Shown piece by piece: positions 1 through 56,312 of a stretch of DNA of 56,312 nucleotides. How positions within the stretch are numbered: position 1 is the first letter of the stretch; every line of letters starts with the position of its first letter. A program made the translations under genes and the position numbers. The notes below the pieces were generated by a model. That model searched no databases, had not been told where the DNA came from, and worked only from the letters and a program-made list of their open reading frames with translations. Origin of the DNA: a virus; IMG/VR virus record IMGVR_UViG_3300031539_000037; one strand, written 5' to 3'.

Positions 1-127
1 TGATATATCTCGTTGTTGAATTTGTTTCTTTCATTTACTGCCACATCAAGCGAATCCCTGTAAACCAAATCTTCTATGATCATCTTGCAAGACTTCTCAA
101 TCTCGGCCTCTTTCATTAGTTTCATTT
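1..127. repeat. Terminal overlap identical to 56186-56312 (closure of a circular contig)
   Basis: Both ends were compared base by base and share an identical 127-mer. The SD+ATG at 123-140 finds its ORF body only at 56134-56310, so the junction is biologically continuous. Confidence 0.9.
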
Positions 128-145
128 CTTTTTTCCTCCTGATTT

Positions 146-877
146 TTAAAATGCTAATGATGGTTGAAAAGGTTTATCTAATTTATTATGTTTAATTAAA
201 TTCTCTTTAGCTGGCAATAATCTTAAATTACCAAGACTCCAACATCTCTTAAAATCTGTATGTTTAGGTTTAGTAAAGTTAAAAGCGGATATAGGTATGA
301 TATGATCTATATGAAGTTCGCCTTTTAAATAATCTTGCCAGGTATAACCTTCTGGCATAGTTTTATTTAACCTCTTAATTAAATCAATTAAGGCATAGCC
401 AGTAAGAATTTCCCAATGATAGCTGGCCTTGTTTCTTCTTAAAGATTTATAAATCGCATGTCCAATTTTACTATTAAGATTATATTTTAAATCAATTTTT
501 AGCTTTTGATTATACCATTTGTTTATATATTTTCTTCTTTTTTCTTTATTTTTAATAATCCATTTTTTATGTCCTTCTTTTGATTTCTTCGGATTATCAA
601 TAATCCATTGTTTTGTTTTTTCTATCAATATATCTCTATTTTCAATATAATATTGTTTCTGATATTCTTTTCTTTTTTTTATATTCTTGATATAACTTTT
701 TTTATCTGATTCTTTTTTCTTCTCTGGATTCTCTTTATAATATTGTCTTTTCTTTTTGTTTACTTCTTCCTGATTTTCAATACGATATAGTCGGGATTTT
801 TCTTTTATTTTTTCTCGGTTTTTAATATAATATTCTTTGAGCCAAGCCTTCTCAATTTCTTTATTTTTAAAGGCCAT
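146..877 (-). CDS. HNH homing endonuclease with N-terminal basic tandem repeats
   Basis: 243 aa. C-terminal HNH motif (HIDHIIPIS...NLRLLPAKEN..HN). About 7 tandem 15-aa repeats [YW][YI]xxNxE. The gene is very AT-rich. Confidence 0.75.
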   Translation of the reverse strand: MAFKNKEIEKAWLKEYYIKNREKIKEKSRLYRIENQEEVNKKKRQYYKENPEKKKESDKKSYIKNIKKRKEYQKQYYIENRDILIEKTKQWIIDNPKKSKEGHKKWIIKNKEKRRKYINKWYNQKLKIDLKYNLNSKIGHAIYKSLRRNKASYHWEILTGYALIDLIKRLNKTMPEGYTWQDYLKGELHIDHIIPISAFNFTKPKHTDFKRCWSLGNLRLLPAKENLIKHNKLDKPFQPSLAF

Positions 878-978
878 TATTTACCACCTTTTTTAATAAT
901 AAATTTTTATAATAAAATAATAATGCCAGGCGGATCTCGATAGGCTGACCCGCCCTTGGAGGTATTAAAATGAAAAAA

Positions 979-2124
979 TTAGTCTGCGGGTAAATCTTCG
1001 TCTGTAATTTCCTGATCGGTCTTGATGGCTACTAATAAGGCATCGTGGGCCTCCGGGTGATCGCAAATATGGGACTTGGCTTGAGAGGTCACCATGCCAT
1101 CAAAAAATATTTTATGCCTTACACCTATATCAATAATCTCTCCCCAAGTATTGATTTTGTATGCCCTTGCTATTGTTTCAACTTCGGCAATTTTAGCCTG
1201 CTTTGCCTCGAAAATCTTTTTGACTTCTTCGGGAGTTTTAATATTATGTTTTCCTTCCGCTATCTCTTGTTTAAGTTTGGCCTGATTTTCATTAATTCTA
1301 TTGTTTTCCTCTGTTGCCTCTTCCTGAAGTTTAGCTTGCCTTTCTGCAATTTCTTCTTCGGTAGCCTCTACAATAACCGCCCCATCTTCCTTTGAATCGT
1401 AAGTCGGGCTTTTCTCCTCCGGAGGCGCCTCAATCTCATATCTCTTGTCCTGCCCATAAAACAATTTCTTGCCATTCTGCAATTCGGAAAGCTCTTTGGC
1501 ATTAATATCAAGTTCCAACTGCAGGGTATAATGGATTTGTTTTTTCCCCTCATTATGTGTTTCCTTAGGCACCCTCTTTAGTTTAAAAGGTACAAAAGCT
1601 ATCCGGTCATCTAATAAGGCTCTGGCATAATCAATCCCACTATTGATGTCAACAATAGAATGGTAGCTTGACAGGTCGATCTGGTAGACCCCGCCAATCT
1701 TGATTCCCGGCATCATAAAAACTAAACTTGCCCTTTTTTGGCATTTACCCTCGTCTAATAATTCACAGGGGCATTTTATCTCTTCCATCTCTTTGGTATC
1801 ATCATTAAGCCTTAAAGCAGTTTCACCGTCCCCCCGGCACTTCAAGCCAGCAGAACTTCCATACCATTTATAGCATTGCGGGAATATTACCTCCGGATCA
1901 TTCATTGGGAAAGATATATTTAGTTCTGTTGGTTCGTCTCCATAGAACTTCTTAATCTCTGCCGGGCAAACGAAGTATTTAGTTTCTGAAGGATATTCCT
2001 TCCCGGTCTTTTGCGATACTTTTTTTATTCCCAGTCTAATCTTGCCTAATCTGGGCAACCTCCTAATTGCAGACAACCCGCTAATCCGGGTATATTTCTG
2101 TCTAAAAGCATTCTCACCGTTCAT
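979..2124 (-). CDS. Phage replication/recombination-module protein, family not recognised
   Basis: About 381 aa with a Cys cluster (KCRGDG..CPC..C) and an acidic coiled-coil C-terminus. The third codon (ATG at 2124) has better SD spacing than the ATG at 2130. Confidence 0.6.
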   Translation of the reverse strand: MNGENAFRQKYTRISGLSAIRRLPRLGKIRLGIKKVSQKTGKEYPSETKYFVCPAEIKKFYGDEPTELNISFPMNDPEVIFPQCYKWYGSSAGLKCRGDGETALRLNDDTKEMEEIKCPCELLDEGKCQKRASLVFMMPGIKIGGVYQIDLSSYHSIVDINSGIDYARALLDDRIAFVPFKLKRVPKETHNEGKKQIHYTLQLELDINAKELSELQNGKKLFYGQDKRYEIEAPPEEKSPTYDSKEDGAVIVEATEEEIAERQAKLQEEATEENNRINENQAKLKQEIAEGKHNIKTPEEVKKIFEAKQAKIAEVETIARAYKINTWGEIIDIGVRHKIFFDGMVTSQAKSHICDHPEAHDALLVAIKTDQEITDEDLPAD

Positions 2125-2284
2125 CACCATTTCCTCCTGATTTCTTATTTTCTTTTTGTCTTATTTTGCTCATCACGATAGCAGTAAAGTAACCTCCTAC
2201 TTCGATATCTTGTTGTCTTTGCCTCAACTCTTGAAGCCTTTGATCTACATCAGCGTAGCCATTCGCTAATTGTTTTAGTGTCAT
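2114..2284 (-). CDS. Small protein (56 aa) starting MTLKQLANGY
   Basis: ATG at 2282-2284 and stop at 2114-2116. The N-terminal decapeptide is duplicated at 3608-3637 with only synonymous differences. Confidence 0.45.
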   Translation of the reverse strand: MTLKQLANGYADVDQRLQELRQRQQDIEVGGYFTAIVMSKIRQKENKKSGGNGDER

Positions 2285-2317
2285 GGCAATTCCTCCTATT
2301 TAAAATTTTTTATTATG

Positions 2318-3568
2318 CTAGAAAGGCACATCTTCGTTTACGGTTTTCACTTCTCCATCCTCAATGTAAAAGCCAACCGTTCCGGATTCATCTACTTCTT
2401 CAGCCCATATTTGATAATTAAATTCCTTGGCCATTTGACGAACAGTTTCCTTACTACTATTGTCCATTAAGGAATAATCTGAAATCCTTAAAACCTTTAA
2501 CTTTGGATTCAAGGCCATACCTATTTTTATGCAGACCTTTAATTGTTCGGAGTATGATATTTGAGAAAATGGAGTACCGTCATAGGCGATTTCTGTTTCC
2601 GTTAGACTTAACTTTTGATCCGGGATCTTATGCCAATTCTCTTTGAGGCCATCTTCTTTTAATTTGTTTTGTTCATCTATTTCTTTGGTGTAATCATTGT
2701 ATTCATTTTTGGCAACCCTTTCCTTTTCATCTGCTATCCTATTTCTATTCCTGGCTCTTATCTGTTCATTTATTGTCTGTGAATCATTTAATCTTTCCTT
2801 TAAAGAATCAATAGGAATTGGTTTATATTCTTGTAGATATTCATCACACAAACTAACAAGTTCTTTTAAATCTTCTATATCTTTTAGTGCTTGTTCCCTA
2901 TTTTTAATTCTTTCTGCAATGTGAGCATTTCTAGTTATAGCCTCTTGCAATTCACCATTAATATCAGTTACCGATATTAATTCTTCCGGTAAATCTTCAA
3001 TGGTTACTTCTTCCCGGTTGCCGGATAATAATTTTACTTCCCGGCCTTTTTCCAATCTTTGGTCATATAAGTAGGCAATCCTTTTTTCTATTTCGGTAAT
3101 ATCAAAACCAGTCAAATCAATTAATACTTGCCTCTGTTCTCTTCCCTTCATTTGTGAAAATAACCGTGGATCAAAGCTCAGATAACCAATGAAGTCATCT
3201 AATAACTTTTGCGGAGTAGTATACATTAACCCCTTTCCGTTAGTTACCTTCAATTGGGTATGCTCATTGGATGTCCATACCCTATTTACAACAAATAACG
3301 GCTCAGGGATTTTACCCTGCTCAATTTCTTCCGCTGTTAGATCTTCACATAAGGTTACTTCACCCTCTGCTTCTTTTTCACCTTTTCTGATTGGCATAGG
3401 TGTTTGCTTTACTCCGGCTTTCCAGCATAATATATACCAAATAGAATCTAGCGCAGATGTCTTGCCAGCCCCATTCTTGCCGGATATAATCACCATGTCG
3501 TCTTTTGGTGTTATATCTATTGCCTTAATTCCTTTTATATTCCTACTTTTCAAATTGAGAATTTTCAT
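2318..3568 (-). CDS. SMC/Rad50/SbcC-like ABC ATPase (recombination)
   Basis: 416 aa. Walker A GKNGAGKTS at the N-terminus, a coiled-coil middle, then a signature-like SYSEQ and Walker B LRISDYSLMD at the C-terminus. Confidence 0.7.
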   Translation of the reverse strand: MKILNLKSRNIKGIKAIDITPKDDMVIISGKNGAGKTSALDSIWYILCWKAGVKQTPMPIRKGEKEAEGEVTLCEDLTAEEIEQGKIPEPLFVVNRVWTSNEHTQLKVTNGKGLMYTTPQKLLDDFIGYLSFDPRLFSQMKGREQRQVLIDLTGFDITEIEKRIAYLYDQRLEKGREVKLLSGNREEVTIEDLPEELISVTDINGELQEAITRNAHIAERIKNREQALKDIEDLKELVSLCDEYLQEYKPIPIDSLKERLNDSQTINEQIRARNRNRIADEKERVAKNEYNDYTKEIDEQNKLKEDGLKENWHKIPDQKLSLTETEIAYDGTPFSQISYSEQLKVCIKIGMALNPKLKVLRISDYSLMDNSSKETVRQMAKEFNYQIWAEEVDESGTVGFYIEDGEVKTVNEDVPF

Positions 3569-3583
3569 TTACCTTCCTCCTCC

Positions 3584-3637
3584 TTACTTAATATTCTTAA
3601 ATGCTTTGTAGCCATTAGCTAATTGCTTGAGGGTCAT
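3584..3637 (-). CDS. 17-codon mini-ORF MTLKQLANGYKAFKNIK
   Basis: It is ATGA-coupled to the stop of the upstream gene and ends just before the SD of the ATPase gene. It is a paralogue of the N-terminus of 2114-2284. Confidence 0.3.
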   Translation of the reverse strand: MTLKQLANGYKAFKNIK

Positions 3638-4092
3638 AGCAACTCGCCCCCCGAATTTAGCTTATAGTTGAACTTGGGCTCTTGTGTGGTAACTGTCAGG
3701 CCGGGAACGTCTTTAAGGTCTATTTCACCATTAAGGACAGCCTTTTTTAGATCCATTTTCTTTAATACTTCAATAGTATGGTAATAAGGCAGGCCTTCAT
3801 GTTTACACCACTCTATAATGTCTGAATCTAAAAACCCCCAACTATCCGGCATAGCCCGATAAGCACACCAGCCCGCAGGTGTCTCGATTTTCCGTTCACC
3901 TGATTTAGATAAGTTATCTTCAAGCGAAAGTTCTAAACTCTTAATATCCTCTGTAAGTTCCTTAATCTTTTCGTTATTATCCTTGCATAGAGTTTCGTTC
4001 TGTCTTTGCAGGATCAAGATGTCCAGTTTGCGTTTAGCGATTCCCTTCAAGTCATCTTCTACTGTCGTTTTTAATACATCAATGTTAATCAT
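3634..4092 (-). CDS. Coiled-coil protein, Gp157/Gam-like (tentative)
   Basis: 152 aa with an N-terminal coiled coil. Its position is immediately upstream of the recombination ATPase. Confidence 0.4.
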   Translation of the reverse strand: MINIDVLKTTVEDDLKGIAKRKLDILILQRQNETLCKDNNEKIKELTEDIKSLELSLEDNLSKSGERKIETPAGWCAYRAMPDSWGFLDSDIIEWCKHEGLPYYHTIEVLKKMDLKKAVLNGEIDLKDVPGLTVTTQEPKFNYKLNSGGELL

Positions 4093-4123
4093 TAGATTTC
4101 CTCCCTTACTTAATATTTATTCT

Positions 4124-4351
4124 CTACCACTTAAATCGACCGTTAAAATGCTCCCCCATAGGCCTGCCCCCTTCTATTTCTTTCTTAAACTCGTAGCCGT
4201 TGCACTCAATTATCTCGCCGTTAAGCAGTTTGAAGTATGTCTTAATTTTACTGACAGGGTTGATATTGGCACGCTGTATATAGCTGTGAACTTCATCAGG
4301 CTTAACGATCTTCCGTGTGTGGGTCGCTGTGTCAGTCATTGAGATTTTCAT
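4124..4351 (-). CDS. Hypothetical protein
   Basis: 75 aa counted from the second ATG, which has GGAGG 8 nt upstream. The ORF track start is 4366. Confidence 0.5.
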   Translation of the reverse strand: MKISMTDTATHTRKIVKPDEVHSYIQRANINPVSKIKTYFKLLNGEIIECNGYEFKKEIEGGRPMGEHFNGRFKW

Positions 4352-4384
4352 TTCCTTTACCTCCATTTAATTTATTTTTTCCAA

Positions 4385-4420
4385 TAAAAAAAGCCCTGAA
4401 AATCTCTCGATTCTCAAGGC
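4385..4420 (-). terminator. Intrinsic terminator
   Basis: On the minus strand, GCCTTGA...TCAGGGC forms a 7-bp stem (one G-U pair) followed by T7. Confidence 0.6.
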
Positions 4421-4597
4421 TTTCTGACTGACTTATTTGGTTTTCGGTGCTTGTTACTTGTTAGTCATTTAATAGCCATATGATATATTATAGGAACATA
4501 AAAAAACATAAAAATGCTAAAAGCCTTAAAAATCCCCACTTATTCGATTGTAGTCGAATTTGGAAATTTTAAATTTTTTTTCATTTCTTCCCCTTGG

Positions 4598-4798
4598 CTA
4601 ACTTGCCTTTGGATGATATTCCTTGATAACTTTCTCTATCTGCTTTAATGTATTTACCGACCGGGTAAAGTGCTTACCCTTCATCCATTTCCGGTATTGT
4701 TCAGTACTAATACCAAGCAGATAAGCCATTTGAGTAGGACTAAATTCATTTTTTTCGGCTACTTCCCTTAACATTTGAATACACATATCTCTAAGCAT
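4598..4798 (-). CDS. XRE/Cro-CI type HTH regulator, leaderless
   Basis: 66 aa with the HTH SPTQMAYLLGISTEQYRKWMKG. The ATG lies 5 nt downstream of a consensus -10 box. Confidence 0.7.
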   Translation of the reverse strand: MLRDMCIQMLREVAEKNEFSPTQMAYLLGISTEQYRKWMKGKHFTRSVNTLKQIEKVIKEYHPKAS

Positions 4799-4803
4799 GA
4801 CTA

Positions 4804-4832
4804 ATTATAAACCCATATCGGTTATTTGTCAA
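4804..4832 (-). promoter_or_regulatory. Consensus sigma70 promoter (TTGACA-17 nt-TATAAT)
   Basis: On the minus strand, TTGACA is at 4832-4827 and TATAAT at 4809-4804, with a spacer of exactly 17 nt. Confidence 0.75.
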
Positions 4833-4873
4833 GCATTTTATTAAATTATTTTCATTTTTTTTTAAGAAGTCTT

Positions 4874-5161
4874 TCAATCCCCTATATCTATTACCTTTTC
4901 ATTATGTTCGTCTGCCTTCTTATTCAGCTTTTCTATGAGTAAAATGATAGTATCCTTCTGCTGGTTAATAAAATTGACAATATTTTCGTATGCCGTCCCT
5001 CTATCTAATGCTATGCTCTCTTGAATAATATATCCCTTGCCACTTACTTTGGTTGCCGTTACCTTTATATAATTATTCATAATATTAACTTCAATACTAC
5101 AATCATGGTACTCAAATATAATATCAGATTTGACCGATATAATATTGTCGTTTTCTATCAT
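4874..5161 (-). CDS. Hypothetical protein
   Basis: 95 aa. On the coding strand, GGAGGAA is followed by a C9 tract and then the ATG. Confidence 0.55.
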   Translation of the reverse strand: MIENDNIISVKSDIIFEYHDCSIEVNIMNNYIKVTATKVSGKGYIIQESIALDRGTAYENIVNFINQQKDTIILLIEKLNKKADEHNEKVIDIGD

Positions 5162-5170
5162 GGGGGGGGG
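5162..5170. repeat. G9/C9 homopolymer between the SD and the start codon
   Basis: Nine consecutive G on the plus strand, immediately 5' of the ATG of 4874-5161, in a genome with few other G/C runs. Confidence 0.85.
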
Positions 5171-5407
5171 TTCCTCCTAAATGAAAATGGTTCTATCACA
5201 TATATACGACAGGCACTTGTGAAAATCCTTCTTTTTTGTGAAAAAAAGTGCAAATAATTGTATGGCACGCTGTAAGTGTTGGTATATAAGGGCTTTGGGA
5301 TAGCCAAAAAGCAATACCCTCTAAAACGCACCAGAATTGCCGTAGTGGCACGAATTTTTTCCGCTTACTGCAGGACGTTTTATTGGGGTATTTTGGAGAA
5401 TTACTTG

Positions 5408-5728
5408 CTACCGTTCTAATTCTTCCCATAAATAAGTACTTTTAGGCGGGAACTTTTTCTTGAATGATTTATTAACTGTTTTATGATAGCTTATTATCTG
5501 ATTATAATTAAATTCATTAAATTCAGCAATATCATGGCAACGACCACATAAAGAAATTAAATTTTTTAAACCATCATTTCCACCACTTCTTCGTGGTTTA
5601 ATATGATGGACTGTTAATGCTAATAAATTATGCCCAAAATATGTATTACACATCTGGCAGGTGAAATTATCTCTTGTAATTACATCTGCTTTTAACATTC
5701 TCCAATCTAAATATTTATTATTTAACAA
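5408..5728 (-). CDS. HNH endonuclease
   Basis: 106 aa with a TTG start. Motif CQMC...HHIKPRRSGGNDGLKNLISLCGRCH. Confidence 0.8.
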   Translation of the reverse strand: MLNNKYLDWRMLKADVITRDNFTCQMCNTYFGHNLLALTVHHIKPRRSGGNDGLKNLISLCGRCHDIAEFNEFNYNQIISYHKTVNKSFKKKFPPKSTYLWEELER

Positions 5729-5744
5729 TATATTTTATCTCCTT

Positions 5745-5778
5745 TAAAAAAAATAGCCACGTCCTTCACCGTGGCTAT
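5745..5778 (-). terminator. Strong intrinsic terminator
   Basis: Minus strand: ATAGCCACG-GTGAAGGA-CGTGGCTAT (9-bp stem) followed by T8. Two weaker hairpins lie just upstream at about 5790-5850. Confidence 0.8.
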
Positions 5779-5852
5779 CGGAGGAAAAAATGAATCCAGG
5801 AACAAGCCAATTAGGAGTTGGCTTGATAAAACCCGCCTGGCCGGGATAAGGT

Positions 5853-6212
5853 TCAATCTTTCTCTATTACCATAATCCATGCTTCCGTATCAGTTGCATT
5901 CCAAATTATTTCGACAATATAATCTAAATGTATATTACTTCTTGTTTTTAAATATCTTTTGATTTCCTCAAGCATTTGTTTCTCTAGTTTCTCGCTAAAT
6001 TCTTTCTGATCTAAATAAGATAACCAAGCCTTAATATAAAGCCTGTATTCTTCGGTCTCAAAGAAACCTTCCTCTTTAAGTCTTTTGGTTATCTTTCTTA
6101 ATAGTTTATACTTTACTAAAGCAAAGGATAACCAGAGAACTAATTTTGTCCTTGCTCTTCTTACTTCTTTTGCTGTTTCTATTCGGTAGGGGGTGGGTTT
6201 TTTGGTTTCCAA
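5853..6212 (-). CDS. Hypothetical protein
   Basis: 119-aa ORF with no recognisable motif. Confidence 0.5.
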   Translation of the reverse strand: METKKPTPYRIETAKEVRRARTKLVLWLSFALVKYKLLRKITKRLKEEGFFETEEYRLYIKAWLSYLDQKEFSEKLEKQMLEEIKRYLKTRSNIHLDYIVEIIWNATDTEAWIMVIEKD

Positions 6213-6367
6213 GATTGAATATAGGTAATTGCCTTATAGAATAATTCATTATCTATTAAAGTTCCACTGGCAATTACGGCCCCTTCTATTCTATCAAGTA
6301 ACCAATGTACTCCGGTTTGACCTAAAACGCCTAATGCCTTGATAATTATTATAATTATATTTTCCAT
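6179..6367 (-). CDS. Hypothetical small protein
   Basis: 62 aa with an SD upstream. It overlaps the next ORF by 34 nt. Confidence 0.4.
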   Translation of the reverse strand: MENIIIIIIKALGVLGQTGVHWLLDRIEGAVIASGTLIDNELFYKAITYIQSWKPKNPPPTE

Positions 6368-6384
6368 TTATATCACCTCCTTTC

Positions 6385-6483
6385 TCATTTTTTCTTTTTA
6401 AAAAAGCTACCTATTAAAATTCCAATACCTAAAATCATACATACAAATATTATTGGTATAGCATCCCAACTAAGGTTTTCCAT
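6385..6483 (-). CDS. 32-aa single-pass membrane peptide
   Basis: MENLSWDAIPIIFVCMILGIGILIGSFFKKKK, with GGAGG upstream. Confidence 0.4.
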   Translation of the reverse strand: MENLSWDAIPIIFVCMILGIGILIGSFFKKKK

Positions 6484-6542
6484 AACCAACCTCCTTTCTC
6501 GTTTTGTATTACCAGATCACTCGAAACTGACTTATTGCTAAC

Positions 6543-7097
6543 TTAATTCTTAAATGGTCTTGACTTTTTACGAATATAAACCTTTTCTATCCAACCATAA
6601 AACTCTTTGACTGTATGTTTATCTTTTGCTCTATTACAAGTAAAACAACAGGAGACAACATTGTCTATTGTATAACCTTTATTATTATCAATTCTATCGA
6701 TTCCATTATAAGTATAATCTCCATTATTATGATAAGCTTTTTGTATATTATTAGGTTTTTCTCCACAATAATAGCAATCTTGTTGTGTTATTTCTTTAAA
6801 TTGTTCTTCGGTTAAGTTATATTCAAACCCTCGTCTTTTAGCATTTCTTTTATAACAACTAATTACTTGTCTTATACTGGCGAGACCAGGGCTTATTTTC
6901 TTACCTCTATTTTCTCTAAGTAAACATCCACAGCTTTTAATGCGGCCATTTCTTAAGTTACATCCACAAATAATTTTCTCTATTCCACATTCACATTTAC
7001 ATAACCACATTGCTTTACCATAATCTTTATTAGGATAGCTTCTTTTAATAACCGTTAACCTTTCAAACTTTTGCCCAGTTAAATCTATTACTTTCAC
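6543..7097 (-). CDS. HNH endonuclease
   Basis: 184 aa with several CxC/CxxC pairs. C-terminal GIDRIDNNKGYTIDNVVSCCFTCNRAK. Confidence 0.7.
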   Translation of the reverse strand: MKVIDLTGQKFERLTVIKRSYPNKDYGKAMWLCKCECGIEKIICGCNLRNGRIKSCGCLLRENRGKKISPGLASIRQVISCYKRNAKRRGFEYNLTEEQFKEITQQDCYYCGEKPNNIQKAYHNNGDYTYNGIDRIDNNKGYTIDNVVSCCFTCNRAKDKHTVKEFYGWIEKVYIRKKSRPFKN

Positions 7098-7249
7098 TAT
7101 AATTTATATCCTTTGTTTTGATATCGTATATTCTTCGACTGTACTCGAAATTGATCACGGCTGTAGTCAATATGTGCAATTGTGGGTAAATCTATTACCT
7201 ATCGCTACACAAGTTTCACTATTTATGCCTGTTCAAGCGATTGCTGAAA

Positions 7250-7588
7250 CTACTTCTTAAACCGTTCCCGGTACATAATATTATTAATTTTAGAATAAAC
7301 TGATATATCCCTGAATTTATCTTCAACCGATTCGATTGTATTTTGCTTACCCTCGCCGATAATGTCATAGACTGCATCTATCTGCTTAGCCATCTGTACC
7401 ATACCAACTTTTAAGTTATCCGGGATATCTGGATTGAGCATTACTTTCCGGCATAATGCCCCAACACGGTTGAAATTGCCTAATGGGTCTTTTTCACTTG
7501 CATATTGATAATTCTTTTGATTATGTAGTTCTATTTCTTCTTCTGTTAATTTATAAAATTCAGGATGTCCATTATGCTTTTTTTTCAT
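7250..7588 (-). CDS. DUF1599-like nucleotide-associated protein (tentative)
   Basis: 112 aa. The pattern KNYQYA...GNF...G.....K resembles DUF1599. Called from memory only. Confidence 0.35.
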   Translation of the reverse strand: MKKKHNGHPEFYKLTEEEIELHNQKNYQYASEKDPLGNFNRVGALCRKVMLNPDIPDNLKVGMVQMAKQIDAVYDIIGEGKQNTIESVEDKFRDISVYSKINNIMYRERFKK

Positions 7589-7973
7589 TCAGAAATTCCT
7601 CCTTTAATATTTCCCATGTCTTTAACCAACCGGGGAAGCCCTGCAAATTGAGATCATCTAAATATCTGTCAGCATACACTTTGCGGGTATTCCACCAAAC
7701 AATATCCTTTACATTTTCATTAATGCACTCGAAGTATTTTAAGATATCCTTCTCCTGCATAAATTCTATAACCGATTCAAGCCATGCCGGACTCCTGCAA
7801 GTCCACAAAATCAGTCTAAAGCCGTGATTATATAACTTCTCTAAAATCTCTTTACAATCAGGCATAAGTTCGCTACCCTCATCAGTAGCCCTTTTTGTTT
7901 TCCTAATCGTGCCATCAAAATCGATCGCTAATATCGGTTTGCCTTGATAAGCCATAATTTCCTCCTTTGTCAA
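7572..7973 (-). CDS. HAD-superfamily phosphatase/nucleotidase-like
   Basis: 133 aa with motif I, ILAIDFDGTI (DxDGT). Confidence 0.55.
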   Translation of the reverse strand: MTKEEIMAYQGKPILAIDFDGTIRKTKRATDEGSELMPDCKEILEKLYNHGFRLILWTCRSPAWLESVIEFMQEKDILKYFECINENVKDIVWWNTRKVYADRYLDDLNLQGFPGWLKTWEILKEEFLNEKKA

Positions 7974-8494
7974 CTAAAACTTCTTTTACCTGACAACTTT
8001 GTTTTTAAGTCAATTTGGGTGGTACGTCTGACATAAATCTGACGTAGATTGGACACTCTCCTTTGTATGCCATAATGTATCAAATGCGAAACACAGGTTA
8101 CTTTGTAGATAACCTGATATACCCTAATAATGCTTCCATTATTTCCTCTTCCCAGCCATACCTTAATTTAGATAGCCAGATATCTATAATTAATATTTCC
8201 ATTAACTAACCGTCCTTACCCTCTACACTTTTCGACAAGTGTAAACACTCATGCCCATAAATGATAATAACGTTGTCGCTTATTATCACAATTCCCTTTT
8301 ACGCTAACATTTCATTAAATGTTCGTCTAAAAGTGAACGTTACCTATGGCACTTTGCTAATTTGCCGTAGAATTGACCAATCATTGACTAATAATTGACT
8401 AATCATCGTTCACCAAAACATAAACATTGCCGATGTAGTGAACATTTCTGCATATCCACTAATGCCAACTAATCGCTAAATTTGGCATAAGTGA
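7974..8494. ncRNA. 521-bp noncoding block rich in hairpins and repeats (candidate large structured RNA or cis-acting DNA site)
   Basis: No ORF of 60 aa or more on either strand. Perfect inverted repeats at 8023-8046, 8094-8116, 8225-8242, 8262-8288 and 8306-8323, plus an 11-bp tandem repeat at 8372-8404. Confidence 0.4.
8372..8404. repeat. Three tandem 11-bp repeats ATTGAC(C/T)AAT(C/A)
   Basis: ATTGAC starts at 8372, 8383 and 8394, an exact 11-bp phasing. Confidence 0.85.
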
Positions 8495-8710
8495 CTATGT
8501 ATACTTAAAATCCTCACAAATTTCTATATTCAATTCGCCAGTATCTTTGGCTTGTTCAATTAGTTTATCTAATAACCGCTTCTGTCTCCTTCGCCTTATT
8601 CTTCTCCAACATAATTTTGTAGAAGAATTGACACGAACAAAGCCATGACAATCGTCCCAGTCCCATTTTTCCACTATTCGCTTATCCTCTTTATTAGGGT
8701 TGGTCTGCAT
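8495..8710 (-). CDS. Hypothetical basic protein
   Basis: 71 aa counted from the internal ATG. The longer track ORF (to 8746) would overlap the tRNA-Trp gene. Confidence 0.45.
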   Translation of the reverse strand: MQTNPNKEDKRIVEKWDWDDCHGFVRVNSSTKLCWRRIRRRRQKRLLDKLIEQAKDTGELNIEICEDFKYT

Positions 8711-8718
8711 AATTCCTC

Positions 8719-8793
8719 TGGCGAACCGAGTAGGAATCGAACCCACGTCTACTAGTCTGGAGCTAGTCGTTCTGCCATTATTACTATCGGCTC
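8719..8793 (-). tRNA. tRNA-Trp: tRNA-Trp (anticodon CCA)
   Basis: 75 nt. Acceptor GAGCCGA/TCGGTTC, anticodon arm ACTAG-CTCCAGA-CTAGT, T arm GTGGG-TTCGATT-CCTAC, G73 and an encoded CCA. The D stem is weak. Confidence 0.7.
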
Positions 8794-8794
8794 A

Positions 8795-8869
8795 TGGGGT
8801 GACAGGAGGAATTTGCATCCTCGTCTCTACATTCACAGTGTAGGGTTCTAACTACTGAACTACTGCCAC
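8795..8869 (-). tRNA. tRNA-His: tRNA-His (anticodon GTG)
   Basis: 75 nt. Acceptor GTGGCAG/CTGTCAC, D arm GTTC..GAAC, anticodon arm CTACA-CTGTGAA-TGTAG, T arm GAGGA-TGCAAAT-TCCTC, C73 and an encoded CCA. There is no encoded G-1. Confidence 0.75.
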
Positions 8870-8872
8870 AGT

Positions 8873-8953
8873 TGGTGGAGGTGGGGGCTTTCGCCCCGTG
8901 CCAGATATAGCTAACCAACATAGTTGGCACTACACTGGTCGAATGACACCCCC
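8873..8953 (-). ncRNA. 81-nt tRNA-like RNA with a non-canonical fold
   Basis: 7-bp acceptor-like helix GGGGGTG/CACCTCC followed by A and CCA. The T-arm position is occupied by GGGGC-GAAA-GCCCC, and the central arm is GTGCCA...TGGCAC (6 bp) around 21 nt. No 5-7-5 anticodon arm was found by hand. Confidence 0.3.
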
Positions 8954-8956
8954 ATA

Positions 8957-9364
8957 TTATTTAATCCAATACTTATCATTTTTGAATTCAATAATATTAT
9001 TCTCTAAAAGTTCGGCTACCAATCTATTTAAACTTCCATGTATTTTTTGGTGCTTTGAATTATTTTCATAAATATATAAATTTTCTGGATTATTATTTTT
9101 GTTGTTCATGTCTATGTGGTGAACCCCTTCATTGTTCCTTAATTCACGACCTATCCTCTCCTGTGCTATCACTATATAGGGAGTTCTTTTTCTGTTCCGT
9201 ATTTTTTCGGATTCACATAATTTTTTACGATTTTTTTCACGATATAGTTTATTAGTGGCTAAGGCTCTTTTGTGATTCTTTTTATACCACTTTTTGAGAT
9301 ATTCCCTGGCTTCTTCTCTATGCTTTTCACGATATTGTTTTCCATATTCCTTTTTATCAAACAT
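8957..9364 (-). CDS. HNH endonuclease
   Basis: 135 aa with N-terminal basic Y-repeats and GVHHIDMNNKNNNPENL...HQKIH. Confidence 0.7.
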   Translation of the reverse strand: MFDKKEYGKQYREKHREEAREYLKKWYKKNHKRALATNKLYREKNRKKLCESEKIRNRKRTPYIVIAQERIGRELRNNEGVHHIDMNNKNNNPENLYIYENNSKHQKIHGSLNRLVAELLENNIIEFKNDKYWIK

Positions 9365-9372
9365 AAATCACC

Positions 9373-10512
9373 TCAACGCAGCCAATACTTGTCGTTTCCT
9401 ATATAGAATTTCTTATTGAAGAAAGTAATAAATTCTGGCATAATCCGGTTAATAGTCCCGTCTTTGGCCAGTCTCATGTGTAATATACCGCCACCGATAT
9501 GCGCTTGTATTTTCTTTTTTCTCATATAGGTAGTCTGGTCTTGATAACAACCCATTTGTATAACATGGACTTCACGCGGAAAACAATAATCTATTTTATG
9601 ATAGTGACCTAAAAGTAATACTCTGGGCTTTTCTCCACCTTGCAGACTTTCTACTATTTTTTGTGGAGTATAGGAAAGGGCATAAGCAGTACCACCACCA
9701 CCATGCATTATTCTCATCCAAGATTTGCCCCCTATCCCTTCAAATGGTATATCACACTCCAAATAACCTATATATTCTAAATCTTTTCTCCCTGCCTGTT
9801 CGGCTTTCATTTGAGTATACTCGCCGATATTAAGACGTTCCCTCTGGGCATACCAGCCTTCATGATCATCGCCAGCAATAAACTTTGTCAATATACCTTT
9901 TCTTTGAGGATAATTATTTATGAAATATTCTATTTGTGGAGTTACCCCTACAGTATTTATTTCATATTTGTTAAATCTGCATTCACCATCGATATAATTT
10001 CCACCATGATAGACTAATTTAATACCTTCATCTTCAAAAATATCGTATATTAGATTGAGTTCTTTTAATCTCTCGAACTTAGAACATAGATGAGTATCAG
10101 ACACGAAACCTAATTTGATTTTGTCACCCTTCCAATATTCGATATTTAATTTTTGAGTATTACCTGGCTTTGGTTCTTTTGCAAGTTCAATTTTATTGTC
10201 AACATAATTTATATTATATTTATTTTCTTCTAACTCCTGAATTATTCTTCTTACTTCTTTTGGAATCAATCCACTCTTATCACTTAATTCCTCTATAGAA
10301 AATGTGCCTTTTGTTAATAGTTTTTTTAATGTATCATTTTTAGGTATCTTATTTTTATCCTCATGTCCTTTAGCCCCTTCAGTCGGGTAGCCCCCGCAAT
10401 CCAGGCAATGATATCTCTGCTTGCCAACAGGGTCAAATCCTCTCTTGGCTAAATTAGTCGAGCCACATATATTACCGTCTTTTTTTCTAAGATAACATTT
10501 AAAACCTGTCAA
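9373..10512 (-). CDS. Zinc-ribbon + HTH + calcineurin-like metallophosphoesterase fusion
   Basis: 379 aa. N-terminal CxxxxxxxC...CxxC, then an HTH-like SIEELSDKSGLIPKEVRRII, then the phosphoesterase motifs SDTHL, GGNYIDG, GDDHEG and LGHYH. Confidence 0.65.
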   Translation of the reverse strand: MTGFKCYLRKKDGNICGSTNLAKRGFDPVGKQRYHCLDCGGYPTEGAKGHEDKNKIPKNDTLKKLLTKGTFSIEELSDKSGLIPKEVRRIIQELEENKYNINYVDNKIELAKEPKPGNTQKLNIEYWKGDKIKLGFVSDTHLCSKFERLKELNLIYDIFEDEGIKLVYHGGNYIDGECRFNKYEINTVGVTPQIEYFINNYPQRKGILTKFIAGDDHEGWYAQRERLNIGEYTQMKAEQAGRKDLEYIGYLECDIPFEGIGGKSWMRIMHGGGGTAYALSYTPQKIVESLQGGEKPRVLLLGHYHKIDYCFPREVHVIQMGCYQDQTTYMRKKKIQAHIGGGILHMRLAKDGTINRIMPEFITFFNKKFYIGNDKYWLR

Positions 10513-10536
10513 ATTATTCTTTTCACCTCCTTTTAA

Positions 10537-10731
10537 TTACCATTCAAACTCGAAATATGATTCGGTAACATCATCAGTATCATCTTCATATTCTTCTTTA
10601 TCTATCTCTAATTCATTCTTACAATGGGAACATTTAGTTACATATTTACTTTCATCATAAGCAAGGCTAAATAATATTACTGGCCAGCCACAAAAGGGAC
10701 AAGTAAAAGATAATTTATCTGTGTCTGGCAT
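10537..10731 (-). CDS. Small zinc-ribbon protein
   Basis: 64 aa from the internal ATG just after the thioredoxin stop. CPFC...CSHC, with an acidic C-terminus. Confidence 0.45.
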   Translation of the reverse strand: MPDTDKLSFTCPFCGWPVILFSLAYDESKYVTKCSHCKNELEIDKEEYEDDTDDVTESYFEFEW

Positions 10732-10732
10732 C

Positions 10733-11212
10733 TTAATATCCCAGTGGTGGTGGACAAACCCCTCCCCCACAACCTTCTTTCTTATCTTTCTTTTCTTCCT
10801 TTAAAAGTAAATTGATTTTGTCCTGTATCACAAGGAAAGGTTGAAACCCTATCATCCGGTCAACCTCTTTTCCATCCCGGTAGAAGATTATAACTGGCAA
10901 TCCTCTTAATGGTCTGAAGTTATTAAGGAACTTTCTTTTGCTCTTATCGACATTAATCTTATACCATTCGATTTTATCTTTCTTGTATTGCTGATTGAAT
11001 ATCATTAATCTAATAATGACTGGGTCTAACAGCTTACAATACTTGCACCAAGAAGCCCAGAAGTCTATAACGATTAGCTTGTCAGACTCCAATACTTCTT
11101 GAAAATTGTCAGCAGTTAAATCTATAGGCTTTACTTCTTCACTGCATAAACCGGATATAGATAATATGGTAATTAGAAATAAGGTTATGATGATTGTTTT
11201 AAATATTTTCAT
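10733..11212 (-). CDS. Secreted thioredoxin
   Basis: 159 aa with a signal peptide (MKIFKTIIITLFLITILSISGLC) and the active site FWASWCKYCK. Confidence 0.8.
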   Translation of the reverse strand: MKIFKTIIITLFLITILSISGLCSEEVKPIDLTADNFQEVLESDKLIVIDFWASWCKYCKLLDPVIIRLMIFNQQYKKDKIEWYKINVDKSKRKFLNNFRPLRGLPVIIFYRDGKEVDRMIGFQPFLVIQDKINLLLKEEKKDKKEGCGGGVCPPPLGY

Positions 11213-11224
11213 AACTTACCTCCC

Positions 11225-12019
11225 TTACTCCTCATATATCGGAAACGTTGAACCATCGGGATATATCTGGACGGTCTGACAGTTACATCTATGATTATTG
11301 ACCCATTGTTTAGTATATTGATACAATTCCGTTAAATCGACTATTTCATCTTTGTTTATATCAGCATTAAGCCCTTCACACCCTTCACATAAGCCTCTAC
11401 AAAAATATGAACCATTTTCACTATCCCAGGTATATTGATCACCTGCCGAAGAAGCCAAGACTTGGAAGCCTTCTCTATTTAATAGGTCAAGTGAAAAGTC
11501 AGTGAATGGTTCAAGTACAACATCTTTATCGATGAAGTTCCCGGCATGGCAGGATTCGATAAAAATTACCTTCATTCCCGATATCATACTTAAATTTTCC
11601 TCTAATTCGTGAACTGTAATTGCAGACTCCAACGTAGATTGATAATCAGTCGGAGTAATGATAGGAATATCATTTTTTACCCCACCATGCCCCATGTAAT
11701 AAATATAGGACACATCATTATCATCAGCATCAGCGAATATATTGAGAAGCCCATTTAAAATATTCTCTTTTGTAGCATCTAAATTGGTCAATTTTTCTAT
11801 ATATTCAAACTCTATTTCATCTTCACCAAACTTACACTTGCTAAATAGGCTTTCCAGTTTATCTGTATTTTCTGCCGGTGATGGTAAGGTCCAGCCATTC
11901 TCATATTCCCCTACACCTACAAAGAAAGCACGGTAAGCAGGGTCATTGGGTATTGGTATAACGGGAGTAATACAACCTGTTAGGAATAGGCATAGTATAA
12001 TGATAATAAGTTTTTTCAT
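11225..12019 (-). CDS. Caspase-family (C14-like) peptidase lipoprotein
   Basis: 264 aa with the lipobox LFLTGC. His/Cys dyad motifs YYMGHGG and IFIESCHAGNF. Confidence 0.7.
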   Translation of the reverse strand: MKKLIIIILCLFLTGCITPVIPIPNDPAYRAFFVGVGEYENGWTLPSPAENTDKLESLFSKCKFGEDEIEFEYIEKLTNLDATKENILNGLLNIFADADDNDVSYIYYMGHGGVKNDIPIITPTDYQSTLESAITVHELEENLSMISGMKVIFIESCHAGNFIDKDVVLEPFTDFSLDLLNREGFQVLASSAGDQYTWDSENGSYFCRGLCEGCEGLNADINKDEIVDLTELYQYTKQWVNNHRCNCQTVQIYPDGSTFPIYEE

Positions 12020-12468
12020 ATGTTTTTCCCTATAAAATCATATAGATCTACACATCTTCTTATCCAACCCCTAATCTTTGCCTTATTGTTTTTATCAGAA
12101 AAATATTTAATTCTTTTCAATAGTAAATCTTTCCAGTCGGATGGATCTTCTTTTAAGGCTATCCCTAAAGCACCTATACCCGGATTAACTGCAAATTCAA
12201 ACATAACAATAGCTACTTCTTGCGGATAGTTATAGCACTTTGCCCTATCCCAATATTTATCTTTATATGTCTTTTCACATATTTCAAAGGCTTCCTCTTT
12301 CTTACCTTCATCAATTAACCTTTTCATTTCAGCTACTTCTTGCGGATTATACTTTGACGATATACCCCAAATAGTTAATTTGCCTGGGTCATCTTTTTCA
12401 TCACTAATAAAACCTTCCCACTTCAAGGTAAATTTAAGTGCTTCATCAAAATCATTATTATTTTTCAT
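12016..12468 (-). CDS. GH108-type lysozyme (endolysin)
   Basis: About 150 aa. The N-terminal FTLKWEGFISDEKDDPGKLTIWGIS matches the GH108 EGG...DpGG.T.yGI pattern. The ATG at 12468 has GGGAGGA upstream. Confidence 0.65.
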   Translation of the reverse strand: MKNNNDFDEALKFTLKWEGFISDEKDDPGKLTIWGISSKYNPQEVAEMKRLIDEGKKEEAFEICEKTYKDKYWDRAKCYNYPQEVAIVMFEFAVNPGIGALGIALKEDPSDWKDLLLKRIKYFSDKNNKAKIRGWIRRCVDLYDFIGKNI

Positions 12469-12562
12469 ATATGATATTCCTCCCAATAATAATTAGCACA
12501 GAAGTGAAGGATTGTTGCCCTTCCGTTTTACCCTGACTGACTGCCAGTTCCCATGCTAGAGT

Positions 12563-13693
12563 TTAATGTTCAGTATCGTCTTTTTGTAATATTTTCAGTT
12601 TTTCTCTGTATGGTTTTTGAAACACTGTATATGCAAGACCGCGCCAGATTAAAAATTCCCTGATTGACATGCCGTTTATTGCAAGTTGACCGCCACTGAT
12701 ATAGTTGTAGCCATAAACTAAAACGCCATGTTCTTGTGCGATTAAATTACCATAAACATCGAATACTCCAGAACCACTTGAACCGGGAGCAGCAGCAATA
12801 TCCATCTTAACCTGGTCATTCCAGATTATTCCATAACTTTCGCCGAGATCAAGGTCAATCTGATTAATACGACCTTTATCAATAGTGCGGAATAATCCTA
12901 AAGGTGCACCGCAAATCCAAATTTCCTCGCCGACCTTGCAGGGTGTACCTCTCCATACCGCATAAGGTAATCCAAATACATTATCAATTTTAAATACCGC
13001 ACAATCGATAGCCCTATCGCTAGCAACTAAGGTTGCCTTTACTTCATATAATTGTTTTTCAGAATGTTGGATATAGATTCCATCAGTATCAACTTCATAA
13101 TATACCTGTCCAACTGGTTTCGCCTTTTCTCTGATTTCAAATGAAGGTGGATAGGTACTGGTGATTATATCTTTGTCGTCATAGACATAAAGCGGTTTTT
13201 TGAATGAATTGTAATTGATCAGCATTTCTACCACATGCCAGTTAGTAATGCCAATGGTCTCACCGTAAATCTTTTTGCCGTCAATCATTTCAGGTTTATC
13301 AAATTCTTGAGACAGGATTATTACCCCGCTACCAGTTATCTCTATTGCTTCCGGTTCTCCATATTTGCCGAACTCTACTTTATACCCTTCCTCATACCAT
13401 TTTTTTTCATCTCCAGTTAAACCATAGGGCATATTATCTTTTAATGTGCCTTCTTCGAGTTTATACCAGTTGAGTGCACGGAAATATTTGTTGGCCTTGA
13501 CTATCACTTTGATGGATACTGACTTGATAAAATCGAGGGTGTCAATATCAGGTACAGGTGGATTTGGTTGGGTTTCAATCTTAGGATAGCTTTCTTGCTT
13601 GATAGGATTTGATATTTCGTCTTGGGCGAATGTTGCACATATACAACTAAAGACTATTAATACAGCAACACAAAATACAAATATTTTCTTCAT
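12563..13693 (-). CDS. Secreted trypsin-like (S1) serine protease
   Basis: 376 aa with a signal peptide ending ATFAQD. Triad context ITNWHVV, AIDCAVFKID and APGSSGSGVF. Confidence 0.7.
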   Translation of the reverse strand: MKKIFVFCVAVLIVFSCICATFAQDEISNPIKQESYPKIETQPNPPVPDIDTLDFIKSVSIKVIVKANKYFRALNWYKLEEGTLKDNMPYGLTGDEKKWYEEGYKVEFGKYGEPEAIEITGSGVIILSQEFDKPEMIDGKKIYGETIGITNWHVVEMLINYNSFKKPLYVYDDKDIITSTYPPSFEIREKAKPVGQVYYEVDTDGIYIQHSEKQLYEVKATLVASDRAIDCAVFKIDNVFGLPYAVWRGTPCKVGEEIWICGAPLGLFRTIDKGRINQIDLDLGESYGIIWNDQVKMDIAAAPGSSGSGVFDVYGNLIAQEHGVLVYGYNYISGGQLAINGMSIREFLIWRGLAYTVFQKPYREKLKILQKDDTEH

Positions 13694-13716
13694 TGTTTTT
13701 TTTCACCTCCTTTCGT

Positions 13717-13926
13717 TTAATTTTTTATCTTTCTAAGAATCCTCAATCCCAATCTATAGTTCTTACTACCGTGAGCAACCTTCAGCCAGTTTATATAGTC
13801 GGGATTTTTCTTTAATTCTTCTTCGAGCCATTTTTCATAGCCTGACTTCGTTGGGTTTACTCGATCTAGAAGAGTCAAGATACCGATTATACCTAAGAAA
13901 AAACCAATCACTGCAATGAATAACAT
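13717..13926 (-). CDS. Small membrane protein (holin candidate)
   Basis: 69 aa with an N-terminal TM helix and a basic C-terminus. It is the first gene after the promoter-terminator unit. Confidence 0.45.
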   Translation of the reverse strand: MLFIAVIGFFLGIIGILTLLDRVNPTKSGYEKWLEEELKKNPDYINWLKVAHGSKNYRLGLRILRKIKN

Positions 13927-13946
13927 TCAATTTTCTCTCCTTTTCC

Positions 13947-13991
13947 AAAAAAAAATGACCAGACAAAAAGGCTTTCACCTTTTCAATCTGG
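13947..13991 (-). terminator. Intrinsic terminator in the leader of the lysis cassette
   Basis: Minus strand: CCAGA-TTG-AAAAGG-TGAAAG-CCTTTT-TG-TCTGG, then TCA and T9. Confidence 0.65.
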
Positions 13992-14030
13992 CCATCTAGT
14001 GGCTCTCATTTATTCAATTTTATTACATAT

Positions 14031-14059
14031 ATTATACACTAATTTACCAACATTTTCAA
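14031..14059 (-). promoter_or_regulatory. Near-consensus sigma70 promoter (TTGAAA-17 nt-TATAAT)
   Basis: Minus strand: -35 at 14059-14054 and -10 at 14036-14031, with a 17-nt spacer. It lies in the intergenic gap after the stop at 14068. Confidence 0.6.
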
Positions 14060-14067
14060 CATTATTT

Positions 14068-14352
14068 TTATTTCTTGTCATTCATCCGTTGTATCTCTGT
14101 CGTTAATTTGTCTATATTATGAACTAGATGATTGCTGATTACAGCCTTTAATTCGTTAACCGATTCTGTCACTTTTACTGTATTATCCGAATCTTCCTTA
14201 ACTATTTCAGCCAATTTTGGTATTTCATTTTTAAACATATCCATAAAATTAATAACAAAATATTTAACCAACCAAATAATTAAACATATTAATACTCCTG
14301 ATATAGCTATTGCTCCATATTTTGATACAGCATTTATAATAATTTCTTCCAT
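14068..14352 (-). CDS. Membrane protein (holin-like candidate)
   Basis: 94 aa with the TM segment AIAISGVLICLIIWLVKYFVINF. Confidence 0.45.
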   Translation of the reverse strand: MEEIIINAVSKYGAIAISGVLICLIIWLVKYFVINFMDMFKNEIPKLAEIVKEDSDNTVKVTESVNELKAVISNHLVHNIDKLTTEIQRMNDKK

Positions 14353-14367
14353 TACATCAACTCCTTC

Positions 14368-15210
14368 TTATGAAATAATAATATGATCCTTACCTTCCAG
14401 TTGCCACAATAAGTTGCCTTCTACCGGATGCCTTGCTACCACCTTTACTAATTGATATTTATCTGCATATTGAGGATTATTGATTGGTACAAATTTATAT
14501 ATAAGCTTCATAAAGTTATCTTCGCCATTAAGAGAAGCAGTCCATGACTGATTACTAAAGCCCTTCCAGTTAGACTCCGGACTAATTTTATATACCGTAA
14601 TAGCGTGTCCATAACCTTCCCATTTTTCTATCAACTGGTCGCCTACTTGTACCAATATCTTCTTTTGCCAATATACTTCGACAAACCAGCATAACCAGTA
14701 ATTGCACCATTCAGAAAGGTATTGACAGTGAAGTCTTGCAAATCCATCGCAGTCATCCCGGTAATATCCGAGTTCATCACAAATACCTTCTGCATTTTTA
14801 AGGCATTTCAGAAATTCTTCCGGTGGAGCCCAATAATCTATCTTACCCCAAACTTGCATATCTGAAGTCCATTGAAACAGATATTCCCCATTATCTTTTT
14901 TCTGAAATAATATCAGATATAGCTTTCTATCACTTACTTCACCCTTCTTGATAGTTAATTTTTCTAAGGTTTCATTCCAGAGGTCAACCAGTATTATATA
15001 GTTATCCCATACTTCTGAATTATAGTCACTTAATATCCATTTCCCTTTATTCCAATCCACTAATGGTATATACCAATTTAGCGGATAATAATCTTCCCAT
15101 TTTGGCTTATTAGGGTCAGGCACAGGATCAGGGGGAGGTTTGGGTTTAGATTTACATCCTGACAAAAATATTCCTACTCCGATTAATAGAATTAATAATA
15201 TCCAAATCAT
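14368..15210 (-). CDS. Lipoprotein with a transglutaminase-like cysteine-peptidase motif (tentative)
   Basis: 280 aa with the lipobox FLSGC and a Pro-rich linker. DDCDGFARLH and GHAITVY resemble the Cys/His motifs of BTLCP-type peptidases. Confidence 0.4.
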   Translation of the reverse strand: MIWILLILLIGVGIFLSGCKSKPKPPPDPVPDPNKPKWEDYYPLNWYIPLVDWNKGKWILSDYNSEVWDNYIILVDLWNETLEKLTIKKGEVSDRKLYLILFQKKDNGEYLFQWTSDMQVWGKIDYWAPPEEFLKCLKNAEGICDELGYYRDDCDGFARLHCQYLSEWCNYWLCWFVEVYWQKKILVQVGDQLIEKWEGYGHAITVYKISPESNWKGFSNQSWTASLNGEDNFMKLIYKFVPINNPQYADKYQLVKVVARHPVEGNLLWQLEGKDHIIIS

Positions 15211-15282
15211 TGCATCATCTCCTTATGGTGTCTGCCATTCTGGAGCAGTTCCACCAGCGTTCATTGTTAGCACTTACCCCTC

Positions 15283-16845
15283 TTAATATAATATTCCAAA
15301 TAGATAGACAGTATTCCCGGCTACCCCTGATTGATTTGCCACTCGTGCCTCTATAACAACTTCTGCAGCATAAGACACTAATTTTAATGGAGTCGTATTT
15401 GGTATTGGTTGTAAGATAACAGAATCATATTGAGCACCCAGATTGCTTAATGTGTTTGCTGGAATAAAGTCTGTTTCTGCACCATTTGCACCTATTGATA
15501 TGGTTGTAGTTGCTCCCGCATCACCTGCTGCCACGACTATCGCATGGGATAAAATACATCTTTTCCCAACTGGAACAGTATATATAACGGTATCTGCATC
15601 AGCATTAAAATCTACTGTCGTACTACTCAATAGACATAAAGCACCAGTGATTAAACCCGTGCCACCATAAGCAACGCCTAAAGGTGTGGTAAGTCCAGCG
15701 AGTGAAGTTATATCTGTATTAGCACCGCTTTTGGCTAAAGTTGCCTCGAAGGTAGCATCTAAATCAGTATCAGTATTCTGAGTATGCTTTTTAGTTACCG
15801 CATCAGTAACTTCAGCATCTGTATTTGTTGCCATTTCAATTATTCCAGAAGCATTATTAATTTTGACTATTTTCCCAGCAGTAAAATCTCCAGTTTTCGT
15901 AACCATGTTAAGATAAGGAATCACTTGAGTCCATGAATCATCTACGAAACAGATGTACATTTTTAATGTATCTGTGGCAATATAAACCTGATTAATGGTT
16001 GGGGTTGCTGTCTTTGCAGCATCTAACCCCACCATTATATTGGCGAGAAATAGTCGCTTATCGGTTACTCCTGTTGCCACTCCACCCGAAACAACTACCC
16101 TTGATAACTCAATACTATTTGCGGGAATTGAAGAAGTGCTTATTATTGCACTGATCACCCCTACTGAAGTTAAATATAATTTATAAGTACCATTTTCTAA
16201 TGCTGCAACACTATATTGCTGGGCAGCCCCATAATAAGTTTCAAGATTATCGATTAAAGCGAACCCTTTCTCAATATCTAATAATGAAGCATCGCCTCCA
16301 TTAATACTCACTCCAAAAGCACCAGTAGTTAGGTAAACAACTCCATTTCCATGAAGCCCGGTAATCCATTTTGCGATAGAAGTTGAAGGCTCCTGATTGG
16401 TGGCTATTATCTGAAAAGTAACTGCTCCTTCTATGGCACTGTTAGGCATGTGGACTCTTACCATTATTTTCCTATAACAGTCATAAGGTATATCACCTAT
16501 AGCAAGTGGAGCATTTAAACCTACCGGCTGAAATTCAGTCATAGCATCGTCGGTATATCCTACAATACTTCCCCCAGCCCCGCCTGCATGGATAGTAAGG
16601 GATTTTATCTCAACCCAATGTTGTGTAGTAATGTTTTTCACCTCATCACCATTATCATCTCTGGCACTTACCTTGACAGATGTCATTGGGGAGGAAGTTT
16701 GAATCTTTCCCTTATCATTCCAAACGTGATATTCTGTACCTGCTTCTAATAATAGATAAGTTCCTGCATCACCTGTGCCATAATTTATTGCAGTTACTTC
16801 TGCTGTATCTGTCGCATTCCATATTGAAGGATTTGGATCTGCCAT
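15283..16845 (-). CDS. Tail fibre protein
   Basis: 520 aa, rich in Gly/Thr/Ala. Carries the fibre motif GANTDITSLAGLTTPLGVAYGGTG. Confidence 0.65.
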   Translation of the reverse strand: MADPNPSIWNATDTAEVTAINYGTGDAGTYLLLEAGTEYHVWNDKGKIQTSSPMTSVKVSARDDNGDEVKNITTQHWVEIKSLTIHAGGAGGSIVGYTDDAMTEFQPVGLNAPLAIGDIPYDCYRKIMVRVHMPNSAIEGAVTFQIIATNQEPSTSIAKWITGLHGNGVVYLTTGAFGVSINGGDASLLDIEKGFALIDNLETYYGAAQQYSVAALENGTYKLYLTSVGVISAIISTSSIPANSIELSRVVVSGGVATGVTDKRLFLANIMVGLDAAKTATPTINQVYIATDTLKMYICFVDDSWTQVIPYLNMVTKTGDFTAGKIVKINNASGIIEMATNTDAEVTDAVTKKHTQNTDTDLDATFEATLAKSGANTDITSLAGLTTPLGVAYGGTGLITGALCLLSSTTVDFNADADTVIYTVPVGKRCILSHAIVVAAGDAGATTTISIGANGAETDFIPANTLSNLGAQYDSVILQPIPNTTPLKLVSYAAEVVIEARVANQSGVAGNTVYLFGILY

Positions 16846-16860
16846 ATTATCACCTCACTT

Positions 16861-17985
16861 TTAAAAAGGATAAACTCCGACACTACTAGGATAGAACCCT
16901 GCCTCAACTGCTTCCACTACCCATATTTTCTCGCCTGCTTCTGTATATTTACCGAGATAAATTATTCCACCATTTGAATTATTACCTAATATATAGAAAT
17001 AACCACCTTTACTAGCTACTCCAAATACCCTGCTAAACTCGACTGGAAAATCCGTTTCCCCTGCACCTAAAGCATAGGGAACAGTCCAAGGATCATTAGC
17101 ATAATCAGTCCCCATAACTTTTGTATTTCCACTTGCATAAGCAAGAGAGGTCAAAGAAGTTTTGGAGGCTGTTACCGCATGAGAAACTAATTCACTCCCA
17201 GTTGAATATCTCCACATTTCTATCGTATCGCTTGTACTATTTACAATATAAAAACGGTCATTATCATAAAAGGCCATGCCATAAAACGAATTTGTCCAAG
17301 GGTCTAATTGAAATGAACCTAATATCTGCAGGGTTGAAGGACTTCTTTTCATAATCATATTATTATCAGAATCTGTAAATTCATGCGTAAAAATAAAACC
17401 ATCACTTGATATGGCAATGTTTCTGATTTGATAAGAAGAACTAAGCACGATAACTTCATTACCCAAAGAATCATATTTTATTATTTTATGCGGACTATAA
17501 AAGGCAACATAATAGACATTACCCGAACTGTCCACACAAAGCCCATTGTAAAGAAGATTGTATTTCGCTGCCGTCCAACTGGTGACTTCCACCCCTGCAG
17601 TCGTAAATGATTTTATATACCCCACTTCATTGCCACCCGAACCTGTCCAGTAAGTGATGAATATTTCTCCTGTAGCCGTAACTGTTACTGTTACTGGCGG
17701 TAATATAATCGGCAATTCTTTACAGCCATTTTTATATAATATTCTCACGGTATCACCTACCTCTAAATTAGGATTTCTAGCAAGAGTAAAAACCTTTGGG
17801 TATGCTTTCGTTTCCCCAGCTATAAATACATCATAACTACCATCACCATTAACTATTACCACTTCACCAGTTACCACAGATCCCCGATGGATTATATTTC
17901 CTACGGTATCTCTTATGATTGAATTAATTGGTCTCAACATGATCAAACCCCCTATAATTAACAATACAATTAATAATTTTTTCAT
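16861..17985 (-). CDS. Tail-associated beta-propeller (NHL-like) protein with a hydrophobic N-terminus
   Basis: 374 aa. The N-terminal domain is paralogous to 17990-18301. The C-terminus has repeated blades (SSGNVYY, SSDGFIF, and so on). Confidence 0.5.
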   Translation of the reverse strand: MKKLLIVLLIIGGLIMLRPINSIIRDTVGNIIHRGSVVTGEVVIVNGDGSYDVFIAGETKAYPKVFTLARNPNLEVGDTVRILYKNGCKELPIILPPVTVTVTATGEIFITYWTGSGGNEVGYIKSFTTAGVEVTSWTAAKYNLLYNGLCVDSSGNVYYVAFYSPHKIIKYDSLGNEVIVLSSSYQIRNIAISSDGFIFTHEFTDSDNNMIMKRSPSTLQILGSFQLDPWTNSFYGMAFYDNDRFYIVNSTSDTIEMWRYSTGSELVSHAVTASKTSLTSLAYASGNTKVMGTDYANDPWTVPYALGAGETDFPVEFSRVFGVASKGGYFYILGNNSNGGIIYLGKYTEAGEKIWVVEAVEAGFYPSSVGVYPF

Positions 17986-17989
17986 TTAT

Positions 17990-18301
17990 TTATACCCCTA
18001 ACGAATTAACCGAAGCGGCTACTTCTATATATTGAATATCATTTAATACACCACATATAATCGGTTTCTCTTTTATTCCATATTCAAAAAGTATTCCCAC
18101 GGTTTCATCAACTACATAATCAGGTTCTTTATATATGGTCAAAATATTTGGATAACTTTTACCACTTCCAGCAATTTCAACATCATATTTACCATTTCCA
18201 TTATCAGTAGTAACTTTTCCGGTCATATAAGTACCTCGATGTTTGATATTGCCTACCGCATTTCTTGAAGTGGCTATGTTAAATCTAAGCATAAAAAACA
18301 C
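17990..18301 (-). CDS. Small tail-module protein, paralogue of the N-terminal domain of 16861-17985
   Basis: 103 aa. VGNIKHRGTYMTGKV..NGNGKYDVEIAGSGKSYP aligns with VGNIIHRGSVVTGEV..NGDGSYDVFIAGETKAYP. Confidence 0.5.
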   Translation of the reverse strand: MFFMLRFNIATSRNAVGNIKHRGTYMTGKVTTDNGNGKYDVEIAGSGKSYPNILTIYKEPDYVVDETVGILFEYGIKEKPIICGVLNDIQYIEVAASVNSLGV

Positions 18302-19964
18302 ATCCTATCCGAGTTCTCGGTTTTATTGCACCGGTATCCGGGTCGATATCAAAATAAAGCACTATTTCCTCTAAATACCAGCGTTCATTGTAACTAATAT
18401 TTTGATCGGTTAATTTAACGACTTCACCTGCTACTGTTTTAGGATTGAAATTGACTAAGAAGTCAGGTTGTCTTGTATATCTATGGCTATCTAAAATTCT
18501 CCTTTGCCCGATGTCGATGCATTGTGCTTCAGTTTCGGCAAGCGGATATTCTTCAGTCCCTTCTTCATTCGGTTTTCTTTCTCCATATTTAACTATTGAG
18601 GCAGGGTCATTTACTATTGCCTTAATTTGAGTACGGGTTATAGTTGATACCGTAGTTTCATTAGGGATATTTTCTGTAACCCAGATTGAACCTCCTGCCA
18701 CCAATTCTTTAGTTTTAATTACTATTGAGATAGAAAAAGCCTTTTCGGTAAAAACCCATTCAAGTGTACTTTGAATTTCCCGATGTATATTACAAGAAGA
18801 TGCACTTTCCCAATATTTACCTGCTCCGCCTGTAACCGTAAATTCTATATCTTGAACAGTTAAATCAGAATTTAATTTAGTAACGGTAAATTTATAATCC
18901 TGGTATTTTGGGAATATATATCCCGGTGGTTTGGTATAACCTATATACTTTGTAGTCACCTTAAAATTAGCATCCTCATAAGACCAAGCAGTCACACTTT
19001 CACCTAAAGCAAAACTTTTATTGATAGTATGGGTTTCTATATCATATTCTTCAGTTGGTACTTCTACTTGCTGTTCTTCTTCCCCATGTTCAACTGTAAT
19101 TACTTCTTCTTCAAAGATTGCCCCCAAAATGGTGATTTGATTAATAATCCCTTCCCTGGTGGTATTCAATCCCAATGATATAAATTTATCTTCCCCATAT
19201 TCCCAGTCAGGAGTGGGGTATAAAGCCACATCAGTCTTGATAACCTTTTCATAAACCAGCATCTTTCCATTCTCGTCAAACCTTATTACCCAGCCCTCAA
19301 TCATCATTTCCTTTTGGATCATATCCCAGATAAACTGATCCTGAAAAGAATGGTCTATTTCCGTTGTACTTCCGGTAGGCACGTTCATATTAGTTATACC
19401 CGCTTGATTTGCCAAGTATCTTATAATCGCCCCTCTGGTCTTTGCTGTGGCTGCTTCTTGAACAGATATCAAGGTCATTCGTTTCAATAATTTCTTTCCA
19501 TAGTCTGAGCCATAAATAGTAAGTTGATAACCGCCATCATAAGTTGTCCCAGTACCATCGATTAATCCGGTAAATAATTTGACTTCCTGCCCATTAACAT
19601 AAGCAGTAATAACTACCTCTTTATCTTCATCTATATGACTATTAATTAACGGTGAATATTGAAAATCGCCTAGAGTAAACGAAAACAAGCTAATCAAGTT
19701 TTCATTGTGCTGTATCATGGGTTCTCCTATTAATGCAGCCGATACATCCTCGCCATCAACGGTAATTTTCAGCCTTATGCTTTGTGCGGTAGCCAGACAA
19801 GCCCCTACTAATATCCTTTGAACAGTTAAGGAGCAGTCAATTATCCTACCGAAAAAATTCTCATCATTTCCATTGACATGCAGATCGCAATCTATTGCCT
19901 TATAGGTAGGAAAATCTTCAGGTTGTTCATTTACCGCCAAAAAGCAATCAATGACTGTTATCAT
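18285..19964 (-). CDS. Tail tip / baseplate hub (Tal-like) protein
   Basis: 559 aa. Called from its size and its position after the Dit-like gene and the tape measure. Confidence 0.5.
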   Translation of the reverse strand: MITVIDCFLAVNEQPEDFPTYKAIDCDLHVNGNDENFFGRIIDCSLTVQRILVGACLATAQSIRLKITVDGEDVSAALIGEPMIQHNENLISLFSFTLGDFQYSPLINSHIDEDKEVVITAYVNGQEVKLFTGLIDGTGTTYDGGYQLTIYGSDYGKKLLKRMTLISVQEAATAKTRGAIIRYLANQAGITNMNVPTGSTTEIDHSFQDQFIWDMIQKEMMIEGWVIRFDENGKMLVYEKVIKTDVALYPTPDWEYGEDKFISLGLNTTREGIINQITILGAIFEEEVITVEHGEEEQQVEVPTEEYDIETHTINKSFALGESVTAWSYEDANFKVTTKYIGYTKPPGYIFPKYQDYKFTVTKLNSDLTVQDIEFTVTGGAGKYWESASSCNIHREIQSTLEWVFTEKAFSISIVIKTKELVAGGSIWVTENIPNETTVSTITRTQIKAIVNDPASIVKYGERKPNEEGTEEYPLAETEAQCIDIGQRRILDSHRYTRQPDFLVNFNPKTVAGEVVKLTDQNISYNERWYLEEIVLYFDIDPDTGAIKPRTRIGCVFYA

Positions 19965-20554
19965 GGTTTTACTTCCTCACAAATTAAGGTATAGTGGGCT
20001 ACATTCATAATCCTGTAAGTATGAATATAATCCACTATATTAATTATAAATTTAGGCTCGTATTGGATTATAATATTATCATCTACATCTGGAGGTACAT
20101 CTCCAAATATAAACCTTGCCCTACCGCTAACGTTAGCTTTTACATATACATTCCCAGCTGCAGGGTTGGTTAAATCTGTTACCGTTACAGTTTTAGCCAC
20201 CCCTCCCAAAGTAACCACAGGGACCGGAGTAGCCCCTGACATCTGCCTTTGGGTATAAAAAGTAGTAGTTGTTCCATCGCCGGACAGAACTTCTACTATC
20301 TGTAAATAATCGATATAATATAAATTGCTTATATGGGCTGCCTCTGCTTTAATGGCCAGCATCTTGCTATTTACTACATCAGATATCTCAAATCTATATA
20401 TTGAGATAGGCTGATTTTCGGTATTGGCATTTCGATTAATGATCAGAATACCGTAGGGAGTACGTTCATAGACTTTTAGAAAACTTTCTTTAGGACTATA
20501 CCCCATCGGGGTATCGAGTGTTGTATCCCCTATTGAGATTGTTCCTTCTGCCAT
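19961..20554 (-). CDS. Distal tail protein (Dit-like)
   Basis: 197 aa, immediately downstream of the tape measure, with overlapping stop and start codons. Confidence 0.45.
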   Translation of the reverse strand: MAEGTISIGDTTLDTPMGYSPKESFLKVYERTPYGILIINRNANTENQPISIYRFEISDVVNSKMLAIKAEAAHISNLYYIDYLQIVEVLSGDGTTTTFYTQRQMSGATPVPVVTLGGVAKTVTVTDLTNPAAGNVYVKANVSGRARFIFGDVPPDVDDNIIIQYEPKFIINIVDYIHTYRIMNVAHYTLICEEVKP

Positions 20555-20564
20555 AATCTACCTC

Positions 20565-22307
20565 CTAATAAGACATTTCAAAGCCTTTACGACCATACTG
20601 TCTGATAAATTCTTCAAAAGCTATTCCTACTTGCTGTTTAATTTTAGATATATCACTATCATTCCGGACTACAGGATTATTGATATTGATGGTTAAAGAT
20701 TTTGCACCAGCTTGATAGGCCTTGTTCTGTTCCGGGTTCAATACTCCTTCACCTTGATGTAATAAGGCCAAGCCAGTCCGAGGTACATAACCGATTCCTG
20801 TTTGATGTGAAGGAATACTTGTTCCACCTATACCAAAACCCTCAGGGGTTGTTGGTCCAACAATTGCCCCTTCAATAACTACTTTTCCTATTCCTGCAAC
20901 TGCCTTTTTAATAAAATCTATAACTTTTTTTAATCGTTCAAAACTATCGCTTATAAATTTCACAAGTTTATCAAAAACACTTTTTACGAAATCAATAACT
21001 GATTTCGTTATATCTCTTATACCTAAGAAATTAGTTGCCCAAGCAGTTGCTAAACCTGCAACAGCAATAACAACCAATCCAATCGGACTTAATAATGTGG
21101 TAATAGCTGTAGCTAAAAAACCTAAACCCATTAAAATGGGACCACCTACAGCAAGAACTAAACCTATTTTCCCCACAGTTTCAACTAATGCTGGATTGGC
21201 TTTTGCCCATTCTGCTATCTTTACAACTATATCTGATATTTTATTGACCATTTCTGTAATCATAGGTGCAAAATTTTCACCGACTGTAATAGAAAGGTTA
21301 GAAAGAGAGCTTTTTAATCCATCCATAGCAGCTTGTCCAGTTTCACTCCATTCAAGAAAGGCTTTTTTAGCACCGCCAATGCCTTCACCAACTGAAACAA
21401 TAGTATCATTTAAGGTCTTAAAGCCTTCAGCACCTAAAGCAGAAAAGCCTAACATTGCTTCTTTTCTACCGAATAAATCAGCCAAAGCCTGTGCACTCCC
21501 ACCAGTATACTCTTCAAGTTTCTTTAAGACCTCAACGAATCCCATTTCTTTAATAGCAAGGTCTGCTGATTCATAACCCATTTGAGCAAGGGCTTCCGTC
21601 ATGGACTCAGTAGGTTTCATCATTCCAATTAAAACCGATTGAAATTGATTTGTAGCTTCTGATGTATTTCCTGCAGTTTTAGTAATAACTGCTAAAGATG
21701 CAGCCATTTTCTCTTGTTCGATATTCAAGTCAGAGGACATCTTTGCCAAGCCACCAATGACTGGGATTAATTCACCGACTGTAGTCTGGCCTTCTTTTTC
21801 TATGCTAAATAATAAATCTGCGGCTTCACTTGCACTTTTAATTGCCCCCTCATAACCAGCCATCATTTTGGTTATACCTTTAACAACTTCTGATTGCTCG
21901 ACATGGGCAGCCTTTGCGGTTTCTGCTGCAGTCGTTAAAAGGTTTAATGCTTCAATAGGATCTTTTGCACCTGCTGAGATCACCTGATAATAACCTTCCA
22001 TGAGTTGAGTACTATTACCTAATATCGGGTCAATACCTCTTATATTATCTTCAATTTCTTTAAAGGATTGGTCGGTGACTTTGGCCATGTCCACAAGTTT
22101 TTCTTCATAGTCAGCATAGGCCTTATAAGTTCCAATTACAGCAGTAGAAATGCCTATTCCGATAAGAGACATATTCCTACCGATAGTAGCAACTTGCTTA
22201 CCAAAACTACCGATTTTAGTAGCTGTTTGATTAAGTGCATTTTGAAGATTAGTGGCATCACCTATTATCTTTACTACTAATTCGCTTGTTATATTTTGGC
22301 CTAACAT
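20565..22307 (-). CDS. Tail tape measure protein
   Basis: 580 aa, Ala/Gly-rich and helical, with TM-like segments near residues 380-420. It follows the G/GT chaperone pair. Confidence 0.8.
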   Translation of the reverse strand: MLGQNITSELVVKIIGDATNLQNALNQTATKIGSFGKQVATIGRNMSLIGIGISTAVIGTYKAYADYEEKLVDMAKVTDQSFKEIEDNIRGIDPILGNSTQLMEGYYQVISAGAKDPIEALNLLTTAAETAKAAHVEQSEVVKGITKMMAGYEGAIKSASEAADLLFSIEKEGQTTVGELIPVIGGLAKMSSDLNIEQEKMAASLAVITKTAGNTSEATNQFQSVLIGMMKPTESMTEALAQMGYESADLAIKEMGFVEVLKKLEEYTGGSAQALADLFGRKEAMLGFSALGAEGFKTLNDTIVSVGEGIGGAKKAFLEWSETGQAAMDGLKSSLSNLSITVGENFAPMITEMVNKISDIVVKIAEWAKANPALVETVGKIGLVLAVGGPILMGLGFLATAITTLLSPIGLVVIAVAGLATAWATNFLGIRDITKSVIDFVKSVFDKLVKFISDSFERLKKVIDFIKKAVAGIGKVVIEGAIVGPTTPEGFGIGGTSIPSHQTGIGYVPRTGLALLHQGEGVLNPEQNKAYQAGAKSLTININNPVVRNDSDISKIKQQVGIAFEEFIRQYGRKGFEMSY

Positions 22308-22328
22308 TTAATCACCCCTTACCATGAT

Positions 22329-22356
22329 TTGACATTTGTATCTTTTTTGTTATAAT
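22329..22356 (+). promoter_or_regulatory. Consensus sigma70 promoter (TTGACA-16 nt-TATAAT) for the plus-strand moron
   Basis: TTGACA at 22329-22334 and TATAAT at 22351-22356. Confidence 0.75.
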
Positions 22357-22379
22357 ATAATTTTATGGAGGGTAAAATT

Positions 22380-22862
22380 ATGAAAATTTCTAGATTGTTC
22401 ATATTTCTTCTTTTTTTCCTTTTAATCTGTTCAATTTCTATCTATCCCGGTGAAAAAACTTATCAACTTAATAAAATAGGTAAGGTTATCGTTACTGATA
22501 CTTTTAAATTCTCTCTTAACTCAGCCCGTTGGGATAATGGTGGTGAGTTTTTTACACCTGATGTTAATAAACAATGGCTTACTCTTGACTGTACGATTCA
22601 GAATATAAGTAAAGATACTGTAGCTTTTTCCAGCATGCTTATGCTTGCTTTATTTGATAGTAAAGGTTATTCTCAAAGCATGACACTTTTTGCCGATACC
22701 AAAGGCTCTATAGATGGTTACATTGCCTCATCCCAAATCATGCGTGGTGAAATTGCCTATGAAGTTGATGACTCTTGTTTATATTGGGAATTTGTATTCA
22801 AGCCAAGCCTATTAGATACTAAACAATATTTTTATTCTATTAAAAAAGAACAGGTTAAATAG
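22380..22862 (+). CDS. Secreted DUF4352-like Ig-fold protein (moron), the only plus-strand gene
   Basis: 160 aa from the ATG at 22380 (GGAGGG 7 nt upstream). It has a signal peptide. The body (TLDCTIQNISKDTV...GEIAYEVDD) resembles DUF4352. Confidence 0.65.
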   Translation: MKISRLFIFLLFFLLICSISIYPGEKTYQLNKIGKVIVTDTFKFSLNSARWDNGGEFFTPDVNKQWLTLDCTIQNISKDTVAFSSMLMLALFDSKGYSQSMTLFADTKGSIDGYIASSQIMRGEIAYEVDDSCLYWEFVFKPSLLDTKQYFYSIKKEQVK

Positions 22863-23297
22863 CATCTATATTAATTCCTAAATATTTAAGGATTGCCATT
22901 TCTAATACTACTTTTCGTTTATAATGCTTTGATGCACTTTCTTTTAATTTGCCAAGCTTGGGTAATGGAATTTTTATGATTTTTTCTCTTTCCCAACCAT
23001 AAGCAAAGGCAAAAAGTTCTACGATATCTTCTTCGTTTGTGTAAAATTTACGCCAATAATCCTATTGAGTTCTTTGGTTTTTTCTTCTACTTCTACCATT
23101 GGAAAAGATTTCATAAACTCTTCAAGATTCATCTTTATATCATCATTGAATAATTTAATAGCATATAAATAAATAGTAAATGTTTGTTGTAATGTTGTTA
23201 GTTTTTTACCTTGATAACTTTCATAAATTATATCTAAATCATAAGAACTTAATGCATCAATTTTATATTCCTTTTTACCTATCTTTATCGTGGTCAT
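22855..23297 (-). CDS. Tail assembly chaperone GT-type product made by a -1 frameshift
   Basis: Slippery heptamer A_AAT_TTT at 23049-23043. The -1 frame stays open for 65 codons to a TAA at 22855-22857 and encodes a plausible peptide (EEDIVELFAFAYGWEREK...). Confidence 0.6.
23019..23297 (-). CDS. Tail assembly chaperone (G-type product)
   Basis: 92 aa, located between the tail tube and tape measure genes. Confidence 0.7.
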   Translation of the reverse strand: MTTIKIGKKEYKIDALSSYDLDIIYESYQGKKLTTLQQTFTIYLYAIKLFNDDIKMNLEEFMKSFPMVEVEEKTKELNRIIGVNFTQTKKIS

Positions 23298-23327
23298 AAT
23301 TACTCCTTTCTTTTTAGATAATTTCTT

Positions 23328-25019
23328 TTAATATGCAATTTCTGCATTGATCAGTGTAAACAATGCTGCATATTCTAAATCTGTATCATATTTAGCCTTT
23401 CCAGTTACCGCACAAGTTAATCTTCCCGGTCCACCGATGTTGATAGGATAAGCAGTATATTTTACTCTTGGTAAATCAATCTGTAAGGTATAAGAATGTC
23501 CGGTTTCAACTTCTACTCCTACAAATTTTACCTGGAAAGCCCGTTCTGTTCCCAAAATGAATAAATCAAATTCGGTCTGATCAACAAATTCCGTTACAAA
23601 GTTAATTGGCATACTCCGATATCCGTCTCTAATAATCTTTCTCGGTATAACCGTCTGGTTGCAGGTATAATGACCCCTGCAGGCGTTATCGATTTTTATT
23701 CCAAAACTTTCTATATCATAATCGACAGTTCCCGAAGCCCCTACATTATCTATAGTGATGGTTGCCTGATTCCAGGTGAATGGATTAGTAGTTTCCAAAC
23801 CTACATTGGTTTTCACTACACTTCCTAAATCTTTGGCAATTATTCCACAAGTAGCCCTTAATATCTTTTCGGCCGTACCGAAACTGAAAGCCAAAGTATT
23901 TACTGCTCCACCCAAGAATTGGAAGGCATCCCCTTGATCCCGGTAGACTTCCAAGGTATAAGGGTTAATCGGGCAGTCTGCATGAAAATCAGTTTGTCGG
24001 GGTGTAAATGTCCACTTTTTGGCTGTGCCGGCAGTATAAGCTCCTACCCTTCTTAAATCGTCTAAATGTATAATACATTCCGCTTTGTCTACTACCATTT
24101 TTGCTCCTACGGAAATAACTGCATTGAAAGCATTCATGGCATTTAAGATTGCAGCACCTGCTGCCTCATCTCCGGGTAGAGTGGCAGTAGCCATAGTAAG
24201 AGTTTGAGCCGCTACTCCGGTAAGAAGATAATCTCCATCACTACTATCAGTCCCTGTAACGTGGATCGTATCTCCTACTATAAATCCAGCGGCAACGAAA
24301 TCACCGGCAACAGTAGTTATGGTATCATCACCACCACCTCCGTCTACGAATGCAATGTCCGTTCTGCTCATATATCCCAGGGGAATAGTACATTCTGTCC
24401 AAACCCCGGCAACTAAAGCAGGTATATTAGCAAATTTAGGAGTGCCTGTACATCCGGCAATCTCACCTAGCATAAACTGTAAATCTCCAAGAGCACAATC
24501 CTTGTCACATTTGACCCATACTATTAAAGCAGTATCAAGATGCATATCAGTTGATGCTATCAGTTCGGTAGCTAAAGTCTCACCAGCTGCAACCCCAGCA
24601 GTAACGGTTAATTTAACTGCACTACTGCCTTTCTTTTTATCGGCTGAATCTATCCCTGAAATGACCCCGGCATTAACACCTTCTACCTGATCCCAGGCAT
24701 CCTCGCAATCTTCTAAAGTTAATACGGTAGCATCGGCTGCTACTGGTCCGACAGGTACATTAATATTACTTCGTAAGATATGACCGATACTCGCAGGATG
24801 TACTTCCAAGACAACATCACCAGTAAAAGCCCGTTCACCCTGATAAGATACTGGCTCATCAGCTACTGCCCTTTGTGCGGCAGATAACACTTCTTCAATA
24901 TTCGGTGTTAAGGATTCAGAAATAAACGGTAAAAAAACGTCATTATCCCCAACTCCATCTCTCGTTCCCCAAGTAACCTCTTTCTTAATTCCTATGTGTC
25001 CCCTTGCTCCAATTGGCAT
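23328..25019 (-). CDS. Major tail (tube) protein with a large inserted display domain
   Basis: 563 aa. The N- and C-terminal parts look like a tail tube protein. The middle carries the module DIAFVDGGGGDDTITT...VTGTDSSDGDY, which is shared with 28294-30699 and 26892-27683. Confidence 0.55.
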   Translation of the reverse strand: MPIGARGHIGIKKEVTWGTRDGVGDNDVFLPFISESLTPNIEEVLSAAQRAVADEPVSYQGERAFTGDVVLEVHPASIGHILRSNINVPVGPVAADATVLTLEDCEDAWDQVEGVNAGVISGIDSADKKKGSSAVKLTVTAGVAAGETLATELIASTDMHLDTALIVWVKCDKDCALGDLQFMLGEIAGCTGTPKFANIPALVAGVWTECTIPLGYMSRTDIAFVDGGGGDDTITTVAGDFVAAGFIVGDTIHVTGTDSSDGDYLLTGVAAQTLTMATATLPGDEAAGAAILNAMNAFNAVISVGAKMVVDKAECIIHLDDLRRVGAYTAGTAKKWTFTPRQTDFHADCPINPYTLEVYRDQGDAFQFLGGAVNTLAFSFGTAEKILRATCGIIAKDLGSVVKTNVGLETTNPFTWNQATITIDNVGASGTVDYDIESFGIKIDNACRGHYTCNQTVIPRKIIRDGYRSMPINFVTEFVDQTEFDLFILGTERAFQVKFVGVEVETGHSYTLQIDLPRVKYTAYPINIGGPGRLTCAVTGKAKYDTDLEYAALFTLINAEIAY

Positions 25020-25021
25020 AA

Positions 25022-25213
25022 TTAATCATCTCCTTTCTTTTTAGATTTTTTTCTTTTCTTAATTTTAATTTTTTCTTCTTTAATCTCATCAAAATATCCA
25101 GTTTCTATCATCATCTTTCCCATTTCTTCACTAACCTCTACTATTTTTTTGGGTTGATGGACTCCGAAACCTACAACCCAAAGTTCGGTATCTCGATTAA
25201 ATTTTAATCTCAT
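25022..25213 (-). CDS. Hypothetical protein with a Lys-rich tail
   Basis: 63-aa ORF whose start and stop overlap its neighbours. Confidence 0.45.
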   Translation of the reverse strand: MRLKFNRDTELWVVGFGVHQPKKIVEVSEEMGKMMIETGYFDEIKEEKIKIKKRKKSKKKGDD

Positions 25214-25647
25214 GGTCCCATCCTCTTTATATAATTAACTAAAGTAACTGAAAACCGAATCGGTTTTTCCCCTTTTGATCCAAGAAGAAATTTAGTTTTC
25301 CCCATCTCGCTTAAATAACAATACCCGCCTAAAGGTTCTAATGGAGGTTTCATGTCTGCCCTTAAAGCATTCCTCATTGTTTCGGTTAAAGACATAATTA
25401 GTTTCGCATTGGCCAATGTATCTGCAAACTCTACCATTATCACTATTCCGATGGTATATTGTTCATCATGGACAGCATATTGTGCTATGACTGGGAAGTT
25501 TTCATTTAATAAAAAATCTTCCCCTACTCCTACACAGGCCACAGGATAGGCACTATAACTCATTTGATCTCCAAAATAGACTCCCTTCAAAGTAACATCA
25601 TTATTTACTATATCTATCACTTTGTCGATAACATCGGCTAAAGCCAA
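25210..25647 (-). CDS. Tail terminator / tail completion protein (tentative)
   Basis: 145 aa, positioned between the gp10-like gene and the tube gene. Confidence 0.45.
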   Translation of the reverse strand: MALADVIDKVIDIVNNDVTLKGVYFGDQMSYSAYPVACVGVGEDFLLNENFPVIAQYAVHDEQYTIGIVIMVEFADTLANAKLIMSLTETMRNALRADMKPPLEPLGGYCYLSEMGKTKFLLGSKGEKPIRFSVTLVNYIKRMGP

Positions 25648-25661
25648 TTTTACTTCACCCC

Positions 25662-26075
25662 CTAGAATACCTTCGTAAATCCTTTAAAATTATCCTTAAT
25701 AAATTCGGTTAAACCTTTATGTAATATCATTTTTATCTCCATTTCTTTATCCTTTAAGGCAGGCTTCAAAAACGGATATGCTGCTTGATTATAAGTCCTT
25801 CCTAAACTATCGTCTCCTTTAAATCCAAATTCAATTCTTCGGGCATAAACTACGTTAGTACCTACCTGTGCATTTCTAGGAACTAACCGCGTGGCAATAG
25901 AAGCTCTCAATCTGCCGGTGTCGACATGGGGAGTCTGGTATATTTTGGCTGTCCGTTCCACTAGATAGCCAGCCTTCAGTAAAGCCTTATCGATTTTATT
26001 CTGGGCTTCCTTCCCTGCATGTCTAAATTTCTCGGCTAATGCCTTGCCTTCTTTTACTTCCATTTTAATTTCCAT
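25662..26075 (-). CDS. HK97 gp10-like neck protein
   Basis: 137 aa with the motif PHVDTGRLRASI. Confidence 0.65.
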   Translation of the reverse strand: MEIKMEVKEGKALAEKFRHAGKEAQNKIDKALLKAGYLVERTAKIYQTPHVDTGRLRASIATRLVPRNAQVGTNVVYARRIEFGFKGDDSLGRTYNQAAYPFLKPALKDKEMEIKMILHKGLTEFIKDNFKGFTKVF

Positions 26076-26078
26076 TAT

Positions 26079-26285
26079 TTAATCTCCACCCCAATGTGAC
26101 TTTGATATATCCATTTCTATATCAACATTACAAAATGGACAAATATCAATATATTTTCTTTTATAAGACATTTTGTGTCTTATAGAATCAAATCGAATAT
26201 TATCATGACTTTCATAATAATCTTTCATTTGTTTACAACAAAATTCTACTTCATCAATAATTTTTATTCTCATTTTATCACCCAC
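26079..26285 (-). CDS. Small zinc-ribbon protein
   Basis: About 64-68 aa with FCC...CPFC. The start codon (GTG or the ATG four codons downstream) is ambiguous. Confidence 0.4.
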   Translation of the reverse strand: MGDKMRIKIIDEVEFCCKQMKDYYESHDNIRFDSIRHKMSYKRKYIDICPFCNVDIEMDISKSHWGGD

Positions 26286-26467
26286 AATAAATAGCCACTA
26301 CCTAAAAATATTGCAAATACTAAAACATGTATTGCTAATGTTGAGGGCTGATTTATACTATCCCAATTTTCAGATATCCCACAATATATACCCAGAATAT
26401 TCATTAACACACTAGCCCCAAAAACAAATGCAACGATTAATCTTATTAAAAATATACTAATTGTCAT
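26270..26467 (-). CDS. Small two-TM membrane protein
   Basis: 65 aa, strongly hydrophobic. Confidence 0.4.
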   Translation of the reverse strand: MTISIFLIRLIVAFVFGASVLMNILGIYCGISENWDSINQPSTLAIHVLVFAIFLGSGYLLWVIK

Positions 26468-26582
26468 TATCTTTTAACCTCTTTTCTACTTCTTCTCTGA
26501 TTTCCTTGTTTGGTATATCTTCTAACTTCCAACCAAATTTCTTTATTTTATTAAGCCAGATATCAATTATTCTGATGTCCAT

Positions 26583-26888
26583 TTAGGCCACCTCACATAA
26601 AAATATTTCATAGTAGTCAAGCCAATCGCTGGGTTTTCTCTTGACTAGATATTCATTACTTCCGTCAACAATTTTATCGCCGGTCTGTATGTCCTCGCTG
26701 CTCCAGCAAAACATTCTATGGGTTACATTAGTTTGGATATAACTACTCATAGCCAAAGAATCCTGTGGTTTCAATGAATAGATACAACACCTTAAATTTA
26801 TCTTCTCATTAACCCAAGCCTCAACGCTATCTCCGGTTGCCGATGCTTTTCGTTTTAAGGTTATAGATTTATTGAAAAACTTTTCCAT
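26583..26888 (-). CDS. Head closure / head-tail adaptor protein
   Basis: 101 aa with a pattern typical of SPP1 gp16/HK97 gp9-type adaptors, directly downstream of the connector gene. Confidence 0.6.
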   Translation of the reverse strand: MEKFFNKSITLKRKASATGDSVEAWVNEKINLRCCIYSLKPQDSLAMSSYIQTNVTHRMFCWSSEDIQTGDKIVDGSNEYLVKRKPSDWLDYYEIFLCEVA

Positions 26889-26891
26889 TTA

Positions 26892-27683
26892 TTACACCGT
26901 CCAGTTAATATAAGAACTTAATTCCTTCCTGATATCATCAGTAATGTCGCCATCCTCAAAATAAGTTATAGAATGGGGACCCAAACTTTCCGATTTTACA
27001 TTCCTGTCCTTATCATATATTTTCTTGATTACCCTTAAACAGCATTCCTCTACATCACTAGGAACAGTGGCATATCCTGCATAATAGGTTATCCTGATAT
27101 TCTTATGCCCTTCCGAAAATCCCGATAAATAATAAATATTATCAATATCAACAAGATAATACTCACTGTCAATTTCTTCCTCGTTGATCCATAAACCCCT
27201 AAAATGACTGATAGTCACGTCATCATCATCTGTATCGGCTACAATGGTATCGTCAAAAGTCAAGACAAGAGCAGCTACTCCAGCAGTAGCTATAGTCAAC
27301 AATCCGCTGTTCTCATCAGAATTTTGAACTAATACCTTATCTCCTGCCGTAAAGCCATCATCTACAAAGCTACCCCCATCATCACGAGTGACTTTTTTGG
27401 TGGCAGCATCCCAGACTAAATCATCAAGATTGACAGCCAAGACTGGATATTGCTTGAAATATAAGATTTCCTGTTCCTTGCCGTCATAACGTTCCTTGAC
27501 ATACAACCTTGCTAAAAATTTTCGATTCAAGGCATTCTCAATAGTCTTGGAGGCCTGATTGATTAACCCCTCAATATGATTATCCTCATCTCCGCCATCG
27601 GAAGTAAGGCCAAGTTCTTTATTCGCTTTGACTAATGTTGTTAAAGCATACGTATCTAATTGACTTACAAAATCGCCTGCCAT
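26892..27683 (-). CDS. gp6-like head-tail connector with an inserted domain
   Basis: 263 aa. The N-terminus LDTYALTTLVKANKELGL...IEGLINQASKTIENALNRKF is connector-like. The middle carries a copy of the shared module (GFTAGDKVLVQNSDENSGLLTI). Confidence 0.6.
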   Translation of the reverse strand: MAGDFVSQLDTYALTTLVKANKELGLTSDGGDEDNHIEGLINQASKTIENALNRKFLARLYVKERYDGKEQEILYFKQYPVLAVNLDDLVWDAATKKVTRDDGGSFVDDGFTAGDKVLVQNSDENSGLLTIATAGVAALVLTFDDTIVADTDDDDVTISHFRGLWINEEEIDSEYYLVDIDNIYYLSGFSEGHKNIRITYYAGYATVPSDVEECCLRVIKKIYDKDRNVKSESLGPHSITYFEDGDITDDIRKELSSYINWTV

Positions 27684-27750
27684 TTAATCACCTTCCTTTT
27701 AATCTGCTCCATTCCATTCCTATTTCTATTACTCCCATGACATCATCTCC

Positions 27751-28284
27751 TTAAAAATTAATCCCAAAGAAGATCGCATTAGCTTCTTCTACCGCTACTC
27801 CTGACGAGCCCCCCAAACTAATAAAAGCATTAACATAAACGGCAAAACCTGTATCTACGCATTGCGTTTGATTTCCTGCTTTATACCATATACCCGTAGA
27901 AGTGCCAGGAGTATTTTCCACTTCGCCACCCTCATAATATATCCCAATATAATCACCTTCTACTACGTCTAAATTAACTGAAACAATATTATAATCTACT
28001 ACTAAAGCCCCTACATCCTCAAAGTCGTGAGCAGTCAAAGTGTTTCCATCCGCTGAAAAAATAGCAATTATGCCTTTTGTAGCCGAAGCTCTCATATATA
28101 CCTCAACAGTTGTAATAGTTCCTGTTCCATCTGCAGGAGTCAATTTATCAACTTGTGTATACCCAGTTGCGCCTGTTAATATATCGCCATTTATCGCTGG
28201 ATTTCCGATAGTAATATCAACCGCCAAAACTATTAACTGAAATATACACAATGTAATAGCAAGTATTAATAATATTTTTTTCAT
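27751..28284 (-). CDS. Signal-peptide protein
   Basis: 177 aa beginning MKKILLILAITLCIFQLIVLA, with a beta-rich body. Confidence 0.5.
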   Translation of the reverse strand: MKKILLILAITLCIFQLIVLAVDITIGNPAINGDILTGATGYTQVDKLTPADGTGTITTVEVYMRASATKGIIAIFSADGNTLTAHDFEDVGALVVDYNIVSVNLDVVEGDYIGIYYEGGEVENTPGTSTGIWYKAGNQTQCVDTGFAVYVNAFISLGGSSGVAVEEANAIFFGINF

Positions 28285-28293
28285 ATCTTCTCC

Positions 28294-30699
28294 TTATTGA
28301 AAATCTTTGGCTAATTGAGCATACCATTGCTTATCTGCGGTCTTATAAGTTAAAGCTAAAATATCTTCTGCACCTGCATCGGTTGTTAAAACTCCTAAAG
28401 TTCCACCTGACCACTTAACTAATTGTTGAACGGTTTGAGTATCTGTACCATCATCGCTTATGTTTACTGCTGTTCCAGCAATCGCCAATGCCTTTGTAGT
28501 TGCTACTTGAATATGATTCTCCGAAGTTCTGATAGCATAATAAATAGTATCTGCCACTAAAGGGGTTGGGATAACACCAGAAGTTTTAAATCTAATCCTT
28601 GCACCTGTAGGAATATCAACAGTTAAATCTATAATTTCTGTATCTATATGAACCTCTGCTTCAATAATGGTTGCATCTGATTGAGTTACAATTTCATCAA
28701 GTATTCTTGAACCAGTACCGTCTTGGGTAATGATTACTTGAGCATTTAATGCACCAGTAGGAGCAGTTATCGTAATAGTAGGATTATGTGCAGCGGTTAA
28801 GATTGCCTTATTGCTGTTTCCTAAATTCCAAGCTACGGCAGTTCCAGAAGTCAATACTTGTTCTGTAAAGTTAATACTGTGTGCTCCTGCTTGGAGTTGC
28901 CCACCTAAATCAGGGTCAGTATCTTCTTCTAAATTAGCCATTAAAGTTCCTGTGGTTGGTAAGGTTATAGCAGTAGCGGCGCTTGTGGTAATCGAAAGCG
29001 TATCAGCACCTACCATAGTGATAGTTTCACCTGCTATACTTAAAGTCCCTGGTATTACAAAGTCCCCATCTTCATCTACGCTAAACAATTGAGTCTTTGA
29101 GGCTTGTGTCCCTTTGGCCACCCCAAATACCTGTTGGTCAGCGGTAGGCGTAGCACCAACAATAATTTGATACATTGCGTCAGTTGTAGCAGTACAGCCA
29201 GTACCGGCAGTAAGGAACAGTAACTGGTTATCAACACCCTCGTCATATTGAACTAACCAATCATCATCAGTACCAAAGACTAAATCAAGGTCATCATTCA
29301 CAATACCCCATACTATGTCATCTTCTGCACCCCTATTAACCAGTTCACTGGTCTTATTCGGGGAGAAATCACAATTTATTGTCTTGATTCTCGTATTAAA
29401 ATCTCCGGTTAGATTTAATCCGTTTAATTGGAGATATTGAGTAATGGTAACTGTATCACCTGCTTCTTCACTTTCAGCCAATTCTCCCGTAGCAAGAGTT
29501 ATCGTTCCTGCCGCAACCGAAACAATGGTATAAGTACCATCATTAGAAGTAGACCCTGTAACAACAATATCTTCTCCTTCTTCAAATCCAGCTACAAGGA
29601 ATTGAGCAGCAGACTGGGTGATGGTATCTGCCCCTTCACCACCATCTACAAAGGCTATATCGGTTCCTATGAGGTCTCTGTCATCATAAGATTTACAATT
29701 AGCAAGGGTTATATCATAACAATCTTCAAGGTTTATTCCCCTGTAATAATTATTGTATGATATAAGTCCTGTAGCAATAACATTGTCACAATCTGCAAAG
29801 TGGAATCCACCCCTAGTGGCAGGAGAGGGACTATTGAGTGTTGCTACACAATTAGTAATAGTAGAATCTGCAAGGCCCAAAATATTAAATCCGTTAAGAC
29901 CGTTCCCATCAGCGATACAATTATCAATAACAGCCCCCGATTGGTAATTTATAGTAATACCATGATCTGAATTATCCCAGGCTTTGATGTTACTATATGA
30001 ATTATGTTGGTTAACTATTTGTTCGAGGGTGTTACTGCCCCTGTCGTTAAAACCACAACATCCATTATCCCAGCAATAGATATCTTGATAGGTATTATAT
30101 TGACTTCTTCCTGCCGTATTAGTACTAGGATGGAATCCCTCATGGGCATTGTCATGCATATAGATATTTTTACATACGGCATTATTAACCTCAAAAAGAC
30201 CTATACCATAATAACCACCATTTTTTGCCTCTACGTTTTCTATCAGCAAATAATTAACTGATTCGTGGGCAAATATGGGAGAAATGTATTCTGTATCATC
30301 TGTTTGAGCATCCCCGTCTATCGTCATATCTTTGATGGTAACGTAATCACAATCGTCAATACGAAAACCGTAGGCATCTGCAGTTATGACTATCGTTTTA
30401 CCTATTCCCTCGCCGATAAAGCTAATTGATTTAGCAACCGATAATATATCATCCAGTTCATAATATCCTGCCCTTAAATAAATTGTATCTCCTGCACTTG
30501 CGGCATTATAAGCATCCTCAATACAATTACCAGCCCAGGGGTCAATATCCGTTCCTGTACCTGTGGCATAGTCTTGAGGATACACGGTATATTGTTGCTG
30601 ATCTTCTCTATTTGCACCTAGTGGAATGACTGCAAAAACATTTATATCAAATAAACTTATTATTAGTAAAATTATTAAAATTATATTTAATTTTTTCAT
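28294..30699 (-). CDS. Signal-peptide parallel beta-helix protein (pectate-lyase fold; depolymerase/adhesin-like)
   Basis: 801 aa beginning MKKLNIILIILLIISLFDINVFA. PbH1-type repeats (NGGYYGIGL.., DNGCCGFND.., GNGLNGFNI..). It then carries the shared DIAFVDGG module. Confidence 0.65.
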   Translation of the reverse strand: MKKLNIILIILLIISLFDINVFAVIPLGANREDQQQYTVYPQDYATGTGTDIDPWAGNCIEDAYNAASAGDTIYLRAGYYELDDILSVAKSISFIGEGIGKTIVITADAYGFRIDDCDYVTIKDMTIDGDAQTDDTEYISPIFAHESVNYLLIENVEAKNGGYYGIGLFEVNNAVCKNIYMHDNAHEGFHPSTNTAGRSQYNTYQDIYCWDNGCCGFNDRGSNTLEQIVNQHNSYSNIKAWDNSDHGITINYQSGAVIDNCIADGNGLNGFNILGLADSTITNCVATLNSPSPATRGGFHFADCDNVIATGLISYNNYYRGINLEDCYDITLANCKSYDDRDLIGTDIAFVDGGEGADTITQSAAQFLVAGFEEGEDIVVTGSTSNDGTYTIVSVAAGTITLATGELAESEEAGDTVTITQYLQLNGLNLTGDFNTRIKTINCDFSPNKTSELVNRGAEDDIVWGIVNDDLDLVFGTDDDWLVQYDEGVDNQLLFLTAGTGCTATTDAMYQIIVGATPTADQQVFGVAKGTQASKTQLFSVDEDGDFVIPGTLSIAGETITMVGADTLSITTSAATAITLPTTGTLMANLEEDTDPDLGGQLQAGAHSINFTEQVLTSGTAVAWNLGNSNKAILTAAHNPTITITAPTGALNAQVIITQDGTGSRILDEIVTQSDATIIEAEVHIDTEIIDLTVDIPTGARIRFKTSGVIPTPLVADTIYYAIRTSENHIQVATTKALAIAGTAVNISDDGTDTQTVQQLVKWSGGTLGVLTTDAGAEDILALTYKTADKQWYAQLAKDFQ

Positions 30700-30745
30700 T
30701 ATCCCTTCTCAATGGGGGTAGAAATAAATCCTACCCCCTCAATAG

Positions 30746-32053
30746 TTATTTATGATAGTAAATTGTTATATCTTCATTTTGTACAATAGTGGCACAATCT
30801 AAAGTATTATTAGTTGTATCTGCTTTACCAGCTATTTCGCCAAATACTGCTACACCGTCAACTGTCTTGTAATATATATCTGCTTCTGCACTAATAGCAT
30901 TAGGGAGTCCAATTATATCGCCTATACCTACATCCCAAGTTCCACCAGTACTAGCTGCAACAATAGCAGTTATATTACAAAATGCTTTAGCTCCAGCGGT
31001 AGTACCATTAACTAGATTTATTTCTTCAGTTTGTCCAGTAGTTCCATCAGCTAAAGTTCCAGTTATGGTAATAGTTCCAGCAGCTTCACCGTCTCCAGTT
31101 GTAGTAATATTTCTTGCATAATCAGGCATTTTTATAATACTACCAATTTTATCCCCATCGCCCGTTGCATCTTTAATGATATATTCGTTATCAGTAGCAT
31201 CAATATCCATCAAATGTAATTCATGATTGATAGAAGTACCCGCAGCATCGTCAACATAGCCTTGAGTGACTAATTTGTCGTTATCGCCTGCACCGGTAGA
31301 GATTGAAGCTATTGCAGATTCAACGCCAGCAATGGTAATTTTTAATTGATCATCAGTAGCCCAGCTTATCTTATTATCAGCATCCCTTCCGACATATAAA
31401 GCAGCGTTAATAATGCTTGTAATATCTGTATTTGCTCCACAAGCTGCAATGTCAGTACCGATTTCCAAATCTAAATCTTCTTTTACTTGTGCAAGTGTTC
31501 TTACCGCATAGGTATCGTCAGCAGTCAATTTAATAAAACTTGCAGATGCATAAACTAATGCAGAGATATTCGTTAATGCTGTATCTAATGGTTGATAAGT
31601 TCCTGATATATCTGGAACATCTCCTGCTTCCAATGCCGCCCAAGTCGGAGCTTGTCCTGCCGCACCTGTTCCTATCATTCTTAAAAATTTATTACTTGCT
31701 GCGGTATTCGGAGCCAGTCTGGTCAGTACATTTGAAGCACCGCCATAATATGTATCAAATTCAGCATCAGAACCTAATGTCATGGTTACACCACCAATTA
31801 CAAAACCCGTAGATGCTGTACCAGATGTCACCGTTCCTACAGTTGTTATACTTGCACTACCAGCAATTGGTGAATAGATTGTGCTTATTGCAACACTATT
31901 AACGTAATAATCAAATCCACTTGGTACATTGATATCTCCAGTTAAATCTGAAGTAGGACCTAGATTAACAGCACTGAATGCTGCAAAAACATTTGTGCCT
32001 ACACTCATGAATAAGAGTGAAAACACCATTAAAAATACAATTAATTTCTTCAA
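30746..32053 (-). CDS. Signal-peptide fibre-like protein
   Basis: 435 aa beginning MKKLIVFLMVFSLLFMSVGTNVFA. It has a GANTDITS fibre motif. The C-terminal domain is shared with 32459-33046. Confidence 0.55.
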   Translation of the reverse strand: MKKLIVFLMVFSLLFMSVGTNVFAAFSAVNLGPTSDLTGDINVPSGFDYYVNSVAISTIYSPIAGSASITTVGTVTSGTASTGFVIGGVTMTLGSDAEFDTYYGGASNVLTRLAPNTAASNKFLRMIGTGAAGQAPTWAALEAGDVPDISGTYQPLDTALTNISALVYASASFIKLTADDTYAVRTLAQVKEDLDLEIGTDIAACGANTDITSIINAALYVGRDADNKISWATDDQLKITIAGVESAIASISTGAGDNDKLVTQGYVDDAAGTSINHELHLMDIDATDNEYIIKDATGDGDKIGSIIKMPDYARNITTTGDGEAAGTITITGTLADGTTGQTEEINLVNGTTAGAKAFCNITAIVAASTGGTWDVGIGDIIGLPNAISAEADIYYKTVDGVAVFGEIAGKADTTNNTLDCATIVQNEDITIYYHK

Positions 32054-32079
32054 TTTAAAATCACCTCATTTCTTTTATT

Positions 32080-32445
32080 TTAATTTTTCTCATCATTTCT
32101 TAATTCAATTAGAACAGTTATCTTATAGATATTGCCATCATAGAAGGTATTGCTATAGGTAAACATATCTTCGGCAATCTGCATTTCACCTACTAACTGC
32201 ATGATACAATTTTTTAGTTTAATATTGCTTCCATTAATGTTATCAATTAAAAAAACAGTTAAATCTGTCTGTTTTTGTTCGGGTTCTTCTATTGCTTCTT
32301 CTTCGGTTTCTTGTAATGTAGTCGCTGGGACATTATATTTCATATCCCCATTCTGTCCGTTTCCATTCACGCCTAAAAAACATAACATCATAATCAATAT
32401 CGCGATTATAGTTATATTTCTTGTTTTTTTCCCCCACTTAATCAT
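32080..32445 (-). CDS. Membrane-anchored protein
   Basis: 121 aa with the N-terminal TM segment NITIIAILIMMLCFLGV. Confidence 0.45.
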   Translation of the reverse strand: MIKWGKKTRNITIIAILIMMLCFLGVNGNGQNGDMKYNVPATTLQETEEEAIEEPEQKQTDLTVFLIDNINGSNIKLKNCIMQLVGEMQIAEDMFTYSNTFYDGNIYKITVLIELRNDEKN

Positions 32446-32458
32446 TTTTCACCTCCTT

Positions 32459-33046
32459 TTAATTTCCTAAATATAAAATAGTGATATCCTGCCATGCACC
32501 GATAGGTGAAAAATCTATCGTGCCATAAGTAGCATTGATTTTAGCGGGTACATAGGTAGATGTCACATCAACAGCATTTATTTTTATTTTATAGACTTTA
32601 TTGGCAGCGGATATCGTATCGATCAATCCCACCTTGTCACCAAAACCCACCTGTAAATTATCTCCAATTTCAAGGGTTGCGGGAATATTAATCTTGGTAA
32701 CAGTATCAAAGGCTTTATTGCCCTGAACAGTCGCCCCCAGTGAAATGGTTATATCTTCCGTAGTAGATACTCCCCTCACCAAACCGGTGATAGTGACTAT
32801 ACCGCTTGAGGCTGCCAGATTAGTACAAGTGATGGTTATATTTCTAGGCTCATCGGGATTGGTAATTGCCGTTGTTATCTCTTGGACTCCACCAGTTCCT
32901 GCAATCGCCGCATGAATGCCATCAGTATCAGCCACTTTTATATCAAGTATAAGCATGCGTCTCCGTACTGTAACTGGTGCTCCTCCGGTAAGTGTTACAT
33001 TAATCGCTTCCATTTCGGTTATGGTTACATTAATATTTTCTGCCAT
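32459..33046 (-). CDS. Head-module structural protein sharing a domain with 30746-32053
   Basis: 195 aa. ITITC..VTITG...GNKAFDTVTKI...VGFGDKVGL aligns with ITITG...GAKAFCNITAI...VGIGDIIGL. Confidence 0.5.
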   Translation of the reverse strand: MAENINVTITEMEAINVTLTGGAPVTVRRRMLILDIKVADTDGIHAAIAGTGGVQEITTAITNPDEPRNITITCTNLAASSGIVTITGLVRGVSTTEDITISLGATVQGNKAFDTVTKINIPATLEIGDNLQVGFGDKVGLIDTISAANKVYKIKINAVDVTSTYVPAKINATYGTIDFSPIGAWQDITILYLGN

Positions 33047-33393
33047 TATGTTATCTTCCTTGTTACTGCTATAATTTGGATCATTCCTGATAATACGGTT
33101 TCAATGTCATCTGCTGCCTTCTTAGCTTGAATATCATAGAAATAATTGCCAGGTACTATATCGGTATCTGTAGGTGTCAATAATATTTTTGTCTGGCCAT
33201 TTGGAGCATCATAATGCACGGTAATATCCTTGCTTATCGTTGCAACTGTATCTGCATAATTCTTTTTTACTGTAAAATATATAGTCCACAAGCTAATATC
33301 AATTACCCCACCAAGACTATCCGTAAAAGTAAGAAGATATTCCCGCTTATTGCCTCTAAATATAGGATTCATATCTACTATATTAGCTAACAT
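33046..33393 (-). CDS. Small Ig-like structural protein (tentative)
   Basis: 115 aa with the pattern LLTPTDTDIVPGNYFYDIQ. Confidence 0.4.
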   Translation of the reverse strand: MLANIVDMNPIFRGNKREYLLTFTDSLGGVIDISLWTIYFTVKKNYADTVATISKDITVHYDAPNGQTKILLTPTDTDIVPGNYFYDIQAKKAADDIETVLSGMIQIIAVTRKIT

Positions 33394-33839
33394 TTATTCA
33401 CCCTCTTTGATTTCTTGTTAACTAAATCCAACCATGCCTTGCTTTCTTCTTCCCAATCTTCAATGATTGGTTTTATCTTTATTAAATTCTCCATAGATAT
33501 ATAGGCTCTTCCAAAATCATTAAGTTTAAAAGTCCTTAGCTTTATATCTACTTCGGTTTCATATAATTCATTAATTTCCTTATTAAATCCCCCTTCGTTT
33601 TCTATATCGTATGCTTTGCCTTCTTCTTTCAGTATCGGTTTGCCATCCTTGTCCTTTTTTACATACTTCATGACTATCTCTATTCTCTTTTGTTCTAATC
33701 TTTTCCCTTCACTTTCCAGCCAATGCATATCCCTTACAAGCCAATAAGTAGTATTAGATGGTATAGGTTCCTTATACATTCCCATAAGTCCCTGCAATAT
33801 TGTCGATATTTGTTTCACCGTAACTTTTGTAATTATCAT
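33387..33839 (-). CDS. Hypothetical protein
   Basis: 150 aa. Confidence 0.45.
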   Translation of the reverse strand: MIITKVTVKQISTILQGLMGMYKEPIPSNTTYWLVRDMHWLESEGKRLEQKRIEIVMKYVKKDKDGKPILKEEGKAYDIENEGGFNKEINELYETEVDIKLRTFKLNDFGRAYISMENLIKIKPIIEDWEEESKAWLDLVNKKSKRVNKC

Positions 33840-33903
33840 TTACTCTCCTTTTTTTAGTTAGGGGAGTAAGCTAAACAAACTCCCCCAACCTTTTTTAACT
33901 TAA

Positions 33904-34671
33904 TTAGCTTCTATCCTGAAATACCCTGACATAATCGACAAGCATAGTTCCGACTCCAGTATTACCAGCATTAGTTTTTGACACATTAAAGTAAGGTTGT
34001 ACACACCAGATCGGAGTAACCAATCCAACCATACTACCAGTCCCGACCAATACACCGTCAACATAAAACTTGACTGCTGCAATATTACTTGCATCAATTC
34101 TGTAGATGTGATAAACACCGGCTACTAAAACGATACCTGCACAGACATTATCATCATCATTGGTGGCATTATCGTCAGTTTCCCATAATAAAACAGTATT
34201 CGCGGTATGCTGAACCCTGAACCAAGCATTACAATCAACAGTATCAAGGTCAGCATTATGTGCCCCTGCAAGTCCCCATACTATTTCAGTCGTACCTGCT
34301 ACTGCCTGAGTCGGTAATACAGAGATTGCCACTCTTGCCTCGAAGATAAGCCCTTGATTCAGACTTAATGATTCCTGGTCATTCCAATCTAAACATGCAA
34401 TATCCGCAGAAGCCGCAGCGGTTATAGCTAATGAAACAATCCCATTTATTCCGTCTGTTACCTTTGCTACCACACCATTTCCTAAAATTAATGTAGACCA
34501 CGGACATCCTGATTCTACTGTTCCCGTTGCTGGAATAACTACATCCCCTCCCAAGAAGTCATCATAGAATACTATTGGGAACATAGGCACTAAAGACTCT
34601 GCATTGGTATTATCACTTACCATTGGAAATCCGGTTTGAAACCAATTATAATTACCTCTACCTCTACTCAT
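33904..34671 (-). CDS. Jelly-roll (LamG/concanavalin-like) head-module protein (tentative)
   Basis: About 255 aa from the ATG with GGAG 9 nt upstream, beta-rich. Ends VDGVLVGTG...VDYVRVFQ. Confidence 0.4.
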   Translation of the reverse strand: MSRGRGNYNWFQTGFPMVSDNTNAESLVPMFPIVFYDDFLGGDVVIPATGTVESGCPWSTLILGNGVVAKVTDGINGIVSLAITAAASADIACLDWNDQESLSLNQGLIFEARVAISVLPTQAVAGTTEIVWGLAGAHNADLDTVDCNAWFRVQHTANTVLLWETDDNATNDDDNVCAGIVLVAGVYHIYRIDASNIAAVKFYVDGVLVGTGSMVGLVTPIWCVQPYFNVSKTNAGNTGVGTMLVDYVRVFQDRS

Positions 34672-34726
34672 AATAATCATCTCCTTTCGCTTCCATTAAG
34701 GAAGCAACCCTTTTAAGGTCAAAAGG

Positions 34727-34939
34727 TTATTTTTTTATTATTTTGTTTTTAGGGGCATCCCTCAACATCTTGTCTTGGGATGCCTTTTTTACTTGTTTGG
34801 CCTTTATTGGCTTTTCCTTTTCGCAGAAATCGGCGATATTTTCTCGGATCAAGGCTTTCCCGGTATTATCTGCTACCTCAATAATCTCGCCCCTTTGATA
34901 ACCTCGCCAGTCTACAAAAAGTTTAACGTACAAAGACAT
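34727..34939 (-). CDS. Hypothetical small protein
   Basis: 70 aa. Confidence 0.45.
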   Translation of the reverse strand: MSLYVKLFVDWRGYQRGEIIEVADNTGKALIRENIADFCEKEKPIKAKQVKKASQDKMLRDAPKNKIIKK

Positions 34940-34963
34940 AGGACAAACTCCTTTTATTTATTT

Positions 34964-35470
34964 TTAATCAATAGCCGTTTGTAAAATATCTTGCGGATAT
35001 CTTGGCTCACTTAGGATTGCAATAACACAACCTATCTGTGCAGCAGCAGCAGTTGTATCTACTATATCTAAAGCACAGTGGTCAAAATTAGCACCTGCAG
35101 CAGCCACAACAGCGGCATCCACCTCGATTATAGCCATTCCACCCACCACAGAGGCAATCGTCGGAAATCCGGCGACGGTTGCATTAGTTAATGTAGTTGG
35201 CACATCCGAACCTACACCGGGAACAGCAGCGGCTGCCTGAGTTCTATATTTGAATGTTATTGGGGTTGCACAAACTAAATTGGAAACTCCAGCGAATACC
35301 CTTACTGTTTGAACAGCGATAGAGGTAGCCCCCGTTATAATTATAAAGGTGCATTTCTTGTAATTCTCCATGTGAACTATATCAGTAACTACTCCAGCAC
35401 CAGTAGCAAAAGCATCCGCAACCGGTATTAAAACATTGACTACTTTGTTTCTCTCACTCCATGTATACAT
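34964..35470 (-). CDS. Capsid-module protein (possible decoration/cement protein)
   Basis: 168 aa, Ala/Val/Thr-rich, directly downstream of the major capsid gene. Confidence 0.4.
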   Translation of the reverse strand: MYTWSERNKVVNVLIPVADAFATGAGVVTDIVHMENYKKCTFIIITGATSIAVQTVRVFAGVSNLVCATPITFKYRTQAAAAVPGVGSDVPTTLTNATVAGFPTIASVVGGMAIIEVDAAVVAAAGANFDHCALDIVDTTAAAAQIGCVIAILSEPRYPQDILQTAID

Positions 35471-35509
35471 TTATATCATCTCCTTTCGATAATATTTTAT
35501 TTATTTATT

Positions 35510-36691
35510 TTATGGTCTGCCTGCTAATGCAACGTAAGGGCTTCTGGTAGTAACTGCGTCTGCGGCTAATACGCCAGCATTCCATATTGGCTGACCGTCT
35601 ATGCGTAATACAAACCTGAATACCTGTTCGTCAGTCATAAAGGCTACATGAATAGAACTTGCAGACTGTATCCCACCGGCTCTTTCAACAAGGATATACT
35701 GACTCATATCGGCAAAGATTATATCTCCGACAGCACCAAGTGCAGGGCATTGCTCGATAGGTTGAATCGGTCTACCGAATAAAGTTCCATGAGGAGCATT
35801 GACAAATCCGCCAGCAGGTAAATATACCGGCAGTCCGCCTAATCCTGCAGGAACGAACATCCGCATTAATTGGGGTTCTACATCCTGATTGATATACCAT
35901 TTGGCATTGGTTCTATTTTTGGCAGGCATCAAATTCCACATACCCATTACATTTTCCGCTACAACGGTAGTAATAGGCTGTAAAGGTTCTGCGGCTTGCT
36001 GCACTAATCCACCGCCAAGTAAGATACCTAGAGGCATTCCTGCTCCGGTTCCGTTGATTATGGCATCGTCAATTCTCCATCCAAATTCGTCTGCAAATAA
36101 TTTCGACACAATAGCCTCTAATGCAGTAGCATCTTCCAATAATTCATCGGTAGCATAGTATGCGCCGATATGCTTATTGAGTTTCAAATCTATTTGTCTG
36201 AGGCTTGGTCTGGATGCTACTTTAGTTCCGGCTTCACATAACCAGTAAGTGCATAATGCACCACTTCTGACTCCGGTAACTCTGGAAACTTCATTAATGG
36301 CATTTATGATTAATCTGTTGCTGGAAATAGGAACTTTCCAACAATCTCTGGTTACGATACCAGTTTCATAAGTCTGTGTTAATAATTGCTTTGAAAACTC
36401 CGGTGCAACTAAGAATCCGCCCTGTGCTCCAACACCTTCATTCATTCCCAGTTGTTTCTCTTGTTTATCAAAAACCTCATAAACCAATCTTGGATCTTTA
36501 ATGTGTCTAGTCTCTACTCTTGCTACAGCCTGTAATTGCTCACCAAAAGATTTCCATGTTGGTTCGGGGTTATTTTTATCCCCGTCATCACTGACAGGTC
36601 TATCATTCGGATTAATTTTCACTAGTTCTTTTAGTTTTTCATCAATTGTCGTTTTAATCATCGCTACTAATTCATCGGGTGTAAGTTTCAT
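35510..36691 (-). CDS. Major capsid protein, HK97 family
   Basis: 393 aa with an N-terminal delta-like helix and a typical HK97-fold core (NGTGAGMPLGIL...). It follows the prohead protease. Confidence 0.85.
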   Translation of the reverse strand: MKLTPDELVAMIKTTIDEKLKELVKINPNDRPVSDDGDKNNPEPTWKSFGEQLQAVARVETRHIKDPRLVYEVFDKQEKQLGMNEGVGAQGGFLVAPEFSKQLLTQTYETGIVTRDCWKVPISSNRLIINAINEVSRVTGVRSGALCTYWLCEAGTKVASRPSLRQIDLKLNKHIGAYYATDELLEDATALEAIVSKLFADEFGWRIDDAIINGTGAGMPLGILLGGGLVQQAAEPLQPITTVVAENVMGMWNLMPAKNRTNAKWYINQDVEPQLMRMFVPAGLGGLPVYLPAGGFVNAPHGTLFGRPIQPIEQCPALGAVGDIIFADMSQYILVERAGGIQSASSIHVAFMTDEQVFRFVLRIDGQPIWNAGVLAADAVTTRSPYVALAGRP

Positions 36692-36698
36692 TTTAAAA

Positions 36699-38216
36699 TC
36701 ACTTCCTTTCGTTTTTTTTGTCGATTCTACCTACCACAAAATCAAACTTGCTATCTATCATGTCTTTAATAATTGCTTCGTCTACTTCAAATGTATCTTC
36801 GTCTTTTTCTTCGACTATCGGTGGATCGTCTACTGTATCAGTTCCTAAATCTATTACTATATTGTCCTCTATAACTTCTTTGGTATCCTCAATCTCCAAG
36901 CTATCTTCTACTATGGGTTCGGCAGAATCCAGTACATTTTGAATTTTATTCTGGGCATCCTTTAAGTCCTGTTTATTCCTTTTATTCAAGACTGCCCCAG
37001 CTTTCAATTCGAGTTCTTTATTTTCTTTTTCTAATTTATCGACCTTCTCTTTTAATTCTTTGTTTTCTTTAATAACCTCACTTACATTTAAAGCTAGAAT
37101 CATATCTTCTAAACTTTTTATTAAAGCATCATATTCTTTGTTATCTTTTCCCTTAATAACCTCATCAGCATCAGAGCCTTCACCCTTCTCTTCTTTTTCC
37201 TCTGTAAGAAAAGGCTCATCTAAATCAATATCTTCATATTCTTTGTTATGGTCCTTAACCCATTGTCTTGCAGACTCCAATGTCCACCCTTTAGACTTGT
37301 CAAATATGAATTTCTGTGTTTTAGTCGAACCTTGCGGATCGGATTTGAGCTTTCCGATTACTGCTTTGATTCCTTTCTTGGCATCTATGTCAATCGTTCT
37401 GAATGAATCCTTTACAAAATCCCCTGCTGACCTTACCGGGATGTGTATAAATGCTTCGGTTTCTTCGGGCTTGAGAACTATTTCTTTTTCTAATTCTTTG
37501 TTAATTACATAACTATTTTCTTCTGTTAAATAACCACTCTTTTCATCAGTCACATAACCGCCTTCTTTTATCTCTTCATCTAATTCAAATAATTCATCAG
37601 ATTGCTTTTCTTCCTCTATTGCCTTTTCATCTATCTTTTCATTAATAATTTCATCCTCTATCTCAATAAATCCAGCTTCCTTCAATGTATCAATATTGAT
37701 ACCTTTAGCCATCATGTTAGTTAAGGCCTCTGGATTAGAAGGAACAGTACAACCCGAATATTCCAATAATTCAGAAGTTTTTATTCGTTTGCCTCTCCTG
37801 ATATGATCTTCTTCATCTTTTCCTTTTTCATCTTCAATATCCTCAGTTTTCATAGGTATAAATCCGATACTCCAGGCTCGCATAAATTTATCCTTGTAGA
37901 GTCTATAAACTGTGTCAGCAAGCGGATAGACACCTTCATCCGGAAATACCACATCCGAAGTAATACCATTATCAGTTTTCTTTATATTTTCAGCTCTCGC
38001 AATAGGTAATCCCCTATAATCATGGGCCATAAGCACCACAGGATTTTTCCTATAATTAGTCAAACTTATTCCTTTTGGCTCGACTATATCGCCATCCCTA
38101 TCCACAGTATTAGTGGTAATGGTAACGTTTAAAACACGTCTACCCTTGTCCTCAACTACCTTTGTCTCTGCCTCATAAGTCTTTATCATTATTTCTTCTG
38201 GCATTAATTTATTCAC
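36699..38216 (-). CDS. HK97-type prohead protease fused to a long acidic coiled-coil (scaffold-like) region
   Basis: 505 aa. The first ~165 aa match the S78 protease pattern (DRDGDIV...NPVVLMAHD...WSIGF...SGCTVPSNPEA). The remainder is E/K/D-rich. Confidence 0.75.
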   Translation of the reverse strand: MNKLMPEEIMIKTYEAETKVVEDKGRRVLNVTITTNTVDRDGDIVEPKGISLTNYRKNPVVLMAHDYRGLPIARAENIKKTDNGITSDVVFPDEGVYPLADTVYRLYKDKFMRAWSIGFIPMKTEDIEDEKGKDEEDHIRRGKRIKTSELLEYSGCTVPSNPEALTNMMAKGINIDTLKEAGFIEIEDEIINEKIDEKAIEEEKQSDELFELDEEIKEGGYVTDEKSGYLTEENSYVINKELEKEIVLKPEETEAFIHIPVRSAGDFVKDSFRTIDIDAKKGIKAVIGKLKSDPQGSTKTQKFIFDKSKGWTLESARQWVKDHNKEYEDIDLDEPFLTEEKEEKGEGSDADEVIKGKDNKEYDALIKSLEDMILALNVSEVIKENKELKEKVDKLEKENKELELKAGAVLNKRNKQDLKDAQNKIQNVLDSAEPIVEDSLEIEDTKEVIEDNIVIDLGTDTVDDPPIVEEKDEDTFEVDEAIIKDMIDSKFDFVVGRIDKKNERK

Positions 38217-38229
38217 CTCACTTTCTTTA

Positions 38230-38472
38230 TTATTTATTTATTAATCTTGGGTCTGCTTTTGGTAAGGGTCTGATTTTGTATTTAGTACCGATACAGTAAT
38301 CACCAAAAAAACGACCTTTATGATCTTTGTATTCTTCACTAATATAATTTTGTTCTTTAAAGTTGCATCTATTAGATTTTGTACAATGTTGTGTATTAAA
38401 ATACATTGGTTTAAAATCCTCACAATCTTGACCGGGTTTTGTTTTTTCTGTTTCTTTCACTTTAAAAGCCAT
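38230..38472 (-). CDS. Hypothetical Cys-containing small protein
   Basis: 80 aa with an SD upstream. Confidence 0.45.
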   Translation of the reverse strand: MAFKVKETEKTKPGQDCEDFKPMYFNTQHCTKSNRCNFKEQNYISEEYKDHKGRFFGDYCIGTKYKIRPLPKADPRLINK

Positions 38473-38492
38473 CTTTCTCTCCTTTCATATAT

Positions 38493-38540
38493 AAAAAAAG
38501 AGCCATCAAGAAGTCTGTTTCAACTTCTTAAAATGGCTCT
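38493..38540 (-). terminator. Intrinsic terminator after the Vsr-like endonuclease gene
   Basis: Minus strand: AGAGCCAT..AAGAAGT-TGAAACAG-ACTTCTT..ATGGCTCT (composite stem) followed by T7. Confidence 0.75.
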
Positions 38541-38587
38541 CTAGGAACTCTTGGGTTATTCGGTTTTAGTTAAATGTTTACTCTATA

Positions 38588-39307
38588 TCATATATATTCT
38601 AATATTCTCTTTATACATTCATCGGGGTTCTTATTTATTTCTTTTTCCCATAAATGTAAAACTTTATAGCCTTCTTCTTCTAAAAATAATGTTTGCCTTT
38701 TATCTCTTTCCTTTACTTTAGGTAAATTGTGCCAATAGTCTCCATCAACTTCTATAATTAAATTAGGTTTAATAAAAAAGTCTGCTACCCCTAATTGATA
38801 TTTAAATTGACATATAAATGATATTTTATTTTCTATTAAATAATTAGCTAATTTCTTTTCAATATTACTCGGATTATTTCGATGAGATGTTGTATAACAG
38901 CCCAAACATCTTCGGGAACAGAAATGACGTTCATACATTTTAATTTTTGCTGGTTTTTCTCTATATGTCTTTCCACAATAATCACAGGTAATATCTGATT
39001 TATTATATAATGGATGTTCCTCTCCTGTTATTCTTCTTTTGCTTTCATTTAAACATTCCTGACTGCAATATTTAGAACTTTCATATCTACTTAATATTAT
39101 AGGATATATATTTCCACAAATAATACATTCCTTAGTTAAATTTGTTTTATTCCAGGGTTTAGGCATTAAGCCTTTTGTATTCTTATTCCAAGGAATATTA
39201 CCTTTTTTTACTCCACTATTACTTAATTGAGGATAATCTTCTTTTGTTTTACCTTCACACCAAGTCTTATGACCTTTTTTAAATCTACCATCATTTATTT
39301 TTATCAT
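38588..39307 (-). CDS. Homing-endonuclease-like protein (NUMOD3-like repeats, zinc fingers, Vsr/DUF559 nuclease domain)
   Basis: 239 aa with GNIPWNK repeats and several CxxC pairs. C-terminal ADFFIKPNLIIEVDGDYWH...GYKVLHLWEKEI. Confidence 0.7.
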   Translation of the reverse strand: MIKINDGRFKKGHKTWCEGKTKEDYPQLSNSGVKKGNIPWNKNTKGLMPKPWNKTNLTKECIICGNIYPIILSRYESSKYCSQECLNESKRRITGEEHPLYNKSDITCDYCGKTYREKPAKIKMYERHFCSRRCLGCYTTSHRNNPSNIEKKLANYLIENKISFICQFKYQLGVADFFIKPNLIIEVDGDYWHNLPKVKERDKRQTLFLEEEGYKVLHLWEKEINKNPDECIKRILEYI

Positions 39308-39309
39308 TA

Positions 39310-41322
39310 TTATTTATCCAAGACAGGCAAAATTACACATCTACATTGAACGTGATTTGGAGGTGCGTCTACCCCACTACTAAAATTTTCATCTAATCCA
39401 ACAATCTCTTTATGCATAGCTGAACATTCCTCGCAAGTTCGTTCATCAAGGGCACAATACCATTCCTTTTTTTTAACTACTTCACTTTGCCTATAAGCCT
39501 CTATTGCTCCTTTATTACTTGCAGATAAAATTTCAGTTCTTGCTATCCTTGTAGCCCTGAATCCCTTGGCATCCTCGTAGACCGCCTTGACCCTGCTGGC
39601 AAGTTTGGGTATGCTTTCCCCTGATTCAATCCCTTCAATTAAAGTCTTTCTTAATAAATCTTTGGTAGTGTCGGCTATGCCTTTAATAGAATTACCGCAC
39701 CGCTTTTTAATCCATGCTACTACTTTGGGATTGGTTACATCGAAGCTACCCTCTACCCCCAACTCTATAAAACTTTCAGTGCCATTCAACCTTAATGTCT
39801 CGGTAATTCTGGGCAAGACAAATTCTATAAACTTGGCAATTTCTCTTTCATCGTGGGTGATCCGTAGTACATCGTCAACATCTTTTTCAACGATTGACTT
39901 GCCTTTCCGTAAAGCCCTTAAAGCCTCTATCTCCTGTTCCTGAAATAATTTGGTTATTCCCCTTCTAAACTCATTCTCCAAAGGGGTAACTCGCCTGATA
40001 AATGCTTTCCAGTAATTCTCTTTATATTCCTCTGTTATTTTTTTTTTATGTACTTCCCTTAAATCTTCCGTAAATTCTGCCATTTTTTCAGGTGATAGTT
40101 CTACAGTTGGTTTTTTATCACCGGATAATGGCATAACATTAAAAGGCACAAGCGGGACTTTTCCCCATTCTGCCTCATCCATTCCATCTTCAACCCTAGC
40201 CTCATTAGGTGATATTACCCAATTCTTTAAATTGCTTTCCCTTTTCTTTAATAGAAATTCCTCATCTTCGGGAATGGGATTATCAAACTCGCAATGCAGG
40301 CCATCCTCTTTATATAGCGGAATCAGGAAAGTATTGAAAATCTCGGAAATCCTAATTAATCGCGGTAAGATACATTCCCGGTTCCAGGCTGTATCAAGCG
40401 CCTGCATGTTGGCCAAGTTAGTATTCTCAGGATGGGATAGCTTTTGAGGCGGGGTATGATAGGCACTGGCCAACTGCCTCATGGTCCATTCGGCAAGCAG
40501 CATAAACTCCATGTCCTTGTTGGATATGCCGATATTCTTATATTTCAATCCACCGGTTAACACCCCGGTCTTATGTGCTTTGGCAGCACCGCCGTAAGTC
40601 TCTTCAAATAATGCCAATATCTTGTTGGCCTGATCCGGCTTTATAGTCAAATCAGATTCCAATACTCCCTTCAGATGTGCCCCATTCTTGAATACGTTCA
40701 ACTGGTAAATCATATTATACTTATCGGTATCATAAGCATAGGCTTTTCTTTGGACCGGGCTTGCGCCTCTGTATGGATCGGAAGGATTAGAATAATGAAA
40801 AAATAAAATATCTTCGCGGGGATAGATAATCTCATGCATCCCTTCCCGGTATTTATAGCTCTCAATCATTCCCTTGCTTACTTTTGGAGTCATCTTTTCG
40901 GGACTCCTGAAGTAAAATTCTCTCGGTATGCCCAGCCTGTCTTTCAGCATTAATATATAGCATTCCCCGGTCAAGTCTTGATAAATTGAAATAAATTCTT
41001 TGCCCATAAATTGGGTGGTGTCGGGATTGAAATGCTTTAATAGGTCATAGAAGGGGTGTTCCTCGATTAGCTCGTCATCTTTGTTGTAAAGCCTTAAAGG
41101 GATTGAAGCGATCCTTTCGGCAATTAATGAGATGCAGTCCCCGGTCCATCCTGAATATGCCTTAATCTGCTCTGAAGTATTGCGGTAAGTATTATCACTA
41201 TAAGAATTGGACTCACTGCCAGGCCAGTAACGAGGGTCGTTGATTCTTGAGGTTTCACTTGACTTAAATAAATTAATGTCAATATTGAATCTTCTCTTGG
41301 CAAATTGTATATCTAGTTTTAT
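39310..41322 (-). CDS. Portal protein (HK97-type) fused to a Mu F / SPP1 gp7-like head-morphogenesis domain; the start is non-canonical
   Basis: The ORF track starts at the ATG at 41007. The same frame stays open to 41334 and encodes a portal-like N-terminus (AYSGWTGDCISLIAERIASIPLRLY..HPFYDLLKHFNPDTT). The C-terminus ends PPNHVQCRCVILPV. There is no ATG/GTG/TTG upstream; an ATA at 41320-41322 lies 7 nt after AGGGGG. Confidence 0.65.
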   Translation of the reverse strand: MKLDIQFAKRRFNIDINLFKSSETSRINDPRYWPGSESNSYSDNTYRNTSEQIKAYSGWTGDCISLIAERIASIPLRLYNKDDELIEEHPFYDLLKHFNPDTTQFMGKEFISIYQDLTGECYILMLKDRLGIPREFYFRSPEKMTPKVSKGMIESYKYREGMHEIIYPREDILFFHYSNPSDPYRGASPVQRKAYAYDTDKYNMIYQLNVFKNGAHLKGVLESDLTIKPDQANKILALFEETYGGAAKAHKTGVLTGGLKYKNIGISNKDMEFMLLAEWTMRQLASAYHTPPQKLSHPENTNLANMQALDTAWNRECILPRLIRISEIFNTFLIPLYKEDGLHCEFDNPIPEDEEFLLKKRESNLKNWVISPNEARVEDGMDEAEWGKVPLVPFNVMPLSGDKKPTVELSPEKMAEFTEDLREVHKKKITEEYKENYWKAFIRRVTPLENEFRRGITKLFQEQEIEALRALRKGKSIVEKDVDDVLRITHDEREIAKFIEFVLPRITETLRLNGTESFIELGVEGSFDVTNPKVVAWIKKRCGNSIKGIADTTKDLLRKTLIEGIESGESIPKLASRVKAVYEDAKGFRATRIARTEILSASNKGAIEAYRQSEVVKKKEWYCALDERTCEECSAMHKEIVGLDENFSSGVDAPPNHVQCRCVILPVLDK

Positions 41323-42182
41323 AATATCACCCCCTTATTCATTCTCAACATATAATCTTCTTCACTATTTCCCCAATATCCCATCGTAAACATTCCATTA
41401 ATTATGTTTTCATTAGGCAATAATAATCCAGTTTTATCATAAATTCTTGACCTAATGTTAAAATATGCCCATTTCTTTCCTTCTTTGCTATGTATCCTAT
41501 CATGACATTTTTCACACAATGTTATTCCATTATTTATATCCCATAACAATTTACATTTTATAGCTGCCTGAAAATCTATTATTTCAAAATATTGTATTAT
41601 TTTAGAAAAAGATATTATATGATGAGAATTAAGATTGTGTCCTTTATTATTTCCACATATTTGGCAAGTATAATTATCTCTTTTATACACTTTTCTTCTC
41701 CACTCATCATATTTTCTATAACTTCTAATTTTAATCATTAATGGAGTTATCCCACCTTTCCAATTATGATTATTTAAACCTGCTACTTGAGGAAATTTAT
41801 TATTTTTATTCCAAGGGTTCCCCCCATTTTCGTAAAATCTTTTCTGACCCTCAAGAAATTTTTGAACATTTTTCATTACCCTAATATCATTATCTCTTCT
41901 TAAACCTTTATTCCAAGGAATATGACCTTTTCTAAACACTTGGGAATTCCTACCCATTTTTTCTAATGTTTCTTTAGAATATACTCCTATTTTCCCTTTA
42001 TTCCAGGGGATATGACCTTTATTTGTTTCAGATAAAGAACGAATGGGAATATTATATTTTTTGAGCCAATATAATATCGTTTTGGAGTTTACTCTTGATA
42101 ATTTTCCAATCTTTACTGTCGATAATTTATCTACAATATATTTTTGGTATAACCATTCTTTATTCCTATACAATTTTCCCAA
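41319..42182 (-). CDS. HNH homing endonuclease with NUMOD3-like repeats (free-standing, between terL and portal)
   Basis: 287 aa with a TTG start. Repeats KGHIPWNKG. C-terminal CQICG..HNLNSHHI...NGITLCEKCH. It is a paralogue of 53627-54376. Confidence 0.8.
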   Translation of the reverse strand: MGKLYRNKEWLYQKYIVDKLSTVKIGKLSRVNSKTILYWLKKYNIPIRSLSETNKGHIPWNKGKIGVYSKETLEKMGRNSQVFRKGHIPWNKGLRRDNDIRVMKNVQKFLEGQKRFYENGGNPWNKNNKFPQVAGLNNHNWKGGITPLMIKIRSYRKYDEWRRKVYKRDNYTCQICGNNKGHNLNSHHIISFSKIIQYFEIIDFQAAIKCKLLWDINNGITLCEKCHDRIHSKEGKKWAYFNIRSRIYDKTGLLLPNENIINGMFTMGYWGNSEEDYMLRMNKGVIL

Positions 42183-42202
42183 TATTTAATTCTCCTTTCA
42201 AA

Positions 42203-42252
42203 ATAAAAAAAGCCAAAAACAAAATCGGTCAAGATTTCATTCTTGGCTTTCT
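42203..42252 (-). terminator. Intrinsic terminator between terL and the HNH cassette
   Basis: Minus strand: AGCCAAGAA...TTTTTGGCT (9 bp including one G-U) with an inner AAATC/GATTT helix, followed by a T-run. Confidence 0.6.
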
Positions 42253-42403
42253 GGAAGCTCACAAATTATATATTCACATTCAGTTTATTACCTTATCACA
42301 CTTTTTATTATATGTCAAGAATTATTTTCAATTATTTTTAAACAGTGTTGCCGGTATAGCCCGCACTCTGCATTTGGCTATCTCGATATATTCCTTCTCG
42401 TTA

Positions 42404-43717
42404 TCAATCATCTGCCCTCCCGCTTGAAACAAAGAAACCAGGCTGAACCATCATATAATAAGCCGTATACATTACCATGCGAATACAATCCATTGCATGA
42501 TCCATTCCCTTCTCCGGCTCTTCTACAATATTGCCTTCCCTGTCTTTCATTCTCTGATAGCTTTCAATCTCAGCTTTAACCTTTACACTTCTTTTGGTTA
42601 TCTTAATTCTAAATTGCTGTACATAGTCAATCCCTGCCTTGACTGATCCTTTGCCCTTATTGCAGGGCTGGATATAGGGGAAGCCATTTTCCTCATAGGC
42701 TATTTCTAATTTGCCGGTTTCTTTATTGATTCTTTCTTCTTTGTAATACCAAGTTTCCAATTCTTTTATTTTTTCCGGTGCTTCGCTGTCGGCTATTATT
42801 GTAAGATTATTCAATTTCTTCCCATTCATATCTTTAGCCAACTCCGGTATAGTCTGCCGGGTCTTATAAGATAACTCATCTACATAAATTATCTTTTCTT
42901 CCATATCTACTACGGTTTTTAATAGGCATTGTGGATTGATATACCCAAAATCAAGCCCCAAGGTCGGCTCATCATCCGGGAACTCATTATCTTCTATTAA
43001 TTCCCAGTTAGTATAGATAGCATTCTCCAACATGCCATATTGGCCTAAGGTAAATACAGTTCTCATATTGCCGGTATAGCCTTCCAATAATTTCTTGTAG
43101 GCCAAATCTTCCTTGATATAAATATTGTCTTTGTAGGTAGTGGTTAGTATAGTAATATCTTCTTTTTCTTCTTCGGTCAGGCCAGAGAAAAAACGTTTAT
43201 AAGTCCAGTTGCTTTTCAGGATAGGATTGTAGGTTAATATAATCTGCATGTAAGTATGGAATATTCCTCGCAGTCTCCGGTCTAATTCCTCAAAATCCTT
43301 CAAGTATAATTCGGTGGCTTCTTCTATCCATATCCCAGTTATACGTTCAATCGATTTTAATTTTTCCTCTTTATCTAATCCTTTAAATAATATCTCATTC
43401 CCATTGCTTCTAAAGGTGATAGTCATGCTGGCTTCATTAATCTTAAATTCATCCCATAGATCCCATTTAAGAATATAATCTTTAAATAACTGAAATACTG
43501 ATGTCCTGATAGTATCCTTGACTTTCCTGATAATTAAAAAACGATGGCGTTCTTCAGTCATTATTCTATGCAGTATCTTCTGACAGACAAAATGTGATTT
43601 ACCTGCCCCGGCTCCACCCTTTAAGATCAGATATCTTTTCTGATTATAGAGCAATGGAATATATACAGGATTTAGAACATTTTCAAATTGACTTAAATCA
43701 ATTACAGTTTCTTGCAT
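42404..43717 (-). CDS. terL: Terminase large subunit
   Basis: 437 aa with Walker A LKGGAGAGKSHF. The layout resembles PBSX/Terminase_3 family members. Confidence 0.85.
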   Translation of the reverse strand: MQETVIDLSQFENVLNPVYIPLLYNQKRYLILKGGAGAGKSHFVCQKILHRIMTEERHRFLIIRKVKDTIRTSVFQLFKDYILKWDLWDEFKINEASMTITFRSNGNEILFKGLDKEEKLKSIERITGIWIEEATELYLKDFEELDRRLRGIFHTYMQIILTYNPILKSNWTYKRFFSGLTEEEKEDITILTTTYKDNIYIKEDLAYKKLLEGYTGNMRTVFTLGQYGMLENAIYTNWELIEDNEFPDDEPTLGLDFGYINPQCLLKTVVDMEEKIIYVDELSYKTRQTIPELAKDMNGKKLNNLTIIADSEAPEKIKELETWYYKEERINKETGKLEIAYEENGFPYIQPCNKGKGSVKAGIDYVQQFRIKITKRSVKVKAEIESYQRMKDREGNIVEEPEKGMDHAMDCIRMVMYTAYYMMVQPGFFVSSGRADD

Positions 43718-44187
43718 TCTTCCTCTTCATCTTTCTTCTTGCCTATAATAATAACTTTCCTGGTTTCTTCAATTTTATGCTTTTCTGCTGGATACTTGTC
43801 TTTCAACTTATAGGCCATATCTAGATACTTGACTCTGACGTTATAGTCAGGCACATCAATAAATTCTATATTCTTGGAATTGGCATCAGGCAAATCTCCT
43901 GTGCTTGGATTCGCTGCTTTCGGTGGTATAGGGATAACTGATATAACTTTGGTAGAATCTAAACCTTCTTTTAATTTTTGGTGCAATTGAACATCATTCA
44001 ATCCCATTTTGTCTAAAAGCTCAGAAACTGAAATGTTAACTTTCTGTAACCATCGATAGCCTAAAACACGTGCTGATTCTTCTTTGCAATTTGGACTAAT
44101 TGCAATATATGCCTGAGTAGCATTCCCACCACTTTCAACATAGGCCTTTATAAATTTTCTTTCCTTTAGTGTTCTTTTTGATATCAT
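43702..44187 (-). CDS. terS: Terminase small subunit
   Basis: About 161 aa from the ATG 6 nt after GAGGAG. N-terminal KERKFIKAYVESGGNATQAYI (TerS HTH pattern). It overlaps the terL start. Confidence 0.75.
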   Translation of the reverse strand: MISKRTLKERKFIKAYVESGGNATQAYIAISPNCKEESARVLGYRWLQKVNISVSELLDKMGLNDVQLHQKLKEGLDSTKVISVIPIPPKAANPSTGDLPDANSKNIEFIDVPDYNVRVKYLDMAYKLKDKYPAEKHKIEETRKVIIIGKKKDEEEECKKL

Positions 44188-44200
44188 AATCATCTCCTCA

Positions 44201-44252
44201 AATAAAAATAGCCAATCCAAAAAAGCAATTTCTGCTTTTAAGAACTGGCTAT
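44201..44252 (-). terminator. Nested-hairpin terminator just upstream of terS
   Basis: Outer stem ATAGCCA/TGGCTAT and inner stem AAAAGCA/TGCTTTT, followed by TTTTTATTT on the minus strand. Confidence 0.55.
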
Positions 44253-44289
44253 CTAGTAGCTCTATATTTAATTATAAATTATTAATTTA

Positions 44290-44460
44290 TTAATTCGTTA
44301 CAGGAATCATAATGCATCTACAATGAATCAATACGGGAGGAGTCCAATCTTCTTCTTGAAATAATCTTATCCCATCAAGATAAATTCCCCCTAATAAAAA
44401 TTCTATTCTTTTCGGGTCAATTTTCACCCCATTAAGATAAAGATCCTTTTTGTTTTTCAT
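44290..44460 (-). CDS. 56-aa protein carrying a Mu F-type C-terminal motif
   Basis: MKNKKDLYLNG...PPVLIHCRCIMIPVTN. The motif PPxxxHCRCxxxPV also ends the portal fusion. Confidence 0.45.
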   Translation of the reverse strand: MKNKKDLYLNGVKIDPKRIEFLLGGIYLDGIRLFQEEDWTPPVLIHCRCIMIPVTN

Positions 44461-44470
44461 TTCTTTAACC

Positions 44471-44698
44471 TCAGACTATTTTAAAATATACTGATAATTT
44501 AGCCCATTCAGGACTTTTCTCGTCTAAAGTAAATTTTAGATCATCAAGGTAAACTGTTCCAACCCCTTTATGTAAATATTTTAATAATGCTTCTGCTAAA
44601 TCAAATTTAAATTCTTTTTCTTCTTTTGTCTCTATTATAAGTATTTGCTGAACCTGTTCAGCTATGGCATTTGCCATTAAATCAGGTACTTTAGGCAT
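44471..44698 (-). CDS. Hypothetical protein
   Basis: 75 aa. Confidence 0.5.
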   Translation of the reverse strand: MPKVPDLMANAIAEQVQQILIIETKEEKEFKFDLAEALLKYLHKGVGTVYLDDLKFTLDEKSPEWAKLSVYFKIV

Positions 44699-44939
44699 TA
44701 TCCCCCTCCTTATATTCTTCTTGCTTACCGATAATAAGCAAGTCTTTTTGATAGATTAAGGGATTTTTCCCGAATAATTTCCCGATTGGACCTTGTTTAT
44801 ATTCTTTTAATATATCTTTAATCGTTGTTTTCAATATATTTGTACCAAACAAAATTACATATATATCAATTCTTGACCTTAATCTTTCATCCTCAATAAT
44901 CTTTATATTCTGAAATTCTTTTTTAATACAGTCTTTCAT
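44691..44939 (-). CDS. Hypothetical protein
   Basis: 82 aa from the internal ATG preceded by GGAGGTAAAGGA. The longer track ORF overlaps its neighbour by 47 nt. Confidence 0.5.
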   Translation of the reverse strand: MKDCIKKEFQNIKIIEDERLRSRIDIYVILFGTNILKTTIKDILKEYKQGPIGKLFGKNPLIYQKDLLIIGKQEEYKEGDNA

Positions 44940-44943
44940 TCCT

Positions 44944-45195
44944 TTACCTCCATAATACTTTTCTACAACTATTTTCCTCATTAAATACATCTAGCTTAAT
45001 TCCAAATTCTAAGCTTTCCCACATCTCGTCAGGATCAGTATATCCTAAATTATTAGCTATTTCATTTTTGCCTTGATAACTAAGTCTAACCCACCAAAGT
45101 TCTATTTCTTCTTCAAGCTTTTTTCTTTTTTCGATTTCTCCTTTTGCCCACCGACTAAAAAAGCACCAAAGGGCAACCTTATCTATGTTATTCAT
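44944..45195 (-). CDS. Hypothetical protein
   Basis: 83 aa, ATGA-coupled to the upstream Com-like ORF. Confidence 0.5.
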   Translation of the reverse strand: MNNIDKVALWCFFSRWAKGEIEKRKKLEEEIELWWVRLSYQGKNEIANNLGYTDPDEMWESLEFGIKLDVFNEENSCRKVLWR

Positions 45196-45389
45196 TCCTT
45201 TACCCTCACAATCACCCTTTCCTCTATCTCACAGGTGATAATATTATAAGTTCCGCATCTCGGACATTTAACAATAATCTCTTTGGTCTTGCCGAAAATG
45301 TCAAACCCCGGCGAACCCACAAAGAACTTTCTATTGCAGGGTTCGCCGTCTTTTCTTATTCCTTTACATCTAACCTCTACTTCGTTTAT
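45192..45389 (-). CDS. Mu Com-like zinc-ribbon protein with a non-canonical (ATA?) start
   Basis: About 65 aa: ..NEVEVRCKGIRKDGEPCNRK...VKCPRCGTYNII. The only in-frame GTG lies after the first Cys pair. An ATA at 45387-45389 lies 7 nt after AGGAAG. Confidence 0.45.
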   Translation of the reverse strand: MNEVEVRCKGIRKDGEPCNRKFFVGSPGFDIFGKTKEIIVKCPRCGTYNIITCEIEERVIVRVKE

Positions 45390-45418
45390 ATTATCACTTC
45401 CTGACTTTTAAAGTCAAA

Positions 45419-46009
45419 CTAATTTATCTGATACTCAAAACCATTTTCCATTAATTTATCTTTGATTGCCCTCAATCTTTCAAATACATCCTTTCCATCA
45501 ATCCAAATACGAATTTGAATCTCGTTATCATGTAGAAATAAACCACTTATATTTTCACTGCCAATCAACTTATAAATTTTGTCTATTTCGGTAGCCATTA
45601 TATATGGTTTAACATTTAATATCTCAACACTCATCAATCCAAACGGATCTTCCCATGTATCGTTTTCAGAATAATGTGTAATGTGTTTCTCCCTACGGTT
45701 TTCTTTCCAAAAACCTTCCCATTTAGTCTGATTAATTGCTTCCTTTTCTAACCTTTCATCGTCTTTATCTATTCTAATAGTAATGTCTCCAAATGGATCA
45801 TTGACGATCTTCAAATTCACACTTTCATACTTCCACCAATTATATATCTCAACTTTTTCATCTAATGTTCGGCTTCTGAACCATTCAAATAAAGTGTCTA
45901 CTTCTTTCGGCCAATACAAATCAGCAATTTCTGTATTTGACATTCCCAAAACACTACAACTTATACTAATCAACAATGCTAAAATCAAAATACTTTTAAA
46001 TATTCTCAC
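45419..46009 (-). CDS. Signal-peptide protein
   Basis: 196 aa with a GTG start, beginning MRIFKSILILALLISISCSVLG. Confidence 0.55.
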   Translation of the reverse strand: MRIFKSILILALLISISCSVLGMSNTEIADLYWPKEVDTLFEWFRSRTLDEKVEIYNWWKYESVNLKIVNDPFGDITIRIDKDDERLEKEAINQTKWEGFWKENRREKHITHYSENDTWEDPFGLMSVEILNVKPYIMATEIDKIYKLIGSENISGLFLHDNEIQIRIWIDGKDVFERLRAIKDKLMENGFEYQIN

Positions 46010-46083
46010 GGTTTCCTCCTTTCTTTTATTATTTTTGCTAGGCTTTTAATTACCCCTGTACTTTCCATTATTTATTTCCCTCC

Positions 46084-46284
46084 CTATCCCATTACATCTT
46101 TTAATCTGAAATCAGTTAACATACACCTCGGTATTCCTTCTGCTCTGCCGATTGCTTTTTTGATCCGCATTTTATCCTGCATTGCTTCTACCATAAATTT
46201 ATGATTGTGGCTATTATCTAAAAAGTCGTTAATATAACCAAGCAAGTTTCGGGCAGTCTGTTCCGGTATGTGTAGAGTAACCAT
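46084..46284 (-). CDS. Hypothetical protein
   Basis: 66 aa. Confidence 0.45.
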   Translation of the reverse strand: MVTLHIPEQTARNLLGYINDFLDNSHNHKFMVEAMQDKMRIKKAIGRAEGIPRCMLTDFRLKDVMG

Positions 46285-46368
46285 TTTTACCCCTCTTGTA
46301 AATTATTTTTTTTATTCAGTCATATTCGCTATACTCGCGATAGTTGATTTTGAGACTTTGCAATAATC

Positions 46369-46503
46369 TCACCTCCCTTCTATAATCTTCCTCATTCTTT
46401 CTTCTATTTCTTTCATGGTTCTTTCGTGTTCTTGCTGTTTAAGAATAGCAAGTGGAATTGCTCCTATAAATGCTATGACAATTATTGCAATTATTAAATT
46501 CAT
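46369..46503 (-). CDS. 44-aa membrane peptide
   Basis: MNLIIAIIVIAFIGAIPLAIL..., with TAAATG coupling to the RusA stop. Confidence 0.4.
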   Translation of the reverse strand: MNLIIAIIVIAFIGAIPLAILKQQEHERTMKEIEERMRKIIEGR

Positions 46504-46854
46504 TTACTCCCTCCCTTCTATAATGATTTCCGTTCTTGGTCTTGCCTTGTCAATATGGAAATTCACCACTGGCTGGCCTATACAATCATTGCAGTCATCA
46601 GCTATAATCTTCAAATCTACAAGGGCATCAAGCCATGCGATAAGTCCACCGCCCAGATAGTTCGACACATCACGCTTTTTTCTAATGACCCTAAAGTATA
46701 TGTCAAAAGTTATTTTTGCCTTTTTGTAAGTAAATTCGTTTAGATTACATTGCTCATATATCAGCCAAGAAATAACTTCTTTATATAAGCTTCTTTTAGA
46801 CCAGTGTAATTTAATATATTCATTTTTGCTTAACGGTATTTCATCTATTATCAG
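46504..46854 (-). CDS. rusA: RusA-family Holliday junction resolvase with no canonical start
   Basis: Open frame ..LIIDEIPLSKNEYIKLHWSKR...RKKRDVSNYLGGGLIAWLDALVDLKIIADD... matches the RusA pattern. After the upstream TGA the only in-frame start candidates are CTG and two ATA codons (46846-46854). Confidence 0.6.
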   Translation of the reverse strand: MIIDEIPLSKNEYIKLHWSKRSLYKEVISWLIYEQCNLNEFTYKKAKITFDIYFRVIRKKRDVSNYLGGGLIAWLDALVDLKIIADDCNDCIGQPVVNFHIDKARPRTEIIIEGRE

Positions 46855-46984
46855 CTTCGTCGGGGTTCACCTCCTTTAATTCTTTTATAGAAATAGAAAA
46901 TATTTCTTATATTAATTTTTATGGTTTTGATATAATCATCTTCGGTAATTATAATTGTGATAAAATATTTTTGGCTATTTTTTC

Positions 46985-47482
46985 TCATTTTTCCAATTCC
47001 TTTAGATTACTATTCTTTTTAATCATACAAGTATATTCTTGCCCACACCTGTAACACTCCTTATGCATATTGCATTCATCTTTCTCCTCCTTTAGGTATT
47101 TTTGCTCTAAATCTTTCATAAACTTAATATAATAGTTTTCTCCTTTATGATACCCCCTGAATTGAAATACTCTTTTTGCCCTTTTCCACATTATTCTATA
47201 GATAATTTCTGTTTCAATAAAAGTAGTATCTTTGGTTTTTTCAGATTTAAAATAATATTTATCTGCAATTCTTTTAATTTTATTTAATATGCTTCTTCTG
47301 GTGTATTTTACATCTTCTGGTTCTTGTGGAATTTCATATTCCCTTTCTAACTCTTCCCACATCTGCTTATACGCCTCGCCCTGTTTGAGCAGGGAGATAA
47401 TATCTTTAATTGCTTCTGATTCTTGACAAGGTTCATCATATTTATATAATCTTAAAAACTCTATCGCCTCTTTAACTTTCAT
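46985..47482 (-). CDS. Hypothetical protein
   Basis: 165 aa from the ATG with GGAGG 9 nt upstream. Cys pairs near the C-terminus. Confidence 0.5.
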   Translation of the reverse strand: MKVKEAIEFLRLYKYDEPCQESEAIKDIISLLKQGEAYKQMWEELEREYEIPQEPEDVKYTRRSILNKIKRIADKYYFKSEKTKDTTFIETEIIYRIMWKRAKRVFQFRGYHKGENYYIKFMKDLEQKYLKEEKDECNMHKECYRCGQEYTCMIKKNSNLKELEK

Positions 47483-47678
47483 CGCTTTTCGCCTCCTTCC
47501 CCTTCGCCCACTTTTCATAATCTTTTTGAAACACACTTATATACTCGCCACACTCTCCACACTTGCCAACATATTTTTCCATGAATGGGCAGGGGTGCAA
47601 GTCTATATGTAACTTTACCAGGCTATTGCAGGCTGGGCATTCATAGATATAATTAGCCATCTTGTTTTTCCTCCTCAA
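47472..47678 (-). CDS. Small zinc-ribbon protein
   Basis: 68 aa with CPAC...CGECGE. Confidence 0.5.
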   Translation of the reverse strand: MRRKNKMANYIYECPACNSLVKLHIDLHPCPFMEKYVGKCGECGEYISVFQKDYEKWAKGKEAKSDES

Positions 47679-47940
47679 TTTTTTCCATTTCGATAAACCA
47701 CTTGCCGTCTTGAGTTTCTACGAATAATTTTCCATCTTCAAAATAGAAATTCCACCATTCATAATTGAGGTTACTATCATTTATAAAAACAGTACCAGAA
47801 ATATCATCTAAACAAAACCCATATCCGTAATGCTTCCATCGTAAATCATCAACCGTTTTCAAGGTCTCGTCGCTTAATTTAGCATATACAAAACTTGTCA
47901 GTATTAATAAGATTATGATTATCGTTACTAGTTTTTTCAT
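47653..47940 (-). CDS. Signal-peptide protein
   Basis: 95 aa beginning MKKLVTIIIILLILTSFVYA. Confidence 0.5.
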   Translation of the reverse strand: MKKLVTIIIILLILTSFVYAKLSDETLKTVDDLRWKHYGYGFCLDDISGTVFINDSNLNYEWWNFYFEDGKLFVETQDGKWFIEMEKIEEEKQDG

Positions 47941-47963
47941 TATTTTTTCACCTCCTTCTTATT

Positions 47964-48239
47964 TTAATCACTACGAATAGATAAGATAGCTAATTTAATT
48001 TCTGCCCTAGAGATATTATTTTCTTTAATATAGTTTCTCAATTCTTCTATGTGTTTTTTATAATGTCCTCTTATATGACCCAATTTATAGTCTACATTTT
48101 TTCTCTTCTTTTTAATCCCGTTTTTCTTATAATATTTAAGGAGTGATAGTGGGTGTACACCATAAATATTTGCAAGTTCTGTTGTACTCTTTTTCCTACT
48201 TAGAGCATCTCTTACAACAATCTCTTTTATTCCTGCCAA
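47964..48239 (-). CDS. HTH DNA-binding protein
   Basis: 91 aa with a TTG start and no clear SD. HTH STTELANIYGVHPLSLLKYYKKNG. The frame stays open 17 codons further upstream without a canonical start. Confidence 0.5.
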   Translation of the reverse strand: MAGIKEIVVRDALSRKKSTTELANIYGVHPLSLLKYYKKNGIKKKRKNVDYKLGHIRGHYKKHIEELRNYIKENNISRAEIKLAILSIRSD

Positions 48240-48286
48240 TTTTTCTTGAACTGGACTTTTACGTCTATATATACCTTTTGTCGTTT

Positions 48287-48463
48287 TTAATCAGTTCCTT
48301 CATACAAATTCATTTCTCGTAGTTCTATCTCATTCGGATAGCAACCCTTTAACTCTAGTTCCCTGGCCTTCTCTTTTAGTTCTTTTACTTCGTTGTTTAA
48401 GGCTGTCAATTGCCTGAGTAGCCCTTTATTTTCTTTGATTAGATCAGATATATTTTTGGTCAA
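48287..48463 (-). CDS. 58-aa coiled-coil protein (TTG start)
   Basis: Below the track threshold. GGAGGAGG lies 10 nt upstream. Has a heptad-like sequence. Confidence 0.3.
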   Translation of the reverse strand: MTKNISDLIKENKGLLRQLTALNNEVKELKEKARELELKGCYPNEIELREMNLYEGTD

Positions 48464-48524
48464 TTGGTTTTAACCTCCTCCAAAACCTTTTAATTTCTTT
48501 AAATCTCCTTTGAGCTTAGAGATA

Positions 48525-49037
48525 TTATTTAATAAACAAGGCCTCTTTAATTTCATTAATACATCCTTCAATATTTCTCCTGATTTGTATTCCACTAAAA
48601 TGCAATACCCTCCAACCTTTCCTGGCTAAATATTTATCCCTGTTAATATCCTCTTCTATTTGTTCTTTGTCCTGTTTGTGCCATTTATAACCATCACATT
48701 CTATTACTAGTCTCTGTTGTGGATAGGCAAAATCTACCCTTTTAATTCCAATTTCATATTGTGGTTCTGCCGGTATTTTATAATTAATCATTGCATTCTC
48801 CATATATCTTTCAATGGGTGTTTCTTTCGTCAGAAATATATCATTTACATATTCTATTAAACCTAATTTAATAGATAATTTATCTCTATTTTCTCTTTCC
48901 CTTGTTTCTATCTTCCTTTTTTCAAATCCATAATTTATTATATCTTTGATAATCCTCACTTCTTTGATATTTCCTATCTTGATTATCTTTTCCATTCTTT
49001 TAAAAATATCTTTATTTTCTATATTCTTATTTTTCAC
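48525..49037 (-). CDS. DUF559/Vsr-like endonuclease-domain protein
   Basis: 170 aa with RVDFAYPQQRLVIECDGYKWH...GWRVLHFSG. Confidence 0.7.
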   Translation of the reverse strand: MKNKNIENKDIFKRMEKIIKIGNIKEVRIIKDIINYGFEKRKIETRERENRDKLSIKLGLIEYVNDIFLTKETPIERYMENAMINYKIPAEPQYEIGIKRVDFAYPQQRLVIECDGYKWHKQDKEQIEEDINRDKYLARKGWRVLHFSGIQIRRNIEGCINEIKEALFIK

Positions 49038-49753
49038 TCTATCACCTTAGTAATTTTATTTTTTATAACTGTTCCTACATAACCTATATTTGCTACTCCA
49101 TACCGATTAGCAGATTCCAAAGCATAATTAAATAAATTAATATCATCTGTCCTTTTCATTAAATTATAAAGTTCAGTTAATAATGTTAATTTTCTCCCTT
49201 CAGTGATCATTCCAGTCTTGTTAGTCTTTGCTGAATTATCCCAATAAACTTGAATTTCTTCTTTTAGTGTTTCTGGAAATAATGTTAGCAAATTTTTAAT
49301 TTGCGATAATATTATTTCTTTTGTAATAGTTTCTTTAGTTTCTTTTGTGTCTACCTGTTTAGGTAACTTTTTCATACCTGTTTGGGTAATCTCACTTACC
49401 TGTTTAGGTAACTTTATATCCTGAATAGGTATCTTTTTATCACTTACCTGTTTAGGTATCTTTTCCCATTCATCATAATTTTTCTGGAAAAATAGTTTTT
49501 TACCACTCTTGCCGACTATATGCCTTTTAACTAATTTCTTTATAGTCCTGCTAACATGACTTTCGGCTATTCCAGTCATTTCTGTAATTTGTGTATTTGT
49601 AATCCAATCTTCTTTTTTATGCCATCCATAAGTCTTACGGAATATAGCCCATAACACTTGACTTTCATAACTTGATAGATAAGTTTTTGCTAGTGCCTCA
49701 ACTATTCCGTTGGCTATGTCTACATGACCATCTTCTCTTTGCGGGTTAGCCAT
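49034..49753 (-). CDS. Replication initiator, lambda O-like N-terminal domain
   Basis: 239 aa. GHVDIANGIVEALAK..SYESQVLWAIFRKTYGWHKKEDWITNTQITEMTGIAESHVSRTIKKL matches the phage rep O pattern. The iterons encode the (I/L)PKQV repeats. Confidence 0.75.
   Translation of the reverse strand: MANPQREDGHVDIANGIVEALAKTYLSSYESQVLWAIFRKTYGWHKKEDWITNTQITEMTGIAESHVSRTIKKLVKRHIVGKSGKKLFFQKNYDEWEKIPKQVSDKKIPIQDIKLPKQVSEITQTGMKKLPKQVDTKETKETITKEIILSQIKNLLTLFPETLKEEIQVYWDNSAKTNKTGMITEGRKLTLLTELYNLMKRTDDINLFNYALESANRYGVANIGYVGTVIKNKITKVIE
49352..49460. repeat. Origin-type iterons inside the O-like gene (4 copies of TACCTGTTTAGGTA)
   Basis: Copies start at 49352, 49375 (one mismatch), 49397 and 49445. Each has internal dyad symmetry (TACCT/AGGTA). 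An AT-rich tract lies at about 49300-49350. Confidence 0.75.
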
Positions 49754-50441
49754 TTACTACACTCCTCAACCTACTAAACTTTATTTTTATCGAATTATAT
49801 GACCTGCCCATCAGGTTAGCGACACCCTGCAGACCCATGCTTTTATTTAAAAGGATCTGCTGTTCTTGAAGGTTAGTCCACCTTTTATTTCTATTGGGGA
49901 TTAGCTGGTCACTGAGTTTTTTCTGCTTTAACCATTGAGGCTCATAACCCAATTCCAATATATCAATTTTCCTGCTGTCAAACCTGTCTTGATTCTTTTC
50001 CAGCCAATCCCATAAGTTCTCATGGCGAATCAACCAAAACTTCCGCTTAAAAACCAGGCAGGTGTGTCGTGCCTTCAAGTTACCATACTTAATCCAATAA
50101 CAGACGGTACGCCTCCTGACATTTAATATTTTGGCTACCTGACTTCCCGTCAGATATTCGTCAGCTTTAGTCGAGGCTCCCAGGTGAAGTTTTTTTGCTT
50201 TTGCATGGACTGCTGATTTAGTTCTATGCAATTGACGGGAAAGCCTTGATAAAGTTTCTACACCCCAATTATCTTCTAAATATTCTTTTTCGGCATCAGA
50301 CCACGCTTTTTGATGTCGTTGTATGTTGTTGACCTTTAGACCTTGCCGGTATTTTCTAACCCGGTCTGCTATCCTTTCACGGTTTTCAAGGCTATACTGT
50401 CTTTGATATTCTTTTTCTTTTTCTTCATTTTTGTATGGCAT
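49746..50441 (-). CDS. DNA-binding protein (Myb/SANT-like plus excisionase-type HTH)
   Basis: 231 aa with an N-terminal basic Y-repeat. WSDAEKEYLEDNW is Myb-like. LTGSQVAKILNVRRRTVCYWIKYGNL is a MerR/Xis-type HTH. Confidence 0.55.
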   Translation of the reverse strand: MPYKNEEKEKEYQRQYSLENRERIADRVRKYRQGLKVNNIQRHQKAWSDAEKEYLEDNWGVETLSRLSRQLHRTKSAVHAKAKKLHLGASTKADEYLTGSQVAKILNVRRRTVCYWIKYGNLKARHTCLVFKRKFWLIRHENLWDWLEKNQDRFDSRKIDILELGYEPQWLKQKKLSDQLIPNRNKRWTNLQEQQILLNKSMGLQGVANLMGRSYNSIKIKFSRLRSVVNG

Positions 50442-50986
50442 TAATTACACTCCTTAAATTCTGAAACTTCATTTCCCCACACATCCCAACCTTCTCTTTC
50501 TTCTCTTGCAAATACATCTATTCTGGGTTCTCTTGTGTTTTCTCTTAATGTGTTATAAAAAATATCTGGCTTTCTGGAATGTTTACCCCTCTTTTCATAA
50601 AACATAGTAGGTATAAATTTACCCTTTTTATTAATTCCCATTTTTCCCCTATAAGCATATATTATCCATTCTACCCTCCTATAAATACCATTGACAGGAA
50701 CTCCAATGCTTTTATCCCATGCAAAAAAATCCATATACTTAAAATTCCACATCTTTAATATTCTAAAACAAAAAGGTATTTTTGAAGTTATAGTCCATAA
50801 GAATAAATCACATCTATCATCAGCAAAATTACTGATAGGGAAAAACATAATCTCATCATCACTCATAAGAGGATATGGCATCTTTTTCCCTGTTCTGTAG
50901 TATCTTAAATCTTTCAAGTTATTTTTTACTGTCCAAGGAAAATCAATTACTACTGTCTGATATTTTTTATTCGGAAATGGTATCAT
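50441..50986 (-). CDS. MT-A70 family N6-adenine DNA methyltransferase
   Basis: 181 aa with the motif IV variant IDFPW and a C-terminal SRKPD. Confidence 0.75.
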   Translation of the reverse strand: MIPFPNKKYQTVVIDFPWTVKNNLKDLRYYRTGKKMPYPLMSDDEIMFFPISNFADDRCDLFLWTITSKIPFCFRILKMWNFKYMDFFAWDKSIGVPVNGIYRRVEWIIYAYRGKMGINKKGKFIPTMFYEKRGKHSRKPDIFYNTLRENTREPRIDVFAREEREGWDVWGNEVSEFKECN

Positions 50987-51019
50987 TTATTTATCCTTTC
51001 CTTTTGGTAATCTTTAAGG

Positions 51020-51060
51020 GCAGTGCCCTCTACCAAATAGCTTTCCGCAGAGGACACTGC
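51020..51060 (-). other. 12-bp stem hairpin 3' of the SBP gene, with no T-run
   Basis: GCAGTGTCCTCT...AGAGGGCACTGC on the minus strand, with one G-U pair and a 17-nt loop. Confidence 0.6.
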
Positions 51061-51073
51061 TCAACTTATTTTT

Positions 51074-53569
51074 TTAATATATAACTGTCGAACTTGCTGC
51101 AGATGCCGGCACAGCCCCTTCTATTGAGGCACTGATTAAGATAGTATATGAGCCTTCTTCTAAATCCTTAATAACATCTGCGGGTATAACTGCCTCAAAC
51201 AATCCGGAGCCCAAAAATTTAGCCTTATAGGATAATTCTTCTTTGGGTGTTATCAGCATAATCGTAACTTCTCCGTTCTCGGCTATCCTGGTTGTTCCTT
51301 CAGGATATAATACTTCAGATACTTCAACCTTTATCATCAAATCTTCTTGCATTGCGCGAAAATGTATTACAGGTACATCAACACTGTCTATGCGTACCGT
51401 AGTAGTAGCAAAAACTTTAGGCCAGTAGTCAGGAGTAAAGGGATATTCCGGGTCTCTAAAGGCATTTAATTCGATAAAATTGGTAGCCGGATCGTATTTT
51501 TCCATATAGAATGGCCCATTGCCTATAAAGGCATGACCCTTTTCATCGATCCACTTGATAACTGCCTTATATCCGGCTTTTGCTTCTTCTGCTGTAATAT
51601 AATCCTTTAAAGATATGGGTACATGGTTTTTGCTTATCATCTCTATTAGTTTTGCCCTTATATCTTTTACACAGGATGATCTGAGTATATCTACCTGTTC
51701 TACTCCTTCTGAAGGAGTAAAACTATACACTACGCCTGATTCGCTTCCTGCTGTTACTAATTCTGCTAATGCCTCAAAGATTTCCCAGGGTAATATTACC
51801 CCTCCAACACTCGTTGACGGTGCTCCATTACTGGCAACCCTTTCTTCGGATGGCGGGAAATGATAATCAAAATAAGTGGTAATCGTACCATCGGGATTCA
51901 ATAGCCATCCATGCTTGGTTTCCTGGTCGGGCCGGTGAGCATTCTCGTAAGCTGCATCATAATATTTATCATCTTCGCCATCTTGATTGATCCATTCCTC
52001 TATGAATGCTTCGGCATAGAGAAAATTGGTAATATCTACTGGCTGACCGTTATGAAAATTACCCAGTAGAAAACTATAATTACATTTACTTATCGAATTT
52101 ACTCCCGGACCTACTTGATACCATTCTTTTTTGGCAGAATCATATTTAATGGCATTGGCCGGTACGGAAATATCACCAACAATTTCGTCATCTTCTTTAT
52201 GTAATTTAGTTTCTATATCATGGGGAATTGTCCTTAAAGGCATAGAAATTGCACTGGCAGGGCTCTCAAATGCTCCACCATCAGATAGAGGTTGGGCAAT
52301 AACCAGACTATAAACGTCATTAAAGCCTTCTGTTCCGATGGGGTCCCAGGCTGACATAAACAAAGCCCCTTTAGCAGAAAATTCAGTAATTTTTAATATT
52401 TTATCTTTGATGTCTGCCGTTATCATTGACCATCTGTTTAACCCATCCCCTAAACCGTAACACATTCTATTATTAAATCTTTCCTTGTTTACAACATAAT
52501 AATTATTTTGATAGGCAACATATATTCTGCAGGCATCTTCTAATCCTAACCTTAATCCTTCCAGGGTAAGCTCCCAATATTCTTCTTCGGTTAAAAAGTT
52601 TCCGGTATAGGCTTTTTGGGTTATTTCATCAAGTTCTTCATTCTGGTAGTACCATTTACTGTCCGGTCCTCCGGCCATATAGCCAAACCAGGGGGCATAC
52701 ATCTGGGCAACGATGTGTTCCCAAAATGCCCGGGTAGAGCCAGCTCCCCAGCCTTCGGTGTAAATATTCCACTTATAATCTGCCGGGTCGGAATAATAGG
52801 ATGTTTCAATACACTTTACCCTGTCCCAATTGCAGCGTTCAACTTTGATTCCCGCTTTTTCAATCTGGGAAGATATATATTCCCCTTCTCTCATTCTTCC
52901 CTGTGGATCATCAATCCTGATGAGGAAATTGATAGTTACCGGCTCACCATCTAAAGTCCACCATTTATTCCCTTTAATCAATCTTCCCTGTAATTCTGGT
53001 AATATTGCCGCTTCTTCCAGTGCAGTATTAATTTCTTTTAAGGCCTTGCTTTCATCCCCCTCCGGAGTCATTCCCATTCGATTAGCCAACAAGTTATATT
53101 TATAAGTACCTGGTTGACCGGGAGTTGCCATAGTAAACATTGGACCTCCAGCCCCGCCGAGAATTTCATCGACAACATATTTTCTATTAATGAGGTCATT
53201 CATGGCAAACCTTACTTCCCTGATAGCGAAGGGGTTAAAATATTCCTTGCCTTCTACTTCCACCAAGTAAGGAGCTGTATTGGGTATGGTGTTAAAATTA
53301 AGCGACCAAGAACCTGAAGGCACTGCATATATATCCAGTTTATTTCTGGTGGCCTGGTCTAAACCCATAATGACCGGTCCATTGACTCCCCAAAAAAAGA
53401 TGTCGGATAGACCTTCTGCGGTATCCATTATGCCAATTTCCTCTTTCATTCTGGTATTGATGTAAACTTTATCTACAATAGGACCTTTTACTTCTGCTAA
53501 AACTGAAGTAGCCAAACTGACTAAAATTAACAAACTTACTAAACACAAAATAACAATTTTTCTCGACAT
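51074..53569 (-). CDS. Secreted ABC-transporter substrate-binding protein, family 5 (Opp/Dpp-like), with a C-terminal Ig-like extension
   Basis: 831 aa with a signal peptide (...LATSVLAEVKG). The long body is typical of large family-5 SBPs (FNPFAIREVRFAMNDLINR, and so on). No permease or ATPase genes are nearby. Confidence 0.6.
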   Translation of the reverse strand: MSRKIVILCLVSLLILVSLATSVLAEVKGPIVDKVYINTRMKEEIGIMDTAEGLSDIFFWGVNGPVIMGLDQATRNKLDIYAVPSGSWSLNFNTIPNTAPYLVEVEGKEYFNPFAIREVRFAMNDLINRKYVVDEILGGAGGPMFTMATPGQPGTYKYNLLANRMGMTPEGDESKALKEINTALEEAAILPELQGRLIKGNKWWTLDGEPVTINFLIRIDDPQGRMREGEYISSQIEKAGIKVERCNWDRVKCIETSYYSDPADYKWNIYTEGWGAGSTRAFWEHIVAQMYAPWFGYMAGGPDSKWYYQNEELDEITQKAYTGNFLTEEEYWELTLEGLRLGLEDACRIYVAYQNNYYVVNKERFNNRMCYGLGDGLNRWSMITADIKDKILKITEFSAKGALFMSAWDPIGTEGFNDVYSLVIAQPLSDGGAFESPASAISMPLRTIPHDIETKLHKEDDEIVGDISVPANAIKYDSAKKEWYQVGPGVNSISKCNYSFLLGNFHNGQPVDITNFLYAEAFIEEWINQDGEDDKYYDAAYENAHRPDQETKHGWLLNPDGTITTYFDYHFPPSEERVASNGAPSTSVGGVILPWEIFEALAELVTAGSESGVVYSFTPSEGVEQVDILRSSCVKDIRAKLIEMISKNHVPISLKDYITAEEAKAGYKAVIKWIDEKGHAFIGNGPFYMEKYDPATNFIELNAFRDPEYPFTPDYWPKVFATTTVRIDSVDVPVIHFRAMQEDLMIKVEVSEVLYPEGTTRIAENGEVTIMLITPKEELSYKAKFLGSGLFEAVIPADVIKDLEEGSYTILISASIEGAVPASAASSTVIY

Positions 53570-53626
53570 TTTTAATTATTTATCTCCTTTGTATTAAATA
53601 ATCTTTAAAAGCCAAAAAAATTTTAC

Positions 53627-54376
53627 CTATCCTATCACCTCCACTAGATTCATCTGTTTTCTTTGTTTATGTATTTCTTTGTGGCAATCTTTACATAGAG
53701 TTATTCCATTATTTATATCCCAAAGTTTTTTACATTTTAATGCTTCTCCAAAATCAATAATTTCATAATATTGTAATATTTTTAAGACAGACATAATATG
53801 ATGAGCATTAAGATTATCACTATCATCATTTCCACATATTCGACAAGTAAAATTATCTCTTTTAAATATTTCCGAACGCCATGTATGGTTTTCATTACTA
53901 TTCCAAATTCTATGATTGAATTTCTCTCTACCACCTTTCCAATTAGGGTTATTAACCCCTCCACGTTTTCCTTGCATTGATTTGCTTATATTTTGTCTAT
54001 GTTCTTTCGAAAATTTAACTCCTTTTTCAAATCCTAATTGTGGACATTTTTTACCTTTATTCCACACAATATATTTTTTCTTTTTACCTTTATGAATTTT
54101 ACTTAGCTTTTTCCTTGTTTCCCCTGAAACTATCCTCCCTTTTAGAGATTGACTTATTTTCTCTTTTATATTTTCTGGAGTTGGTATTCCTTTATTCCAA
54201 GCGATTTGTCCTTTATGAGATTCACTTAAGGAACGAATAATTATATTAGATTTTTTTAACCATTTTCCTATAATTGTTTGAGATACTTCACATAATCTAG
54301 AAATTTTTTCTTGAGATAATTTCTCGTTTATATATTTATTCTTTAACCAATCTTTATCTTGATATAATTTAATCAT
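53627..54376 (-). CDS. HNH homing endonuclease with NUMOD3-like repeats
   Basis: 249 aa. The N-terminal HTH and repeats KGQIAWNKG are followed by CRICG..DNLNAHHI..NGITLCKDCH. It is a paralogue of 41319-42182. Confidence 0.8.
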   Translation of the reverse strand: MIKLYQDKDWLKNKYINEKLSQEKISRLCEVSQTIIGKWLKKSNIIIRSLSESHKGQIAWNKGIPTPENIKEKISQSLKGRIVSGETRKKLSKIHKGKKKKYIVWNKGKKCPQLGFEKGVKFSKEHRQNISKSMQGKRGGVNNPNWKGGREKFNHRIWNSNENHTWRSEIFKRDNFTCRICGNDDSDNLNAHHIMSVLKILQYYEIIDFGEALKCKKLWDINNGITLCKDCHKEIHKQRKQMNLVEVIG

Positions 54377-54388
54377 TTTTAACCAACC

Positions 54389-54574
54389 TTAAAATAATAA
54401 TTCTAAAATTATCTTTCCCAAAAGATATTTAATACCAGACCTCTTTTTCACACCCCACCTTTCTAATCTTTTATAAATAGATATTGGAGCTAATTTATAT
54501 ATTTTAGCTATTTCTTTAATTGGCATATTCTCATTATATTTTTTAATAATGTCCTCTTTTTCTTTCCAATTCAT
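54389..54574 (-). CDS. Small HTH protein
   Basis: 61 aa with MPIKEIAKIYKLAPISIYKRLERWG. Confidence 0.5.
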   Translation of the reverse strand: MNWKEKEDIIKKYNENMPIKEIAKIYKLAPISIYKRLERWGVKKRSGIKYLLGKIILELLF

Positions 54575-54577
54575 CTC

Positions 54578-54946
54578 TTATCCTACCTTCCTTGCCATAT
54601 TCAACAGACTCATTTGTTCCATCTCACTCTCCGGAAACAGCCTATCGTTTATTTCCCTGATATTCCTTGCCTTGATAATTAACTTTATCCCCTGACTTTC
54701 CAGCCTGTCAGCGCAAGCAATCCCCTCGTGTCGGTTAATCGGCAGGAAATACCCGCCAGGCTTTTTCGGGGTAGACAGGATAAGATAAGTCTTTTCTTTT
54801 ATGCAGTCAGCAATAATCTGCCTGACTTCACGGTTGGTGATATTCTCATTGGTAAATTCAATATATGCGTCAGTCAAGTCGTCTTGGTTGATGGTCGGCT
54901 TGTCATGTGAGGCTATACGGTTATAGACAACTGCTTGCTTATTCAT
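54578..54946 (-). CDS. Hypothetical protein
   Basis: 122 aa. Confidence 0.5.
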   Translation of the reverse strand: MNKQAVVYNRIASHDKPTINQDDLTDAYIEFTNENITNREVRQIIADCIKEKTYLILSTPKKPGGYFLPINRHEGIACADRLESQGIKLIIKARNIREINDRLFPESEMEQMSLLNMARKVG

Positions 54947-55130
54947 TTAGGTTTCCTCCTTTCTTAATTTTGTGTATAGTGCATTTATCATAGTCAACGA
55001 AAAACTTATCATTTTGTTTTTCTGCCCACTCAAAAATTACTTCCATAGGTCGTGTGTAAGCAGAGCAACCAGTAGCCTTTTTATACTCATTACCTAAATC
55101 ATCCCAAGTTAGAGCTTTACTAATTTTCAT
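54939..55130 (-). CDS. Hypothetical protein
   Basis: 63 aa. Confidence 0.45.
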   Translation of the reverse strand: MKISKALTWDDLGNEYKKATGCSAYTRPMEVIFEWAEKQNDKFFVDYDKCTIHKIKKGGNLNE

Positions 55131-55314
55131 CTTTCCTTCACCCCTTTTTTATACTTTTTTTATAGTTCGCAAAACACTATATATATCAACGTCATCAGCA
55201 CCGAGTAGAATAGGTAGACTATAAATGACATGTTAGTAATTCCTCAACATCATATAAGCAGATATAAATATTACAACATCAAGTATAATTAGATATACTG
55301 AAAAACGGTCAAAG

Positions 55315-55539
55315 TTACTTAGGTGCTTCATGGTCGGCCTCCTTGTAATCTTCGAGCGGACACCAGGAGGGAAATTTGCCTGTTAGAACCAATTTTCTAT
55401 TTAGCATTCTAAGGTTACCATTTTTAAGTTTTATCTTTAAGCTCGTACAAACATATCTATTAATTAAGGGATTCCTTCTGCTTTGGTAAGAACCAAAATA
55501 ATAACAATTAGGGCATTTATTTATCTTTATTATCTTCAT
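55315..55539 (-). CDS. Cys-rich small protein ending in the motif WCPLEDYK (paralogue B)
   Basis: 74 aa with CPNC...C...SWCPLEDYKEA. Confidence 0.55.
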   Translation of the reverse strand: MKIIKINKCPNCYYFGSYQSRRNPLINRYVCTSLKIKLKNGNLRMLNRKLVLTGKFPSWCPLEDYKEADHEAPK

Positions 55540-55545
55540 TTTATC

Positions 55546-55737
55546 TCACCCTTTGTAATCTTCGAGTGGACACCACTTAGGGATTTTTTGATAACCAACA
55601 ATCGCATTATGGTTTAGTATTCTTTTTGTCTTAGAACATTTATTTTTATCTGATTTTGTTTTGTAATCAAAAAATTGCTCCCTATGAGGACACCAACCAC
55701 AACAAGTAACAGTTTGTATTTCTAATACTTTTGTCAT
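55546..55737 (-). CDS. Cys-rich small protein ending in the motif WCPLEDYK (paralogue A)
   Basis: 63 aa with CCGWCPH...C...KWCPLEDYKG. Confidence 0.55.
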   Translation of the reverse strand: MTKVLEIQTVTCCGWCPHREQFFDYKTKSDKNKCSKTKRILNHNAIVGYQKIPKWCPLEDYKG

Positions 55738-55943
55738 TTTATCTCCCTCCCCTCTACCATAATCCGGTGCGCTCTCCTATCGCCTCTAATGTCGGCCTGT
55801 TCCTGCTCGGTGAGGACAGGCTCGTCCTCTTCCCAACATATACAGCAATGCTCGTTTTCGGTAAAAAATATATCTCTGCCTGACCAACATATTTCTTCTT
55901 TATGGTCGTAGTGCTTACAGGTCTGACAAGTATAATTTGACAT
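55734..55943 (-). CDS. Cys-rich small protein
   Basis: 69 aa with CQTC...C...CCIC. Confidence 0.5.
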   Translation of the reverse strand: MSNYTCQTCKHYDHKEEICWSGRDIFFTENEHCCICWEEDEPVLTEQEQADIRGDRRAHRIMVEGREIK

Positions 55944-55961
55944 TTCCTTTCCCCCCTTAAT

Positions 55962-56141
55962 TTATTTAACCCACTCAACCTGTATCTTGCCGGGCTTGCC
56001 GGACTTTAAAAGCTCTTTTAGCTTTGGATGCAGTCTATGGTAAGCGACCTGCTCAGCCAGTTTACTCTTGCCTTCACAGATTATCTTTTTGCCCTTGATA
56101 TGATAATTGACCGTTTCTTTAATCCAGACTTCTTTAGACAT
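55962..56141 (-). CDS. Hypothetical 59-aa protein
   Basis: MSKEVWIKETVNYHIKGKK.... The ATG overlaps the end of the upstream ORF. Below the track threshold. Confidence 0.4.
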   Translation of the reverse strand: MSKEVWIKETVNYHIKGKKIICEGKSKLAEQVAYHRLHPKLKELLKSGKPGKIQVEWVK

Positions 56142-56310
56142 AGACTTCTCTTATATCGCTTTCCACTGTTGCCCTGCCCAGACAATGATATATCTCGTTG
56201 TTGAATTTGTTTCTTTCATTTACTGCCACATCAAGCGAATCCCTGTAAACCAAATCTTCTATGATCATCTTGCAAGACTTCTCAATCTCGGCCTCTTTCA
56301 TTAGTTTCAT
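56134..56310 (-). CDS. Hypothetical 58-aa protein spanning the contig junction
   Basis: MKLMKEAEIEKSCKMIIEDLVY.... Its SD (AGGAGG, 9 nt upstream) is seen only at 128-145, across the circular junction. Confidence 0.45.
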   Translation of the reverse strand: MKLMKEAEIEKSCKMIIEDLVYRDSLDVAVNERNKFNNEIYHCLGRATVESDIREVYV

Positions 56311-56312
56311 TT
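56186..56312. repeat. Second copy of the 127-bp terminal overlap
   Basis: Identical to bases 1-127. Confidence 0.9.

Follow-up and report, generated by a model that had tools for sequence, protein, structure and literature searches.

The third step of phage lysis, which concerns the outer membrane, is known from spanins, disruptin and LysB, and phages that lack spanins still pose an open problem (PMC6139136). Spanins act by membrane fusion and require a lipoprotein in the outer membrane; their function relies on periplasmic disulfides. Mycobacteriophage LysB, an additional enzyme of the lysis cassette, is an esterase whose substrate is mycolyl-arabinogalactan; it severs the link that joins the outer layer to the wall. 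Among bacterial enzymes, LapG is a periplasmic protease that frees a surface protein held at the outer membrane. The phage locus described here carries candidates that are peptidases without homology to LysB, spanins or disruptin; their likeness to these proteins would be functional only.

Gene order and the lysis core

The whole stretch of DNA that was analysed (the window) is the 56,312-nt IMG/VR record IMGVR_UViG_3300031539_000037, of which positions 9373-15210 were studied and compared with about 25 related metagenomic loci (L numbers). This region is the lysis and late-accessory block of an uncultured siphovirus-like tailed phage. All its genes are on the minus strand and directly follow the tail-fibre genes of a module in which terminase, portal, protease, capsid, tape-measure and fibre genes all lie on one strand. 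This is the canonical lysis position and supports the initial naming of a lysis region. The six gene annotations proposed there are all confirmed at their coordinates, with catalytic residues that are invariant or that align in profile or structure comparisons (GH108 Glu, protease His/Asp/Ser, caspase His/Cys). The upstream border is the last structural gene (15283..16845, minus strand), which encodes a 520-aa tail-fibre-like protein (PHROG 11393 tail fiber, 4e-6) that shares 79% identity over its C-terminal 116 aa with the fibre-like gene preceding the BTLCP-like gene in L015.

The conventional core consists of s94, a holin-like membrane protein, and a cytoplasmic GH108 endolysin, and envelope-directed exported enzymes are set into it. 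The endolysin (12016..12468, minus strand) is a muramidase that matches PF05838 (5.1e-15, 56 bits for a cut-off of 21) and PHROG 315 endolysin (3.5e-16), and can be aligned to the GH108-like structures 2IS5/2IKB, the E-G motif Glu being retained; no signal peptide was found at its N-terminus. Two membrane proteins had been listed as holin-like. Both are small with one predicted TMD each, but they differ in their associations. The 94-aa s94 (14068..14352, minus strand), which has a charged helical C-terminal part, is a candidate holin, as its homologues or look-alikes lie directly before or next to endolysins that belong to three families (L008, L015, L018, L019, L030, L034, L036). It may also be an Rz-like i-spanin, its L008 homologue giving weak matches to Rz-like spanin PHROGs (3e-4 to 5e-2). 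The 69-aa signal-anchor protein s69 (13717..13926, minus strand) has homologues upstream of the serine protease in L003, L007, L008 and L017, about 3.7 kb from the lysis genes in L008, and from this synteny appears to belong with the serine-protease module as its partner, not to be a holin of the lysis cassette.

Two genes of the region had been left undescribed. A 379-aa protein with an IS1-type Zn ribbon and an HTH (9373..10512, minus strand) borders the cassette; it is cytoplasmic, not exported, and has a weak, sub-cutoff match to calcineurin-like phosphoesterases (metallophosphoesterases). In L028, a 414-aa homologue comes after the lysis genes. The other, a 77-aa zinc-ribbon protein (10537..10770, minus strand; 38-nt overlap with the thioredoxin gene), has no export signal and probably lies outside the envelope-directed set.

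The exported enzymes and their relatives

The gene following the fibre (14368..15210, minus strand) encodes a 280-aa lipoprotein with an LSGC lipobox, a Pro-rich linker and a transglutaminase/BTLCP-like domain (C154, H202, S219/N220). It matches no Pfam model. The profile of its family (28 members; C154, D155, H202 and N220 invariant) matches LapG (4U65_E, 1.2e-3) across DYWxxPxE...GDCEDYA, aligned with the LapG motif DYWxxPxE...G-DC-D/E-x-F/Y-A round the catalytic Cys, and its remote matches are PF06035, PF04473 and PF01841 proteins. Foldseek returns vasohibin (VASH1, 2e-3, prob 0.97), LapG, protein-glutaminase and factor XIII, and the predicted fold is common to LapG/BTLCP (PF06035 Peptidase_C93) and vasohibins. 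The protein is assigned to a new and small transglutaminase/BTLCP-like family (among 1.84 billion, 8 cluster representatives fall below 1e-10), in agreement with the Cys-peptidase motifs noticed initially. Like LapG, the nearest relative of the family to have been characterised, it is predicted to be exported to the periplasm; unlike LapG, it is phage-encoded and lies within a lysis cassette. Compared with LapG and vasohibins, the family adds an N-terminal lipobox or TM anchor, the Pro-rich linker and an N-terminal helical part. Furthermore, 17-18 residues past the His, it has S219/N220 where LapG has the Asp that is the third triad residue and vasohibins carry Ser.

The second Cys peptidase (11225..12019, minus strand) is a 264-aa caspase-family lipoprotein with an LTGC lipobox and, as initially noted, an intact His111/Cys157 dyad. 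It matches Peptidase_C14 above the Pfam cut-off (2.5e-13), and its GHGG and SCHAG motifs align with SGHGG and DSCHSG of metacaspases/orthocaspases; lipobox Cys16, His111 and Cys157 are invariant among 27 homologues. It belongs to a tight phage family (at least 77 members) that is absent among GenBank phages. The PEGA-Big_2-caspase lipoproteins of Atribacteria (e.g. HBY56762.1) have a C-terminal domain 33-40% identical to it and are likewise lipoproteins, whereas the phage protein is cut down to lipobox and catalytic domain (about 260 aa), without PEGA/Big_2.

The 376-aa protease (12563..13693, minus strand) is a Sec-exported S1C (HtrA/DegS-like) enzyme, a refinement of its earlier description as trypsin-like. 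It matches Trypsin_2 (3.3e-12), its Sec-signal-like N-terminus ends TFA|QD, and the Deg/HtrA His, Asp and Ser are matched in TNWHVV, DCAVFKI and PGSSGSG, the three residues being invariant among 30 homologues. The AF2 model (pLDDT 82) matches the AlgW, DegS and DegP protease domains (5e-11), with which it shares fold, triad and periplasmic location. Unlike these proteins, it has no PDZ domain, has an N-terminal extension that is conserved and specific to the family (roughly model residues 45-140, with mean pLDDT 60-93) and is tied to small membrane proteins (s69, 73-aa and 146-aa families in L008), not to stress-response genes.

Finally, a 159-aa secreted thioredoxin (10733..11212, minus strand) has, as previously recognised, a hydrophobic N-terminal signal and a WCKYC active site (PF00085, 3.7e-17). 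Its last 12 residues (10736-10771, CGGGVCPPPLGY) form a C-x-x-G-x-C-x-P-P-x-x-Y tag otherwise found on exported proteins of about 50 aa that adjoin endolysins or caspases. As it carries the tag of a family of small exported phage proteins, the thioredoxin more likely serves phage proteins.

A cysteine-peptidase slot in related loci

A membrane-anchored Cys peptidase recurs by holin-like genes and endolysins in about 10-14 independent cassettes. The slot, just upstream of the holin-like gene and endolysin, is occupied by a BTLCP-like gene (window, L007, L014, L015), a caspase gene (L018, L019, L028, L030, L036, L038, L039) or both in tandem (L034), in the order fibre, Cys-peptidase lipoprotein, s94-like gene, endolysin; in L014, L018 and L019, a 185-190-aa signal-peptide protein lies between fibre and lipoprotein. 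In all five of these loci, L034 included, the BTLCP-like gene lies between the fibre genes and the s94-like gene plus endolysin. Most BTLCP-like members have a lipobox and those of L007 and L015 a plain TM anchor, an interchange to be expected of a protein that remains in the inner membrane.

The initial annotation viewed the exported enzymes as a battery. In the related loci the battery falls apart: the Cys-peptidase slot recurs, but the enzymes are not one co-inherited set. The caspase is lysis-linked in the window, L018, L019, L028, L030, L034, L035, L036, L038 and L039, and in early/replication regions in 4 of about 14 contexts (L013, L017, L027, L062). The serine protease is found in early/replication regions in L010 and L013, and several kb from caspase or lysis genes in L008, L017 and L027. 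Therefore, at least these two are not obligate lysis-cassette genes. From these neighbourhoods, the protease appears to move with its own small membrane proteins, s69 included, as a separately mobile module, often among replication genes.

Host envelope, spanins and possible functions

The host is probably a member of Atribacterota, judging from sequence comparisons. The nearest cellular caspase homologues (33-40% identity) are the PEGA/Big_2-caspase lipoproteins. Their contigs, up to 218 kb long, are annotated Candidatus Atribacteria; on four of them, an OmpM-like SLH protein with a match to Veillonella OmpM structures (6e-25) is encoded two genes away from the homologue, and in L105 such a lipoprotein lies near LptC. 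For the 379-aa gene, a Candidatus Atribacteria MAG has an annotated member of the same cluster at >=90% identity, and tetranucleotide usage correlates with Atribacteria chromosomal loci at r = 0.73-0.87 (other MAG loci, -0.19 to 0.38). The assignment is indirect, and the bins to which related contigs were allotted carry discordant labels (WOR-3, Bipolaricaulota, Eubacteriales, Micrarchaeaceae). Atribacterota are reported to be diderms with OmpM-type protein tethers, in a clade largely without Lol: the tethers have been reported for Atribacteria, Terrabacteria are reported to have practically no Lol, and OmpM loss leads to outer membrane detachment (bioRxiv 10.1101/2021.05.31.446380). The proteinaceous, toga-like layer postulated initially fits a lineage to which three lines point, but its disulfide stabilisation finds no support.

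The absence of a recognisable spanin pair noted initially is true in the canonical sense, as the coding strand of the whole window has only two canonical lipoboxes, both on the Cys peptidases. However, a spanin-like pair may have gone unrecognised in s94 and the tagged small protein and, if real, would make the peptidase route described below unnecessary. Like Rz1-type o-spanins, the tagged proteins (L008, 53 aa; L029; L038) are anchored, about 50 aa long and have Pro and two Cys near the C-terminus; they adjoin the endolysin in L008 and the caspase gene in L029 and L038. Unlike them, they give only a weak PHROG match (E = 0.048), mainly across the signal-peptide region, and in the window the tag comes with a complete thioredoxin domain and a non-canonical SGLC box.

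The reading that we tentatively prefer, with a little less than an even chance, is that, where classical spanins cannot work, lysis is completed by the anchored peptidases, which from the periplasm would sever protein links of the envelope. The BTLCP-like and caspase-like enzymes, made together with the lysis genes, would be held by lipid or TM anchor on the periplasmic face of the inner membrane and cut envelope protein links, the OmpM-type SLH tether between outer membrane and wall being the most plausible target; the outer membrane would be shed once the endolysin has acted. We infer the substrates, the timing and this outer-membrane effect. In favour of this reading are the late position of the region, the overlap of endolysin and caspase genes, the slot kept through non-homologous replacement, the interchangeable anchors, the lack of a canonical spanin, the pointers to the host with the reports on OmpM and Lol, and the activity of LapG on a surface protein held at the outer membrane. 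The route would replace Rz/Rz1-type spanins; hosts of this clade, having no Lol, reportedly cannot sort the outer-membrane lipoprotein that spanins need. The PDZ-less HtrA-like protease and s69, as a separate module, would also be active in the periplasm. The thioredoxin would be a small tagged lysis-cassette protein that gained a Trx domain and would provide thiol-disulfide chemistry to the Cys-loop tag or to Cys-dependent phage enzymes, not attack a host layer.

Peptidases exported before holin triggering would act early, which fits surface remodelling as well as lysis. Lysis would then be independent of them, and they would cleave or shed receptors or adhesins in a LapG-like manner, so that secondary infection is blocked, progeny do not stick to debris or cells detach from aggregates. 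This is somewhat unlikely. The peptidase genes abut fibre genes, a position also typical of receptor-blocking lipoproteins such as T5 llp and cor, several adjoining fibre-like proteins of relatives carry signal peptides, and the caspase and serine protease also occur in early or replication regions of several relatives. BTLCP genes are reportedly often exchanged as phage 'AMGs' (PMC11283719), and the cellular BTLCP HvyA prevents capsulation, the capsule protecting against phage infection (PMC4241560). However, what stays constant around the slot is the holin-like gene and endolysin, not one type of fibre, and either peptidase can be found with the same fibre C-terminal domain. The stop of the endolysin gene also shares 4 nt with the start of the caspase gene, and no protease-based exclusion system is known to us. 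The alternative given initially, effectors acting on surface proteins, may hold as well.

It is unlikely that the enzymes are independent accessory genes (morons or AMGs) without common function, gathered at a recombination-prone late/early junction and modulating host envelope physiology, e.g. envelope-stress signalling by a PDZ-less DegS/AlgW-like protease. Their positions do vary in a mosaic region: in the near-identical strain L003, the s94 and s69 counterparts upstream of the protease have diverged, and the protease family spans phages of 32% to 65% GC. A sigma-70-like match, TTGAAA-17-TATAAT (14031..14059, minus strand), the best of the 9-kb region, also lies in the 141-bp gap ahead of the s69/protease pair, in a total of 44 sites that is no excess over shuffled sequence (36.5 +/- 6.4), for a consensus that may not be the host's. 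Against independence, caspase and serine protease pair repeatedly (window, L013, L017, L027), BTLCP-like and caspase genes are in tandem in L034, the caspase has the tag or the tagged protein as its neighbour in the window, L029, L036 and L038, and the slot is kept while the endolysin family is swapped (GH108, glucosaminidase, Peptidase_M15_3).

A role of proteases and thioredoxin in processing or folding the phage's own exported proteins (anchors, pro-pieces, disulfides) is rather improbable. At least 15 window proteins, including large structural-region ones, have signal-peptide-like starts, the exported enzymes contain 5-9 Cys each and the thioredoxin is fused to a phage-specific Cys-loop tag; three peptidase classes would, however, be an unusual investment for self-processing, many relatives have exported proteins yet only one peptidase, and no shared cleavage motif was seen among the exported proteins. 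The initial proposal that the thioredoxin reduces a disulfide-stabilised host layer that the three proteases then degrade is highly improbable: the exported thioredoxin does lie in the same gene block and the probable host lineage has a protein-dense outer layer, but nothing points to disulfide cross-links there, the probable hosts are strict anaerobes, related loci other than the near-identical strain contigs yielded no thioredoxin homologue (the tag being there on small proteins), and it is not obvious where an exported Trx would obtain reductant without a DsbD/CcdA-type system in the host.

Phage release through the cutting of protein links of the host outer membrane, the reading retained here, would, if true, be a route not described for phages.

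Gene order and identity of the exported enzymes

This tailed-phage genome carries all its genes on one strand (minus); its contig, 56,335 bp long, occurs in assemblies of JGI and ENA. The terminase gene (42404-43717, minus strand) is followed by those encoding the portal, prohead protease, HK97-type capsid, tape measure and tail proteins and by a fibre-like gene (15283-16845, minus strand), directly after which the lysis/peptidase region starts. A DNA comparison of this region with 50,697 GenBank phages found no related phage, and the portal is only ~25% identical to Bacillus and Geobacillus phage portals. As GenBank phages include no DNA-level relative, gene context and synteny were taken from metagenomic contigs related to the window (designated by L and a number).

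The initial annotation had recognized several exported enzymes in this region; its assignments all hold, through Pfam matches and through catalytic residues that align with those of solved relatives and are invariant in family alignments. Judged from its sequence, the endolysin (12016-12468), which is devoid of export signal, is a clear GH108 member (PF05838, 56.2 bits versus a cut-off of 21.2, E = 5e-15). Its WEGF motif aligns with HEGG of 2IS5, and we take the Glu of WEGF to be the catalytic residue. The thioredoxin (10733-11212) is a similarly clear predicted member of its family (PF00085, 62.6 bits versus a cut-off of 23.5, E = 3.7e-17), with a WCKYC active site and with numerous Trx and PDI structures matching it at values as low as 1e-20. 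The 264-aa caspase lipoprotein (11225-12019), whose gene directly follows that of the endolysin with a 4-nt overlap, is a clear member of Peptidase_C14 (clan CD; PF00656, 50.7 bits versus a cut-off of 21.4, E = 2.5e-13), for which proteolysis is predicted. Its GHGG and SCHAG motifs align with SGHGG and DSCHSG of metacaspase-1, and H111 and C157 are invariant among 27 homologues. Export signals are of Sec type on the serine protease and thioredoxin, LTGC on the caspase and LSGC on the 280-aa lipoprotein described below.

The serine protease (12563-13693) matches Trypsin_2 (3.3e-12), with an aligned and invariant His-Asp-Ser triad, and its structural matches by Foldseek include AlgW and DegS (5e-11 to 1e-9). 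It shares the chymotrypsin-fold domain and triad of the S1C HtrA/Deg proteases but lacks their one or two C-terminal PDZ domains: Pfam gives none at E <= 0.1 and the model shows only short helices past the protease domain. Therefore, it is classified as an HtrA-like protease domain and not as a canonical HtrA. In tblastn searches against the 50,697 GenBank phages, this protein and the caspase gave only generic or fragmentary matches, and IMG/VR scans with single sequences of both found none.

The 280-aa lipoprotein (14368-15210) had been annotated as having transglutaminase-like Cys-peptidase motifs, an assignment supported at the superfamily level rather than for BTLCP proper. As a single sequence, it matches no Pfam family at E <= 0.1, including PF06035 (BTLCP/Peptidase_C93). 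With 33 homologues among 5.8 billion sequences and, below 1e-10, 8 cluster representatives among 1.84 billion, its family is very small. C154, D155, H202 and N220 are invariant in this family; the third catalytic residue could be S219 (at least 90% conserved) or N220, no Asp being found there. A profile of this family matches LapG (4U65_E, E = 1.2e-3) over the motif around the catalytic Cys, and its remote matches carry PF06035, PF04473 or PF01841. Foldseek with the AF2 model (pLDDT 77.5) retrieves vasohibin, LapG, protein-glutaminase and factor XIII (FXIII); a fold search of BFVD with the same model gave nothing significant. The protein represents a new small, phage-encoded branch of the transglutaminase-like peptidases. 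Its nearest characterized relative, LapG, cleaves a surface protein retained in the outer membrane, cutting it at the periplasmic piece responsible for this retention. A published study describes BTLCP genes as frequent phage "AMGs" and assigns them no function (PMC11283719).

Several other genes of the window deserve mention. A metallophosphoesterase-like gene recurs just 3' of the lysis genes (window 9373-10512, L028 1912-3156, L019 9262-10059, L008 4003-4767), joined in the window and L028 copies to an IS1-type Zn ribbon and HTH. Genes for tRNA-Trp and tRNA-His adjoin an HNH endonuclease gene (8719-8869, 8957-9364), and a second HNH/NUMOD3 endonuclease is encoded towards the opposite end (53627-54376). 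An 831-aa signal-peptide protein (51074-53569) carries a partial solute-binding-protein family 5 domain (PF00496, 5e-15), unusual for a phage, and its gene is possibly host-derived. The N-terminal ~80 residues of a 374-aa protein (16861-17985) are duplicated, with 49% identity, in the adjacent 103-aa gene (17990-18301), a pair also present in L007. The window also encodes a Gp3-like protein resembling recombination directionality factors (979-2130, 1e-44), a Mu Gam-like protein (3634-4092) and a homologue of replication protein O (49034-49753); no integrase was found among the window ORFs tested.

A lysis-cassette slot for anchored Cys peptidases

Across the related contigs, a fibre-like gene is followed by an anchored Cys peptidase gene, an s94-like gene encoding a small protein with one transmembrane domain (s94 being the 94-aa protein encoded by 14068-14352), sometimes accompanied by further small TMD genes, and then by the endolysin gene. 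In L014, L018 and L019, a gene encoding a 185-190-aa signal-peptide protein lies between the fibre-like and peptidase genes. The peptidase slot is occupied by a BTLCP-like protein in the window, L007, L014 and L015, by a caspase lipoprotein in L018, L019, L028, L030, L036, L038 and L039, and by the two in tandem in L034. These cassettes encode an endolysin of the GH108, glucosaminidase or Peptidase_M15_3 type. The best argument for counting the anchored peptidase among the lysis-cassette genes is that, while the endolysin changes, one peptidase fold is exchanged for an unrelated one without a change of position. Lipobox and plain TM anchors are interchangeable in the BTLCP-like family, which fits retention in the inner membrane.

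The caspase gene also occurs elsewhere: between RecT and DnaB in L013, between RNA ligase and NinG in L017 and L027, and directly 3' of an RNA ligase gene in L062. Caspase and serine protease occur together in the window, L013, L017 and L027. The serine protease gene is found among replication genes in L010 and L013 and, in L008, at a distance of ~4.5 kb from the lysis genes; in L007, L008, L010, L013 and L017, it is preceded by s69 (the 69-aa signal-anchor protein encoded by 13717-13926 in the window) and/or two other small exported proteins. It thus appears from gene context to be a module of its own, and because it travels with s69 away from lysis genes, this "holin-like" protein would more likely be the protease's partner than a lysis holin. 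Consequently, the exported enzymes do not form the single lysis battery initially envisaged, given the separate protease module and the exceptions in caspase position, but the link of the Cys peptidases with lysis genes is real.

Small membrane proteins and a C-terminal tag

Genes similar to s94 directly precede endolysin genes of three families in L008, L015, L018 and L030. No holin family is matched by s94 in Pfam and PHROG searches; this protein, which has one TMD and a charged helical tail, is by its position a putative holin. In L003, a near-identical strain whose downstream genes are 97-100% identical to those of the window, the two small membrane proteins s94 and s69 are diverged (L003 482-1168 versus window 13717-14352): the counterpart of s94 differs in its N-terminal half, which is of the L008 type, and that of s69 is 76% identical. 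This divergence marks a recombination hot spot at the holin-like genes.

The earlier statement that no spanin pair is recognizable was borne out as regards a canonical o-spanin gene, which is absent from the window. Unlike Rz/Rz1 two-component systems, in which the gene of a small outer-membrane lipoprotein (o-spanin) lies in or beside the i-spanin gene, canonical lipoboxes in the window are found only on the 264-aa and 280-aa enzymes, and no embedded small lipoprotein ORF was found. Classical spanins require an outer-membrane lipoprotein, spanin disulfides rely on Dsb enzymes, and 91 of the phage genomes in a published survey, including 20 from phages with cyanobacterial hosts, had no recognized spanin (PMC6139136).

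The thioredoxin ends with CGGGVCPPPLGY, and variants at least 90% identical to it end with NCDGGVCPPPEGY and similar sequences. This tag (consensus C-x-x-G-[VIF]-C-x-P-P-x-x-Y, 3-6 residues before the stop; window 10736-10771) also terminates anchored proteins of ~50 aa, encoded directly after the endolysin gene in L008 (2546-2707), directly before the caspase gene in L029 (161-322) and directly after it in L036 (about 2740-2891) and L038 (571-726). A weaker form lies 3' of the GH108 gene in L028 (1723-1899), the same position as the thioredoxin in the window. Five matches were found in 681 kb of six-frame translation versus one across 20 shuffles; an IMG/VR scan with the back-translated motif found none. 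Two of the tagged proteins have anchors (SGLC, LALC) with Leu at -1 of a lipobox-like site. An apparent tag-caspase fusion in L036 was dismissed as an artefact of a run of N, L038 having a separate 51-aa gene. As the tag otherwise ends ~50-aa proteins, the thioredoxin looks like a small tagged protein with an inserted Trx domain, and it most probably assists either this Cys-loop tag or the Cys-dependent enzymes.

Probable host and possible role in outer-membrane release

Three indirect lines agree on Atribacterota as the probable host. Cellular homologues of the caspase (33-40% identity) are C-terminal domains of PEGA/Big_2-caspase lipoproteins, encoded by low-GC contigs of up to 218 kb labelled Candidatus Atribacteria. 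The 379-aa gene of the window (the metallophosphoesterase-like one) has a cluster member at least 90% identical in an Atribacteria MAG (MCJ7790547.1). Tetranucleotide usage of the window correlates with that of Atribacteria chromosomal loci (r = 0.73-0.87) as highly as with that of the phage's own relatives, versus r = -0.19 to 0.38 for other MAG loci. As the bin labels of other related contigs conflict (WOR-3, Bipolaricaulota, Eubacteriales, Micrarchaeaceae), this assignment is probable and not proven. Alignment of the serine protease with GTDB genomes gave one true relative (Bipolaricaulota MAG, 65% GC) and otherwise generic S1 proteases; it was rejected as a host indicator because this family spans phages of very different GC (32% to 65%).

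On four Atribacteria contigs, the caspase gene lies two genes from that of an SLH protein matching Veillonella OmpM structures (6e-25). A C11 clostripain-like lipoprotein is encoded nearby (confirmed by Pfam for L105; L061 and L040 show N-terminal sequences that match), as is LptC on L105. This conserved chromosomal neighbourhood (L105 596-9297, L042, L061, L040), which also encodes several small lipoproteins and a 313-aa secreted protein, may be an envelope-protein processing locus and the source of the phage caspase. OmpM homologues have been reported in Atribacteria, Terrabacteria practically lack the Lol system, and Veillonella cells survive loss of OmpM, which detaches their outer membrane (bioRxiv 10.1101/2021.05.31.446380).

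A published report attributes to Atribacter laminatus an outer layer dense in protein, as well as Sec signals of an unusual kind. A protein-rich envelope, as initially postulated, is likely for the probable host; a disulfide-stabilised layer is without support, nothing pointing to such a layer. At least 15 phage proteins have Sec-signal-like hydrophobic N-termini (for example, window 16861-17985, 27751-28284, 28294-30699, 30746-32053, 32080-32445, 45419-46009, 47653-47940 and 51074-53569; in relatives, L014 6676-8886, L015 1799-3394, L018 6303-7439 and L019 6292-7107, including fibre-like proteins). Large ones are encoded within the structural region, such as an 801-aa beta-helix protein and another protein of 435 aa. 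Such N-termini are odd for virion parts assembling in the cytoplasm and may be related to the extra membrane and unusual signal peptides reported for A. laminatus.

Beyond domain identity, export and synteny, we infer every step of the following mechanism. The anchored peptidases would cut envelope protein links from the periplasmic side, most plausibly the OmpM tether, and this cutting would complete lysis. The proposal draws on the presence of OmpM in Atribacteria, the near-absence of Lol from Terrabacteria, the lack of a canonical spanin in the window, the interchangeable anchors and the action of LapG. Tentatively, and at well below even chances, anchored caspase-like and transglutaminase-like periplasmic peptidases would be a new class of phage lysis proteins that release the outer membrane by cutting the OmpM tether, a counterpart of spanins for Lol-less diderm Terrabacteria, here Atribacterota, with the tagged small proteins, including the thioredoxin-fused form, as accessory components. 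LysB of mycobacteriophages is alike in the functional idea of tether cutting but differs in chemistry.

The main rival explanation is that the peptidases shed receptors or adhesins, for exclusion or release, as suggested by early-region peptidase copies in relatives and by the position of the peptidase beside fibre genes; the fixed slot before the endolysin argues for a lysis function. Alternatively, s94 and a tagged small protein could form a noncanonical spanin-like pair, the L008 homologue of s94 having weak Rz-like PHROG matches (3e-4 to 5e-2). A peptidoglycan endopeptidase role (NlpC/P60-type) of the 280-aa protein was considered and seems unlikely, its fold matches being vasohibin, LapG and glutaminase rather than NlpC/P60. 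A defence or anti-defence role was rejected because the proteins are exported (PADLOC gave only generic caspase and LmuA-protease domain matches).

The enzymes themselves belong to known superfamilies. Within the collections and papers searched, what is new is that a slot of the lysis cassette recurrently holds anchored Cys peptidases with one or the other of two folds; the C-terminal tag, the Trx fusion and the probable Atribacterota host are new as well. The breach of the outer membrane by phages is understood for Proteobacteria (spanins, disruptin) and mycobacteria (LysB), but not for OmpM-tethered diderms without outer-membrane lipoprotein sorting (Negativicutes, cyanobacteria, Deinococcus-Thermus, Thermotogae and Atribacterota). 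This locus is one of the first to show, gene by gene, a phage that probably infects Atribacterota. It provides testable lysis candidates, two unrelated Cys peptidases for one lysis-cassette slot, and it defines a short tag at the C-terminus of several exported lysis-region proteins. If these peptidases act instead on surface receptors, they would constitute the first known protease-based exclusion system.

Follow-up and report, generated by a model that had tools for sequence, protein, structure and literature searches.

A conserved ATA codon behind an extended Shine-Dalgarno sequence as the probable translation start of a phage portal gene

Introduction

Where does translation begin in a portal gene whose reading frame offers none of the usual start codons ahead of the conserved part of the protein? 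The question is raised by a window of 56,312 nucleotides of viral DNA (IMG/VR record IMGVR_UViG_3300031539_000037; all positions are those of this whole stretch), in which the frame of a portal-MuF gene on the minus strand is open from 41334 to a stop at 39312-39310. A first-pass annotation, made from the letters alone, had proposed that the portal, a Com-like ORF and a RusA-like ORF initiate at ATA codons in a shared context. Here we analyze the start site of the portal gene, its counterparts in related phages and the two small ORFs.

Results

The portal frame lacks a canonical start ahead of its conserved domain

The ORF listing and direct reading of the window revealed no ATG, GTG or TTG between the in-frame TAA that closes the portal frame upstream and codon 105, leaving no canonical start between this stop and the conserved part of the protein. 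The first ATG, at 41007, is 109 codons past the opening of the frame and 105 codons past an in-frame ATA. Both the missing start and the ATA 7 nt behind a Shine-Dalgarno (SD) sequence had been pointed out in the first-pass annotation, and the ORF list and the sequence bear this out. Leads of this kind are exceptional in the window: among the approximately 88 minus-strand genes, the portal has the longest one of any confirmed gene, followed by the RusA-like ORF (66 codons), and the rest have 18 codons or fewer.

Counted from the ATA, the product matches Pfam Phage_portal (PF04860) over residues 63-377 (4.5e-57; 194.1 bits against a cut-off of 39.1) and Phage_Mu_F (PF04233; MuF/SPP1 gp7-like) over residues 557-664 (1.6e-21; 77.6 bits against a cut-off of 29.6). 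Both domains are above the Pfam gathering cut-off within one ORF, identifying a portal-MuF fusion. As the Phage_portal match begins at residue 63, a start at 41007 would cost about 40 domain residues. Gene callers have nevertheless chosen downstream codons; the public call for the same protein (P0001, an identical protein carried on 7 contigs, one with a stated location) has 527 aa instead of 670, which is shorter even than a start at ATG 41007 would give, and many homologues are called at 520-600 aa. An N-terminally truncated portal starting at the first downstream canonical codon (ATG 41007 or later) is very improbable in our view. It would delete the beginning of the portal domain, the 105 upstream codons are conserved as protein while synonymous change is saturated (see below), the first canonical codon shifts from +14 to +139 among relatives, and the listed SD sites include none near 41007 that is stronger than about -9 kcal/mol.

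Searched by megablast against 50,697 phage records, the portal region gave no match, and tblastn found relatives at 21-26% identity only, so that there was no cultured close relative or curated annotation to compare. The search of MAG contigs for the portal returned a single 1.7-kb contig, which carried no prophage or host context. MAG labels on other homologues disagree (Marinimicrobia, Ignavibacteria and Actinomycetota), and these labels were left unused.

Table 1. Coordinates of the features at the portal, Com-like and RusA-like loci.
Feature	Position	Strand	Basis or remark
Portal-MuF fusion gene, 670 codons from ATA	39310..41322	-	Pfam Phage_portal and Phage_Mu_F
First canonical in-frame portal ATG	41005..41007	-	Within the Pfam portal domain; judged not to be the true start
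Proposed portal start codon ATA, followed by AAA	41320..41322	-	7 nt after GGGGG; aligned codon in relatives
Portal extended SD AAGGGGGTGAT (11 nt)	41326..41336	-	Within the last codons of the upstream HNH gene
In-frame TAA closing the portal frame upstream	41335..41337	-	Sequence read
HNH endonuclease gene, TTG start	41319..42182	-	Between leader terminator and portal SD; Pfam HNH, PHROG 8446 at 1.2e-26
Terminator-like hairpin and T-tract in leader	42207..42252	-	Equivalents precede the SD in many relatives
Sigma-70-like promoter TTGACA-N17-TAAGGT, TG before -10	42290..42318	-	Matches the promoter directly upstream of portal in relatives
Com-like zinc-ribbon ORF, 65 codons, proposed start ATA 45389-45387	45192..45389	-	Pfam, PHROG and relatives
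Com-like ORF SD AGGAAGTGAT	45393..45402	-	Duplex -11.0 kcal/mol
RusA-like resolvase gene, proposed start ACG 46860-46858 (Thr codon)	46504..46860	-	PHROG 1682 and alignment
RusA-like SD AAAGGAGGTGA	46867..46877	-	-17.5 kcal/mol; its TGA is the in-frame stop closing the frame upstream

An extended Shine-Dalgarno sequence positions the ATA

The portal start context reads AAT-AAGGGGGTGAT-ATT-ATA-AAA, in which 7 nt separate the last G of GGGGG from the ATA. The predicted duplex of this SD with the 16S rRNA 3' tail GAUCACCUCCUUUCU has an energy of -17.1 kcal/mol and is among the few strongest of the 260 listed sites. The portal thus has a near-cognate codon at normal spacing (about 5-10 nt) behind an SD of extended complementarity. 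In another gene of the window (16845), an ATG stands after GTGAGGTGATAAT at the same position as the portal ATA after its SD.

The first-pass annotation had taken TGATAWT for a spacer motif, a reading that did not hold; TGAT belongs to the SD, extending it at the 3' end, and can pair with AUCA of the 16S tail. The true spacer comprises only the 3-5 nt after TGAT, and both its sequence (ATT, CTT, TTT, ACC, TCAAT and others) and its length vary in relatives, with the frame and the second codon AAA kept.

The ATT at 41325-41323 is also in the portal frame, and ATT serves as a natural start in E. coli infC. Homologues with called ATG starts read M-x-I-K and are two codons longer, which could favor this ATT over the ATA, or use of both. 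We consider this quite unlikely, because the ATT directly abuts the paired GGTGAT (0 nt) and stands just 4 nt past the G-run, and because this codon varies in relatives (AAT is also found) while the next one is conserved. From the spacing and the comparisons below, it appears probable that translation of the portal starts at ATA 41322-41320.

The weak codon and its Shine-Dalgarno sequence are conserved together in related phages

Relatives of the portal, 55-81% identical in amino acid sequence, were found on about 58 distinct contigs of uncultured phages from many metagenomes. The codon aligned with the portal ATA is ATA in about 35 of these, ATT in 11, ATC in 5-7, TTG in 5 and ATG in 1; GTG does not occur. 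This codon always lies behind the same extended SD, either AAGGGGGTGAT or GAAAGGGGTGAT, with a spacing of 7-10 nt. The single ATG (in L117) and the TTGs coincide exactly with the codon aligned to the ATA, which marks it as the start position. Weak codon and SD are therefore kept together in the homologues, at a position that interchanges with canonical starts.

An in-frame stop is often found 1-4 codons upstream of the aligned codon; in many relatives GGTGAT itself supplies it, through its TGA at 1-2 codons upstream, and a canonical codon first appears 60-139 codons downstream. Twenty distinct portal loci passed a strict filter requiring that the frame be free of canonical codons between the upstream stop and a point 12 codons past the aligned position. 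An in-frame ATG, GTG or TTG is present 1-3 codons upstream, within or abutting the SD, in L010, L014, L015, L029, L080 and L098, and could serve instead of the weak codon in these phages.

Portal codons 2-105 showed a pN of 0.12-0.32 against a pS of 0.62-0.95, which is saturated, indicating that these codons are translated. The saturated pS also means that a change of ATA to ATG, a single transition, had ample time to occur, yet it was almost never fixed. ATA is not clearly over-represented compared with other conserved isoleucine columns (column 77, for example, has ATA in 29 of 46 sequences); the identity of the codon alone is thus not diagnostic, and an argument from enrichment was dropped.

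These data bear on two further explanations. The first is a sequencing or assembly error or a recent ATG-to-ATA inactivation, making the portal a pseudogene or mis-assembled. A single G-to-A change would turn ATGA into the ATAA seen here, with the upstream stop retained too. About 58 distinct contigs with a codon of this non-canonical class behind the same SD, the occurrence of the identical protein on 7 contigs and strong purifying selection along the whole ORF make such an origin extremely unlikely. The earlier suggestion of genuine non-AUG starts rather than three sequencing errors is accordingly upheld, strongly for the portal by the comparative data and reasonably for the Com-like ORF.

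The second is recoding or an unusual code, whether by a frameshift from an upstream ATG ORF, by AUA read as Met, by an AUA-initiating phage tRNA or by A-to-I editing. In many relatives an out-of-frame ATG immediately precedes the SD (ATGAAAGGGGTGAT), and SD-like sequences can stimulate frameshifting (prfB, dnaX). This ATG is not conserved, however (it is ACG in L022, L044 and L033 and missing in L002, L005 and L009); no SD serves it, and relatives have a promoter or terminator immediately upstream, at odds with a programmed frameshift. ATA fills conserved or invariant isoleucine columns across the gene and makes up 47% of isoleucine codons. Nothing in the window pointed to a code with AUA as Met or to an AUA-reading initiator tRNA (anticodon UAU). 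A phage tRNA reading AUA at initiation was looked for and rejected, the only tRNAs encoded in the window being tRNA-Trp and tRNA-His. TadA edits a UACG motif, and the context here is UAAA. Recoding in any of these forms is scarcely credible for the portal, for which we retain initiation at the ATA.

Promoter and upstream genes of the portal

In this phage, the portal 5' leader carries an inserted HNH endonuclease gene, whose stop TAA (41321-41319) overlaps the portal start as ATAA; relatives that have no HNH gene, such as L002, keep the same SD-ATA. Of 42 relatives, 33 have a TTGAC[AT]-N16-18-TANNNT promoter in the 400 nt preceding the portal, compared with 3 of 342 background windows. An Rfam scan of the whole window gave the two tRNAs only; the region ahead of the portal matched no known leader or riboswitch.

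The ATAA overlap raises the question of whether the ATA is reached here mainly by ribosomes terminating on the HNH gene rather than by free 30S binding. The RusA-like ACG has a similar arrangement, with the stop of an upstream 45-codon ORF 4-7 nt beyond it. Relatives devoid of an upstream ORF nevertheless keep the SD-ATA, with a promoter and a leader of 25-30 nt directly upstream, and the Com-like ORF does not overlap its upstream gene. For these reasons coupling is not required, and it may add to expression in this phage; as the main route to the portal ATA we rate termination-reinitiation as unlikely.

Probable near-cognate starts of a Com-like ORF and a RusA-like ORF

The Com-like ORF has nearly the portal context, AGGAAGTGAT-AAT-ATA-AAC, just as the first-pass annotation had noted, and the same arrangement recurs in two relatives. 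L057 (91% amino acid identity) has GGAGGTGATAAT-ATA and no canonical start for 58 codons, L072 has GGAGGTGATATT-ATA, and both share GGAGGTGAT-AWT-ATA. The Com-like frame is open from 45407, and its first canonical start is a GTG at 45320, but a protein begun there would lack the N-terminal half of the zinc ribbon, and initiation at the ATA is needed for the product to have both Cys pairs. Pfam Zn_ribbon_Com matches at 1.5e-4 with 21.6 bits, below the curated cut-off of 22.9, and PHROG 6417 ('translational regulator') matches at 3.4e-6.

The RusA-like frame is open from 46866, and the ORF matches PHROG 1682 at 2.8e-11 over residues 2-116. It has no Pfam match itself; PF05866 was found on 2 of 70 RusA-like homologues. 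Its ACG is 9 nt after GGAGG and aligns with the M (ATG) of homologues with MKLIIDEVPLSKN, which begin MK(L/I)IIDE(V/I)PLSKN. GGAGG-N9-ACG also occurs in four relatives (L060, L061, L067 and L070), and an ATA is found at the same position in L065 (GGAGG-N9-ATA) and L068 (AAGGAGA-N9-ATA). Of the SD-spacer-ATA arrangement once ascribed to all three genes, the portal and Com-like cases thus stand, and the RusA-like gene departs from it, with an ACG at a different position. The CTGATA-ATA-GAT read as its portal-like context (46851-46846) does exist, but its ATAs are 18-21 nt from the SD; a start at these ATA-ATA codons (codons 4-5) was rejected in favor of the ACG by SD distance and homologue alignment. 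We also rejected a homopolymer error, repairable by one added A, that would bring the out-of-frame ATG 46844 (ATGAAATACC) into use, because relatives keep the frame with the ACG upstream and homologues start three codons earlier. A conserved RusA-like ACG start would be, as far as the literature was searched, a rare natural case of bacterial-type ACG initiation; a search of open-access papers for starts at ATA or ACG, whether in phage portal genes or in those of bacteria, turned up nothing specific.

In the window as a whole, the 13-mer GTGATAWTATAAA occurs exactly twice, at the portal and Com-like sites, against 0.02 expected, and none of 100 shuffles reached two. The looser 11-mer GTGATAWTATA with one mismatch allowed was not enriched in the window (9 matches, 6.4 expected). 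A scan for ORFs of 50 codons or more that open with a near-cognate codon behind an SD gave 16 rows representing 13 distinct sites; judged by reading the sequences, only 41322, 45389 and 46860 have no adjacent canonical start and lie outside other genes. ATG is the start codon of 70 of the approximately 88 genes, TTG of 11 and GTG of 7, with starts of near-cognate type in 3. Near-cognate starts as a property of the whole phage-host system are plausible; their use by just 3 of about 88 genes makes the effect gene-specific.

Discussion

From these observations we infer how the portal start would be decoded, what this would do to output and why it might be favored. The 11-nt extended SD would pair with the 16S rRNA 3' tail and set the ATA in the P site at the usual distance of 7 nt. 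The initiator fMet-tRNA would then read the near-cognate AUA with a third-position mismatch, and the protein would begin Met-Lys-Leu-Asp-Ile-Gln. By analogy with the systems discussed below, near-cognate initiation by fMet-tRNA with the help of the extended SD is likely and would lower output, the weak codon reducing initiation to between a few percent and a few tens of percent of that from AUG. The start may also be sensitive to IF3, and termination-reinitiation at the ATAA overlap perhaps contributes in this phage. The Com-like ORF would use the same device, as would the RusA-like gene with its ACG.

In relatives, the portal is the first gene behind a near-consensus promoter, and only 12 portal copies are needed per virion. 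Since the gene is promoter-proximal and yet 12 copies suffice, the weak start combined with a strong SD may have been selected as a dosage throttle, and it probably keeps this low-copy virion protein scarce. We raise a broader reading only tentatively and think it rather doubtful: near-cognate starts (AUA, AUU, AUC and even ACG) with extended SDs might form a heritable 'dosage code' for proteins to be kept scarce (portal, toxic resolvase, small regulator), and the portal start, behind a strong late promoter, might also sense host initiation fidelity (IF3 level, ribosome pool) or a phage factor.

Standard gene callers systematically shorten or wrongly lengthen such genes. About 40% of the inspected homologue calls in the portal and RusA-like families start within the conserved domain, and other calls carry a false N-terminus that is the translated SD ('KGGDII', 'ERRRAK'). 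Mis-called starts propagate to protein families, structure predictions and phage taxonomy markers. Retention of the weak start through the history of the clade provides clean evolutionary evidence that selection can favor weakness in a start codon, and that portal dosage may be set at initiation. The RusA-like family offers a natural allelic series of ACG, ATA and ATG that can be used as test material.

Several known systems resemble parts of this arrangement. The AUU start of E. coli infC allows IF3 to autoregulate by discriminating against a non-canonical start, which gives low and adjustable expression. As in infC, a non-canonical start appears to be kept by selection; unlike infC, no feedback loop is apparent for the portal. 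Stop/start overlaps of the ATGA type couple translation in phage operons. The 4-nt overlap of the HNH stop with the portal start is of this kind, but it has ATA instead of ATG and is peculiar to this phage, relatives having no upstream ORF. Arthrobacter phages ('portal and MuF-like fusion protein'), Geobacillus phage GBK2 and Bacillus phage Flasso share the domain architecture, Phage_portal plus Phage_Mu_F. These cultured fusions are 21-26% identical to the portal here, and GBK2 starts with GTG and Flasso with ATG, so the weak portal start would seem specific to the uncultured clade.

In E. coli, initiation measured from all 64 codons gave about 1-2% of AUG output for AUA, AUU and AUC and less for ACG, and an ACG-initiated protein carried an N-terminal Met (Hecht et al., bioRxiv 10.1101/063800); those were engineered reporters, whereas the genes here are natural and conserved. 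The closest parallel is in Staphylococcus aureus, where retapamulin ribosome profiling (Ribo-Ret) mapped starts at AUA in infC, ccpN and citZ and at AUU in cvfC1, with extended SDs reported for infC, ccpN and cvfC1 and with reporters of cvfC1, ccpN and citZ giving about 10-30% of AUG output (PMC13009471, Nat Commun 2026). Like these genes, the portal has an isoleucine-type near-cognate codon, normally spaced from a preceding long SD with a GGTGAT-type extension, and weak codon and SD are conserved jointly among relatives. Unlike the S. aureus cases, which are cellular regulatory and metabolic genes with verified starts, the genes here are a phage virion gene and two small phage genes identified on a comparative basis, and a clade of about 58 sequences has retained the weak start, ATG appearing once. 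The extended-SD and AUA mechanism recently demonstrated in S. aureus would thereby be extended to viruses. On sequence grounds, the portal appears to join the known class of near-cognate starts with extended SDs, to which it would add conservation across a phage clade.

The portal gene and its probable start codon

All genes in the window lie on the minus strand, which at the portal start reads ...GAATGAAT-AAGGGGGTGAT-ATT-ATA-AAA-CTA-GAT-ATA-CAA.... We consider ATA 41322-41320 probably the physiological start of this gene. As the first-pass annotation had stated, the frame lacks a canonical start near its opening: the earliest ATG, GTG or TTG is ATG 41007, 109 codons past the frame opening and 105 past the ATA. 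The ORF encodes a portal-MuF fusion (Pfam Phage_portal, 4.5e-57; Phage_Mu_F, 1.6e-21), and because the Phage_portal match spans residues 63-377 counted from the ATA, a start at ATG 41007 would trim the portal domain. Upstream, AAGGGGGTGAT (41336-41326, minus strand) pairs at 11 positions, one of them G·U, with the 16S 3' tail; its duplex energy of -17.1 kcal/mol is among the few strongest of 260 SD-like sites listed in the window. The ATA lies 7 nt past the G-run, the same place as the ATG after GTGAGGTGATAAT in gene 16845. Only the portal and Com-like sites contain the exact 13-mer GTGATAWTATAAA, giving two copies in the window versus 0.02 expected. A scan of the window for near-cognate codons that follow an SD and open ORFs of 50 codons or more gave 16 rows at 13 distinct sites, three of which (41322, 45389 and 46860) were judged, from flanks read by eye, to be outside other genes and without an adjacent canonical start.

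Coordinates of features in the window
Feature	Position	Strand	Basis or remark
In-frame TAA upstream of portal	41337-41335	-	sequence reading
Portal frame, open after TAA	stop at 39312-39310	-	ORF listing
Promoter	42318-42290	-	same as relatives' portal promoter
Terminator-like hairpin in leader	42252-42207	-	hairpin
HNH endonuclease gene, 287 codons	42182-41319	-	inserted between T-tract and portal SD
Strong SD GGAGGTGATAGG, then ATA	53628-53642	-	ATA overlaps TAG stop of gene 54376-53627 as ATAG
tRNA-Trp(CCA) and tRNA-His(GTG)	8719-8869	-	phage-encoded tRNA genes next to each other

Conservation of the weak start among portal relatives

A protein search gave more than 100 portal homologues. 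About 40% of the calls inspected were 520-600 aa long and began within the conserved domain; others opened with odd peptides, 'LAFFCYIYKGGGDT-IKVDIQF' or 'MPLIWFFYFIYKGGDI-IKVDIQF', which are the in-frame translation of the SD. The DNA of relatives (52 viral and 48 metagenome contigs) comprised ~58 distinct sequences at 55-81% aa identity. The codon aligned with the window ATA was ATA in ~35 of these, ATT in 11, ATC in 5-7, TTG in 5, ATG in one (locus L117) and GTG in none. Upstream, all carry AAGGGGGTGAT, GAAAGGGGTGAT or a closely similar sequence, with GGTGAT 3-5 nt from the start and AAA nearly always as codon 2. The spacer varies freely (ATT, CTT, TTT, ACC, GTTT, TCAAT, AGCAT and others), so that the in-frame ATT 41325-41323 is a non-conserved codon; initiation there, which would also be too near the SD, was rejected. 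In TGATAWT, taken for a spacer motif in the first-pass annotation, the TGAT is instead an extension of the SD. At many loci the TGA within GGTGAT closes the frame 1-2 codons upstream, and no canonical codon follows until 60-139 codons downstream. Twenty distinct loci survived strict filtering, in which the frame had to lack canonical codons between the upstream stop and +12 codons and the same SD had to be followed by no other canonical start.

In comparisons of the window with eleven relatives, portal codons 2-105 gave pN of 0.12-0.32 against a saturated pS of 0.62-0.95, resembling the remainder of the gene; the residues upstream of 41007, for which the first-pass annotation had proposed an alignment, are conserved. 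On this substitution pattern, codons 2-105 are translated. Together with the codon and SD conservation, it rules out that the ATA is a sequencing error, that the gene is a pseudogene or that translation begins downstream, and the weak codon and SD kept in ~58 distinct relatives bear out a real non-AUG start. A single transition, without effect on the protein, would turn ATA into ATG; opportunity has been ample, yet the change is nearly absent, which speaks for selection of the weak start.

Two homologues carry features of another kind. P0016 (1015 aa) has a ~350-aa insertion within the C-terminal MuF Cys motif (…HPQC | … | CRCTILP) that looks like an intein, and P0097 is annotated PF14890 (intein splicing).

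Portal leader and HNH insertion

Of 42 relatives, 33 have a near-consensus sigma-70-type promoter (TTGACA-N17-TAnnnT, often TG-extended) 52-320 nt ahead of the portal start, compared with only 3 of 342 control windows; carriers include L003, L004, L005, L007, L011, L013, L023, L027 and L044, at distances of 60-320 nt. Between promoter and portal SD, many relatives have a conserved short hairpin (GAGAGCYYC..AGAGAGCC-like) followed by a terminator-like stem and T-tract. Since these elements sit between terL and portal, the portal gene heads a transcription unit directly after terL. The hairpin and stem resemble an attenuator or antitermination site close to the promoter; Rfam gave no match for the leader element (window 42207-42318, minus strand, and relatives).

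The HNH frame crosses the old portal leader (…M-N-K-G-V-I-L-stop) and ends at the TAA of A-TAA-AA, its stop overlapping the portal start as ATAA. In the nearest relative, L002 (81% identity), the HNH gene is missing and TAAGGGGGTGATATTATAAAA is identical, so the ATA start is older than the insertion. HNH-portal translational coupling is thus not required, though it may contribute in this phage. A homing-endonuclease-like gene (PHROG 559/3339, DUF559; 38588-39307, minus strand) follows immediately downstream, so that the portal gene is bracketed by two endonuclease genes, one in its 5' leader and one 3'. Other relatives have different ORFs at the terL-portal junction; the one in L039 has an HNH-like C-terminus, judged by eye alone. 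Given the flanking endonuclease genes and varying ORFs, the junction may be an insertion hotspot.

Com-like and RusA-like ORFs

The Com-like context, AGGAAGTGAT-AAT-ATA-AAC with ATA 45389-45387 (minus strand), is present as first quoted. Locus L057 (91% aa identity) reads GGAGGTGATAAT-ATA-AAC and lacks a canonical start over 58 codons, and L072 reads GGAGGTGATATT-ATA-AAA, the portal context except for one SD-core base (GGAGG for GGGGG). Called homologues show an N-terminal 'GGDII', which is this SD read in frame, and an ATG two codons further in (M-E-V-R-C) in the L074 homologue fixes the N-terminal region. The L057 and L072 contexts support a real ATA start, with fewer relatives than for the portal.

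The RusA-like ORF (PHROG 1682, 2.8e-11) was claimed to share the TGATAWT-ATA context. The quoted CTGATA-ATA-GAT is present and the start is non-AUG, but ATA-ATA forms codons 4 and 5, at a distance of 18-21 nt from the SD, and was rejected as the start. Most of 70 homologues begin MK(L/I)(I/T)I(D/N)E(V/I)PLSKN; the window reads ACG-AAG-CTG-ATA-ATA-GAT-GAA-ATA-CCG (T-K-L-I-I-D-E-I-P), and because its ACG (46860-46858) aligns with the homologues' ATG, we assign the start to ACG. This codon sits 9 nt past the GGAGG of a strong SD, AAAGGAGGTGA, whose TGA closes the frame upstream. GGAGG-N9-ACG recurs in L060, L061, L067 and L070; ATA variants are GGAGG-N9-ATA (L065) and AAGGAGA-N9-ATA (L068). About 30 of the 70 homologues lack a canonical codon at the family start position. 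Many public calls carry false N-terminal extensions ('…ERRRAK-IKIII…', '…RRRRSK-TKLII…') that are the SD GAAAGGAGG in frame (mis-called set: P0126, P0132, P0133, P0135, P0140, P0141, P0156-P0159, P0168, P0172; loci L065-L070), and others are shortened to MPLSKN, VPLSKN or MHWAKR. Portal and RusA-like genes are systematically mis-annotated by public gene calls, and the RusA-like family offers an ACG/ATA/ATG start series.

A 21-nt exact match, ATATTTTCTATTTCTATAAAA, is shared by window 46883-46903 (minus strand) and L002:493-513. It lies within a ~120-nt AT-rich element bearing a small ORF, upstream of the RusA-like gene in the window and of the portal in L002, both non-canonical-start genes. 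At up to 3 mismatches it has two matches in the window (the second at 47202-47222, plus strand, with 3 mismatches) versus 0.04 expected by chance.

Elsewhere, the ATA after GGAGGTGATAGG opens only a 16-codon ORF and is probably a coincidence or a tiny coupled ORF. In L004:236-1150 (plus strand), GGAAGGGGTGAATTTTGT-ATA opens a 299-codon ORF without a canonical in-frame start, a candidate ATA start with a weak, sub-threshold Radical_SAM match. In gene 5161-4874, the spacer that separates the SD TTTAGGAGGA from the ATG contains a nine-C run (5162-5170, minus strand). The run is liable to slip or to be misread in sequencing, and it could change the SD-start spacing.

Proposed mechanism and comparison with known systems

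The best explanation of these sequences is that fMet-tRNA initiates on the near-cognate codon, the extended SD-anti-SD helix setting the P-site position and so making such initiation possible, and that lowered output is the selected effect. This retains the non-AUG core of the first-pass interpretation. A frameshift from an upstream ATG was rejected (the ATG is non-conserved and without an RBS), as were decoding of AUA as Met (ATA accounts for 47% of Ile codons and occupies invariant Ile columns), a special AUA-reading tRNA (the sole tRNAs in the window are Trp and His) and RNA editing (wrong sequence motif). Reduced initiation might suit a portal needed at merely 12 copies per virion, yet encoded first behind a strong promoter. 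RusA-type resolvases are harmful if overproduced, which could favour a weak start, and Com-type proteins are regulators.

In E. coli, output relative to AUG is ~1-2% for AUA, AUU and AUC and lower for ACG, with Met at the N-terminus (10.1101/063800). Retapamulin ribosome profiling in S. aureus showed that infC, ccpN and citZ start with AUA and cvfC1 with AUU; extended SDs were reported for infC, ccpN and cvfC1, and cvfC1, ccpN and citZ reporters reached ~10-30% of AUG output (PMC13009471). These starts are a direct precedent for the proposed portal mechanism. Among distant cultured relatives, the Geobacillus phage GBK2 portal starts with GTG and that of Bacillus phage Flasso with ATG. In the searchable literature we found no report of a phage virion gene that has retained a near-cognate start throughout a clade. 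The mechanism is thus already known; what appears new is its use in a phage virion gene and its clade-wide retention.
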